Shown: piece by piece, positions 1 to 42,913 of the stretch
Layout: each line of letters starts with the position of its first letter
Numbering within the stretch: the first letter of the stretch is position 1
Assembly (NCBI GenBank): GCA_046262595.1
Contig: JBHEMM010000020.1
Location: 501 to 43,413 of the forward strand
Reading direction: 5' to 3'
Length of the DNA stretch: 42,913 nt
Source: Vulcanimicrobiaceae bacterium
GTDB lineage: Bacteria > Vulcanimicrobiota > Vulcanimicrobiia > Vulcanimicrobiales > Vulcanimicrobiaceae
Made by a program: the position numbers and the translations under genes
Notes under the pieces: model-generated
Seen by the model: the letters and a program-made list of their open reading frames with translations, nothing else
What the model was told of the DNA's origin: nothing
Databases searched by the model: none

Positions 1-2119
1 GGGCGGTCTTTCGACCTCGCACAGCGTGAACGATATCTGCGCAAACCTGGCCGATCTTGCGGCGGGGCGGATCGCCGATTGGTGCTTCACCGTCCTCAAC
101 GAAGGCGGGGCGTATCGCGTTTCTGCAATCGCCCACCGCGACCGCGAGATGGTACGCTACGTCGAGCAGTTTCGCGCCCGTTATCCCGTTCGGCCCGGAA
201 GCACCACGGATTTGGCGATCCGGAAAAATCTTTCCATTCTCACGCCTTCCGTCACGAGCGAAGACCTGGAAGCCGCCGCGCAAGACGACTTGCACCTGCA
301 AATCTTGCAAAAGCTGTCGATGCATTCCGTGATGACGGTGCCGCTGGGCGCCTCGTCGGGCACGGTCTATGGAGCAATCGTGCTTATTTCGGCCGAATCG
401 GCGCGCGGCTTCACGCAAGAAGACATGGGCGTCGTGGAGAAAGTCGCGCGGCGCGCCGCAGACGCCATTGAAACGGCACACATTCTTGAGGAAGAGCGCC
501 GGCGCTCGCAGCGTCTGCGCTTTATCGCGCGCGCAAGCGAACTGGTCTTCGAGTCGCTCGATTTGCAGAAGGCCTTTGCGCGCCTCTGCGAGTTCGTCGT
601 TTCGGAGATGGCGGATTTGGCATACGTTCTGCGGTTTGAACAAGACGGCGCCCTGCGCACGGTGGCGTGTTCGCATGCCGAGCGTGAGAAGCAATACGTT
701 GTCGAGCGCCTGCGCGGCGAACGCACGCTCAAACCGCAAGCCGAAGAATCCGCGGGTCGAATTCTCTCGCAGCACCGCACGGTTCTGCACGAAACGGTCA
801 GCGACGAGGACGTTCTCCCGCACATGTGGGAATATCTGGCGGCCGAAGTGCGGTCGCTCGGCGTCCGCTCGGCGATCACCGTTCCGCTGTTTGCCCGCGG
901 AGAGACGTTCGGAGCACTCGTGGTGTACTGGTGCGACACGCCGCGCACATACACGCAAGACGACATTCCCATTTTCGAGGATCTGGGACGCCGGCTTTCG
1001 ATCGCGATCGAGCACGCCGTTGCGTTCGAGCGCGAACGGAACATCGCGGTGGCGCTGCAGCAGGCGCTGCTTCCGGCAGACAATGTCATGCCGCATGGCC
1101 CGGACGTTGCGTTCGATGCCGAATACCGGGCCAGCTCCACCGACGCCGAGGTCGGCGGCGATTGGTACGATGCCTTCACGCGCGCCGATGGCGCGGTCGT
1201 GATTTGCGTCGGCGATGTGACCGGCCGCGGCTTAGGGGCCGCCGGCCTGATGGGCAAATTGCGGCAGTCGATCGGCATTGCGGCCATTTACGAACGCGAG
1301 CCGGCCCAGATTTTGGACACAGTCGATCAGCACCTGCGCTCGAGACGCGCGCACGCGATAGCGACCGCATTCATCGGCATCATCTCGCCGGACCGTAAAC
1401 GGATGCAATTTTCAAGCGCCGGTCATCCTGCGGCGCTGCTGCGCCGCGGCAAGGAGCTCGTCGAACTGACGACCGAGGGCCTTCCCCTCGGCCTGCGCGA
1501 TTACGCCGCCGGCGCGAACGGCGAGATCTCGCTCGAAGGCGCAGACTTATTGACGCTGTATACGGACGGACTGATCGAGGGCACGCGCGACATTTTGTTC
1601 GGCGAGCGCCGGCTGCACGACGTGGCGCGCTCGCAGGCAATCCTCTACGTGCGCAACCCCGCGAAACTGCTGTGTGATGCGTGTCTTCCGCGAGACGCCC
1701 AGGACGACACGGCGGTGCTGACGGTCCGCTTCGGCGAGCGCTCGCACTGGCAATTCGAAGCCGACAATGCGGAAGCGGCGCATGACGCGCGCAAAGCGTT
1801 TATCGGGCAGCTCCAGCAGGCGCGGAAGATGTCGCCGGCCGCGCTTGGCGCAGCCGAACTCGTCTTCGGCGAATTGATTGGGAACGTTGTGCGCCATGCG
1901 CCGGGTCCGATCGACGTGCAGCTCGATCTGTCGGCCCAAAACCCCGTACTGCATGTGATCGATCACGGCATGGGTTTCGTGCGCGACGCCGCGCTGCCGA
2001 ACGACCCGCTCAGCGAGTCGGGCCGCGGCCTCTATATCATCGCGCAGCTCACGAAGGCGATCCGCGTCGAACGCATTCCCGGCTACGGGAACCATTTGAG
2101 CGCAACGCTGGCGCTCTGA
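1..2119 (+). CDS. GAF-GAF-PP2C(SpoIIE/RsbU)-HATPase (RsbW-like) signalling protein, probably 5'-truncated by the window edge
   Basis: PP2C motifs VGGDWYD, VGDVTGRG, SAGHP, YTDGLIE and DDTAVL. C-terminal ELIGNVVRHA...DHGMGF...ESGRGL anti-sigma kinase boxes. Two GAF-like repeats (SVMTVPL, SAITVPL). The frame is open from base 2, upstream of the GTG at 26. Confidence 0.85.
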   Translation, partial: GGLSTSHSVNDICANLADLAAGRIADWCFTVLNEGGAYRVSAIAHRDREMVRYVEQFRARYPVRPGSTTDLAIRKNLSILTPSVTSEDLEAAAQDDLHLQILQKLSMHSVMTVPLGASSGTVYGAIVLISAESARGFTQEDMGVVEKVARRAADAIETAHILEEERRRSQRLRFIARASELVFESLDLQKAFARLCEFVVSEMADLAYVLRFEQDGALRTVACSHAEREKQYVVERLRGERTLKPQAEESAGRILSQHRTVLHETVSDEDVLPHMWEYLAAEVRSLGVRSAITVPLFARGETFGALVVYWCDTPRTYTQDDIPIFEDLGRRLSIAIEHAVAFERERNIAVALQQALLPADNVMPHGPDVAFDAEYRASSTDAEVGGDWYDAFTRADGAVVICVGDVTGRGLGAAGLMGKLRQSIGIAAIYEREPAQILDTVDQHLRSRRAHAIATAFIGIISPDRKRMQFSSAGHPAALLRRGKELVELTTEGLPLGLRDYAAGANGEISLEGADLLTLYTDGLIEGTRDILFGERRLHDVARSQAILYVRNPAKLLCDACLPRDAQDDTAVLTVRFGERSHWQFEADNAEAAHDARKAFIGQLQQARKMSPAALGAAELVFGELIGNVVRHAPGPIDVQLDLSAQNPVLHVIDHGMGFVRDAALPNDPLSESGRGLYIIAQLTKAIRVERIPGYGNHLSATLAL

Positions 2120-2172
2120 CGGCTTACATTCGCAGGCCGAGCGCTCGGCACGGTTGGGCCAAACGATGGAAC

Positions 2173-2205
2173 AAAAAAGCCGCGTTCTTCACGCGGCTTT
2201 TGTTT
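2173..2205. terminator. Bidirectional intrinsic terminator between the PP2C gene and rpsJ
   Basis: AAAAGCCGCGT-TCTTC-ACGCGGCTTTT (11-bp inverted repeat, 2175-2201) with A/T tracts on both sides, between convergent genes. Confidence 0.85.
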
Positions 2206-2206
2206 G

Positions 2207-2515
<309 letters not shown>

Positions 2516-2521
2516 GGTTAG

Positions 2522-3724
<1,203 letters not shown>

Positions 3725-3864
3725 TTAAACGTTCTACTTCCTTATTTCTTATTGGGAGTGCTGGTTGCCGGAGTCAACGGACCCTGGCGTTCTGTTCGGC
3801 CCGTAAGGGCGGACAACGCATAAGCGCCGGCGCCCTGGAGTGCCGGCGTGACGTGGACTACCGG

Positions 3865-3894
3865 AATATATCAAGACCCTCGCAGACCTGTCAA
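3865..3894 (-). promoter_or_regulatory. Internal sigma70-type promoter for tuf-rpsJ
   Basis: On the minus strand, TTGACA (3894-3889), an 18-nt spacer ending in TGA (extended -10), then TATATT (3870-3865), inside the fusA-tuf gap. Confidence 0.7.
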
Positions 3895-3903
3895 CGTACG
3901 CCC

Positions 3904-5997
3904 TTACGCCGCCGGCTTCTTGCCGGCCTTGGCGACGATCTCTTCTTCGACGGACTTGGGAGCCTTCTCGTAGTGCGAGAACTCCATCGTGTACGTCGCC
4001 CTGCCCTGCGTCGAGGAGCGCATGTCGGTCGCGTAGCCGAACATCTCCGAGAGGGGAACGTTCGCCAAGATGACCTGCGCGCCGCCGGGCGCTTCTTCGG
4101 TGGCTTGAATCATCCCGCGGCGCCGGTTCAAATCACCGGTGATGGCGCCCATGTAATCCTTAGGCGTCGTCACTTCTACTTTCATGATCGGCTCGAGCAA
4201 GATCGGCCCGGCACCGCGGTTGGCTTCTTTAAAGCCCATCGACGCGGCGATCTTAAAGGCCATTTCCGAGGAGTCGACGTCGTGATACGAGCCGTCAAAC
4301 GCTTCAACCTTAAAGTCGAGGACGGGATAGCCGGCCAGCACGCCGCTTTGCGAGGCTTCGCGGATGCCTTCCTGGACCGCCTTGGAGTATTCCTTAGGCA
4401 CTTTGCCGCCGACGATCTTCCAATCGAAGGTGAACCCGCTGCCCACTTCAGCCGGCCCAACCCGGATCCAAATATCGCCGTACTGTCCTTTACCGCCGGA
4501 CTGCCGCACGAACTTGCCCTGCTTTTCGACGGTTTTGGTAATGGCTTCTTTATATGCGACCTGCGGCTTGCCGACGTTCGCCTCGACTTTGAATTCGCGG
4601 CGCAGCCGGTCCAGGATGATCTCCAGATGCAGCTCGCCCATGCCCGCGATGATCGTCTGCTGCGTCTCTTCGTCGGTAAACATGCGGAACGTCGGATCTT
4701 CCTGCGCCAAGCGCGCAAGACCCTTGCCGAGCTGATCCTGATCGCCCTTGGTCTTCGGTTCGATCGCCTGCGAGATCACCGGCTCCGGGAACACGATGTT
4801 CTCCAGAATGATCGGCGTCTTTTCATCGCACAGCGTATCGCCCGTGCGCGTATCGGTCATGCCGACGGCAGCGGCAATGTCGCCGGCGCCGATCGAATCG
4901 ATATCTTCGCGGTGATTGGCGTGCATGCGTAAGATGCGGCCGATGCGCTCTTTCTTGCCGGAGCGCGCGTTGTATACGTACGAGCCCTTGTCGAGCGTGC
5001 CGGAGTATACGCGGAAGTACGTCAAATTGCCGTACGGGTCGGTCGCAATTTTAAATGCGAGCGCCGCGAACGGTTGATTGTCGTCCGCTTTACGCGTGAT
5101 CGGCTGATCGTTCTTCGGATCGATGCCCGTGATCGTCTTGGCTTCCAGCGGCGAGGGCAGATACTCGACGATCGCGTCGAGCAGCGGCTGCACGCCTTTG
5201 TTTTTGAAAGCGGAACCGCAGAGCATCGGCAGCACGGTGCCGGCAATCGTTGCCTTGCGCAGCGCTTCCTTCATGCGATCCACGGGCAGTTCTTTTTCGT
5301 CGAAGAACATTTCGAGCAACTCTTCGTCCTGCTCGGCGATGTTCTCGATCAAGTTCTTGCGCCACGTCAGCGCGAGCTCGCGCAGATCGCCGCTCACGTC
5401 TTCCGTGGACTCCATCGTCGATCCGAGATCGTCGGTGTAGACCGTCTTCTTCATCGTGAACAGGTCCACGATGCCTTCGAATTTGTCTTCCGCGCCGATA
5501 GGCACTTGAATCGGCGTTGCGTTCGCACCCAGACGCTCTTTGATCTTGGCGACGGCATTGAAAAAGTCGGCACCCATGCGGTCCATCTTGTTGACAAAGA
5601 TGATCCGGGGCACTTTATATTTGTTCGCTTGGCGCCAGACGGTCTCCGACTGCGGCTGCACGGCGGCAACCGAATCAAACAGGGCAACCAAACCATCAAG
5701 AACGCGAAGCGAGCGCTCGACCTCTACAGTGAAGTCCACGTGGCCTGGCGTGTCTATAATGTTGATGCGGGTGTCGCGCCACGTGCACGCCGTTGCGGCC
5801 GACGTGATCGTGATGCCGCGCTCTTGCTCCTGGACCATCCAGTCCATGGTTGCGGCGCCATCATGCACTTCGCCGATCTTATGCGTGCGGCCGGTGTAAA
5901 ACAGAATGCGTTCCGTGCACGTCGTCTTACCTGCGTCGATGTGCGCGGCAATGCCGATGTTGCGGGTCCGCTCGAGCGGATATTCTCTGGCAGCCAT
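3904..5997 (-). CDS. fusA: Elongation factor G
   Basis: [52 protein letters not shown]. Confidence 0.99.
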
Positions 5998-6000
5998 ACG

Positions 6001-6471
6001 CTACCAGCGGTAATGGGCGAATGCTTTGTTCGCTTCGGCCATTTTGTGCGTGTCTTCGCGTTTTTTGATCGCGGCGCCCTGATTGTTGGCTGCGTCCATC
6101 AGTTCGGCAGCGAGCTTTTCTTCCATCGAGCGGCCGGCGCGCGAACGCGCGTAACCGATCAGCCAGCGCATCGCCATCGCCTGACGGCGGTCCGGGCGCA
6201 CTTCCATCGGCACCTGATACGTTGCACCGCCGACGCGGCGCGGGCGCACTTCGACCAGCGGCATCGCGTTGCTCAGCGCTTGCGAGAAAATGTCCATCGC
6301 ATCGCGGCCCGTCTTGGTGGCGACGATGTCGAGCGCACCGTACGTAATGTTCTCGGCGGTCGACTTCTTGCCGCACAGCATGATCTTATTAATGAAGCGC
6401 GCGAGTACTTTGCTGTTGAAGCGCGGGTCGGGCAAAATCTGGCGTTTGGGCGCGGGGCCTTTACGTGGCAT
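6001..6471 (-). CDS. rpsG: 30S ribosomal protein S7
   Basis: [31 protein letters not shown]. Confidence 0.99.
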
Positions 6472-6488
6472 GTGTTGCTAGCTATTCC

Positions 6489-6929
6489 TTACTTCTTTGC
6501 GGAGCGCTTGGCTCCGTATTTCGAGCGGCCTTGTTTGCGGTTCGCGGTTCCCGAGGTATCCAGCGTGCCGCGGATGATGTGATAACGCACGCCGGGAAGA
6601 TCTTTGACGCGGCCCCCGCGCACGAGCACGACGCTGTGCTCCTGCAAATTGTGGCCGATTCCCGGGATGTACGCCGTGACTTCCTCGCCATTGGTCAAGC
6701 GCACGCGCGCGACCTTACGCAGGGCCGAGTTCGGCTTCTTCGGGGTGACGGTCTTCACTTGCGTGCACACGCCGCGGCGCTGCGGATTGCCCGCGACTTC
6801 GAAGGTGCGCAGCGGCAGATCCGGATGCCCGGGTTTCGGTCCCGTTTGAATGACCCGGAAGGCCGGCGTCTTGACCTTTTTCTCGGCTTTCTGCCGGCCT
6901 TTGCGGACCAGCTGACTAATGGTTGGCAA
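6489..6929 (-). CDS. rpsL: 30S ribosomal protein S12 (TTG start, long N-terminal loop insertion)
   Basis: [37 protein letters not shown] upstream of the TTG. Confidence 0.99.
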
Positions 6930-7010
6930 CCGTCAAACTCCTAAAAAGCGGGCTGGAACCCGCGCACACACAAAGTCGGCCACACCGGCGGGGTGGGACC
7001 GAACCTTGGG

Positions 7011-7039
7011 AGTATACCAAGGACGCTCGGGCCCGTCAA
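7011..7039 (-). promoter_or_regulatory. sigma70-type promoter of the str operon
   Basis: On the minus strand, TTGACG (7039-7034), N17, then TATACT (7016-7011), with TG at the extended -10 position. Confidence 0.8.
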
Positions 7040-7159
7040 ACGTACATGGCGCTCATGGCCAAGCAAGCGCGTCTTCCGCCATCTTTGGTTCTCTTTAAGT
7101 GGGTGATCGACATCCGTTCGTTTCTGATGACGGCCTGACAGGAACGCGGCAAAGCAGAA

Positions 7160-8225
7160 ATGGCGCAAACGCGGCTCGCGGTGCTCGACGGCCTTCGCGG
7201 CATCGCGGTGCTGCTCGTGCTGTGGTAGCGGCTTCGTCATCGTCTATCCGTTCATCAAAGCGCTCCTGAATGGCGATGCAGCGCCGTCCTGGGGACAATT
7301 CGCCTACCGCCGCGGCATCAAGATCGTGCCCTCCTACATCTTGTCGATCGTGCTGCTCATTGCCATTGGTTACGCGCAGTTCTCTTCACCGCGCGACATG
7401 GCGGTATCGGTGATCGCGCATCTCCTCTTCGTGCACACGTGGTTCTCCGCAACGTACGGCTCCATCAACGGCGTGTTGTGGACCCTGGCCGTCGAAGTGG
7501 AGTTCTACGCCGTCTTCCCCCTGATCTGGTTCGTCTTTAAGCGGTTGCCGTACGTGATGGCGCTCGCCCTAATCGCTTTTTCGATTGGTTTCCGCTCGTA
7601 TGCGCTCGCGTGCTGCCTGCACACGTTCGCGCCGCTCATGATCGATAATCTTCCCGGTTATCTGGATACGTTCGCCTGCGGCATGTTGGCGGCGTACCTC
7701 TACGTGCGCTATCGCGAACAACTGCGCGGCACCGCGGCAAAGGCGGCGGCGACGGCGGTCGCGCTCGGCGGATTCGTATGGCTGGCATCCTTGCTGCACG
7801 GATTATGGCTCATGCGCGCGGCGCCGGACTGGTCGACGGTGTGGCAGATCGGCAATCGCACCCTGGTCGCGGCCGCGTTCGTGATGATGGCGCTCGGTTC
7901 GCTGCTCGCGTTCTCGTGGTGGCAGCGCACAGTCGCAAATCCCGTGCTGCTCTTTCTTGCGGTCATCTCGTACAATCTCTATCTCTATCATCAGGCGCTC
8001 GCGCGGCTCTTGCTGAAATGGCACATCCCGCCGTTCACCGGTGCGAGCGAGCACGCCGACGCGAAATGGCCCGTGCCGTATACCTTCGTTGCGTTCGCCG
8101 CCACGATTGCGTGGGCGGCGTTCATCGCGTTCGCATGCGAACGGCCGCTGCTTCGGATCAAACTCGAGCAGTGGCGCGGATTACTGTCGCGCAGGGGCCG
8201 CGAGGGGGCACTGCCTCCGGCGTGA
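7160..8225 (+). pseudogene. Acyltransferase-3 (OafA/NolL-like) membrane O-acyltransferase with an internal deletion and frameshift
   Basis: ATG 7160 reads MAQTRLAVLDGLRGIAVLLVLW-stop (7226-7228). A different frame from 7227 reads SGFVIV...FAYRRGIKIVPSY...WTLAVEVEFY...ISYNLYLYH...ERP. The segment normally between these family motifs is absent. Confidence 0.75.
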
Positions 8226-8683
8226 GCCGGGGATTCACACTTGCGGAAACCGCAATCGGCGCGGCCGTCGTGGCCGTGGCAGCCCTTGCCATGCTGTTTG
8301 CGCTCGCACAGGCGGCGCATTTTTCCGCACACAGCGCGGGGCCGGTGCGGACGGCGGCAGAAGCGCTTGCCGGATCGCTGCTGCGCGACGCACAGGCATC
8401 ATGGAAGTACGGTTCGCCGGGCGCCGTTCCCGCAGGCGCATTCGCGACGAGCCTGCCGCTTGCGAATGCGCCGGCTGCGCCGGTGAGCGTCACGCTCACC
8501 GTTTCAAACGCAAGCGCGACCGATGCGCAGATAGCCGTCCGCGTGCAGTACACCCCGGATCCGGGCCGCGGCGGCGATCGCGGCATCGTGCTCGTGCAGG
8601 GTTCCCTCTTCGTGAAAGCGCCGTTGCCCGGGACGCAGGTCGCACGGCCGGGCCTGGTGCCGATGCCCTCGAGCGCACCATAG
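8222..8683 (+). CDS. Prepilin-type (class III signal peptide) minor pilin/pseudopilin
   Basis: GTG 8222 overlaps the upstream TGA. Reads SRG|FTLAE followed by the hydrophobic helix TAIGAAVVAVAALAMLFALA. Confidence 0.7.
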   Translation: MSRGFTLAETAIGAAVVAVAALAMLFALAQAAHFSAHSAGPVRTAAEALAGSLLRDAQASWKYGSPGAVPAGAFATSLPLANAPAAPVSVTLTVSNASATDAQIAVRVQYTPDPGRGGDRGIVLVQGSLFVKAPLPGTQVARPGLVPMPSSAP

Positions 8684-9402
8684 TGCTCGTCAACGCCGTG
8701 TTTTATGTGATGCTCGCGTGCACGCTGACGTTCGCAGTGCTCTCCGCGGCATTCTGCGGCGCGCGTATTGCGCTCGAAGCGCGCGCGCGAACGTACCTTT
8801 CCGCGGGTTTGGACCGCGCGCGGTCCTCGCTCATCCGCACGATCGCCGCCCAAGTGGAGTCCGGTGCAAGCGCGTATCCGCTCCCGGCTTTAACGCCGCT
8901 GCCGCAAGCGTGCGCGAACGAGTCCTGCTCGTTCACCACCGCGGCGGTCATCACACTTCAAACCGCTGCGCCCTCGGTCGCGCCTTCGTGCGCGCCCGCG
9001 CAGACGAATTGCGCGCAGAACGTGCAGGTGAACCCGTACGTCGCCGAAGACCGGATCGGCGCACGCATTACGGTCAGCGTCTTCGCGGGCGGCACGGCTC
9101 TTCTCGTGCGCAGCAGTGACGTCGTTCTGCGCACGACGCAGACGCCGCCTTATGCGGCGGTTTCAGGATCGCGCGACGGATCGTTTGACGGCAGCGCACG
9201 GACCACTGCCGCCGGAGACGACGGCGGTACGCTGCCGGCGACGCCCAACCCGTGCGCCACCGTTGCGGCGGGCATCGGCACAGACACGGCGGTACGCGTG
9301 CAATACAGAAACGCAGCGAGCGCTGCATGCAGCGACGGCGCGCAATGGAGCGATGCTTCCTACTCGATGCAGCCGGGCACAAGCTCAGGATGGACTCCCT
9401 AA
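8683..9402 (+). CDS. Hypothetical membrane-anchored Cys-rich protein, possibly a PilX-like minor pilin
   Basis: GTG 8683 overlaps the upstream TAG. N-terminal hydrophobic helix, then an amphipathic helix (ARTYLSAGLDRARSSL) and paired cysteines. Confidence 0.5.
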   Translation: MLVNAVFYVMLACTLTFAVLSAAFCGARIALEARARTYLSAGLDRARSSLIRTIAAQVESGASAYPLPALTPLPQACANESCSFTTAAVITLQTAAPSVAPSCAPAQTNCAQNVQVNPYVAEDRIGARITVSVFAGGTALLVRSSDVVLRTTQTPPYAAVSGSRDGSFDGSARTTAAGDDGGTLPATPNPCATVAAGIGTDTAVRVQYRNAASAACSDGAQWSDASYSMQPGTSSGWTP

Positions 9403-9427
9403 GGCAGCGTCCAATAGGTTCGCGGCT

Positions 9428-10351
9428 TTGCCTCCAACGCGTGCGCTGATTTATTTCGGCCTGGCATACGTCATCTGCTGCTGGGCGCTCAACACGGTGA
9501 TTTTGAAGTATGCCTTCGGCGCATTCGATCCGCTCGCGCTCATGGGTTTGCGCTTTATCGCGATGACGCCGCTTGCCTTTCTGCTCGCGCGTCTGCGCGG
9601 CGAGCGCATTCATGTGTATCGCCGCGATATTCCGATGCTGATGCTGTGCGGGGCGTGCGGTTACGGCGTGTACCAATATTTTTGGGTGCTCGGACTCGAT
9701 CACACAACGCCTTTCGCTTCCGCACTGCTCGGCAGCCTCACCCCCGTATTTACGCTGGCAATCGTCGCCGCGCTGGGACAGGAACGCGTGCGCAGCGGCC
9801 GTTGGCTCGGTGCGGGCGTAGCGCTCGCGGGCGTTGCAGTGTTCGAAGGTGCGTTTGCCGGGCACACGACGTTCCATCTGGGCGACGGTCTGACGCTGGC
9901 GTCCATGCTGCTGTTTTCGGTGTTCAACGTGTTGAGCGCGCGCATGCTCGACCGGTACACGCCGCTCGCGTTCGTCGCAATAACGATGTTTATCGGCATG
10001 CTGATCATTCTTCCGGGCTCGCTGCTGCATATGCTGCACCAAGATTTCCGGCACATCCCTCCCGTGGACTGGGGCATCTTCGCATACGCTGTTGTTTTCC
10101 CGATTCTGCTCACGTATCCGGTGTGGAGCTACGGCATCTCGCAGCTCGGCGCGGGGCGAACCTCACTCTTTCAATACGGCACTCCGGTGCTGGCGGGGCT
10201 GCTGAGCATCGCACTGCTCGGCGCGCACATCGAAGCGCACCAGATCGTTGGAACGGCGATCTGCATCGGCGGTATGGCGCTCTCCCAGCTTCTCGGAAAG
10301 CAGTCCCTGTTCGCATTGTGGGCGCAGCGCACGCAAGGCGTCGAACGGTAG
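9428..10351 (+). CDS. DMT/EamA family transporter (start uncertain, TTG 9428 chosen)
   Basis: About 10 hydrophobic segments in two repeats; GLRF, LTPVFT and YGTPVLA-type motifs. Confidence 0.8.
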   Translation: MPPTRALIYFGLAYVICCWALNTVILKYAFGAFDPLALMGLRFIAMTPLAFLLARLRGERIHVYRRDIPMLMLCGACGYGVYQYFWVLGLDHTTPFASALLGSLTPVFTLAIVAALGQERVRSGRWLGAGVALAGVAVFEGAFAGHTTFHLGDGLTLASMLLFSVFNVLSARMLDRYTPLAFVAITMFIGMLIILPGSLLHMLHQDFRHIPPVDWGIFAYAVVFPILLTYPVWSYGISQLGAGRTSLFQYGTPVLAGLLSIALLGAHIEAHQIVGTAICIGGMALSQLLGKQSLFALWAQRTQGVER

Positions 10352-10370
10352 AACGCGAACCCCAGGCCGC

Positions 10371-10565
10371 GTGAACAAGCGGTGGTGGTACGGGCTCTTG
10401 ATCCTTCCGCTGGCCGGAACGCTGGTGCCGCCGTTCTACGCGCGCGCGCAGCCCGAGCTCTTCGGCTTCCCATTCTTCTACTGGTACCAGTTGGTTTGGG
10501 TCGTGCTCGCTTCGCTCTTTACGTGGATCGTGTACGTGCGTACGCGCGAGACGCCGCATGGCTAG
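10371..10565 (+). CDS. DUF3311 small membrane protein (SSS partner)
   Basis: PELFGFPFFYWYQLVW motif; overlaps the downstream SSS start. Confidence 0.8.
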   Translation: MNKRWWYGLLILPLAGTLVPPFYARAQPELFGFPFFYWYQLVWVVLASLFTWIVYVRTRETPHG

Positions 10566-12054
10566 TGCCGTCTGTCTGATCCTCGTTGCCGCCGTCATGG
10601 TGCTCGGCTTTCTCGCTGCGCGCTGGGGTAACGTCGAGATCCACTCGATCGAAGAGTGGGCGCTGGGCGGCCGCCGCTTCGGCACGGTGATCTATTGGTT
10701 TCTGCTCGGCGGCGACGCGTACACGGCATATACGTTTATCGCGCTTCCCGCCTTGGCATACGGCGCCGGCGCACTCGCCTTTTACGCCGTGCCCTACGCG
10801 ACGATCACCTACCCGCTCGCCTATCTCTTCGTGACGCGTCTGTGGATCATCGGAAAGAAGCGGGGTTATCTCACGACGGCGGATTTTGTGCGCGAGCGCT
10901 TCGACAGCCGCCCGCTCGAACTCGCCGTGGCGGGGACGGGTCTGCTCGCGCTCGTGCCCTATATCGCGCTGCAGCTCATCGGCATGCAAGCCGTACTGCA
11001 AAGTCTGGGCGTCGGTTCTTTGAATTCGGACGTTTTTCTGATCGTCTCCTTTGCCTTGCTTGCGGCCTTCACGTTTACCAGCGGCCTGCGCGCACCCGCG
11101 CTTATCGCCGTCGCGAAAGATATTTTGATCTACGTCACCGTTCTCACCGCAATCGTGTACATTCCCATGAAACTCGGCGGCTGGCATCATATCTTCTCCG
11201 TCGCACAAGTTGCGCTGGCCGCCCGGCCGAAGCGCGGAGCGCTGATCATTCCGCCGGGGCAGTATTTCGCCTACTCGACGCTCGTCTTCGGCTCGGCGCT
11301 CGCCTTGTTCAATTACCCGCATCTGATCACGAGCGCGCTAAGCGCGAAGAACGTGGATGTGGTCAAGCGGAACATGGCGCTCCTTCCCGCGTACACGCTG
11401 CTGCTCGGCTTTCTCGCGCTGCTCGGGTTCTGCGCGCTGGCCGCCGGCATCCACGTAAAGAACACAAACCTTGCGGTGCCGATGCTCTTCGCGAAGTTCT
11501 TCCAGCCGTGGTTTGCCGGCGTCGCATTCGCTGCCATTATCATCGGCGCGCTGGTGCCGGCGGCGATCATGGCGATCGGCGCCGCAAATCTCTTCGCGAG
11601 CAATATCTTCCGCTCGTTCAGCGTGCGCGGCGAAGGCGCGGCCGCCTTGCCGGCGCTGAATGCAAAACTCCTCGCGCTGGTGATGCTCGCCGCCGCTCTG
11701 CTCATCGCGCTTCTCATCAAACCCGAGTTTGCGATCAACTTTCAACTGCTCGGCGGAGCGTGGATGCTGCAGACCGTTCCTGCAGGCGCAATCGGCCTGT
11801 TCACGCGCTGGTTTCATCCCGTGCCGCTCTTCATCGGCTGGCTTACGGGAATGGTGTGCGGCACATCCATGGGATATGCAACGCACTATCAGTCGATCTA
11901 TACGCTGCACGCCGGCAGTTTCTCGCTCTCGGGATACATCGCGTTCTACGCGCTGTTCGCGAACCTCGCCGTTGCCTGCGTGGGCACGCTGCTGCTCAGG
12001 GCAGCGGACGTCGATCCGGGGCGCGACCTCACGTCGGCGGCGGATTACGCGTGA
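10558..12054 (+). CDS. Sodium:solute symporter (MctP-like monocarboxylate permease)
   Basis: EEWALGGRRFG, WFLLGGDAYTAYTF, PYIALQLIG, SGLRAPA; multiple transmembrane segments. Confidence 0.85.
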   Translation: MASAVCLILVAAVMVLGFLAARWGNVEIHSIEEWALGGRRFGTVIYWFLLGGDAYTAYTFIALPALAYGAGALAFYAVPYATITYPLAYLFVTRLWIIGKKRGYLTTADFVRERFDSRPLELAVAGTGLLALVPYIALQLIGMQAVLQSLGVGSLNSDVFLIVSFALLAAFTFTSGLRAPALIAVAKDILIYVTVLTAIVYIPMKLGGWHHIFSVAQVALAARPKRGALIIPPGQYFAYSTLVFGSALALFNYPHLITSALSAKNVDVVKRNMALLPAYTLLLGFLALLGFCALAAGIHVKNTNLAVPMLFAKFFQPWFAGVAFAAIIIGALVPAAIMAIGAANLFASNIFRSFSVRGEGAAALPALNAKLLALVMLAAALLIALLIKPEFAINFQLLGGAWMLQTVPAGAIGLFTRWFHPVPLFIGWLTGMVCGTSMGYATHYQSIYTLHAGSFSLSGYIAFYALFANLAVACVGTLLLRAADVDPGRDLTSAADYA

Positions 12055-12446
12055 GCCGCGTCATTGAGCCGGAGGATTGGCCGCGCCCAAGCGGCTACAG
12101 CAACGGCATTGCCGCAAGCGGCGAACAGCTCTTCATTGCCGGACAGGTCGGCTGGAACGAACGGCACGAGTTCGTTTCCGACGACTTTGCGGGACAAGCG
12201 GCGCAGGCACTGCGCAATGTTACGGCGGTTGTCCAGGCCGCCGGAGGCGCGCCTTGCGATGTCGTTCGCATGACGTGGTATGTCACCGATATACGCGAAT
12301 ACCAGGCCGCGCTCAAAGAAGTGGGCGCAGCGTTTCGCGCGCTCTTCGGCGCGCATTATCCGGCGATGACGCTCGTGCAAGTGCCGTCGCTGCTCGAAGA
12401 TCGCGCAAAGGTGGAAATCGAAGCGACGGCGGTTCTGCGCCGGTAG
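12051..12446 (+). CDS. RidA/YjgF/UK114 family protein
   Basis: GTG 12051 overlaps the SSS stop. PSGYSNG, LFIAGQVG, YPAMTLVQV, KVEIEATA. Confidence 0.85.
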   Translation: MSRVIEPEDWPRPSGYSNGIAASGEQLFIAGQVGWNERHEFVSDDFAGQAAQALRNVTAVVQAAGGAPCDVVRMTWYVTDIREYQAALKEVGAAFRALFGAHYPAMTLVQVPSLLEDRAKVEIEATAVLRR

Positions 12447-12461
12447 CCGCGTCGTGTCCGC

Positions 12462-14063
12462 TTACGATTGTTCCGACGCCGCTTGTTCGCGTAGGCGGAA
12501 GCGTTGGACTTTTCCGGTTCCCGTTCGCGGCAGTTCGGTGACGAACTCAATTTCGCGCGGACATTTGAACGACGCGATCCGCGCGCGCACGAACGACTGC
12601 AGCGCTTCCGCGGTCAGCGGTTCGCCGTCGTTCAACACGACGTACGCTTTCACGATATTCGTATCACGCTGCGGATCGGGCTTGGCCACGACCGCGCATT
12701 CTTTGATGCGCTCGTGCGCGAGCAGCGCCTGCTCCACTTCCGGACCAGAAATGTTGTAGCCGGAGGCGATGATCATGTCGTCCGAGCGCGCAACGTACCA
12801 AAAATAACCATCTGCGTCCATGCGGTAGGTGTCTCCGGGATAATTCCAGCCGCCGCGAACGTACGCAGCCTGCCGCTCGTCATTGAGGTAACGGCAGCCC
12901 GTCGGTCCTTTCACGGCGAGCCGGCCGATCGTTCCGGGCGCAACTTCACGGCCGTCGTCATCGTGAATCTGCGCCGTATAACCCGGCACGGCTTGGCCGG
13001 TCGCGCCCGGACGAACGCGGTCTTGCGGCGAGCCGATGAAAATGTGCAGCATCTCCGTGCTTCCGATCCCGTCGAGAATCGTCAATCCGGTGGCGTCGTG
13101 CCAGCGTTCCCACACCGGTTTCGGCAACGTCTCGCCCGCCGAGACGCAGCGCCGCAGGGAAGTGGTGTCGTACTTCGCGACGAGGTCCGTCATGGCACGA
13201 TATGCGACGGGCGCCGTGAAGATGACGCTCACCCCGTACTCGTGGATCGCCTGCAGAAGCGGTTCGGGCGAAGCTTTTTCCAAGAGCAGCGTCGCGGCGC
13301 CGGCGTGCAGCGGGAACAGCAGCAAGCCGCCCAAACCGAACGTGAACGCCAGCGGCGGACTGCCCGCGAAAAGATCGTCCGGCGCGGGCTGCAGCACGTG
13401 GCGGCTGTACGTTTCGCACGTTGCCAGAATGTCGCGGTGAAAGTGTGCCGCGGCTTTCGGCTTGCCGGTCGTCCCGGACGTAAAAGCGATCATTGCGACG
13501 TCGTCACGAGCCGTGTGCACATTCTCGAACGCGGCCGCCTGGGCGTCCATCAGCTCTTCGAGTTCGCCCTCGCCCCAGCAGCGCAGCAGCAATTCCTCGC
13601 CCGTGGTCGTCTGCCGCAGGTCGCCGGCCAAGCGCGCGTCGCAAAGCGCGTGGCGCACTCGCACGTTTTCGCGAATCGCCTGCAGTTCGCCCGTGCGGTA
13701 GAGCGGCATCGTGCTCACCGCAATCGCGCCTGCCTTCATGACGCCGAACCAGCACGCAGCGAGCATGGGCGAGTTGAAGCCGCGCAGCAGGACGCGGTTG
13801 CCCGGAACGACGCCCATGCCACGCGTAAGTACGTGCGCGATCTGATTCGCCTTGCGCTGCAGGTCCGCGTACGTCCATTGCACACCGGGTGCCAAAATGC
13901 AGCGACGCGCACCGTTTCCCGCTGCTACGTGGCGGTCGAGCAGCACGCTTGCGCAGTTTATCTGTGCGGGAAACTGCAACTCGGCAATCGTGAAGAGCAG
14001 GTCCGGCCACTCGGCGCGCGGCGGCAGCGCGTGAGCCGCGAAGCGGTCCACGTGCGCGCTCAT
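12462..14063 (-). CDS. abmG: 2-aminobenzoate/benzoate-CoA ligase family
   Basis: [46 protein letters not shown]; operon context. Confidence 0.8.
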
Positions 14064-15196
14064 GCCGAGAGGACGGAACGGGCGATGACGAGCTGCTGAA
14101 CTTCGCTCGCGCCTTCGTAAATCCGCAGCGCGCGGACGTCGCGGTAGATGCGCTCGACCACCTCGCCGCGGCTCACGCCGCGTCCGCCGAAGATCTGCAC
14201 GGCCTTATCGGCAATAACGCACGCCGATTCGGTCGCAAACCACTTCGCCATCGCGGCCTCCCGCGTGATGCGCGCCGCGCCGTTATCTTTCGCATGCGCC
14301 GCGCGGTACACAAGCAGCGCCGCGGCGTCGATGCGCGTCGCCATGTCGGCAATCGCGGCCTGCGTGAGCTGCAAGTCCGCGAGCGGAGCGCCGAACAAAC
14401 GGCGCGAGCGCGCATGCGCCAGCGTTTCGTCGAGCGCCCGGCGCGCAAAACCCAAAGCGGCCGCTCCGACCGTCGCCCGGAACACGTCGAGCGTCGCCAT
14501 CGCGATCTTGAACCCTTCTCCTTCGTCTCCCAGCAAGTTCGCCGCGGGGATCCGCACACTTCGCAGACGGACCGTTCCGAGCGGATGCGGCGCAATTGTC
14601 TCAATGCGTTCGGGAACGCTCAGCCCGGCGGTCTGTGCCGGCACGACGAACGCACTTAAGCCCTTTGCGCCCGCGCCGCCGGTGCGCGCGAAGACGACGT
14701 ACACGCCGGCGATTCCGGCGTTGCTGATCCATGTTTTCTCGCCGTCGAGGACGTACGCGTCGCCGTCGTTGCGCGCGGCGCATGCGGTTGCTGCGACGTC
14801 CGAGCCCGCTTCGCGTTCCGAGAGCGCGAAGGCCATGATCGTGCGGCCGTTTGCGACGCCGGGTAAGAATTGCGCTTTCTGCCGCGCATCGCCGAAGAGC
14901 GAAACCGGTGCACTTCCCAAGCCTTGCATCGCGAACGCAAAATCGGCAAGGCCGTCGGCGTAGGCGAGCGATTCGCGGGCGAGGCAAAGCGTGCGCACTT
15001 CCAAATCGAGCGCCGGCTGCAGCAAGCCCGCGGCAGCCAGTGATGCAACGTACGCGCTGACCTGCGCATCCGCGCCTTGCACGCCCGGCGCCGCCGCGCC
15101 GCTCGGAGCACCGGATAAAAACGCGGCGATCCGCGACTCGAACGCGCGGTGCCGTTCCTCGAAGAATGGCCAATGCAGATAGCCGCGGTCGGCCAC
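14060..15196 (-). CDS. Acyl-CoA dehydrogenase
   Basis: GTG start 15196. [41 protein letters not shown]. Confidence 0.9.
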
Positions 15197-15198
15197 GT

Positions 15199-15987
15199 TC
15201 AGTTGCCTTCGAACACCGGCTTGCGGCCGGCAACGAACGCTTCGTAAGCGCGCCGGAAGTCGCGCGTCTGCATGCACTGCGCCTGCGCCGCGGCTTCCGC
15301 GTCGATTGCCGCGTCGAGCGGCATGTCCCACTCGGTATGCAGCATGCGTTTGGTCATTGCATGCGCGAGCGAGGGACCTTGCGCAAGCGCGCGCGCTTGA
15401 GACTGCACGGCGCCGAGCAGTTGCGCGGGCTCGTAAAGCGCGTTGTAAAATCCGCACCCGAGCGACTCTTCGCCGCTCATACTTCGGCCGGTGTAGAGCA
15501 GTTCGCTCGCGCGGCCCAGGCCGATGATGCGCGGAAGCATCGCGCAAGCGCCCATATCGCATCCGGCAAGGCCGACGCGAACGAACAGGAACGCCACGTT
15601 GCTTCGCGCCGTTCCGTAGCGCAGATCGCATGCCATCGCTAAAATCGCTCCGGCACCGGCACACACGCCGTCCACCGCGGCGAGCAGCGGCTGCGGGCAG
15701 GCGCGCATCGCTTTCACGAGGTCTCCCGTCATCTGCGCGAACGCCAGCTGCTCGTCGGCCGTGCGTTGTGTCAGCGGGCCGATGATCTCGTGCACGTCAC
15801 CGCCGCTGCAGAAGTTCTCGCCCGCGCCGGCGATTACGACGGCACGCACGGACGCATCCGACTCCAGAGCACGGAAACGTTCCAAAAGTTCGGCATACGA
15901 TTCGAAGGTTAACGGATTTTTACGCTCCGGCCGATCGAGCACGATCGTCGCAACGCGCTCTTCGAGGCGCCAACCGAAATGTTTCAA
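15199..15987 (-). CDS. Enoyl-CoA hydratase/isomerase family
   Basis: [34 protein letters not shown]. Confidence 0.9.
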
Positions 15988-16725
15988 GGCAGGCTCGCGG
16001 TGATTGCCGGCAGGACGATCTCCCGGCCGTTCGTATCGCCCGTCACCAAATCGATCGTTGCCTGAGCCACTTCTTGCGCTGTGGCGATGCGGCCGCCCGG
16101 ATTCGTGCGCGCGAGCTCTTCACGGGCGCGATCCCCCGTCATCCCGGTGCGTTCCACGATGGTCGAAAGCGCGCGATCCATCATGCCGGATTCGGTGTAG
16201 CCCGGGCAGACGGCGTTGACCGTCACGCCGCTGCCGACGAGTTCGGCCGCGAGCGAACGTGTCAGCCCCATGACGCCGTGTTTGCTCGCGGCGTAAGCGC
16301 TAATGTACGGTGCGCCGTAAAGGCCGGCGATGCTCGCGATATTGACGATGCGGCCCCAGTGCGCTGCGAGCATCGGTTCGAGCACCAAACGCGAGCACAG
16401 GTAGGTGCCCGTCAGGTTCGTGCCGACGATGCGATCCCACGCGTCGCTGGAGCCGCTTGAACGGCGCCGACTCCGCGATGCCGGCGTTGTTGATGAGAAT
16501 CGCAACCGGACCGAACGCCTCGCGCGCCGTATCGAAGGCGCGCGCGACGTGTGTTTCGTGCATGATGTCGGCGGCGGCGCGCAAGAATCCATCGCCCGTG
16601 TCCGGGGCGTTGCGGCTCACGACGCTCACGTTCGCCCCCTGCGCTTTGAGCGCGCGCGCGATCGCCAGGCCGATGCCTCGGGCGCCGCCGGTAACCAACG
16701 CGTGCTTGCCTTTTATGACGCTCAT
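15984..16725 (-). pseudogene. SDR (3-hydroxyacyl-CoA dehydrogenase-like) with a frameshift near 16452
   Basis: One frame carries VTGGARGIG and INNAG up to APFKR. The catalytic half (TNLTG, NIAS, YAASKHG, VNAVCPGY) lies in another frame. Confidence 0.8.
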
Positions 16726-18989
16726 ATCTGCGCACCAAGTTCAGCGGCGCGCGCGAGATTCCGTTCCAGCTGCGCTTTGCCCGGAAGATACTGCTTGGGC
16801 CATTGGATCCCGGCGTAGTTGAGCTGCGCAGCGGCGTGCAGCGTCCAGTTCGGATCCGCCAAATGCGGGCGGCCGATGGCGCAGAGATCGGCGCGGCCCG
16901 AGGCAATGATGCCGTCAACGTGGTCCGGTTCGTAGATGTTTCCGACGGCCATCGTTGCGATGCCCGCTTCGTTACGGATCCGGTCGGCGTACGGCGTTTG
17001 ATACATCCGCCCGTAGACCGGCTTCGACTCACGCGTCGTCTGCCCGGTCGAGGCGTCGATGAGATCGGCGCCCGCGTTCTTGAACGCGAGTGCGATGTGC
17101 ACCGAATCGTTTTCCGTAATGCCTTCGGGATGCCAATCCGTCGCGGAGATGCGCACGGACACCGGCTTTTCGGCCGGCCACACGTCGCGTACCGCACGAA
17201 AGACTTCAAGCGGAAACCGTAGGCGGTTCTCCAGCGAACCGCCGTACGTGTCGGTGCGGTTGTTTTGAAGCGGCGTGATGAAACTCGAGAGCAGATATCC
17301 GTGTGCGCAGTGCAGTTCGAGCATATCGAAGTCCGCTTCGATCGCCATACGTGCCGCGCGCACGAACTCCGCGCGCACGGTGTCCATATCCGCGCGCGTC
17401 ATCTCCGCGGGCAATTGGTTTTCCGGACCGTATCGCAGCGCCGACGGGCCCATCACCGGCCAGTTGCCGGCGGGGAGCGGCTCGTCCATGCCCTCCCACA
17501 TGAGTTTCGTGGAACCTTTGGGACCGCTATGCCCGAGCTGCATGCATATTTTTGCGCCGCTCCACTGATGAACGAACGCGGTGATCTCTTTCCAGCCTGC
17601 AACGTGCTGCGGCGCGTACATGCCGGTGCATCCCGGGGTAATACGGCCGCCCGCGCTCACGCAGGTCATCTCCGTGTAAATAAGGCCCGCGCCGCCGAGT
17701 GCGCGCGCGCCCAAGTGCACGAGGTGGAACGCATTAGGCATGCCGTCGACCGCGCTGTACATATCCATGGGAGATACGGCAACGCGGTTGCGCAACTGCA
17801 GATCGCGCAAACGAAACGGCGTAAACATGGGCGGGACCGGTTGGGCTCCCCGCGACAGCCAACGTTCGATTCGCTCGACGTACGATCTATCGCGTGCGCG
17901 CAAGTTTTCGTGACTGATGCGCTGGCTGCGCGTCAAAAGACTGTACGCGAACTGCTCGGGCGGCAGGGCGGCATACCGGGCGACGTTTTCGAACCATTCG
18001 GTGCTGTTGCGCGCCGCGTTTTGCAGGCGCAGCACCTCGAGACGGCGCTCGCTCTCGTACCGGGCGAGTGCGGTTTCACGAACGGGCTCCTCGCACAGCG
18101 CCCGCTGCAGCGCGATGGCATCCTCCATGGCAAGTTTCGTGCCGGAGCCCACGGAAAAGTGGGCGCTGTGCGCCGCATCACCCAGCAGCACGATGTTGCC
18201 GGATCTCCATTGCGCATTGCTTACGCGCGTGAAGTTCACCCAATCGCGCCCGCGCAGATGGGCGCTGTTCGCGACGAGCCGGTGGCCGTGCAGATACGGC
18301 GCAAACAGCCGCTCGCAAAACGCAACAGTCTGCGCCGTCCCGGCGTTTTGCAAGCCGTGCGCGAGCCACGTCTCTTCCCGGCATTCGACAATGAACGTGC
18401 TCGTGCGATCGTCGAAACGATACGCGTGCACGGTGAACCACCCGTGTTCGGTCTGTTCGAAGAGAAACGTGAACGCGTCCAGCGGCAACGTGGTGCCCAG
18501 CCATACGTAACGGCACTTGCGTTTGTCGAGGTCCGGACCGAACGCGGCGGCAAACGTGCTGCGCACGCCGCTGTTGACCCCGTCGCAAGCAACGATCAGG
18601 TCAGCGTCGCGGTACGGCGCAAGGTTACGCACCTCGCTTTCGAAATGCAGTTCGACGCCAAGCTCGTGCGCGCGCGCTTGCAGGATCTTCAGCAGACGTT
18701 TGCGCGCGATGCCCGAGAATCCGTGGCCGCCGGAGCGAAAGACGCTGCCGCGGAAATGAATGACGATATCGTCCCAGTGTGCGAAGCTGCGTTCGATCGC
18801 TTCGTGGGTGCGGGCGTCGGCGCGCTGCAAATTCTCCAACGTGGCGTCCGAAAACACCACACCCCAGCCGAACGTGTCGCCGGGCGCGTTACGCTCGAAG
18901 ACCCGGATGCGCGAATCGGGCTGCGCCTTCTTCATCAGCAGGCCAAAGTACAGTCCGGCCGGACCGCCGCCGATGCAGACGATATTCAT
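16722..18989 (-). CDS. abmA: Bifunctional 2-aminobenzoyl-CoA monooxygenase/reductase (salicylyl-CoA 5-hydroxylase family)
   Basis: N-terminal FAD monooxygenase ([35 protein letters not shown]) fused to an old-yellow-enzyme domain ([23 protein letters not shown]). Confidence 0.9.
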
Positions 18990-19030
18990 CGCGGTGGTAT
19001 TGGCGCACGGCAGCGCGAAAAGCCTGGCGT

Positions 19031-19927
19031 ATGAAGATTCCGATCACGTTGATGCTCGTGCTCGCCTTGTCGTCGCCTGCCCCGCAGTACCACTGGTTCG
19101 CTTCCGGCGACGGCCAACGGATCGCGTATACCGTGCAAGGGCGCGGGCCTGCGATGCTCGTTGTCCCGGGCGGCCCGGGTTTGGACGGCGCGTACATGCG
19201 CGCAGCCGTCAAGGGGCTGGATGCGAAGGCATACATTATGGACCCGCGCGGCACCGGCGCTTCGCACGTTCCGGAAACGCCGCAGTTCATCAACGTGGGC
19301 AACATCCTTATCGACATGGAACGCCTGCGCCGCTCGCTGCACCTGCAGCGTTGGATCGTGATGGGGCATTCTTTCGGCGGTTATTTGGCGCAAGCATATG
19401 CCGCGCGTTATCCGAACCGGGTCGCCGCCCTGCTGTTGGTGTCGAGCTCGGCGCCCGACCTTTCGCTCGAAGCGCAAGTGCAGCGCGAATTTTCACACGT
19501 CACTGCCACGGACCAAGCGACGCTCAACGGGCTGCGCGCGCTGAGCGTCAAGCATCCCGACGCGGCGATGCACATCCAGATGGACACGCTGCTGCCGTAC
19601 TACTTCGCCGATCGTTCAAAGTGGCCGCAGGTCAAGCCGCTGATGGACCCGCCTCACAACAGTTACGCGATGGCCCGTGCGCTCTACGTTGACTTGGGAT
19701 CGAATCATTCCACCGGGTCCCTGCGCGCGCTGCGCGCGCCGGTGCTCGCGATCTACGGACAGAAGGACGGCGGCGTCGACGTCTTCTCGCGCGCTATCGA
19801 GCAAAATACCGCGCACGTGCGTGTGGCGGTGGTCAAGGATGCGGGACACTTCGTCTGGATCGAGCAGCCGCAGGTGTTTCGCCGCACCGTCAACAGTTTT
19901 TTAGACGGCGTGCGCCATCTGCATTAG
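19031..19927 (+). CDS. Secreted alpha/beta hydrolase (proline iminopeptidase-like)
   Basis: ATG 19031; signal-like [45 protein letters not shown]. Confidence 0.8.
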
Positions 19928-20842
19928 AACGTAGAGTTCGGCCAGCACTTCCGAAACCGTGATCGAGGCCAAACCCGGATCGACATACCGAGCGTGGGGG
20001 TCGCCCAGTTTGCCATGCCAGATGATCCGGTGAACGCCGCGGACGGGCGGCCCCCAATGCTTCGGGCTCGTCGGTCCGAACAGGACGACCGATGGAACGT
20101 CGAACGCGCCGGCTAAATGCGCGATGCCCGTGTCACCGCAGATGACGGCTTGCGCGCTTGCAACCAGCGCACTGAGCTCCCGCAGGCCGGTCCGGCCCGC
20201 CAGCACGTCGGAAATCGAAATATGGGCGGCGCGCGCGATGAGACGGCAGCGCCGGAACTCCGATCGCGAACCCGTCAGAACGATGCGCTGGCCCTGGCTT
20301 TTGAGCGTCGCACACAACGCGATCCAGTTTTCAACGGGCCAACGGCGCGATTCACTCGCCGCGCCGGCATGGATAAGGATCGCTCCCTGGGCACGCGCAT
20401 CGGGCGGCGGGCGCGGTAATCCGAGATCGCGCGGATCCGCCGGGATGCCGCTTTCCTGCAGCATCCGGCACCACCGATGAACTTCGTGTTCGTCGGCGCG
20501 CCATTGCGGCATTCCGCGCGTTTGCTCGATCTGAGCGTTCTCAAACGCAATGAGCCGGTGCGGCGCACGCTCGAGCAGCAGCCGGTGGCTTTGCGGCCCG
20601 CGCCCGTGCAGGTTGACCGCAACCGCCGGCCGCTCGTTGAGAGAAAGCGGTTCCAGCGGAGCCGCGTCGATCGTTTCGTCCATGCCGCCGCAGAGCGAAA
20701 CGATCGGCTGCAAATACCGCGGCGCCGCCAAGACGCGCCGGTGATCGGGAAACGCGCGTGCTATGGCGCGTATCGCCGGCACGGCGGTGAGTAAGTCGCC
20801 TAAACCGAGCGCGCGCAGCACAAGCACCAGCGGTTTGCTCAC
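19901..20842 (-). CDS. Glycosyltransferase family 9 (heptosyltransferase-like)
   Basis: RALGLGDLL, HAGAASESRRWP, GDTGIAHLA, VLFGPT. Confidence 0.85.
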   Translation of the reverse strand: MSKPLVLVLRALGLGDLLTAVPAIRAIARAFPDHRRVLAAPRYLQPIVSLCGGMDETIDAAPLEPLSLNERPAVAVNLHGRGPQSHRLLLERAPHRLIAFENAQIEQTRGMPQWRADEHEVHRWCRMLQESGIPADPRDLGLPRPPPDARAQGAILIHAGAASESRRWPVENWIALCATLKSQGQRIVLTGSRSEFRRCRLIARAAHISISDVLAGRTGLRELSALVASAQAVICGDTGIAHLAGAFDVPSVVLFGPTSPKHWGPPVRGVHRIIWHGKLGDPHARYVDPGLASITVSEVLAELYVLMQMAHAV

Positions 20843-20847
20843 GATCG

Positions 20848-22056
20848 TTACGAGGCTTCTTTGGCGAATGCCCGTTCGAAGATGAGATCGCGGTAAACGG
20901 CGACCGTGTCGCTCGCAATACGCGCCCAGCCATAACGGCGGTTCGCGCGTTTTGTGCCTTGCACGGCAAGCCGGCGGCAGTATTCCTCGTTTGCGAGCAG
21001 CCCGCGCAGCGCGTGGGCCAGCGCGTCGGGTGAGCGCGGCGGAACGTGTACACCGGTTACGCCGTGAACGACGCTGTCAACCAGACCGCCGACCTGGGAG
21101 ACGACAACGGGAACGCCGCACGCCATGGCTTCGAGCGGAACGATGCCGAACGGCTCGTACCACGGATAACAAACGACGGCGTCAGCGGATCGGAGAAGCG
21201 CGGGAACGTCGGCGCGTTCCACGCGCCCGCGAAACTCGACCCGATCGGCGATGCCGTAGGCGCGTGCGAGCTGCATCAGCCGGTGCGCTTCGGGATCGCG
21301 TTCGAGCAGCGCGCGCTCCGGGCCGCCCGCAATGACGAGCTCGATCTCTTCCAACTGCTCGAGCGCCGCGAGAACGTCGGCAATGCCCTTGCGTTCCACC
21401 AGACGGCTCAAGCAGACCAAACGCTTGCGCCGACGGCGCGGCTCCGCCGGCCCGAGCGGACTGAACATCTGCAGATCAACGCCGCACGGCACGACGGCGA
21501 TGTTCGACTTATCGGCGCCCATGCGAACGAGTTCGAAAGCTTCGGCCGTGGCCGTTGCCACGATGCGGCCCGCTTCACGCGAGATCCGTTCTTCGTGCTC
21601 CAGCCGCGCCGCCGGACTCGTGTCCTTGGCGCCTTGATAGCGGCGTTTTTCAACGCCGAGCGCGTGAAACGTCTGCACCACGGGAATGCCGAGCGGGGAA
21701 GCCGCATCGAGCGCGGCCTTCCCCGACATCCAGAAGTGGCTGTGGACCACATCCGGCCGTTCGTGCTGCCACCGGTTACGCAAAATGTCCGCGAAGCGGT
21801 CCATGTACGGGAGCAGGCGGTCTTTCTCCACGGGCTCGGGCGGACCGGCATCCACGTGTTCGACAATGACACCGCGCGAGTACCGCACGCGCCGCGGCAA
21901 CGCGGCATCGTCGCGGCGCGTGTAAACGGTAACCTCACCGCCTTGCTGCGCGAGCGCTTCGGCCAACGCGGCAACATGCACATTTTGGCCGCCCGCGTCG
22001 ACGCCTCCAAGAACGGCGAGCGGACTTGCGTGCTCCGAAACCATTGCAACGTTCAT
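20848..22056 (-). CDS. Glycosyltransferase family 4
   Basis: ATG 22056 (ATGA overlap). DAGGQNVHV, HSHFWMSG, RLVERKG, YEPFGIVPLEAMACG. Confidence 0.9.
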   Translation of the reverse strand: MNVAMVSEHASPLAVLGGVDAGGQNVHVAALAEALAQQGGEVTVYTRRDDAALPRRVRYSRGVIVEHVDAGPPEPVEKDRLLPYMDRFADILRNRWQHERPDVVHSHFWMSGKAALDAASPLGIPVVQTFHALGVEKRRYQGAKDTSPAARLEHEERISREAGRIVATATAEAFELVRMGADKSNIAVVPCGVDLQMFSPLGPAEPRRRRKRLVCLSRLVERKGIADVLAALEQLEEIELVIAGGPERALLERDPEAHRLMQLARAYGIADRVEFRGRVERADVPALLRSADAVVCYPWYEPFGIVPLEAMACGVPVVVSQVGGLVDSVVHGVTGVHVPPRSPDALAHALRGLLANEEYCRRLAVQGTKRANRRYGWARIASDTVAVYRDLIFERAFAKEAS

Positions 22057-22985
22057 GATACGAGCTCTCCTAAAAGGCGATCCCAATCGGCAAGAAAGCG
22101 GCCAAGGCCATAGCGTTCGCGCGCAAAAGCACGCGCGTGCAGCCCCAGCTCGCGCGCTCGTTCCGGCTCTTCGAGCAATTCTGCGAGCGATCGAACCAGC
22201 GTGTCGACGTTCGTGGAAACGACTCCGGCACCGGCCGGAACGGCTTGTGGAACTTCTGTCGTTGCGAGTGCTACCACCGGCATTCCCAAGTGCATCGCCT
22301 CGATAAGCGAGAGCCCGAGCGACGTCCAGCGGATCGGGTGCAGATATACGCGCCGCCGCCCCATTTGCACGTGCAGTTCGGCCTGGCGCAAATTTTCGTA
22401 GCCGCCGCGGGCGCCCGCGCCCATGCCGAAGAGCTCGACGGGAACGCGCGCTTGAAACGCCTGCAGCAAATCGGTTCCCGTCACGCGTGCGCGCCGGTCC
22501 GGTTCGTTGATGACCACCGCCGCCGATGCGATCTCGCCGGTATAACGGTAGCCGGGATCAACCACACCATGCTCGATAACGGTGCGCGGACGGTCGCCGC
22601 AATCCCAAAAGAGATCGTTGAAATGCGTGACATGCGCGACGTGCACGCCGCGCAGCTCGGCCGCCGGATGGCGCATCGCGTTGATTTGCCCTTGCGGCGC
22701 ATTATGTTCGACGTAGACGGCGGGCACGTCCACGCCGGCTTTCAAACCGGTCCAGCGCTCGAGCAGTTCGTAGTCTTCGGGGCGCTGCAGCACGACGACG
22801 TCGAACGCCAGGTCCGCCAACTCTTGCGGCGTGCATTCGCGTACGCGATCCGGCCAGTCGAACGTTTGCGCGCGTCCGCGGCCGTCCGGACCCCGGCCGG
22901 GAACGACGGGAATGAAGTAGTCATGCGAACCCTGCACGAACGCGGTCATCCACGATCCGTGCACGTGCCAAGCTAACACGCGCAT
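22053..22985 (-). CDS. GT-B glycosyltransferase (GT4-like)
   Basis: ATG 22985 (TGATG overlap). WHVHGSW N-terminus; SLGLSLIEAMHLGMPVV. Confidence 0.8.
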   Translation of the reverse strand: MRVLAWHVHGSWMTAFVQGSHDYFIPVVPGRGPDGRGRAQTFDWPDRVRECTPQELADLAFDVVVLQRPEDYELLERWTGLKAGVDVPAVYVEHNAPQGQINAMRHPAAELRGVHVAHVTHFNDLFWDCGDRPRTVIEHGVVDPGYRYTGEIASAAVVINEPDRRARVTGTDLLQAFQARVPVELFGMGAGARGGYENLRQAELHVQMGRRRVYLHPIRWTSLGLSLIEAMHLGMPVVALATTEVPQAVPAGAGVVSTNVDTLVRSLAELLEEPERARELGLHARAFARERYGLGRFLADWDRLLGELVS

Positions 22986-24001
22986 CAGGCGGCGCGCGCC
23001 TCCTGCGGAACAAGCGCGTCGAGCGCGCGCATGACGTCGTCCACGCCGACGCCGTCCAGGCACGGCTGGCCCTCGATCGGGCAGCTGCGCGCACGGCAGC
23101 CTGCGCACGGCGCTTGCTGATCGCCCAGCACCGCGTACCGCACCATCCACGGCGAGAAGCGCACGAACGGGATCGTCGGCGGAAAAATCGCGACGACCGG
23201 CGTGCCGACCGCAGCCGCCAGGTGTGCTGCGGCCGTATTGCCGCAGATGACCGCCGCCGCGTTGCCCAACACCTCGGCAAATTCTGAAAACGTCGTGCTG
23301 CCACCCAGATCGCGCGCGCTGCTGCCGGCGACGAACTGCGTCAAGGCGCGTTCTTCACGCGAGCCCGTGACGACAACGCAGCGTCCGCGCGCCGCCAAGC
23401 TCTTGACGAGATCCGCGTTGCGGTTCGGATACCAGGCACGCGCAGCCACCGTCGCGCCGGGGTGCACAACGATGTACGGCTTGGGCGGCAACTCCGAGGC
23501 GCGTTCGCCGCTGCCGGTGATGCGCAGCCGCGCGTCGTCACCGGAATCCAGTTCGTAGCCCATCGCGTTCGCGAGCGAAAGCGCGCGGCGTACTTCATGG
23601 ATATCGTCCTCAACGGTGTGGCGAACATCGAGGAGCGAGCCGGGATAGTCCGTGCTGATGGCGCCGATGCGTGGGACGCCCGCCATTCGCAGCAACAGTG
23701 CAAGCGGCAGCGGGCTTTGATGGAACGATGTGAAAATAACCGCCTCGTCGAACGCGCCGCCGCGCACGCCGGCGATAAACGCCGCCGTGTCGTTTGCTTC
23801 CACGCGTTTGGGATGCGCGTCGATCCATTCGGCCTGACGCACGATCACCCGGTCGACGCCGGGCAACAAGCGCGCCGCCGCCTCGCCCGCCGGACTGCAT
23901 AACAGCGTTACGCCGGCACGGCGCGCAATCGCGCGCAGCGCCGGACCGCACAGAAGCACGTCGCCGTTGTTGTCCTGGCGCGCTGCGAGGACGCGTTTCA
24001 T
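22985..24001 (-). CDS. Glycosyltransferase family 9
   Basis: ATG 24001 (ATGA overlap). RQDNNGDVLL, VVHPGA, GNTAAAHLAAAVGTP, CxxC...C C-terminus. Confidence 0.85.
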   Translation of the reverse strand: MKRVLAARQDNNGDVLLCGPALRAIARRAGVTLLCSPAGEAAARLLPGVDRVIVRQAEWIDAHPKRVEANDTAAFIAGVRGGAFDEAVIFTSFHQSPLPLALLLRMAGVPRIGAISTDYPGSLLDVRHTVEDDIHEVRRALSLANAMGYELDSGDDARLRITGSGERASELPPKPYIVVHPGATVAARAWYPNRNADLVKSLAARGRCVVVTGSREERALTQFVAGSSARDLGGSTTFSEFAEVLGNAAAVICGNTAAAHLAAAVGTPVVAIFPPTIPFVRFSPWMVRYAVLGDQQAPCAGCRARSCPIEGQPCLDGVGVDDVMRALDALVPQEARAA

Positions 24002-24510
24002 CGCGGCTGCCTGCCCAATGCGGCCACGACGGCTTCGAACGCATCGTTGCACACGACCGGCGCGCACGCGATCTCCTTCGCCAGCGTAACGCTCGTAGGC
24101 ACCATGACGGCGAACGCGCCGGCAGCGCGCGCGGCTTCCACATCGCTGCCGATGTCGCCGATCACGGCGATTTCATGCGGCCCGACGCCGAAGGCTTGCG
24201 CGGCCTGCATGATCAGGCCCGGCTGCGGCTTACGGCACGCGCAGTGTGCGGCAGCGGCATGCGCGCAGACGAACCACCCGTCGAATTGACCGAATTGCTG
24301 CTCGATCAGCGCGTGCGTGCGCTGCATGCGTTGCGCCGCACCCAGGTCACCGGCGAGCTGCGGCTGATTCGTGACGACACCGACTTTCAGACCGCACTCG
24401 CGCACGAATTCCACGGCGGCAACTGCGCCGCGCATCGCCTTCACCGTTTCTGAAGCCGGATCGTCGGCGATCAGCGTTCCGTCACGATCGAACAGCACGG
24501 CGCGAATCAT
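23998..24510 (-). CDS. HAD-IIIA phosphatase, GmhB (heptose-1,7-bisphosphate phosphatase)-like
   Basis: ATG 24510. FDRDGTL, VTNQ, CAH....CACRKPQPG, IGDIGSD. Confidence 0.85.
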   Translation of the reverse strand: MIRAVLFDRDGTLIADDPASETVKAMRGAVAAVEFVRECGLKVGVVTNQPQLAGDLGAAQRMQRTHALIEQQFGQFDGWFVCAHAAAAHCACRKPQPGLIMQAAQAFGVGPHEIAVIGDIGSDVEAARAAGAFAVMVPTSVTLAKEIACAPVVCNDAFEAVVAALGRQPR

Positions 24511-25430
24511 TGGGCGCCCCGCTGTGCGAACGCGAAAGCCGCGCCTGCCCGCGCCCGGTGGTAGACCGCCGCAAACGGAATGACGGCGCTGGTCGCAACC
24601 ATCGCGGCGATCTCGCGAGCCGTTCGCGGGCCCGGCGCGATGCGGCGCAGCGCGAACTCGGCCGTAAGCGCCGCCCAGCCGGCGGCACACAAAACGGTAG
24701 CAAGATGCAGCGGCCACCGTCCGGTGCCCGCGCCGATCGCTTTGCGCCATGACCGCCCATGCAGCATGCGCATCAGCACGTCGTCCGCATTGCCGGCTTG
24801 CAGCCGTACGCTGATCCACGCATCGGCCGGACGCACGGGATGCACGGCGCGTCGCGAGCCGCGCACGATCGCAAAGCCGGCTTTTACGGCGCGAAGGGCA
24901 AAATCGGAATCTTCGCGGTACGCGCGCTTGAACCGTTCGTCGAAACCGTCGAGCTGTTCCAGGACGTCGCGCCGGTAGATCATATCGGCGGTGATCCACT
25001 GCGCGCGAGAAAGACCCGCGACGTTGCGCTCCCAATCGCTCGGCGCGCGGTTCGGCGGAAGCGGCACGTCGAGCTGCGCCTGAGAACCGGCAACCGTACC
25101 GGCAAGCGCACGCGCGTCGGCAGCTGCTCTTTGAAGCCAGTCTTCGCCGACGCGGACGTCATCGTCGAGAAAGGCGATGTGCGGGGCGTCCGATGCGCGC
25201 CAGCCGGCGTTTCGCGCCGAAGCAGGGCCCGCTGCCTTTCCCGCGACGACGGACACGCGCGCACGAAGGCGCGGGGCGACGCGCGTGAGCGAGAGCGGCT
25301 CGCGCCGGTCGCGGCGATCGTCCACGACGATGACGCGGCCGGGAAGCTCGCCGGACGATCGCGCAATCGAGTCGAGCAAATCGTACAGCGAGGCGCGGCC
25401 GATCGTTGGAACGACGATGTCAAACGGCAT
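24507..25430 (-). CDS. Glycosyltransferase family 2
   Basis: ATG 25430. IVVPTIGR, GPASARNAG, FLDDD, GFDERF..YREDSD. Confidence 0.85.
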   Translation of the reverse strand: MPFDIVVPTIGRASLYDLLDSIARSSGELPGRVIVVDDRRDRREPLSLTRVAPRLRARVSVVAGKAAGPASARNAGWRASDAPHIAFLDDDVRVGEDWLQRAAADARALAGTVAGSQAQLDVPLPPNRAPSDWERNVAGLSRAQWITADMIYRRDVLEQLDGFDERFKRAYREDSDFALRAVKAGFAIVRGSRRAVHPVRPADAWISVRLQAGNADDVLMRMLHGRSWRKAIGAGTGRWPLHLATVLCAAGWAALTAEFALRRIAPGPRTAREIAAMVATSAVIPFAAVYHRARAGAAFAFAQRGAQ

Positions 25431-27066
25431 GCGCGAGCACTCCGGCGCGGCGCAGAAGATAGGGGCCGATCGCAAGCGCATCGAGCGGCGTCGATCCGAA
25501 GCACTCGAGCGCGTCGCGCGGTTCGTCGACCATCGGACGGCCCGCGGTGTTGAAACTCGTATTGATGACGACCGGAATGCCGGTGAGCCGTTCGAACTCA
25601 CGCAGCATGCGGGCGACCAGCGGCTCCTCGCGTTCGTCCACTGTCTGCACGCGCGCCGTTCCGTCGACATGCACGGCCGCGGCGATCGCCTCTCGCCACT
25701 GCGGCTTCACGCGATGCGTGAAAAGCATGTACGGGCTAGGAAGTTGACCCTCGAAGATCTCCGGCGCGCGATCCGCGAGAACCATCGGCGCGACGGGCCG
25801 GAATTGCTCGCGCCCTTTGATATTGTTCAGGCGTTCGAGGTTCTGCGCAAATTTCGGATTCGCGAACAGGCTGCGGTGACCCAAAGCCCGCGGCCCAAAT
25901 TCGCTGCGGCCTTGAAACCACCCGACGACGCCGTCTTGCGCTAGAATACGCGCAACCTCGAGCGCGATATCGTCGGGCGTTTCGTGCTGCACGTTCGCGA
26001 CGTTAAGCCGTCTGCCGAGCTCCGCATCGTCCCATTCACGCCCCAGCGCCGCGGTCGTCATCGGTACGACACGCTCTCCGTGTTTGTGAGCGGCGAACAT
26101 CGCTGCGCCGAGCGCCGTTCCCGCATCGCCGGCAGCCGGTTGAACCCAAATGCGCTCGAACGGGCCTTCGCGCGCCAAACGCGCATTCGCAACGCAATTC
26201 AACGCCACGCCGCCCGCCATCGTCAAAACGCGATCGCCGGTGCGCTGCGCCAGCCACTGCGCAAGTTCGAGCAGCACTTCTTCCAAACGCGTTTGCACGC
26301 TCGCCGCTAAATCGGCGTGTGCGCCGGAAAACGGGCCGTCGGCCGCGCGCGCAGGCGCAAACTCGCAGAAGTCGAGCGGATCGACCGCAAAACCGCCTCC
26401 GGGAAGCACGCGCACTGCCGAGCGAAGCGCGTCCAAAAACTTCGGTTTCCCGTAACCCGCCAAGCCCATGACCTTGTACTCGTCGGAGGAGCGGTGGAAA
26501 CCAAGGTGCACCGTGAGCTCTTCATAGAGCAGGCCCAGCGAATGCGGCAACTCTTGCGAGGCGAGGATGTTCAGGCGGCCGTCGCGCACTTTGCCGGCAA
26601 CGTACGACCCGCGCTCCCCGCGGCCGTCGGCAACGATGACCGCACAATCTCCGAGCGGAGCGGCTAAGTAGGCCGAAGCGGCGTGCGCGATGTGGTGAGG
26701 AACGAATTCAAAGGCCGCGCGTTCGATGCCCGGCAGCGCCGCGCGCAAAAAATGCGGCGCGCGCTTAGCGTAAAGCGTACGCAGCGCTTCCCAGTCGTTT
26801 TCCATGACATCGTCCGACACGCTTGTCGCGAGTGACGGATCGTACGAGTACGCGATGACATCGACGTCTTGCGGTTTTAATCCGGCGTATTGCAAGCACC
26901 ACGCGGCCGCTTGCACGGGGAGCTCCCATGCGGTGAACGGCATGCAGTTCTTCGCGTGCTTGCGGCGGTTGAAGCGCTCTTCCTCGCTTGCGGCTACAAT
27001 GCGGCCGCCGACGCTCAGCGCCGCCGACGAATCATGGAACACTGCATTTATGCCAAGAATATTCAT
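25420..27066 (-). CDS. O-carbamoyltransferase (NodU/CmcH/TobZ family)
   Basis: HDSSAAL, EEERFNRRKH, HHIAHAASA, EYKVMGLA, GGVALNC, EFGPRALG, KGREQFRP, INTSFN. Confidence 0.95.
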   Translation of the reverse strand: MNILGINAVFHDSSAALSVGGRIVAASEEERFNRRKHAKNCMPFTAWELPVQAAAWCLQYAGLKPQDVDVIAYSYDPSLATSVSDDVMENDWEALRTLYAKRAPHFLRAALPGIERAAFEFVPHHIAHAASAYLAAPLGDCAVIVADGRGERGSYVAGKVRDGRLNILASQELPHSLGLLYEELTVHLGFHRSSDEYKVMGLAGYGKPKFLDALRSAVRVLPGGGFAVDPLDFCEFAPARAADGPFSGAHADLAASVQTRLEEVLLELAQWLAQRTGDRVLTMAGGVALNCVANARLAREGPFERIWVQPAAGDAGTALGAAMFAAHKHGERVVPMTTAALGREWDDAELGRRLNVANVQHETPDDIALEVARILAQDGVVGWFQGRSEFGPRALGHRSLFANPKFAQNLERLNNIKGREQFRPVAPMVLADRAPEIFEGQLPSPYMLFTHRVKPQWREAIAAAVHVDGTARVQTVDEREEPLVARMLREFERLTGIPVVINTSFNTAGRPMVDEPRDALECFGSTPLDALAIGPYLLRRAGVLAHAV

Positions 27067-27198
27067 TCGCGCCCGCTGCCGTTGAAGTGCATGAACGCCG
27101 GAGCGTCCGCCCTTATTGCTTCGTACGAGGAGTGTTTCCGGTGAGTGGAAACTTAAACGCTCAGGTTAAAAGGGGGCACTTCATGGAATGAACCCTCC

Positions 27199-28518
27199 AT
27201 GATGTACGGCATTGCAGTATTCGGCTGCGGATACGTCGGGTTGGTGACGGCTGCATGTCTTTCCAACTTAGGTCATCATGTCGTTTGTTTCGATACCGAA
27301 CAGATGCGCGTGCGCGACTTGCAGCTTGGCCGCCTGCCGTTCTACGAACCGGACTTAGAACCGCTGATCGCGCAAGGGCGTGAACGCGGGCTTCTGCATT
27401 TTGCAGCGTCCGCCGGCGAAGCGCTCGCCGATGCGGATGTTGCATTCATCGCCGTCGGAACGCCCACCGGACCGACCGGCGAAGCTGATTTAACGTACGT
27501 CCGCCAATGCGTGCTCGATATTTCGGCGCACGCAGCGCGCCCGCTTATCCTCGTGAATAAATCGACGGTTCCCGTTGAAACCGCGGACTACGTTCAACGG
27601 CTCATCGAACGGCATGCGCCCGATCGAACGCGGTTTACGGTTGCCTCGAACCCGGAGTTTTTGCGCGAAGGAAGCGCAGTGCACGACTTCATGCACCCCG
27701 ATCGCATCGTGATCGGATGCGCCGACACGCGCGCGGCAAAAACGCTTGAAGCGATCTACGCGCCGCTTGCTGCGCCAACGTTCATCGTCGACGTCCATAC
27801 GGCCGAGATGATCAAGTACGCCGCAAATGCGTTCTTGGCGACGAAAATCTCGTTCATCAACGAGATTGCCAACCTGTGCGCGGCGGTCGACGCCGATGTC
27901 GACGGCGTGATCGCGGGCATTGCCGCCGACGCGCGCATCGGCCGCTCGTATCTTGACCCCGGATTAGGTTTCGGAGGCTCCTGCTTGCCCAAAGACGTGG
28001 CGGCGCTCGCAAGCGTCGCGCGTAAACACGCGATAGAACCCACGATGCTCGACGCGACGCTGGCGGTAAACCGGCGTCAGGTCGCACACGCCGTGCGCTT
28101 GATTGAAGACGCGCTCGGAGATCTGTTCGACCGCCGGATAGCCGTTGCCGGCGTTGCGTTCAAGGCGGGCACGGACGACATCCGCGAATCGCCCGCGCTG
28201 GTTCTCGTGGAAGCGCTGCTGACGCGCGGAGCCCGTGTGACGATCTACGATGCGCACGCGCTTGCCCGCGCCCGCGTTGTTTTCGAAGACCGCGTCCGGT
28301 ATGCGGAATCGATCTACGAAGCTGCCGCCGGCGCCGATGCGCTTGCAATCGCGAACGACGACCCGTCGTGCACGCACGCATCGTGGCCGCGCGTTGCCGC
28401 GGCGCTCGCACAACCCTTTCTCATCGACCTGCGCAACAAGACGGACCGGCAGGAGCTGCAGAACGCCGGTTTGCGATACACCGGCGTCGGCCGGGCAGCG
28501 CTGCCGGTGGCGTCGTGA
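27199..28518 (+). CDS. ugd: UDP-glucose 6-dehydrogenase
   Basis: GCGYVG, IAVGTP, NKSTVP, SNPEFLREG, KYAANAFLATKISFINE, GFGGSCLPKD. Confidence 0.92.
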   Translation: MMYGIAVFGCGYVGLVTAACLSNLGHHVVCFDTEQMRVRDLQLGRLPFYEPDLEPLIAQGRERGLLHFAASAGEALADADVAFIAVGTPTGPTGEADLTYVRQCVLDISAHAARPLILVNKSTVPVETADYVQRLIERHAPDRTRFTVASNPEFLREGSAVHDFMHPDRIVIGCADTRAAKTLEAIYAPLAAPTFIVDVHTAEMIKYAANAFLATKISFINEIANLCAAVDADVDGVIAGIAADARIGRSYLDPGLGFGGSCLPKDVAALASVARKHAIEPTMLDATLAVNRRQVAHAVRLIEDALGDLFDRRIAVAGVAFKAGTDDIRESPALVLVEALLTRGARVTIYDAHALARARVVFEDRVRYAESIYEAAAGADALAIANDDPSCTHASWPRVAAALAQPFLIDLRNKTDRQELQNAGLRYTGVGRAALPVAS

Positions 28519-29480
28519 ACGTGCTCATTACCGGCGCCGCCGGTTTCCTGGGCTCGCATCTTGCGCAAGCGTACCTGCGTGAAGGCAGCTTCGTAACGGG
28601 AGTCGACAACTTCGCGACGTCGAGCGATCGCAACTTGGCAGTGCTCAGCACCGGCGACGGCTTTACGTTCGTGCGAGCGGACGTTTCGCGCGAGCTGCCC
28701 GTTCCGGCGGCCAAGCCGGACCTAATTCTGCATTTCGCCTCCCCGGCGAGCCCGGTCGATTATGCGCGTGACCCGCTCGGGACGCTGGCCGTCAACGGTG
28801 CCGGAACCATGAACTGCTGCGAACTCGCGCGGCAAACGGGTGCGCGGCTGGTGTTCGCTTCTACCTCGGAAGTATACGGCGACCCGCTCGTTCACCCGCA
28901 GCCGGAGGACTACTGGGGCAACGTCAACTCGTTCGGCGCGCGCAGTTGCTACGACGAGGGAAAGCGCTACGGCGAGGCGGCAATCGCTTCGTACCGCTCG
29001 CTATACGGCATCGACGCGCGCATCGTGCGCATCTTCAACACGTACGGACCGCGCATGCGTGCGCGCGACGGCCGCGTCGTTCCGGCATTTATTTCCCAAG
29101 CGCTCGCGGGCGAGGCGCTCACGGTGTTCGGTGAAGGCCGCCAGACGCGCTCGCTGTGCTACGTCGACGATCTTCTTGAAGGCGTCCGGCGGTTCGCTGC
29201 GCTCGAGCAGCCGCGCTTTCCGCTGCTGAACTTGGGGTCCGACCGTGAAGTGAGCGTCAACGAGATCGCACGCATCATCGCCGGCCTTTGCGGCGTGCCG
29301 CTGCGCGTCACGCACGCACCGCTCCCTGCGGACGATCCGTCGCGCCGCCGCCCCGACCTGCATCGCGCGCGCGCCATGCTGGGCTGGGAGCCGGCGACAT
29401 CACTTGAAGACGGGCTGCGCGCAACGATCGCGTGGTTCGCGCAACAACGCTCTTCGGGAAAGGAAGCATTGGCATTATGA
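28515..29480 (+). CDS. UDP-glucuronate decarboxylase (UDP-xylose synthase)-like NAD-dependent epimerase/dehydratase
   Basis: GTG 28515. TGAAGFLGSH, HFASPASP, STSEVYGDP, YWGNVN, CYDEGKR, RIFNTYGPRM. Confidence 0.88.
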   Translation: MNVLITGAAGFLGSHLAQAYLREGSFVTGVDNFATSSDRNLAVLSTGDGFTFVRADVSRELPVPAAKPDLILHFASPASPVDYARDPLGTLAVNGAGTMNCCELARQTGARLVFASTSEVYGDPLVHPQPEDYWGNVNSFGARSCYDEGKRYGEAAIASYRSLYGIDARIVRIFNTYGPRMRARDGRVVPAFISQALAGEALTVFGEGRQTRSLCYVDDLLEGVRRFAALEQPRFPLLNLGSDREVSVNEIARIIAGLCGVPLRVTHAPLPADDPSRRRPDLHRARAMLGWEPATSLEDGLRATIAWFAQQRSSGKEALAL

Positions 29481-30205
29481 CGAGCACGATCGGTTCGGTC
29501 GGCACGGCGCAGACAGGTGCGGCGCTGACCGGCGCATTCATCGTAACTGGCGCATCTTCGGGGCTCGGGCTTGCGATCGCGCAGGCGATCGGCGCGGCGG
29601 GCGGCGATCCCATCGGTTTCGATGTGCATCCGGCGGCGGCGGACTTCGAACACGAAACGGTGGATGTCTCCGACGCCCGCGCCGTTACCGAAGGCGTGCA
29701 GCGCGTCATCGCGCGCCACGCCGGCATTGCGGGCGTGGTCGCAAATGCGGGAATCGACGCATGCGGAAAGTTTTCGGATGTTTCCGCGGATGCGTGGGAG
29801 CGGGTTATCCGCGTGAATCTGCTGGGCACAGCCGCGGTCGTGCGCGCCGCGCTGCCCTCGCTTGTCGAGAATCACGGACGCATCGTCACGGTTGCCTCAA
29901 CGCTCGGTCTGCGCGCCGTCAGCGATGCGACCGCATATTGCGCGAGCAAGTTCGGCGTCGTCGGGTTTACCCGCGCGCTTTCAACCGAACTCGCCGGACA
30001 AGTGCCCGTAACGCTGCTGATACCGGGCGGGATGCATACGCATTTCTTCGACGGGCGCGACGAACAGTATAAGCCGGCGGCGGACGCACAGCTCAACCGC
30101 CCGCAGGACGTCGCGCGCGCCGTTGTGTTCGCGCTCTCGCAGCCGCGCGGATGCGAGATACGGGAAATGCTCATCTGCCCGTCGAGCGAGACTTCGTGGC
30201 CCTAA
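29477..30205 (+). CDS. Short-chain dehydrogenase/reductase
   Basis: ATG 29477 (ATGA overlap). TGASSGLG, NAG, YCASKFG. Confidence 0.85.
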   Translation: MTSTIGSVGTAQTGAALTGAFIVTGASSGLGLAIAQAIGAAGGDPIGFDVHPAAADFEHETVDVSDARAVTEGVQRVIARHAGIAGVVANAGIDACGKFSDVSADAWERVIRVNLLGTAAVVRAALPSLVENHGRIVTVASTLGLRAVSDATAYCASKFGVVGFTRALSTELAGQVPVTLLIPGGMHTHFFDGRDEQYKPAADAQLNRPQDVARAVVFALSQPRGCEIREMLICPSSETSWP

Positions 30206-30558
30206 CGTTTCTCGAAGCGCTGACCGAACATTTGGACGCGGTGCGCGAACGCGACATCGACCGCTTCGCACAGACCCTCGCCGGTCAAGGCGTGCAATTC
30301 ATCGGCGGTGACGGCACACTGCTCGAGGGAAAAGAAAACGTCGTCGCGGCGCACCGGGAATGGTTTATGAACGAGCACTGGACGTTCGATCCGGAGATTG
30401 TCTCGACGCGTGAGGAGGCCGGAGCGTCATTCGCTCTCCTGCGCGTGACGTACACCGAACAAGGTCAGCGCAAGGAGTTCTGGCTGTCGTTCGGTTTCGT
30501 GGAGGAGGACGGCGCATGGAAAGTGCTTTGCGATCAGAACACGCCGATTCCGGCATAA
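30196..30558 (+). CDS. NTF2/SnoaL-like (YybH-type) protein
   Basis: About 120 aa with an N-terminal helix, DG...G.E.V...HREWF and a C-terminal DGAWKV..DQNT. Start uncertain. Confidence 0.65.
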   Translation: MALTFLEALTEHLDAVRERDIDRFAQTLAGQGVQFIGGDGTLLEGKENVVAAHREWFMNEHWTFDPEIVSTREEAGASFALLRVTYTEQGQRKEFWLSFGFVEEDGAWKVLCDQNTPIPA

Positions 30559-31313
30559 TTCAGGATGACCGGCGCGTGGTCGGAAAAGCGCGTCTCGCGA
30601 TAAATCGAGGCGGCGCGAACAGCCGGCGCGAGATCCGGCGTGACGAGCTGATAGTCGATGCGCCATCCGTTATTGCGTTCGAAGGCCGCTTGAAAGTTTG
30701 ACCACCAGCTGAATTGCCCCGGCTGCGGGTTGACGGCGCGGAACGCATCGACCCAGCCTAAGCCGGTAAGCACCTTTTCCATCCAAGCGCGTTCGTGCGG
30801 GAAAAAGCCGGAGATACCGCTGCATCGCGCCGGGTTATAGACGTCGATCTCCCGGTGCGCGATGTTGAAATCGCCCGCGACGATGAACGATCGGCCGCTC
30901 CCGCGCAGCGCCTGCAGATGCGCGTAAAAGCGTTCGAGAAAGGCCTCTTTGACGATTTGACGCGGCGGTCCCATCGAACCGGACGGAACGTATAACGAAA
31001 CGATGCTCACGTTGCCGTAGTCGAACTGCAGATAACGGGCCTCGCGATCGTATTCGGGCCAGCCCAACCCGCGAAGGACGCGGTCCGGTTCGCGTTTTGC
31101 ATAAATGGCAACGCCGCTGTAGCCCTTCTTTTCCGCGTCGAGGAAGACGCCCGTGTATGCCGAGACGGCCGCAGCTTCGAGCGGAAGCTGATGTTCTTGC
31201 GCCTTCGTTTCCTGCAGGCACACGACGTCCGCATCCAGCGATTGCATCCACGCGTAAAAGCCCTTGCGCGCCGCGGAACGAATGCCGTTACAATTAAGCG
31301 TGACGACTCTCAA
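30534..31313 (-). CDS. xth: Exodeoxyribonuclease III / AP endonuclease
   Basis: NCNGIRS, CLQETK, GYSGVA, GDFNIAH, GWRIDY, SDHAPV. Confidence 0.93.
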   Translation of the reverse strand: MRVVTLNCNGIRSAARKGFYAWMQSLDADVVCLQETKAQEHQLPLEAAAVSAYTGVFLDAEKKGYSGVAIYAKREPDRVLRGLGWPEYDREARYLQFDYGNVSIVSLYVPSGSMGPPRQIVKEAFLERFYAHLQALRGSGRSFIVAGDFNIAHREIDVYNPARCSGISGFFPHERAWMEKVLTGLGWVDAFRAVNPQPGQFSWWSNFQAAFERNNGWRIDYQLVTPDLAPAVRAASIYRETRFSDHAPVILNYAGIGVF

Positions 31314-31978
31314 TCCGTCTTCCTCTTGCGCACGATCGTCAATCCGTCACCGATCGAAAGCAGGGCCGCGTCAACGCGTTCGTCGCAGCCGATCTTCTCG
31401 TTGAGCGCCCGGAGCGCGCTCGTATCGGCGTCGGTGGCGCTCTTATCGGCAACATCGCCGCCCCATAAGACGTTGTCGATCGCGACGATCCCGTTCGGCC
31501 GCAGCAGATTCAGGCAGCGCTCGTAATACGCATCGTATCCGCTTTTGTCCGCATCGATGTACGCAAAATCGTACCGGCCGCCCTGCCCGGAGTGAAGCAG
31601 CTCGTCGAGCGTTTGCAATGCGGGCGCCAGGTACAGGTCGATCTTCTGCTGGACTCCGGCGCGCTGCCAGAATGGGCGCCCGACTGCGGTAAACTCGGCG
31701 CTCACATCGCACGCCACAATTTTTCCCTCAGCGGGAAGCGCCAGGGCCACACCGAGCGCGCTGTACCCCGTAAACACGCCGACTTCAATGCACCTCTTCG
31801 CTCCGATGAGGCGCACGAGCAGCTGTAAAAACTGCACCTGATCCGCGCCGGTCTGCATGCGCGCTTGCCGGTGCTTTTGCGTGACCTCACGCAGCTCGCG
31901 CATGACCGGATCTTCGCGCAGCATCGTGCGCTCGATATACGCGTAAACGTTTTCGGGAAGAAATGACGAACGGTTCAC
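31310..31978 (-). CDS. SAM-dependent O-methyltransferase (caffeoyl-CoA OMT-like)
   Basis: GTG 31978. IEVGVFTGYS, FAYIDADK, DNVLWGG, GDGLT. Confidence 0.9.
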   Translation of the reverse strand: MNRSSFLPENVYAYIERTMLREDPVMRELREVTQKHRQARMQTGADQVQFLQLLVRLIGAKRCIEVGVFTGYSALGVALALPAEGKIVACDVSAEFTAVGRPFWQRAGVQQKIDLYLAPALQTLDELLHSGQGGRYDFAYIDADKSGYDAYYERCLNLLRPNGIVAIDNVLWGGDVADKSATDADTSALRALNEKIGCDERVDAALLSIGDGLTIVRKRKTD

Positions 31979-33588
31979 AGCGCCCTCACGCTGATCGCGG
32001 CGGTGCGGAGCATTTCGCGGGCCGCGTTCCAGCCCGGAGCGCCCATCACGCCGCCGCCCGGGTGCGCGGCCGAGCCGCACAGATACAGGCCCTCAAGCGG
32101 CATTTTGTATCCGGCGTGTCCGGGCGCCGGACGGAACATGAACAACTTGTCCAAGTTCATCGCGCCTTGGAAAATGTTTCCGCCGGTGAGTCCGAACGTT
32201 TCTTCCAAGTCCTTCGGCATGAGGACCTGGCGATCGATCACCGACGACGTGAAACCCGGCGCGTAGTGTTCGACGGTTTCGAAACAGCGATCGGCAAAGG
32301 CGCTCTTCTTCTGCGGCGTCCAACCGCCGTCACGCAGCGCATACGGCGCGTATTGAACGAACATCGACATGAGATGTTTCCCCGGCGGAGCGACGCTCGG
32401 ATCGACCGCTGAGGGCATCGTGCACTCCACGATCGGATCGCGCGAGGGGCTTCCGTACTTCGCGTCGTCGTAACCGCGCTCGATGAAGTCCTGATCGGGG
32501 CACAGGTGCACCGTGCCGCGATGCTGCGGCCCGGATTCATGGCCGGGCAGGGCGGTAAAGTTCGGCAGGCGCTCCAACGCGACGTTGATCTTCGCCGAGG
32601 CGCTCTCATAGCTCATCGTGTTAATGCAAGCCAGGAAACCGGGCGGCAGCTGATCGTGCGCGCTCGCCAACAGCTTGTTGAATGTGACATTGCAGTCGGC
32701 GTTGGACGCAATGGTTTTCGAAAAAAACTCTTGCCCGTCCGCAAGCACGACGCCGCTCACGGTGCCGTTGCGGCTGATGATCTGCGCGACCTCGCTGTCC
32801 AAGCGGATCTCGACGCCGAGATCCGTTGCGGCGCGCGCGAGTGCTTGCGTGAGCCCGCCCATGCCGCCTTTGACGTATGCCCAGACGCCGCGTTTGCCGT
32901 TCGTCTCGCCCATGACGTGATGGAACAGCACATATGCCGTTCCCGGCATCGACGGCGCTGCAAACGCGCCGATGATGGCGTCGGTGGCGAGCGTCGCTTT
33001 CAACGCTTCGGATTCAAACCAGCGATCGAGGATCGGGCGCGCCGCGCCGGTCAACACTTCGATCGCCTCGCCCATTGCGGTACCGAGCTTCTTCACGTCC
33101 ATGCCGAGCATGCCCATTTGGAGCAGGTCGCCCAGCGACGGCTTCACGACGTTGGGCGGCCGCTTCACGAGCGTGGGTTCGATGACCGAAGCGACACGCA
33201 TGAGCATTTCTTCGTACTTCGGATAAGCGGCGGCGTCTTTTGCACTGAACTTGGAGATTTCACTCACGTTGCGCTGCGGCGATCCGCCGAGCATCAAGTA
33301 CCGGCCGTCCTCAAAAGGTGAAAACGACGCCGGATCGCGCTCGAGCAGCTCGAATCCGTATGCGTCCAAGTGAAGGTCGCGTACGATCTCCGGCCGGAAC
33401 AGGCTGTTGACGTATGCCGCCGTGGAGACTTTAAAGCCCGGAAACGTTGCTTCTTCCGTGACGCAAGCGCCGCCGGCGATATAGCGCCGCTCCAACACGA
33501 GCACGTTCCATTTCGCTTTTGCCAGATAACAGGCCGTTACGAGGCCGTTGTGGCCGCCCCCGATGACGATCGCGTCGTAGGTTTTCAT
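31975..33588 (-). CDS. FAD-dependent oxidoreductase, COG1233/PYROXD2-like (alternative start GTG 33597)
   Basis: GGGHNGL, VLERR..GGA, GGMGGL, GGNIFQG, LYLCGSAAHPGGGVMGAPG. Confidence 0.85.
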   Translation of the reverse strand: MKTYDAIVIGGGHNGLVTACYLAKAKWNVLVLERRYIAGGACVTEEATFPGFKVSTAAYVNSLFRPEIVRDLHLDAYGFELLERDPASFSPFEDGRYLMLGGSPQRNVSEISKFSAKDAAAYPKYEEMLMRVASVIEPTLVKRPPNVVKPSLGDLLQMGMLGMDVKKLGTAMGEAIEVLTGAARPILDRWFESEALKATLATDAIIGAFAAPSMPGTAYVLFHHVMGETNGKRGVWAYVKGGMGGLTQALARAATDLGVEIRLDSEVAQIISRNGTVSGVVLADGQEFFSKTIASNADCNVTFNKLLASAHDQLPPGFLACINTMSYESASAKINVALERLPNFTALPGHESGPQHRGTVHLCPDQDFIERGYDDAKYGSPSRDPIVECTMPSAVDPSVAPPGKHLMSMFVQYAPYALRDGGWTPQKKSAFADRCFETVEHYAPGFTSSVIDRQVLMPKDLEETFGLTGGNIFQGAMNLDKLFMFRPAPGHAGYKMPLEGLYLCGSAAHPGGGVMGAPGWNAAREMLRTAAISVRAL

Positions 33589-33613
33589 GGGCGCCACATA
33601 CTATTGAAGGCTC

Positions 33614-33802
33614 ATGAAGTCCCTGGCGCGCTTCGGACTTGCCGCGATTCCCTCGATCATGCTTATTGCGGCACCTTTCTTGGTGAACGCCGATCGGCCG
33701 CGCGTGTTCGGGCTGCCGCTGCTTCTGGCGTGGATCGTCGCATGGGTGGTGCTCACGCCGTTCTTTCTCTTCGGCGCCGACCGCTTTCGCGAGGAACGAT
33801 GA
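33614..33802 (+). CDS. DUF3311 small membrane protein
   Basis: PFLVN..RPRVFGLPLLLAWIVAW; ATGA overlap with the SSS gene. Confidence 0.75.
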   Translation: MKSLARFGLAAIPSIMLIAAPFLVNADRPRVFGLPLLLAWIVAWVVLTPFFLFGADRFREER

Positions 33803-35229
33803 CCCCCGGCATTCAGGCAATCACGATCATCGCGGCCGTGGTTCTCGCCACGATCGGCTTCGCGCTTTACGCGGTACGCCGCTTCAAGATGGAGCCGCAG
33901 GAGTTTATCGTCGGCGGACGCTCGTTCGGCGCGCTGCTGCTGTGGATCTTGCTCGCGGGCGAGATTTATACGAGCTTCACGTTTTTGGGCGCCGCCGGCT
34001 ATGCGTACGGGCGGGGCGCGCCCGCATATTACATTATGGCGTACGGCACGGTGGGGTATACGATCGCGTACTTCTATTTGCCCGCAGTGTGGCGCATCGG
34101 CAAGCAGCGTAATCTGATGACATGGCCCGATTTTCTGTTCGACCGTTACGGAAGCAGAGCGCTCGCCGTTACCGTTGCGGTACTGCAGTTCTTCCTCGCG
34201 GTCCCCTACGTTACGCTGCAATTGAGCGGCCTGCAAACGATTTTAACGATCGCCGGATACTCGCAGTTCAACGCGACGGCCGACGTGGGCATCGCGTTTG
34301 TGCTGATGTCGCTTTTCGTGTTCACGGCCGGGCTGCGCGGTGCGGCCTGGGCAAGCGTCATCAAAGACGCGCTGGTTTTGATTGCCGTGCTGTTCGCCGG
34401 AATCTATCTGCCGCTGCATTTTTTCGGCTCGGCCGGCGCGATGTTCGATCGCGTCGCCGCCGCCCATCCGCATTGGCTTTGGCTGCACGCCGGCGGCGCC
34501 CCGTTCGGCACAAACTGGTACGTCTCGACGGTGCTCTTGACGAGCATCGGCTTTTTCATGGGACCGGCGAGCGCGCAATCGATCTTTTCGGCACGCAACG
34601 AGCAGTCCGTGCGGCGCAATATGATGCTCATGCCGATCTATCAACTCGTCATTATCTTCGTTTTACTCGCCGGCTTTACCGCGCTTGTCGTCACGCCCGG
34701 CCTCACGGGTAAGGCCGTCGATCAGTCGTTTCTGCTGCTGCTGCAGCATTATTTTCCGGCCTCGGTGCTCGGTTTCGTGGGCGCTGCCGGGTGCCTGGCG
34801 GCGCTTATCCCGGCTTCCGTGCTGCTTCTGGGCGCGGCCAGCATTTTTTCGAAAAACGTCATCGGGAACACGCGCTACGTGCGCGTGCTCGTGTTGGTTT
34901 GCGCCCTTCTGGCGCTCGTTTTGTGGCTGTTTGCGAGTGCGAATTTGGTGGATCTGCTCTTGTTCTACTACAACGGCATCACGCAGTTTGCGCCGGGTAT
35001 TCTGCTCGCACTGTGTTGGCGGCGCGTGAGCGCCTGGGGCGCCGGAGCGGGACTTGCCGCCGGCGAGCTCGTCGCGTTGTGGTTTCTGCACTCGACCTAT
35101 TCGACGAGCGGTCCGGCCGGTATCAATCCCGGCCTCCTCGCGCTAGCATGCAACGTCGCCGTGCTGGTTGCTGTCACGCTGGTTTTTCCGCGGGCGCAAA
35201 AGTTGCGGGCCGCGAACGACTCGCCCTGA
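33799..35229 (+). CDS. Sodium:solute symporter
   Basis: ATG 33799. EFIVGGRSFG, AGEIYTSFTFLG, PYVTLQLSG, GLRGAAW; multiple transmembrane segments. Confidence 0.85.
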   Translation: MTPGIQAITIIAAVVLATIGFALYAVRRFKMEPQEFIVGGRSFGALLLWILLAGEIYTSFTFLGAAGYAYGRGAPAYYIMAYGTVGYTIAYFYLPAVWRIGKQRNLMTWPDFLFDRYGSRALAVTVAVLQFFLAVPYVTLQLSGLQTILTIAGYSQFNATADVGIAFVLMSLFVFTAGLRGAAWASVIKDALVLIAVLFAGIYLPLHFFGSAGAMFDRVAAAHPHWLWLHAGGAPFGTNWYVSTVLLTSIGFFMGPASAQSIFSARNEQSVRRNMMLMPIYQLVIIFVLLAGFTALVVTPGLTGKAVDQSFLLLLQHYFPASVLGFVGAAGCLAALIPASVLLLGAASIFSKNVIGNTRYVRVLVLVCALLALVLWLFASANLVDLLLFYYNGITQFAPGILLALCWRRVSAWGAGAGLAAGELVALWFLHSTYSTSGPAGINPGLLALACNVAVLVAVTLVFPRAQKLRAANDSP

Positions 35230-37298
35230 CACTTCGCCTCGACGCCGTCCGGATCTGCCGGCGGCTCCGCGCGGAACGGAATGTCGTCAACCGAGTCGAG
35301 CGGTTCGTAGCCGAGCGATCGCGCCCGGTCCAACGACCAAAACGCCGCGCTGTTGTTGGAAATTCCGTAAACGCACGTGTAGCTGACCGGCTCGTGTTCC
35401 AGCGCGGCAAGCAGCAACTGCGCCAGATCGCGCGGACTGATCCAGATCGCCCGGTCTATGTCGTACTGGGGGTGCGCCGCGACGTGCCCAATGCGCAGGC
35501 ACACCACCTCGAGACCGTACTTATCCGCATAGTGCCGCCCCAGCGCTTCGGCGAACACCTTGGAAACCGCGTAGAAGCTGTCGGGCCGCACGGGGGCCGA
35601 TTCGTCAATCGCAATCGCGCGCGGATAGAATCCCGTCACGTGACCGGTGCCCGCCAGCACCACGCGCCGCACGCCTTCAAGGCGCGCCGCTTCCAGCACG
35701 CTATACGTGGCGCGCATGTTGTGCTCGAGCAGACGGTCAAACGAGTTCTCTTTCGAAATCCCGCCCAGATGAACGACCGCACGCGCGCCCCGCATTGTTT
35801 TGCGCGCGGCGTCCACGCTGCGCAGGTCCGCGCGGATGAAGCGGTCTTCGCCTTTGGGGATTTTGAAAGGAACCGCATCGGTTAACCACAACGGCCCGAG
35901 CGCATCGCGCAGGCGATCTCCGACCAGACCAAAGACATTTCCGGCGGCGCCGGTTATCAGCACGGGTCCGCCGTCCGCTGCGGGCGCAGCAACTGCGCGG
36001 CGTTTCTGCACGAGCTCGCGCACAATGGCAACAATGCGCTGCGCGTCCGCGCGCTTGGGAATCCACAGCTGCCCGGGCGGTATGCGCGTCGCGCGGAAAA
36101 ACACAACAGTATTGAACAGGGCCCCGGCAACGTACGTTACGGTTGAGGCCAAAGCGGCGCCGGCCAAACCGAAGCGCGGCACGAGCGCAAAGCACGCCGC
36201 TGTTTGTGCCGCAATCATGACGATGTTGACCGCGGTTACGAGCAGCGGCCGCCCGAGTTGAAAAATGAAAAATGATGCAAACGTGCCGGCACTGCTGAAA
36301 GCAACGATGCCGGGCAAGAGCACGCGCATCGGCGTGGCGGCAGCGTCGAATCGCGCACCGTAGACGGCATGCACGAGCAGCGGCGCAAAGACCGCAAGCG
36401 GCACGGCGCACAGCAAGCAGATAGCAAAGCCGGCGCGCACCACATGCGCGGTGATCTCTGCGGCGCGGCCTTCGCTTGCGACGCCGATTTCTCGCCCAAC
36501 CGCGGCGTTGACCGGGCGAGCGATCATGAACAGCAGCTCGCCGATGCTCACGGCGACGGAGTAAACGCCGAAGACCGGCAAACCCAGCAGCGCGATCAGA
36601 ATGAGCGAATCGACCCGGTAGTTCAGCAGCCCCAAACCGGAGTTCAACGCCGATTGAGCGCCGAATTGCGCGAATTCACGCAGGCGGGCGCCAAGCTCGC
36701 GCCGGTGCAGGCGGCCCGCATCCCGCGCAACGTCCGCAGCAATCGCGACGGCACCGGCGTACAGCGCCAAGAGCCACGCGGCAATGACGCCGGGCGTCTC
36801 GCGGCCGAACGCGAGCGCTGCCGCGGTGAGAGCCAGCGTACCGAACGCAATCGCGATGGATTGAATGTTGAACGTGCGCAGGCGGTCGGCGGCGACGTAA
36901 TAGTTCTGCTGCCAAGCGATGACGACCGACGGCGGCAGGCCGGCCGCAAAACCGATCGCGGCAAGCGTCCATCCGTGGATGCCCGCATAGATTGCGCAGG
37001 CGGCGGTGCAAAACGCCGTAATCAGTCCAAACGTAACGGCGATGGCGGGCAACAGCTCACTTGCGGTGCGCCGCTGCTTCGTCATCAAATACGTTATCGC
37101 CGCGCCCGCGCCGCCCGCGACAGCAACCGGAATTGAAAGCAGCGTTTGCACGCCGCTATAAACGCCTTTGCCCTCGGGGCCGAGCGCGCGAGCGACGATG
37201 ATGCCGGTCAGGACGGCGAATGCGGAAACAAGCAGGCGCGCCGCAAACGTTTGCGCGGCCTTTGCGCCGACTGCGGCGCCGAAGCTGCGTGCGGCCAT
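35097..37298 (-). CDS. Wzx/MOP-type flippase fused to a uronate-dehydrogenase-like extended SDR
   Basis: ATG 37298. Membrane part has IVARALGPEGKG, NYRVD.LIL..LLG...FGVYSVA, VYGARF and LVPRFGLAGAALAS. Soluble part has LITGAAG, VHLGGISKE, RPDSFYAVSK and LRIG. No stop between the two parts. Confidence 0.8.
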   Translation of the reverse strand: MAARSFGAAVGAKAAQTFAARLLVSAFAVLTGIIVARALGPEGKGVYSGVQTLLSIPVAVAGGAGAAITYLMTKQRRTASELLPAIAVTFGLITAFCTAACAIYAGIHGWTLAAIGFAAGLPPSVVIAWQQNYYVAADRLRTFNIQSIAIAFGTLALTAAALAFGRETPGVIAAWLLALYAGAVAIAADVARDAGRLHRRELGARLREFAQFGAQSALNSGLGLLNYRVDSLILIALLGLPVFGVYSVAVSIGELLFMIARPVNAAVGREIGVASEGRAAEITAHVVRAGFAICLLCAVPLAVFAPLLVHAVYGARFDAAATPMRVLLPGIVAFSSAGTFASFFIFQLGRPLLVTAVNIVMIAAQTAACFALVPRFGLAGAALASTVTYVAGALFNTVVFFRATRIPPGQLWIPKRADAQRIVAIVRELVQKRRAVAAPAADGGPVLITGAAGNVFGLVGDRLRDALGPLWLTDAVPFKIPKGEDRFIRADLRSVDAARKTMRGARAVVHLGGISKENSFDRLLEHNMRATYSVLEAARLEGVRRVVLAGTGHVTGFYPRAIAIDESAPVRPDSFYAVSKVFAEALGRHYADKYGLEVVCLRIGHVAAHPQYDIDRAIWISPRDLAQLLLAALEHEPVSYTCVYGISNNSAAFWSLDRARSLGYEPLDSVDDIPFRAEPPADPDGVEAKCQGESFAARNFCARGKTSVTATSTATLHASARRPGLIPAGPLVE

Positions 37299-37299
37299 G

Positions 37300-38412
37300 T
37301 TAGGGGCTGCCAGTGCCCGGCAGGCGCGCGGCGAAGGCGGCGCCGGCGAGCATCCTGCCGCCAAGGACGCGCGCGCGGCGGGCCAGCGTTTGACGCACGC
37401 CGTCGTTGGCGTACGCAGCCGGCAGCGCCAGCGCCGTCGCCGGTCCGCGCAGCCGCCGTCCGTTCGCGTAGTATGCGTCGGTCAAGTGCATGCGTCCGCG
37501 AAACGGACGCGGCAAGCCTTCGCGTTCCAGCGCCCATGCCACATAACGGCGCACGTCCGCTCCAAAGCGCTGCGGCAAACCGGCCATTGCAGCCGCGGCG
37601 CATAATGCCGCCTGCAGCGGTACGCGCTGCACCTTCTCGCGTGCACTGGCCTCCGCAAGCCGATCCAGCAGCGCGGTTTTGCCGTGCACAATCATCGCGA
37701 TCTGCACGACGTCGCCCAAACGGTACAATCCCGCGCCATGCAGCGCAAGATGAAGCGCCGAACCGTACTCATCCAAACGGGTGGCCGGGCCGGCGGGTCC
37801 TTCGATCTGCCGGTGGTAAGGCGCGAGCGCGTCCCAGCCCGTCGCAAGCGTGAAAGAACCGCGCGGCGCCAGGGCAACGTGAAGCTCCAATGCTTTGCTG
37901 AATGCCGGCGAGACGAGCGGCGCGAGATGGTGATGGCGCATGCGGTAACCGGCGGCTACGCCGGGCTGCTCGTACGCATAGCCTGCCGCCGCAAGCGCCG
38001 TTACGGCGGCGTCCGCATCTTGCGGGCGCACCAGCGCGTCGAGGTCGAAGATCTGCGAACGTTCCGCGATCGGATCGCCCGCATAAAGCCGCGCCGAACT
38101 TTTGAGCAAGACGGCCGGAATCCGCGCATCCCGCAGCACGGACACGATCTGCGCGGTCTGCGCGCGCGCTTCAACCGCCTGCAGCGCGAACGTCCCCGCA
38201 TAACGCTGCAGCATGACGCGCAGCGGCCGCAACTCGGGCGCGCCGATGCGGTGCGTGAGGAACGCTTCGAGCAGATACGCGCTGCATTTGTGACGCGCCG
38301 AATGTCCGAACAGCTGCGCGCCCGGAACGGAGTGCAGCGCGGACTTCAGGCGTTCGTGATCTGGCCGCACGAGCGCCGTCATCGCTTCGAACAGCGCGGA
38401 AAACGGCCGCAT
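37300..38412 (-). CDS. Nucleotidyltransferase (NTP_transf_5-like, as found in lasso peptide loci)
   Basis: VLLKS, R...DLDALV and LELH motifs; operon context. Confidence 0.75.
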   Translation of the reverse strand: MRPFSALFEAMTALVRPDHERLKSALHSVPGAQLFGHSARHKCSAYLLEAFLTHRIGAPELRPLRVMLQRYAGTFALQAVEARAQTAQIVSVLRDARIPAVLLKSSARLYAGDPIAERSQIFDLDALVRPQDADAAVTALAAAGYAYEQPGVAAGYRMRHHHLAPLVSPAFSKALELHVALAPRGSFTLATGWDALAPYHRQIEGPAGPATRLDEYGSALHLALHGAGLYRLGDVVQIAMIVHGKTALLDRLAEASAREKVQRVPLQAALCAAAAMAGLPQRFGADVRRYVAWALEREGLPRPFRGRMHLTDAYYANGRRLRGPATALALPAAYANDGVRQTLARRARVLGGRMLAGAAFAARLPGTGSP

Positions 38413-38877
38413 TTAACCGCTCTTCTCCAGAACGATCTCCCGCACGCCGCCGGTAAACGCGATGGGCGGTCCCTCGATAACCGAGCCGTCATGCGAGACC
38501 CACGCATGGCCGTGCAGCCGCTCGCGCGAGTTGCTGCGGTGCTCGATCCCAAAATGCAGGCGAAGCCTTCCGGTATCGCACTGCAGAAAACGGTACAGCG
38601 TCATTGCGCGAATGTAGCACGTGTTATGCCGAGGGAAAAAGCGAACCAGCCAAAAGGCGCGCATCCGCGAAAGCGTTCCCCGATCCGCGCGCCGCAACGC
38701 GCCCTCGCGCAGCGTGCGCACAAACGACGAAAGTTCCGTCTTCGCCATACGGTTAGGTGCCGTCGCGATAAACCATCCCACCTGCACAAAGAGCGGCAGG
38801 TTGCGCGGATGGCCGACGACCGCTCTGAAGCGCTGCGCGATGCCGCGCGGCGTCCAGGGTGGGGCTAACATCTCCAC
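38413..38877 (-). CDS. Lasso peptide B2-type transglutaminase-like leader peptidase (start GTG 38877 or ATG 38871)
   Basis: TCYIRAMTLY (catalytic Cys), LHFGI, GHAWV (catalytic His); about 150 aa. Confidence 0.85.
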   Translation of the reverse strand: MEMLAPPWTPRGIAQRFRAVVGHPRNLPLFVQVGWFIATAPNRMAKTELSSFVRTLREGALRRADRGTLSRMRAFWLVRFFPRHNTCYIRAMTLYRFLQCDTGRLRLHFGIEHRSNSRERLHGHAWVSHDGSVIEGPPIAFTGGVREIVLEKSG

Positions 38878-39746
38878 CGCCGCCGTTCGCGCGCGCTGTA
38901 AAATGTCGCGATAAAGCCTGCCTGCTGTGCCGCCGCGCGCACCAGCCCGCCTTTACGCAATACCGCCGTATCGCCATGCGCGGGAACGGCGGCGTAAACG
39001 GCCTTCACCAACACGTCACCGGCGGCGCGCGTCTGGTGCAGCACATTCCACCGCATAGCCGACCGGTGCGCCAGCACGAACTGCGCGTATCCGACGCCAT
39101 AGAAGAACTGCTGCCGCCAGTACGCGCGCCACGTCCGGCGGTGACGGTGCATGACCAGCGCGCGCGGCTCGTAAACGAATGGTCCATCGTGCAGCCGCCG
39201 CATTCGCGTGTGGAGATCGCAGGCGTCGTACGTGGCAAAGCGCGCGTCGAACCCGCCCGCTTCCTGAACATACGCTTTACGGTATAAGGCGTTGCTCGTC
39301 GGTGCGAATGGGAAACGCGGATGCCGCAGCGAGCGGATAGGGTCGAGTCCGCCCATCAGATCGACGAACCGCGCCGCGGGCGTCGCCGATTGAAAACCCG
39401 TCGTTTTACCTGCTGCACCCAACGCGCCGGGTTCGCGCTCTGCGGCGCGCACGAGTGAGGCGAGCCAACCCCGCGAACACACGCAATCACTGTCGGTGAA
39501 CGCGATCCACGCGCCTGCAGCGTGCGCAATTCCGGTGTTTCGCGCCGCCGGCGCGCCGGCATTGCGCTGACGTATCACCTGTACGCCGCACGCTTTCGCG
39601 ATTTCCGCCGAATTGTCGGTGGACCCGTCGTCGACCACGATGATCTCGTACTGGTCTCTCGCAAGCGTTTGATACGCCAGCGAGCGCAGGCACTCTGCGA
39701 GCGTATCGGCGCCGTTGTATACCGGAATAACCACCGAAACGTTCAT
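38865..39746 (-). CDS. Glycosyltransferase family 2
   Basis: ATG 39746. VSVVIPVYN, VDDGSTD, ARNTG, FTDSD, GGFD. Confidence 0.9.
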   Translation of the reverse strand: MNVSVVIPVYNGADTLAECLRSLAYQTLARDQYEIIVVDDGSTDNSAEIAKACGVQVIRQRNAGAPAARNTGIAHAAGAWIAFTDSDCVCSRGWLASLVRAAEREPGALGAAGKTTGFQSATPAARFVDLMGGLDPIRSLRHPRFPFAPTSNALYRKAYVQEAGGFDARFATYDACDLHTRMRRLHDGPFVYEPRALVMHRHRRTWRAYWRQQFFYGVGYAQFVLAHRSAMRWNVLHQTRAAGDVLVKAVYAAVPAHGDTAVLRKGGLVRAAAQQAGFIATFYSARERRRWRC

Positions 39747-40636
39747 GCGCCGCCCCTGCGCACGTGCCACGCGCGCAAACCGAAGCCGAGCCAAAAGTTT
39801 TTGGTCCAGAGCGACTGGTAGCGCAGAAACTCCGCCCGCCGTTGGTCGAGGATGCCGAAAGCGCAGCCCGCGGCGGCAGCCGCTGGCGTGAGCGCGCGCG
39901 AAAGCAGGACACCGCACAACCGCAGGGCTTTCGCCGCGTCCCACTGCACTTCGCAGGGGTACATGCGGTAAAGATCGGCAACGCCGGCGCCGTAACTGCG
40001 CGCTTGGCGCCGCAACGCGGCGTCATCGGCGCGCGCGCGATGGTAGAGCACCGCATCCGCACAATAGACGACGCCCTCGCCGTACGCGCGCTGCAGGCGG
40101 TATGAAAAATCGACGTCTTCGCCCGTGAGCAGCGCTTCGTTCCAGCCGCCCACGGCGCGGGCCGCAGCAGCACGCACGGCCAAATTGAGCGAGGGAGCGA
40201 ACGGAAAAGGCTTGCGCGCGGCGGCAATCTGCGCATCGTATAGACCCGCAGCTTGGACGTAACGTTCCGCCGGTGTTTGCGGCGGATAACACAGCGTATG
40301 CCCTGAGACGAGCACCGTCTCGGGCTCGGCAAACGGCTTGACGATCTCGCTCAGCCACCGGCGGCTGGGCACCGTATCGGCATCGAGATGTACGACGATC
40401 GCGCCCTGCGCGGCACGCAAGCCGCAGTTTCTTGCTGCAGCCGGCCCCCGCCGGATCTCGTCGAGAACGCGCGCGCCCGATGCGTGCGCGAGCGCCTTCG
40501 TGCCGTCTGTCGAGCCGTTGTCCACGACGATCAGCTCGAAAGCCGGCGGCCGCGCCTGCGAGCGCAGCGCGCGAAGCGTTTCACCCAGCGTCGATTCCGC
40601 GTTCAACGCCGGGATAACGACCGAAACGTCCGTCAT
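39743..40636 (-). CDS. Glycosyltransferase family 2
   Basis: VSVVIPALN, VDNGSTD, ARNCG, HLDAD, GEDVDF. Confidence 0.9.
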   Translation of the reverse strand: MTDVSVVIPALNAESTLGETLRALRSQARPPAFELIVVDNGSTDGTKALAHASGARVLDEIRRGPAAARNCGLRAAQGAIVVHLDADTVPSRRWLSEIVKPFAEPETVLVSGHTLCYPPQTPAERYVQAAGLYDAQIAAARKPFPFAPSLNLAVRAAAARAVGGWNEALLTGEDVDFSYRLQRAYGEGVVYCADAVLYHRARADDAALRRQARSYGAGVADLYRMYPCEVQWDAAKALRLCGVLLSRALTPAAAAAGCAFGILDQRRAEFLRYQSLWTKNFWLGFGLRAWHVRRGGA

Positions 40637-41616
40637 CGCAACGCATCCTCAATGCCGGCGAGCCATCCGGAGCTCCGGTAGGCATCTTGGCCGATTTCGA
40701 GGCGCACGCCGCGCATGCCGCGCAGCGCGGCCATCGTTTGCGTGAGCGTCCAGCGCGCAACCGGCGCATCGCACGGAAGCACAATTTGCCGCAGCAGCGC
40801 GGCCGCGCTTTGCGAGACCGTCATCGGCGCGGACCGGATGCCTGCGTGCGCTGCGGTGCGAGCAACTTCTACGATGTGCGTCGGCCGGGCGTGCGGCCGG
40901 GCTGCGCCGGGACGAACCCTATCGAGGTGAACGCGGCGCTTGTCCGTCCAGGCGGAGTAACGCGGCAGCGAAGCGAGGTCGCGTAAATCGAACCAGCGCC
41001 CTGTGGCCGGGTCTAAGTTAAACGTTTGCAGCAAAGAGCGCAGAACGGGCTTACCGCCTTCATTGCGCAGGAGCAGTTTATCATCCCCGAGCGTCGACCA
41101 CCCGTTTAAGACGAGCGCCGTCGTCAGCGTGCTTTTTCCGCCCCCCGATGCAGCGCACAGCAGCGCGCACACATCGCCCTTAACCACGGCGCCCGCATGC
41201 AGCGCCACGAAACCCTCGTTTCGCCAACCCGCGGTACAAATGAGCGAAAACACGTCTTCCATGTCGCCGACTTGCGGCTCGTCGAAAACCGTTTCCGGTG
41301 GAACGGAGATCGTCCAAACGTCTGTACCTGCAACGGTGGAACCGCGGGCGACGAAGCCGTACTGCGTATCGGCAACATACGAATCGCCCGTGCGGTCGAC
41401 CGTCATGTGCGCGCAGGAAACGAACGTTCCGCTTGCGCGCACACCCAGCGCCCGGCGTTCCAAGTGCACCTCGACGCGGCGCGTGCGCTCTCTCCACGTC
41501 CGGCTGAACAGCGAGACATAGTTGCAGGCGACGGCAGCGAGCTCGCCGTCGGCTGCGCTAATGCTCAGGTCCAACGGCCCGCAACTGCCGGTAATGCGCT
41601 CGACCGCGGCCAGCAT
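40633..41616 (-). CDS. HPr-kinase-like P-loop Ser/Thr kinase (lasso peptide kinase-like)
   Basis: ALHAGAV, Walker A ASGGGKSTLT, LGDD motif. Confidence 0.8.
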   Translation of the reverse strand: MLAAVERITGSCGPLDLSISAADGELAAVACNYVSLFSRTWRERTRRVEVHLERRALGVRASGTFVSCAHMTVDRTGDSYVADTQYGFVARGSTVAGTDVWTISVPPETVFDEPQVGDMEDVFSLICTAGWRNEGFVALHAGAVVKGDVCALLCAASGGGKSTLTTALVLNGWSTLGDDKLLLRNEGGKPVLRSLLQTFNLDPATGRWFDLRDLASLPRYSAWTDKRRVHLDRVRPGAARPHARPTHIVEVARTAAHAGIRSAPMTVSQSAAALLRQIVLPCDAPVARWTLTQTMAALRGMRGVRLEIGQDAYRSSGWLAGIEDALR

Positions 41617-41617
41617 G

Positions 41618-42022
41618 CTACTCGGCCAGCGGTATGCTGGGATCGAACGCGCTGGTTACGACGCTTTGCAGCGGTTCAGCGTGACGTTCGATGGTGGGCG
41701 CAACCCAAGGCGCCGCGTATGTGGCGACCTCGGGCGCGGCATCCTCAGTGGACGGCTCGAGCAAATTCTCCGCCGATAAGTGCGCGAGAAAGCTGCGGAC
41801 TTCGTCCTCGCCGCTCGCGCCCCACAGGATGCATTGCCGCACGATCCGTTCCGGCGACGCGCCGGAGATCTCGAACAACTGCACGATTGCCCATGCCGAC
41901 CGGTTGAGCGAATAAAAGTACTTGGTTTCAAGGTCCAGCAGAACGGCGCCGCCTTCGACGACCGTAGCAACAAGCGCGGGCCGCAAGGCAACGGCCGCGG
42001 CGCGTATATCCGTCCCGATCAT
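41618..42022 (-). CDS. PqqD/RRE domain protein with a C-terminal leader/core-like peptide extension
   Basis: GGAGGGG RBS 7 nt before ATG 42022. RRE signature AVLLDLETKYFYSLNRSAWAIVQL...EVRSFLAHLSAENLLE, then the tail YAAPWVAPTIERHAEPLQSVVTSAFDPSIPLAE. Confidence 0.85.
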   Translation of the reverse strand: MIGTDIRAAAVALRPALVATVVEGGAVLLDLETKYFYSLNRSAWAIVQLFEISGASPERIVRQCILWGASGEDEVRSFLAHLSAENLLEPSTEDAAPEVATYAAPWVAPTIERHAEPLQSVVTSAFDPSIPLAE

Positions 42023-42044
42023 AACTTTTCCCCTCCGTGCGAAC

Positions 42045-42074
42045 ACTATACGGCGGCGCCGCCGCAGCCAGCAA
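42045..42074 (-). promoter_or_regulatory. Candidate sigma70-type promoter of the RRE operon
   Basis: On the minus strand, TTGCTG (42074-42069), N18, then TATAGT (42050-42045), just upstream of the RBS. Confidence 0.45.
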
Positions 42075-42133
42075 GCGCCGGGAAGGGAAGGTAGCGGTGC
42101 CGGGCGGCCTAACGCTTCGTACGGAATCCCGTG

Positions 42134-42170
42134 AAAAAGCAGGAAGCGCGCCTATCGGCCGGCTTCCTGC
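42134..42170 (-). terminator. Intrinsic terminator after the CxxC-x17-CxxC gene
   Basis: 9-bp stem GCAGGAAGC/GCTTCCTGC followed by TTTTT on the minus strand. Confidence 0.75.
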
Positions 42171-42188
42171 GTTCGTTTCTGCGTTTTT

Positions 42189-42506
42189 TTAGCGGTAAGA
42201 CGGGCGCGATGCAAAGCAGTCGCGGCAATATACGGGCTTGTCGCCGCGCGGCTGAAACGGAACTTCCGCAACGCCGCCGCACTGGCTGCATGTGGCTTGG
42301 AACATTTCCCGACGCGCACCGCCGCCGGCGCCCACGCCGCCGCCGCCTCCCGAACTGGTGCGCATTTGCTTGCGCGCCGTACGGCAATCGGGGCAACGGT
42401 TCGGCTTATTCTGAAAACCTTTTTGAGCGTAAAACTGCTGTTCACCCGAAGTGAACGCGAACTCACGTCCGCAGTCGACACAGTTCAGCATTTCATCAAC
42501 GTACAC
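42189..42506 (-). CDS. Zinc-ribbon plus CxxC-x17-CxxC domain protein
   Basis: CVDC...EQQFYAQKGF...RCPDC, Gly-rich linker, CSQC-x17-CRDC; GGGAG RBS. Confidence 0.9.
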   Translation of the reverse strand: MYVDEMLNCVDCGREFAFTSGEQQFYAQKGFQNKPNRCPDCRTARKQMRTSSGGGGGVGAGGGARREMFQATCSQCGGVAEVPFQPRGDKPVYCRDCFASRPSYR

Positions 42507-42615
42507 TTGACCAGACTCCCTCTTATACGTGGCTATTTTCGGCCTGATTCGACTCGCCTAAGGTACCTTGAGATGGACACTGGGACGCACTTCGAAACCA
42601 GAATTTTACCGGGAA

Positions 42616-42645
42616 ATCCTACCACGCGATAGTAACGAAAAGCAA
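42616..42645 (-). promoter_or_regulatory. Candidate promoter for the CxxC-x17-CxxC gene
   Basis: On the minus strand, TTGCTT, N18, then TAGGAT with an extended -10 TG, in an AT-rich island. Confidence 0.45.
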
Positions 42646-42789
42646 TTAAAGGGTTCGTCCGGATCGCGACGCACGCGGGCGAGCCAGGCCGAGCACTTGT
42701 AACACGATGCGCATAACCCGGACCGCGTGCGCGCCGGCTGCGCGAGGTGTGCGAGGGTATCCTTCGCTTGCTACAAAAGTCCTGCCCAC

Positions 42790-42913
42790 ATGCCGGCCAT
42801 TACTGTTCCCGACACGCTCGCACGCGACGTGGTTGCTCTTCGCCGCGACCTGCACATGCATCCGGAGCTTGGGTTCGAAGAGCGCCGCACGGCGGGTATC
42901 GTCGCCGCTCGCC
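42790..42913 (+). CDS. M20 family amidohydrolase (partial, runs off the window)
   Basis: My translation from ATG 42790 is MPAITVPDTLARDVVALRRDLHMHPELGFEERRTAGIVAAR, containing the RRxLHxHPELGFEE motif. Confidence 0.85.
   Translation, partial: MPAITVPDTLARDVVALRRDLHMHPELGFEERRTAGIVAAR

Follow-up and report, generated by a model that had tools for sequence, protein, structure and literature searches.

A conserved cyclase-free operon with an RRE-tail fusion and candidate peptide-modifying enzymes in a Vulcanimicrobiaceae bacterium

Background

The closest described relatives of the locus presented here are the linear polyphosphorylated peptides (LPPs) of Bacillota, published in May 2026 by Popov et al. 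(Nat Commun 2026; PMC13381572). Their pathway, related to those of phosphorylated lasso peptides, is described as containing an RRE, an HprK-like kinase and an uncharacterised NTP transferase, and the peptides are linear because the cyclase is missing. HprK-like kinases such as LppK and BsfK are reported to phosphorylate a Ser of RRE-presented precursors. For LppN, the LPP NTP transferase, activity was undetectable in that study (PMC13381572). In the paeninodin, pseudomycoidin (PMC6993621) and Bsf (PMC10368454) systems, the Ser targeted by the kinase belongs to the RRE-bound precursor, and adding a hexose to the phosphate requires a PsmN-type enzyme; for the NTP transferase PsmN itself, this is reported on phospho-Ser (PMC6993621). 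The leader motif bound by lasso and LPP RREs is given as [Y/W]xxPx[L/V/I/F/A] in the LPP report (PMC13381572) and as YxxPxL at positions -17 to -12 in the Bsf work (PMC10368454).

Organization of the operon

The window, i.e. the whole stretch of 42,913 nt analysed here, comes from a Vulcanimicrobiaceae bacterium (GCA_046262595.1, contig JBHEMM010000020.1, positions 501 to 43,413 of the forward strand). Based on open reading frames, sequence inspection and Pfam and NCBIfam searches, seven genes run in one direction on the minus strand between 35097 and 42022, separated by at most 1 nt or overlapping, which is the gene content and packing claimed in a first-pass annotation. Listed in the direction of transcription, the features are:

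42134-42170, minus strand: intrinsic-terminator-like hairpin followed by U5; terminates the zinc-ribbon gene that lies upstream, insulating the operon
42030-42036, minus strand: ribosome-binding site GGAGGGG, 7 nt 5' of the first gene's ATG, read from the sequence
41618-42022, minus strand: gene for the RRE with tail, ATG at 42022, 134 aa
41750-42022, minus strand: RRE domain (PqqD/lasso-B1-type), residues 1-91, from Pfam, AF2 and PDB fold and sequence matches
41708-41749, minus strand: linker, residues 92-105, variable across 51 aligned homologues
41618-41707, minus strand: tail W106-E134 plus stop codon, 29 residues, predicted substrate part, from motif and codon conservation
40633-41616, minus strand: kinase gene, 327 aa, 1-nt gap from the RRE stop
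39743-40636, minus strand: GT2a gene, 297 aa, 4-nt overlap with the kinase gene
38865-39746, minus strand: GT2b gene, 293 aa and a 4-nt overlap if the ATG of MNVSV at 39746 is the start
38413-38877, minus strand: B2-like peptidase gene, 154 aa, 7-13 nt overlap with the GT2b gene
37300-38412, minus strand: NTP_transf_5 gene, 370 aa, 0-nt gap from the B2-like peptidase gene
35097-37298, minus strand: flippase-SDR fusion gene, 1-nt gap if the ATG of MAARSFG is the start

The terminator has a 9-bp GC-rich stem and an inner 3-bp stem before the U5, and folds with -29.1 kcal/mol (z -3.08 against 200 shuffles); a simple terminator scan overlooked it because of its long loop. Both the ribosome-binding site and the insulating terminator of the first-pass annotation were thus recovered, whereas its candidate promoter found no support, as a simple sigma-70 scan gave none on the minus strand upstream of the operon. 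As had also been stated, the Pfam search of the seven genes and the open reading frames revealed no cyclase, ABC exporter or separate precursor in the operon, and there is no intergenic room in it for a separate lasso-type precursor. Apart from the flippase, the enzymes are predicted to be without membrane segments (no hydrophobic segment is found in GT2a), as would suit a substrate that is a soluble peptide or protein. Elsewhere in the window, an LPS-core-like gene block lies at 19.9-27 kb.

Functional assignment of the encoded proteins

The first protein matches PqqD in Pfam with 23.7 bits (cut-off 23.4) and the lasso_PqqD models of NCBIfam with 25.8 bits, below their cut-off of 70. Its RRE domain is modelled by AF2 with a pLDDT of about 96, and TbiB1 and TfuB1 are the best PDB folds; TbiB1 is also the best match in a PDB sequence search (E 2e-8). 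By sequence and predicted structure, the domain is lasso-B1-like.

The kinase carries a Walker A motif (SGGGKST) and an LGDDK motif, both invariant among 17 homologues. No Pfam match was found in the library searched, and the sequence signals are limited to weak P-loop matches, with HprK_rel_A of NCBIfam reaching 40.7 bits versus a cut-off of 200. The AF2 model (pLDDT 91.8) has PEP carboxykinases and HPr kinase/phosphatase as its best Foldseek matches, and the protein is, as modelled, a P-loop kinase of the HprK/PEPCK fold. The fold assignment behind the earlier designation 'HPr-like kinase' comes from this model. Both glycosyltransferases match Glycos_transf_2 in Pfam (GT2a 103 bits, GT2b 124 bits), and the best NCBIfam model for each is MftF, with 146.8 and 155.5 bits, respectively, versus a cut-off of 280.

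The product of 38413-38877 is the genome's sole Transglut_core3 match (37.2 bits, cut-off 26). It scores 29.4 bits against the lasso B2 model NF033537, below the cut-off of 33, and C87, H108 and H124 each show 95% conservation or more across 50 sequences; it is annotated as a putative lasso-B2-like cysteine peptidase of the transglutaminase fold. The next protein matches PF14907 (NTP_transf_5) with 55.6 bits; in an alignment of 51 sequences, K104, D123 and D125 (DxD), G144 and H178 are kept in 95% or more. The last protein scores 22.1 bits for Polysacc_synt, below the Pfam cut-off of 28.2, although one homologue exceeds it, and about 10-12 hydrophobic segments are predicted in this domain. Its C-terminal domain matches Epimerase with 73 bits, and the best NCBIfam model is Azf (124 bits versus a cut-off of 400). 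These matches suggest a Wzx/MOP-like flippase fused to an extended-SDR sugar dehydrogenase/epimerase domain; the 'Udh' part of the earlier name 'flippase-Udh' was not confirmed.

Conservation of the cassette and absence of a cyclase

Co-conservation was assessed in 51 loci flanked by 600 nt or more upstream and 5000 nt or more downstream. Of these, 45 hold all five core genes and keep their order, which runs from the RRE-tail gene through the HprK/PEPCK-fold kinase and two GT2s to the B2-like peptidase; the peptidase is present in 51, the RRE in 50 and two or more GT2s in 46. NTP_transf_5 occurs in 47/51 loci (42 by tblastn and 5 by clustering). In contrast, a flippase is present in 21/51 and an SDR in 7/51, so the flippase, which the first-pass annotation rightly placed in the unit, is an accessory outside the conserved core, and the fusion protein is regarded as accessory to the cassette. 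The loci span at least eight phyla, with hosts in Eremiobacterota, Verrucomicrobiota, Chloroflexota, Alpha-, Gamma- and Deltaproteobacteria, Gemmatimonadota, Actinomycetota, Planctomycetota, Myxococcota and Binatia. Cassettes are often found amid polysaccharide or LPS genes.

No AsnB/lasso cyclase homologue was detected in the fetched flanks of 69 homologous loci (0/69), while the same search did find a match in two unrelated loci serving as positive controls (L075 and L080). Six of 20 host genomes gave no match to PF00733 (Asn_synthase). In the window's genome there is one strong PF00733 match, with two others at the family cut-off; the strong one is an AsnB-type enzyme (MCGIAG N-terminus, SGGIDS) on another contig (C9), where it adjoins a flippase paralogue. 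The co-conservation without a cyclase anticipated by the first-pass annotation is thus borne out, and its proviso, a decayed lasso cluster whose homologues carry a cyclase and a separate precursor, does not describe these loci. Seen in this one genome, B1-like and B2-like genes without a cyclase could be read as a lasso peptide cluster that has lost cyclase and precursor. The same arrangement recurs in many phyla, however, active-site residues are retained, and purifying selection acts on the tail at the protein level, so that decay is contradicted by the 45/51 and 0/69 counts and is extremely improbable. The data support the unit being a conserved cyclase-free derivative of lasso-type machinery.

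The conserved C-terminal tail

The tail follows the pattern WxxPxΦ..EPLQ....SAFDPSxPLAE-COOH, which in the window reads WxxPxI, then EPLQ....SAFDPSIPLAE. In a motif search, 61 of 64 homologues had this Trp at a distance of exactly 29 residues from their C-terminus. Counting this Trp as W0, the residues W0, S18, F20, D21, P22, P25 and E28 are invariant in 63/63 distinct DNA sequences, in which each is encoded by a mixture of two to six synonymous codons, indicating that the constraint acts at the protein level. The motif WxxPxΦ equals the published RRE-binding leader motif, and W106 and S124 lie 18 residues apart, the same spacing as between Tyr-16 and phospho-Ser3 in LPP. A tail of fixed length, conserved at the protein level and bearing a leader motif, is an obvious precursor candidate. 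No other tail-like peptide was found in a search of the window's genome. The fused tail has no acidic residue at core position 7-9 in either cleavage register.

AF2 assigns a pLDDT of 96 to residues 101-110 and places a strand at residues 111-113, directly after WxxPxI. In solved RRE-leader complexes, leader residues at this position extend the RRE sheet (PMC13381572). Judging from model confidence and secondary structure, the tail would dock in the RRE cleft. The last 14 residues, S124 included, are predicted with a pLDDT of about 56. In distant subfamilies FDP..P..E is kept and the equivalent of Ser124 is Asn, His or Ala, so the modified residue may not be Ser124.

A core that is invariant across phyla is unusual among RiPPs, and a docking or regulatory element instead of a substrate would also fit such a tail. 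Since the C-terminal Glu and the FDP..P motif stay invariant even in distant subfamilies, and MftF is the best family model for both GT2s, it might also be asked whether the C-terminal ..PLAE-COOH is a scaffold that is converted into a glycosylated small molecule and freed by the B2-like peptidase, by analogy with the logic of mycofactocin or pearlin. We consider such a route quite improbable: Pfam finds no radical SAM enzyme, oxidase or tRNA-dependent ligase in the operon, the MftF scores lie far under the cut-off (147 and 155 versus 280), and the kinase and nucleotidyltransferase better fit phospho-sugar chemistry on Ser.

A sister class of RRE-tail fusions

Proteins of a sister class, which join an RRE to the different conserved tail DPIHDVDE.GWP, were found in at least 601 metagenome stretches. 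This class has the same kinase, GT2, NTase and SDR neighbours. No B2 peptidase occurs in the sister-class loci, and cleavage is therefore not universal. Tentatively, and with rather less than even confidence, self-tethered RiPP precursors (an RRE with its own leader/core tail) could form a large unrecognised superfamily, including the SAFDP..PLAE class, the DPIHDVDE.GWP class and others, which would yield conserved phospho-glycopeptides or peptide-anchored glycans in many non-Bacillota phyla and share an envelope or signalling function instead of making antibiotics.

Proposed pathway

On balance, we lean towards the operon encoding a cyclase-free, lasso-derived pathway that turns the RRE-tethered precursor tail into a phospho-glycopeptide. 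The leader-like motif would dock in the cleft of an RRE, either that of its own molecule or that of another, and the kinase would phosphorylate the invariant Ser124 of the tail that the RRE presents. The PsmN-like NTP_transf_5 protein and the two GT2s could then attach sugars to the phosphate or to neighbouring residues and extend them, before the B2-like peptidase releases a modified peptide of 12-13 residues. In this genome, the fused flippase-SDR protein may provide a sugar in oxidised or epimerised form and also export the product, which would be a phospho/glyco-peptide or a peptide-primed glycan. Given the invariance of the tail across phyla, a variable antibiotic is a less likely product than a conserved molecule with an envelope-associated or signalling role.

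The main competing reading is a glycan or envelope pathway of which the tail is no substrate. In this reading the RRE-tail protein would act as an adaptor: its pseudo-leader would occupy or regulate the protein's own cleft, or recruit the enzymes. The other proteins (kinase, GT2s, NTase, SDR and flippase) would assemble a polysaccharide, LPS or other glycoconjugate or decorate it. This would account for a tail that is invariant, not hypervariable, for the loss of the Ser in distant subfamilies and for a sister class lacking the peptidase. The gene neighbourhoods point the same way: class 1 cassettes lie near flippases, GT4, an ABC-2 transporter and GlcNAc 2-epimerase, a class 2 locus (L114) near GT9, LpxK and HAD genes, and the window has its LPS-core-like block at 19.9-27 kb. 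Nevertheless, we regard this reading as unlikely, because the enzymes other than the flippase are all soluble and the tail combines the exact leader motif with a Ser at LPP spacing. Moreover, 51/51 loci encode a B2-like leader peptidase whose Cys and His are conserved, and RREs of this clade are known solely as peptide-leader binders (PMC13381572).

Comparison with known systems

The PqqD-fold RRE (B1) is shared with lasso gene clusters. The systems of paeninodin, pseudomycoidin (PMC6993621) and Bsf (PMC10368454) resemble the cassette in that a B1 RRE occurs together with an HprK-like kinase and an NTP transferase of the PsmN type; they also have a B2 peptidase, to which the cassette has a B2-like counterpart, and Ile or Val at leader position -2 of phosphorylated lasso precursors is counted as a further shared trait (PMC6993621, PMC10368454). 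Unlike phosphorylated or glycosylated lasso systems, the cassette has no macrolactam cyclase, separate precursor or ABC exporter, and it has two dedicated GT2s. The HPr-rel-A system likewise pairs a PqqD-family protein (TIGR04353, PqqD family chaperone) with an HprK-related kinase (TIGR04352, HprK-related kinase A), but its cut-offs are not reached here: the kinase scores 40.7 versus 200 bits, and the RRE has no TIGR04353 match (relatives 17 versus 35). Among named families, MftF of mycofactocin scores best for both GT2s; it too is a GT2, its substrate derives from a peptide, and its pathway includes a PqqD-type chaperone. The operon differs in GT2s that score below the MftF cut-off and in having neither an MftC radical SAM enzyme nor an MftA-like C-terminus.

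The likeness to LPP, as described in its report, extends to the combination of an RRE, an HprK-like kinase and an NTP transferase (here PF14907) without a cyclase, with LppK and LppN likened by their description. It further includes the [Y/W]xxPxΦ leader motif with the acceptor Ser 18 residues past the aromatic residue, and a patchy distribution, often within polysaccharide loci. When the LPP leader YxxPxVLxHQxIxFETxxS is set against the cassette tail, only WxxPxΦ, H/Q at +8 and Ser at +18 correspond. As described in the same text, LPP precursors are separate genes with variable C-termini, whereas the cassette carries an invariant leader and 'core' as part of the RRE protein. LPP clusters are described with an SpI-type signal peptidase and an MsbA-like exporter; the cassette instead encodes a B2-like cysteine peptidase together with two GT2s, some loci adding a Wzx-like flippase, and Pfam finds no SpI (SipW-like) signal-peptidase domain in the seven operon proteins. 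LPPs are reported there as restricted to Bacillota, while the cassette occurs in other phyla. That an RRE, an HprK-like kinase and an NTP transferase can yield linear phosphorylated peptides where no cyclase is present has been known since the LPPs; what would be new here is the RRE-tethered variant.

Operon organization and genomic context

Seven genes are located at 35097..42022, all on the minus strand, as indicated by ORF calls and reading of the sequence:

41618..42022, minus strand: RRE protein with tail, 134 aa, ATG at 42022 (PqqD, 23.7 bits)
40633..41616, minus strand: P-loop kinase, without a match in local Pfam (NCBIfam HprK_rel_A, 40.7 bits vs a cut-off of 200)
39743..40636, minus strand: first GT2, GT2a (Glycos_transf_2, 103 bits; best NCBIfam model MftF, 146.8 vs 280)
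38865..39746, minus strand: second GT2, GT2b (Glycos_transf_2, 124 bits; MftF, 155.5 vs 280)
38413..38877, minus strand: B2-like peptidase (Transglut_core3, 37.2 bits; lasso B2 model, 29.4 vs 33)
37300..38412, minus strand: NTP_transf_5 nucleotidyltransferase (PF14907, 55.6 bits)
35097..37298, minus strand: flippase-SDR fusion (Polysacc_synt, 22.1 bits, below cut-off; Epimerase, 73 bits)

As proposed in the first-pass annotation, the genes are co-oriented and tightly packed, with junctions of +1, -4, -4, -7 to -13, 0 and +1 nt in gene order when the likeliest start codons are used. The ribosome binding site claimed for the unit (GGAGGGG, 7 nt 5' of the first ATG) was recovered as well, and so was the upstream terminator, a hairpin followed by U5 between the zinc-ribbon gene and the operon (-29.1 kcal/mol, z -3.1). 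The candidate promoter was not: a simple scan upstream of the operon found no sigma-70 site on the minus strand. Membrane-type hydrophobic segments are absent from all operon products except the flippase domain. A look-up of sequencing runs covering 38400..42100 listed none.

Directly upstream, 42189..42506 (minus strand) encodes a 105-aa zinc-ribbon protein with two treble-clef domains (zf_Tbcl and zf_Tbcl_2) and a Gly-rich linker; this gene ends in the hairpin terminator. At the other side, a sodium:solute symporter ORF (33370..35229, plus strand) converges with the flippase-SDR gene, with a listed tail-to-tail overlap of about 133 nt, and no terminator was seen between the two. Further away, an LPS-core-like or glycan block at 19901..27066 (minus strand) comprises two GT9 heptosyltransferase-family genes, GT4s, a HAD phosphatase, a GT2 and a carbamoyltransferase, followed at 27199..29480 (plus strand) by a UDP-glucose/GDP-mannose dehydrogenase and an NAD-dependent epimerase/dehydratase. 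This glycan block (19901..29480) may provide sugars for the operon. A str operon segment (2207..6932, minus strand; S12, S7, EF-G, EF-Tu and S10) indicates an ordinary chromosomal context, and the window is therefore not on an obvious mobile element. The genome measures 2.4 Mb in 122 contigs and is 89.7% complete, and the closest relatives of the window proteins come from records titled Candidatus Eremiobacterota or Baltobacteraceae, which would place the host there. Elsewhere in this genome, an NTP_transf_5 paralogue is found (G000:C16:12037-12966; 34% identity over 319 aa).

Conservation and distribution of the cassette

Using a kinase profile, 69 homologous loci were found, and tblastn with the window proteins showed the order RRE, kinase, GT2, GT2, B2 in almost all of them. 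Features were counted in 51 loci, those in which the kinase is flanked by at least 600 nt upstream and 5000 nt downstream; 18 shorter ones were left out. The B2 gene is present in 51/51 loci, the RRE gene in 50/51 and two or more GT2 genes in 46/51, with all five core genes in 45/51. NTP_transf_5 was detected in 42/51 by tblastn and in five Verrucomicrobiota loci by ORF clustering, the flippase in 21/51 and the SDR in 7/51. Of the six loci lacking part of the core, two have frameshifts (L022 and L047), three have a single GT2 (L029, L035 and L037), and L012 has too little upstream DNA in a different gene order. Residues C87, H108 and H124 of B2 are at least 95% conserved in 50 sequences, as are K104, D123, D125, G144 and H178 of the nucleotidyltransferase in 51 sequences.

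Based on the record titles, the cassette occurs in Eremiobacterota/Vulcanimicrobiota, Verrucomicrobiota, Chloroflexota, Alpha-, Gamma- and Deltaproteobacteria, Gemmatimonadota, Actinomycetota, Phycisphaerae, Myxococcota, Binatia and others, all records being metagenome-assembled genomes. Within the window's phylum, the RRE-tail protein was found in 18/301 sampled genomes, 13/234 high-quality genomes and 12/100 genera, a patchy distribution as expected of an accessory cassette.

Several variants of the layout were observed. A stand-alone SDR, the same epimerase/dehydrogenase-family domain as in the window's flippase fusion, lies between the RRE-tail gene and the kinase in some loci (L039:889-3037, L147:7989-10334 and L150). 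The cassette is present twice in some genomes (L052 and L054 on one MAG contig; two matches in G282:C3). L052 and L068 have a split cassette, with GT2 and B2 about 7 kb upstream of the nucleotidyltransferase, RRE, kinase and GT2. In the Verrucomicrobiota loci L057-L067, a conserved 135-aa protein without a Pfam family (cluster 20) is encoded downstream of the cassette, followed on the opposite strand by DnaJ and HtrA-type protease genes.

A conserved leader-like tail on the RRE protein

The gene upstream of the kinase could be extracted from 64/69 loci. All 64 homologues combine a PqqD domain with a linker of variable sequence and a fixed-length tail, of which the Trp lies exactly 29 residues from the C-terminus in 61/64; the Pro is shifted in two of the exceptions and the third gene is frameshifted. 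The tail follows the pattern W-x-x-P-x-[ILVM]-x-[RK]-[HQ]-x-E-P-L-Q-x-[IVL]-[IVM]-x-S-A-F-D-P-[STG]-[ILVM]-P-L-[AV]-E, in which W0, S18, F20, D21, P22, P25 and E28 are invariant among 63 distinct DNA sequences. Since these residues use two to six synonymous codons each, selection acts at the level of the peptide rather than of DNA or RNA. The tail of the window protein spans W106-E134 (41621..41707). The genome encodes one RRE-tail protein, one kinase and one B2, and no other SAFDP-type peptide, which agrees with the earlier claim that there is no separate precursor. Four short homologues matching the tail only (P0270, P0280, P0228 and P0237) were considered as free precursors and look like truncated gene calls.

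An AlphaFold2 model of the RRE-tail protein, built with 51 homologues, has a pLDDT of 86.7 overall and around 96 in the RRE domain. Residues 101-110, including WVAP, reach 96 and are followed by a strand (111-113) and a helix (118-125), while the last 14 residues score around 56. By fold, the closest PDB entries are two lasso B1 proteins, TbiB1 (30% identity) and TfuB1, and a sequence profile search against the PDB returned TbiB1 (E 2e-8), TfuB1 (E 1e-5) and PbaB1 (E 0.04). Given the high model confidence and a strand where one would be expected, the tail may be docked in the RRE cleft. The kinase model (pLDDT 91.8) matches PEP carboxykinases and HPr kinase/phosphatase, i.e. the HprK/PEPCK P-loop fold, and its Walker A (SGGGKST) and LGDDK motifs are invariant in 17 homologues. 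In precomputed annotation, most kinase homologues among P0002-P0066 are assigned PF27840.1.

According to a 2026 study on linear polyphosphorylated peptides (LPP) of Bacillota (PMC13381572), lasso and LPP RREs bind the motif [Y/W]xxPx[L/V/I/F/A]; in solved RRE-leader complexes the aromatic, Pro and hydrophobic residues occupy pockets and the next residues extend the RRE sheet. In the LPP consensus, YxxPxVLxHQxIxFET↓xxS, the Tyr occupies position -16 and the Ser that becomes polyphosphorylated +3. The distance from the aromatic residue to the Ser is thus 18 residues in LPP, the same as from W106 to the invariant S124 in the window, and the H/Q at +8 also corresponds to this consensus. Lasso leaders have YxxPxL at -17 to -12, and phosphorylated lasso precursors Ile or Val at -2, as described in PMC10368454. 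By analogy, cleavage as in LPP would release VTSAFDPSIPLAE, and cleavage as in lasso precursors TSAFDPSIPLAE; in the latter register, I or V stands at -2 in most homologues.

Search for a lasso cyclase

A search of the window's genome for Asn_synthase-type cyclases, as the first-pass annotation suggested, yielded one strong match (a 655-aa frame on contig C9) and two at the cut-off. Its MCGIAG N-terminus and SGGIDS identify the C9 protein as AsnB-type, and the gene adjoins a flippase paralogue and GT2 genes. Neither homologues of this AsnB nor the PP-loop pattern were found in the cassette loci (0/69; phmmer, tblastn and pattern search). Two loci whose kinase match covers the P-loop only (L075 and L080) were positive in the same search and served as positive controls. 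The absence of a lasso cyclase noted for the operon holds for the homologous loci too, within the flanks retrieved, and a decayed lasso cluster was rejected as extremely improbable. Across 20 host genomes, PF00733 gave no match in six and nothing beyond weak PP-loop matches in several others. An Asn_synthase match (G004:C4:803822-804637) was dismissed as a neighbour of L020, as the two are on separate contigs (1.83 Mb vs 2.67 Mb).

A wider RRE-tail superfamily

The RRE-tail profile matches 1732 representatives at E <=1e-3, 63 at <=1e-10 and 13 at <=1e-30. Second-tier full-length matches are RRE-tail fusions as well, with other conserved tails, and none of them reaches the NCBIfam cut-offs:

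Second-tier tail: ..PPRLxRHDxPLNQILSNPFDPxVPLAE
Second-tier tail, Asn or His in place of Ser: ..PELVKHDEPL......PFDPQLPLAE
Second-tier tail: W..Px[LV]xPHGxPL..VI..PFDPTxPIPE
Class 2 tail: [YFW]xxPxLx[RK][YFH]xDMQDLLLLDPIHDVDExGWP
Class 3 tail: ends in ..LALDPPLP..
Second-tier form: proteins with two RRE-tail units

Three proteins of 269-281 aa (P0226, P0227 and P0244) have tandem RRE domains, with a separate [Y]xxPxL leader-like motif after each; the second unit ends in the class 3 tail. A scan for class 2 returned at least 601 metagenome stretches. In the longer loci, an HprK-like gene comes after the RRE-tail gene, then three or four GT2s, in some cases fused, and then either NTP_transf_5 or a sulfotransferase with an ABC exporter. 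Many of these loci also have an SDR, and neither B2 nor an AsnB homologue was found. Given the like context of class 2, an RRE with a leader-like tail beside a kinase, GT2s and a nucleotidyltransferase is a general theme.

Proposed mechanism and comparison with known systems

Taken as a whole, we infer with slightly more belief than doubt that the tail of the RRE protein is modified and cut by the operon enzymes. The WxxPxΦ of the tail would bind the RRE, which would present the tail to the kinase for phosphorylation of Ser124. The LPP RRE is reported to be insoluble without its leader (PMC13381572), offering a rationale for tethering the two. Attachment of the first sugar to the phosphate would require the PsmN-like nucleotidyltransferase, as shown for pseudomycoidin (PMC6993621), and the two GT2s would extend the sugar chain. 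B2 would then release a short modified peptide, with the flippase-SDR fusion possibly serving export and a modified sugar in the window's lineage.

Against this mechanism, not all distant subfamilies keep the Ser, a peptidase is absent from class 2, and the LPP nucleotidyltransferase LppN was inactive in the LPP study (PMC13381572). A docking or regulatory role of the invariant tail would also fit. A glycan or envelope pathway in which the tail serves as a pseudo-leader is conceivable but unlikely, and a scaffold route to a small molecule is quite doubtful.

If the tail is indeed the substrate, the RRE would be covalently tethered to its own precursor and the product sequence would be conserved across phyla. 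Full-text searches over the main text of open-access papers returned neither of these two features, nor a description of an RRE-precursor fusion or of this cassette; term look-ups in the RRE surveys PMC7470986 and PMC12710340 gave none. The proposed modification and cleavage of the tail would extend the cyclase-free linear phosphorylated peptides described in 2026 beyond Bacillota, with Eremiobacterota, Verrucomicrobiota, Chloroflexota and Proteobacteria among the added groups. It would also connect glycan export with machinery of the RiPP type and provide a defined acceptor peptide for probing the PsmN/LppN-type NTP_transf_5 enzymes, whose activity is enigmatic. As the tail has a fixed length of 29 residues, mass spectrometry can address the hypothesis directly.

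Without a cyclase, the cassette is no member of the lasso systems, and it scores below the cut-offs of both the HPr-rel-A models and mycofactocin. Among known systems, the LPP family is the closest. The two follow a common logic and have three enzyme types in common, whereas LPP, unlike the cassette, relies on a variable precursor encoded separately, uses an SpI peptidase and an ABC exporter, and is confined to Bacillota.

Follow-up and report, generated by a model that had tools for sequence, protein, structure and literature searches.

Several described systems resemble the locus analysed here. The LPP system (linear polyphosphorylated peptides of Bacillota; LppA/K/B/S/D/N, PMC13381572) comprises an RRE, a leader with an aromatic-x-x-P motif, an HprK-like kinase and an uncharacterised NTP transferase, is described without a cyclase, places the leader aromatic 18 positions before a conserved Ser, and shows a patchy spread and a glycosyltransferase-rich context, all of which resembles our locus; unlike our locus, it has a discrete RRE, its precursor is a separate peptide whose core varies, and it employs a protease of the signal-peptidase type together with an MsbA-like pump. 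The phospho-lasso clusters, i.e. Bsf (PMC10368454), pseudomycoidin (PMC6993621) and the paeninodin-like Pba, share with our locus a B1-type RRE, a B2 protease, an HprK kinase and a PsmN-like transferase, and Bsf also has Ile/Val at -2 and a Ser near its core's N-terminal end. PsmN, an uncharacterised nucleotidyltransferase, is required for the hexoses found on phospho-Ser (PMC6993621). Fosfazinomycin biosynthesis (FzmZ/F/K/U, preprint PMC13622209) likewise involves a YxxP scaffold, kinases, a nucleotidyltransferase that works as a ligase (FzmU, which ligates a triphosphate-like substrate made by a kinase) and a conserved C-terminal attachment residue, but the scaffold is a free 22-mer, an asparagine-synthetase-like enzyme takes part, the cargo is a phosphonate, and a GT2 is absent from the pathway as described.

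Fusion of a biosynthetic protein in frame to its own core peptide is known from borosins of types I-III (PMC8429565), in which the fused part is a catalytic N-methyltransferase that acts on the other subunit. An RRE-like protein stands N-terminal to a precursor in the engineered PlpY-PlpA3 spliceotide fusions (PMC11414181), which are, however, man-made and employ rSAM chemistry, and the natural RRE fusions named in the same source are fusions to enzymes. The RRE-Finder work (including PMC12710340) presents, in its accessible parts, fusions of RREs to enzymes as well as a large number of long PqqD proteins that lack an explanation, with 21% of PF05402 proteins exceeding the length of a discrete RRE yet having no other Pfam domain, and not a design that joins an RRE to a precursor. 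A natural fusion of this kind, i.e. an RRE that carries its own precursor, was not found in print in the accessible literature; large supplementary datasets may list such proteins. The motifs FDPSIPLAE, FDPQLPLAE, DPIHEV, DPIHDV and LLLDPIH gave no match in the literature searched, nor did one 12-kb supplement of PMC12710340.

The window considered here, i.e. the whole stretch of 42,913 nucleotides analysed from a Vulcanimicrobiaceae contig, carries on its minus strand a compact operon of six genes (about 4.7 kb; Table 1), in which the five genes after the first overlap or abut. As read from the sequence, the first ORF starts with the ATG at 42022 and stops 1 nt ahead of the kinase ATG; a search of the sequence upstream of it brought up no consensus of a sigma-70 promoter or a terminator, a negative that we do not count as evidence. 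That this single ORF unites an RRE, a leader motif of its own and a conserved core had been claimed in a first-pass annotation of the DNA, and the claim is borne out by a PF05402 match and by an alignment of 114 homologues; the tail it had spelled out, EPSTEDAAPE-VAT-YAAPWVAPTI...VVTSAFDPSIPLAE*, is present, with AFDPSIPLAE at 41650-41621. Compared with borosins, the fused part is a non-catalytic RRE, the enzymes are separate genes, and a fused SAM-dependent alpha-N-methyltransferase is absent. A double zinc-finger gene (CxxC-x17-CxxC, treble-clef) lies upstream on the strand of the operon and has two paralogues elsewhere in the genome; since it occurs in 0 of the 58 related loci, we place it outside the cassette.

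Table 1. Features of the fusion ORF, its operon and the adjoining genes (positions in the window)
Feature	Position	Strand	Remarks
Double zinc-finger gene	42189-42506	-	upstream of the operon
GGAGG Shine-Dalgarno-like site	42032..42036	-	9 nt upstream of ATG 42022, from sequence
RRE-precursor fusion ORF (P0001), 134 aa	41618..42022	-	first gene of operon
RRE (PqqD-fold) domain, residues ~10-91	41750..41995	-	invariant F36, N40, W44
Variable linker, residues 92-105	41708..41749	-	L87-to-W106 spacing 16-26 residues
Leader motif W106-x-x-P109-x-I111	41690..41707	-	predicted RRE-cleft occupant
E116-P117-L118 motif	41669..41677	-	opens short predicted helix 119-125 (DSSP)
V121, candidate P2 residue	41660..41662	-	inferred if W106 = -17 as in lasso leaders
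Near-invariant core end S124-AFDPSIPLA-E134	41621..41653	-	mean column identity 0.95
HprK-like P-loop kinase	40633..41616	-	H140, GGGKST 158-163, DD 178-179; TIGR04352 E 1.5e-10, below cut-off
GT2 glycosyltransferase a	39743..40636	-	best NCBIfam match MftF, below cut-off
GT2 glycosyltransferase b	38865..39746	-	best NCBIfam match MftF, below cut-off
Lasso-B2-like transglutaminase-fold Cys protease	38413..38877	-	C87, H124, probably E135
PF14907 uncharacterised nucleotidyltransferase	37300..38412	-	Pfam match
Wzx-like membrane protein + NAD-dependent epimerase/dehydrogenase fusion; accessory	35097..37364	-	PF01943, PF01370

The PF05402 (PqqD) match covers residues 26-88 of the fusion ORF with 23.9 bits, against a Pfam cut-off of 23.4, and the AlphaFold2 model computed on the homologue alignment (mean pLDDT 85.8) has, by DSSP, the PqqD-like three-stranded sheet with three helices. 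The modelled RRE fits TbiB1 (5v1u) with Z 9.9 and an rmsd of 2.2 A over 80 residues, and the top Foldseek matches are TbiB1 and TfuB1, the lasso B1 proteins to which the predicted fold is nearest; a search of the ESM Atlas with the tail returned only a feature match below threshold (0.80) and, by structure, a PqqD cluster. In the model, residues 101-110 reach a pLDDT of 94 and are followed by a strand at 111-114 and a helix at 119-125, and residues 121-134 are at ~53. Because a high-confidence segment thus reappears past the variable linker and brings a lone added strand, the WxxP segment is predicted, from pLDDT and DSSP, to be ordered and docked on the edge strand of the RRE, as had been anticipated for WVAPTI. 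N40 (114/114) is, by its position, probably the counterpart of the LppB Asn that fixes the proline kink of the leader (PMC13381572).

The search for homologues yielded 115 proteins at E ≤ 1e-3 among 211 candidates, nearly all of 117-149 aa, and 114 of them were aligned, P0081 being omitted owing to its long N-terminal extension. W106, P109, P117, L118, F126, D127, P128, P131 and E134 are each kept in 114/114, all of these proteins have W106 at 29 residues from the C-terminus, and residue 111 is I, V, L or M throughout (114/114). Mean column identity amounts to 0.64 in the RRE, 0.66 in residues 106-118 and 0.95 in residues 124-134, so that the last 11 residues of the tail are better conserved than the RRE itself (0.95 versus 0.64). 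The linker (residues 88-105) has a mean identity of 0.30, and the acidic stretch EPSTEDAAPE, singled out earlier, is not a shared trait. Of the proposed leader motif YAAP-WVAPTI, the WxxPxI half stands (W and P 114/114) and YAAP does not (Y102 14/114, P105 44/114); since neither YAAP nor the acidic linker is conserved, only WxxPxI is taken as the leader motif. A [WY]xxPx[ILVM] motif within the last 35 residues is found in only 63 of the 9,257 long six-frame ORFs of the genome, i.e. its occurrence in the tail is far from chance. In one protein, P0144, the RRE ends directly past the WxxPxI motif, giving a leader without a core, which is either a variant or a fragment.

As a word-seeded protein search may favour the tail, an RRE-only profile was built from 30 segments and run without a word index as a tail-blind search. 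Fourteen of its top 22 matches end in the same tail, from which it follows that the tail travels with the RRE clade of the fusion; the other eight have short or unrelated ends, two of them ending inside the tail, and by their sequences look like fragments or frameshifts. In an RRE-only tree of 69 rows and 97 columns, whose bootstrap had not settled, the fusion family forms a clade at 100/96 and the DPIH family (see below) a clade at 98/83, and a single origin of the fusion is not resolved.

The site at which the tail would be cut depends on the register in which it is read. The leader aromatic is at -17 in Bsf and in most lasso leaders (PMC10368454), at -16 in LppA and at -15 in PbaA (PMC13381572), and these three registers (Y-17, Y-16 and W-15) imply three different cut sites for the fusion tail. 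With W106 at -17, P2 would be Val/Ile121, the core would start at 123, and Ser124 would lie inside it; with W106 at -16, the core would start at 122, and Ser124 would become Ser3, the position phosphorylated by LppK. The 18 positions from W106 to S124 equal the spacing between Tyr-16 and phospho-Ser3 of LppA, and BsfA combines Tyr-17, Ile-2 and phospho-Ser3 (PMC10368454). Residue 121 is Val, Ile or Leu in 54, 47 and 13 of the 114 homologues, respectively (V/I in 101/114). Ser124 is present in 105/114 homologues, with T or N in the other nine, and in 56/57 tails from genome loci (the window and 56 loci, L056 and L058 having no match to the tail pattern); LppK does not accept S3T (PMC13381572). 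Phe36 of the RRE (114/114) aligns with a Tyr column of TfuB1, probably Tyr33 when numbered via the structural match to TbiB1; Tyr33 of lasso B1 proteins is the proposed binder of Thr-2 and is not conserved in Ile-2 systems (PMC10368454). A Phe in place of this Tyr would weakly fit an aliphatic P2, and sister families without a protease retain the Tyr in 12/13 and 35/35 sequences.

The first-pass annotation had taken Thr123 as P2, with B2 cutting after Ser124 and with the released 10-mer AFDPSIPLAE phosphorylated on Ser129, a model that we consider very improbable. It would place W106 at -19, compared with -15 to -17 in PMC13381572 and PMC10368454, and the rule of a conserved Thr at -2 fails, residue 123 being Thr in 48, Val in 47, Ile in 7, Ser in 6, Asn in 5 and Lys in 1 of the 114 homologues, and Thr in only 22/57 genome-locus tails, where Ala and Met also occur. 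The block A125-E134 is admittedly the most invariant one, residue 123 is beta-branched (T/V/I) in 102/114, and residue 129 is S/T in 111/114. An Ala is also a common first residue of lasso cores. Ser129 itself is found in 99/114 homologues and is kept less well than Ser124 among the genome loci (47/57 against 56/57), Ser124 moreover matching the LPP register; three proteins have R or N at 129, and three complete cassettes with kinase, GT2s, NTase and B2 (L028, L033, L042) have Gly129, and a cut after Ser124 would leave their 10-mer devoid of hydroxyl residues. Of the residues chosen for checking in the tail alignment, WxxP thus proved invariant, Thr123 did not, and DPS held in part (D127 and P128 in 114/114, Ser129 as above). 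The tail has two Ser (124 and 129), and the 'single Ser' attributed to the product would be correct only for a cut after Ser124. The 10-mer indeed has no Asp/Glu at positions 7-9 (P/L/A), but whether a lasso is precluded hinges on where the tail is cut: Asp127 would be core position 3, 5, 6 or 7 for a core starting at 125, 123, 122 or 121, the last of these being a 14-mer with the Asp at position 7. What really speaks against a lasso is the absence of a cyclase.

A macrolactam cyclase was found in 0/57 loci with an AsnB query. Of the 33 carrier genomes, 15 gave nothing for PF00733 (Asn_synthase) at E ≤ 1e-8, and where a match shared its contig with the fusion locus, the closest one was ~144 kb away; the only full PF00733 match of the source genome is a glutamine-hydrolysing AsnB on another contig, below the cyclase cut-off. 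The earlier observation that the cyclase is missing is thereby upheld, and a remotely encoded one was ruled out by these genome-wide PF00733 searches of the source and carrier genomes.

A free-standing precursor elsewhere had been named as the finding that would overturn the fusion, and no recurrent one came to light in the source genome or the 57 loci. The tail profile retrieved only the fusion itself from the source genome (next match E 0.97). Among the 57 loci and one region of the source genome, 49 short ORFs bear the motif, and two recurrent sets emerged from them, both rejected as free precursors, one being antisense to a GT2 and the other belonging to a separate SpI cassette. A natural split form was sought among proteins of 30-72 aa, but the three matches all start in the end of the RRE or in the linker and are read as fragments.

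These data bear on the possibility that the tail is a built-in pseudo-leader, which serves to maintain the fold of the RRE or to activate the kinase and protease, the real substrate being another protein or peptide supplied in trans. Some RREs are indeed insoluble without a leader (PMC13381572) and RREs can activate enzymes (PMC11414181), and in the source genome PqqD is matched twice more, while a free YxxP precursor is encoded in a different cassette. That precursor, however, is accompanied by an RRE, kinases and a signal-peptidase-like protease of its own (a peptidase found in 4/57 loci), and the fusion is the only PqqD match in two carrier genomes, with none at E ≤ 1e-3 in four others. Since it would also leave unexplained why conservation peaks in the disordered end past the docking site, we regard the pseudo-leader as quite improbable, and the tail is, in our view, quite probably the substrate of the operon.

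The other cassette (G000:C16:9650-14170, L108:2651-7171) is LPP-like: a YxxP precursor of 58 aa is encoded there as a free peptide, together with two HprK-like proteins, a discrete RRE, an ABC-2 permease and a signal-peptidase-I/nucleotidyltransferase fusion. Precursors related to its own occur at L046:6029-6151 and L025:3434-3823. LPPs have been called restricted to Bacillota (PMC13381572), and in view of this cassette their range may extend further. The third PqqD match above the cut-off in the source genome is at G000:C1:74716-74901.

The enzymes encoded behind the fusion are consistently found with it. The 58 related loci from the genome collection are spread over many phyla, the carriers comprising Eremiobacterota/Vulcanimicrobiota, Chloroflexota, Alpha- and Gammaproteobacteria, Desulfosarcinaceae, Syntrophobacteraceae, Terriglobia, Verrucomicrobia, Actinomycetes/Acidimicrobiia, Phycisphaeraceae, Binatia and Gemmatimonadota; the spread is patchy, with a strong match in 8/201 genomes of the phylum of the window. 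In L001-L057 the kinase is present in 53/57, GT2 in 53/57, NTase in 49/57 and B2 in 48/57 loci, mostly in the gene order of the window, as judged with context profiles built partly from the same loci and with most misses at contig ends; L018 keeps the tail, GT2s and NTase, with kinase and B2 truly absent. The His, P-loop and DD motifs of the kinase are conserved. Two genomes have two operon copies with different tails (L045, L047, L024 and L036), one copy being rearranged and adjoining an SpI-NTase fusion.

The B2-like protein matches PF13471 with 37.2 bits (cut-off 26) and NF033537 with 29.4, just below the cut-off of 33, and has C87 and H124 in 42/42 and E135 in 36/42 aligned sequences; its model (pLDDT 89) gave no clear structural match (best Z 5.6) and its sequence no relevant match in the PDB, which is uninformative. 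Its membership in a transglutaminase-like family raises the question whether its activity might be that of a transpeptidase or transglutaminase, by which the protein or peptide, once modified, would be attached to a cell-surface amine instead of being released. Accessory Wzx-like and polysaccharide genes adjoin the operon in a subset of loci, and LPP and paeninodin clusters lie in capsule loci, but characterised members of the B2 family are leader peptidases (PMC10885120) and no conserved acceptor was found near the operon, which makes surface linkage extremely improbable.

The locus can be compared with lasso systems and with LPPs. Like lasso systems, it has a [Y/W]xxPx[L/I/V] motif, with binding predicted, and a B2-like peptidase with Cys/His, whereas an operon cyclase and a conserved Thr(-2) are absent; it further differs from the phospho-lasso clusters in having no separate A gene and in its dedicated GT2 pair. 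Like LPPs, it has an HprK-like kinase and an uncharacterised NTP transferase, but precursor and RRE form one chain with a near-invariant core, the protease is lasso-B2-like, and two GT2s belong to the operon. An SpI/SipW-like leader peptidase is not encoded in the operon, the 4/57 loci that contain one having it from a separate cassette. Neither a discrete RRE with a free variable-core precursor nor, by ORF list and Pfam, an MsbA-like exporter was found in the operon of the window. Recurrent transporter-type neighbours are Wzx-like or of ABC-2 type, each in subsets of loci; the Wzx-like/epimerase family occurs in 15/58 loci and the window, and the PF01943 match of the window's protein is weak (E 1.2e-4, below cut-off). 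The system thus works like the LPP and phospho-lasso machinery and fails membership of both, because it has no cyclase, no SpI and no discrete RRE or precursor.

The reading that we tentatively favour, at somewhat under an even chance, is an RRE that carries its own leader and core, the core being phosphoglycosylated at Ser124 and released as a linear 12-13-mer. W106, P109 and I111 are predicted to fill pockets of the RRE and residues 111-114 to pair as a strand, so that the single chain would amount to a pre-assembled RRE-leader complex. By analogy with LppK and BsfK, the HprK-like kinase would then phosphorylate, or polyphosphorylate, Ser124; the PF14907 enzyme would, as PsmN and FzmU suggest, use the phosphorylated Ser for a Ser-phosphate-sugar link, to be built or extended by the two GT2s. 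The B2-like Cys protease would dock on the RRE and cut the tail either after 122 (lasso -17 register, Val/Ile121 as P2) or after 121 (LPP -16 register), giving (V)TSAFDPSIPLAE, a product that would be linear as there is no cyclase; in a subset of loci it might be exported by the Wzx-like protein. If the tail is the substrate, a B2 cut upstream of Ser124 is reasonably probable, and given such a cut, whether the phosphate on Ser124 is the anchor is evenly balanced.

The tail-blind search also revealed two related families of RRE-tail fusions, which constitute the chief evidence against release of a phosphoglycopeptide. The FDPQLPLAE family, with the tail ..PxLxKHDEPL..PFDPQLPLAE, aligns end to end with that of the window and keeps the Asp and the terminal PLAE in 13/13 sequences, with both Ser lost. 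No B2 occurs in any of its 26 metagenome loci, most of which are short, and the five of at least 8 kb are no exception; GT2 is present in 21 of the 26, NTase in 5 and a kinase in 4. The four kinase-bearing loci (L067, L068, L070, L086) have no Ser/Thr past the leader motif and their kinases retain the His, P-loop and DD motifs; several Ser-bearing tails of the family directly precede GT2, with no kinase seen. The DPIH family, with the tail FxxPxLEKFTDM..LLDPIHEVD..GWP, has the Asp-Pro and the His in 79/79 sequences and no conserved Ser. B2 is likewise missing from all of its 11 loci, of which 10 have GT2, 9 a kinase and 8 the NTase; PF13471 is absent or distant in the five genomes of this family that were tested, two having no match at all. 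All three families have GT2 and PF14907 as partners, genes that the first-pass annotation of the tail leaves unmentioned. The fused RRE-tail design is therefore general, but with Ser-free tails and no B2 among the sister families, a Ser anchor cannot be a universal feature, and nor can the protease; the window adds to this design a protease-bearing branch with a near-invariant core and a corrected register.

Further tails of this kind were noted. P0141, P0151, P0159 and P0174, which are 269-295 aa long, have two RREs in tandem followed by a tail YxxPxL..DM..LL.[IL]DPP, by their sequences another variant of the fused design. In L058 (9330-9710), near a contig end with the operon not in view, the leader-like tail of an RRE (FxxP..EEPL..) is shorter and breaks off at the Asp. 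On contig C11 of one genome (G202), a DPIH-family locus (L119) and a locus of the window's family (L014) lie about 325 kb apart, and the DPIH loci L119, L122 and L125 also have a radical SAM/SPASM gene.

What the three families share would be explained if the fusion were a self-presenting carrier or primer of a glycan, with the sugar chain on the carboxylate of Asp127 or of the C-terminal Glu134, which with S124 are the candidate attachment sites in the core end. The NTase would activate the carboxylate, the kinase would act on the sugar or the carboxylate, and B2 would be an optional step of unloading or transfer. C-terminal-Glu carriers such as LysW would provide a precedent. The invariance of D127, P128 and E134 agrees with such a carrier, as do the Asp and terminal PLAE kept in the Ser-less FDPQLPLAE tails, the Asp-Pro and His of the DPIH family with its lack of a conserved Ser, the GT2 and PF14907 common to all three, the lack of B2 in 26 and 11 sister loci and of PF13471 in two DPIH-family genomes, and the intact kinases beside Ser-free tails. 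Nevertheless, Ser124 is kept in 56/57 genome loci in the register of the LPP phospho-Ser, B2 with its Cys/His intact is present in 48/57, the Asp-Pro of the DPIH family lies three residues nearer the leader and is left unaligned by hhalign, which aligns no further than residue 115, and the RRE tree does not settle on a single origin. We consider the glycan carrier unlikely, and retain release of a phosphoglycosylated core as the favoured reading.

The invariance of the core across phyla hints at a partner that does not change, and less at a toxin shaped by an arms race. It is possible, though on the doubtful side, that these proteins represent an undescribed RiPP-like class of several phyla, in which the RRE is its own precursor, a (phospho)glycan is placed on a C-terminal tag and, in the branch described here, a lasso-type protease releases it. 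In that case the PF14907 enzymes would gain a defined reaction, and a single conserved glycopeptide would occur in Eremiobacterota and as far afield as Proteobacteria, Chloroflexota and Verrucomicrobiota. That many PqqD 'orphans' of 120-150 aa show no precursor would then be accounted for, since it probably lies inside them, and genome-mining tools that seek a short ORF would miss this fused class. Being compact, with one soluble substrate and a near-invariant core, the operon offers a direct test bed; it bears on questions raised by LPPs and pseudomycoidin, namely the role of the PF14907 transferase and the nature of the final phosphoglycopeptide, and a natural RRE-leader-core chain would be a ready scaffold for RiPP engineering.
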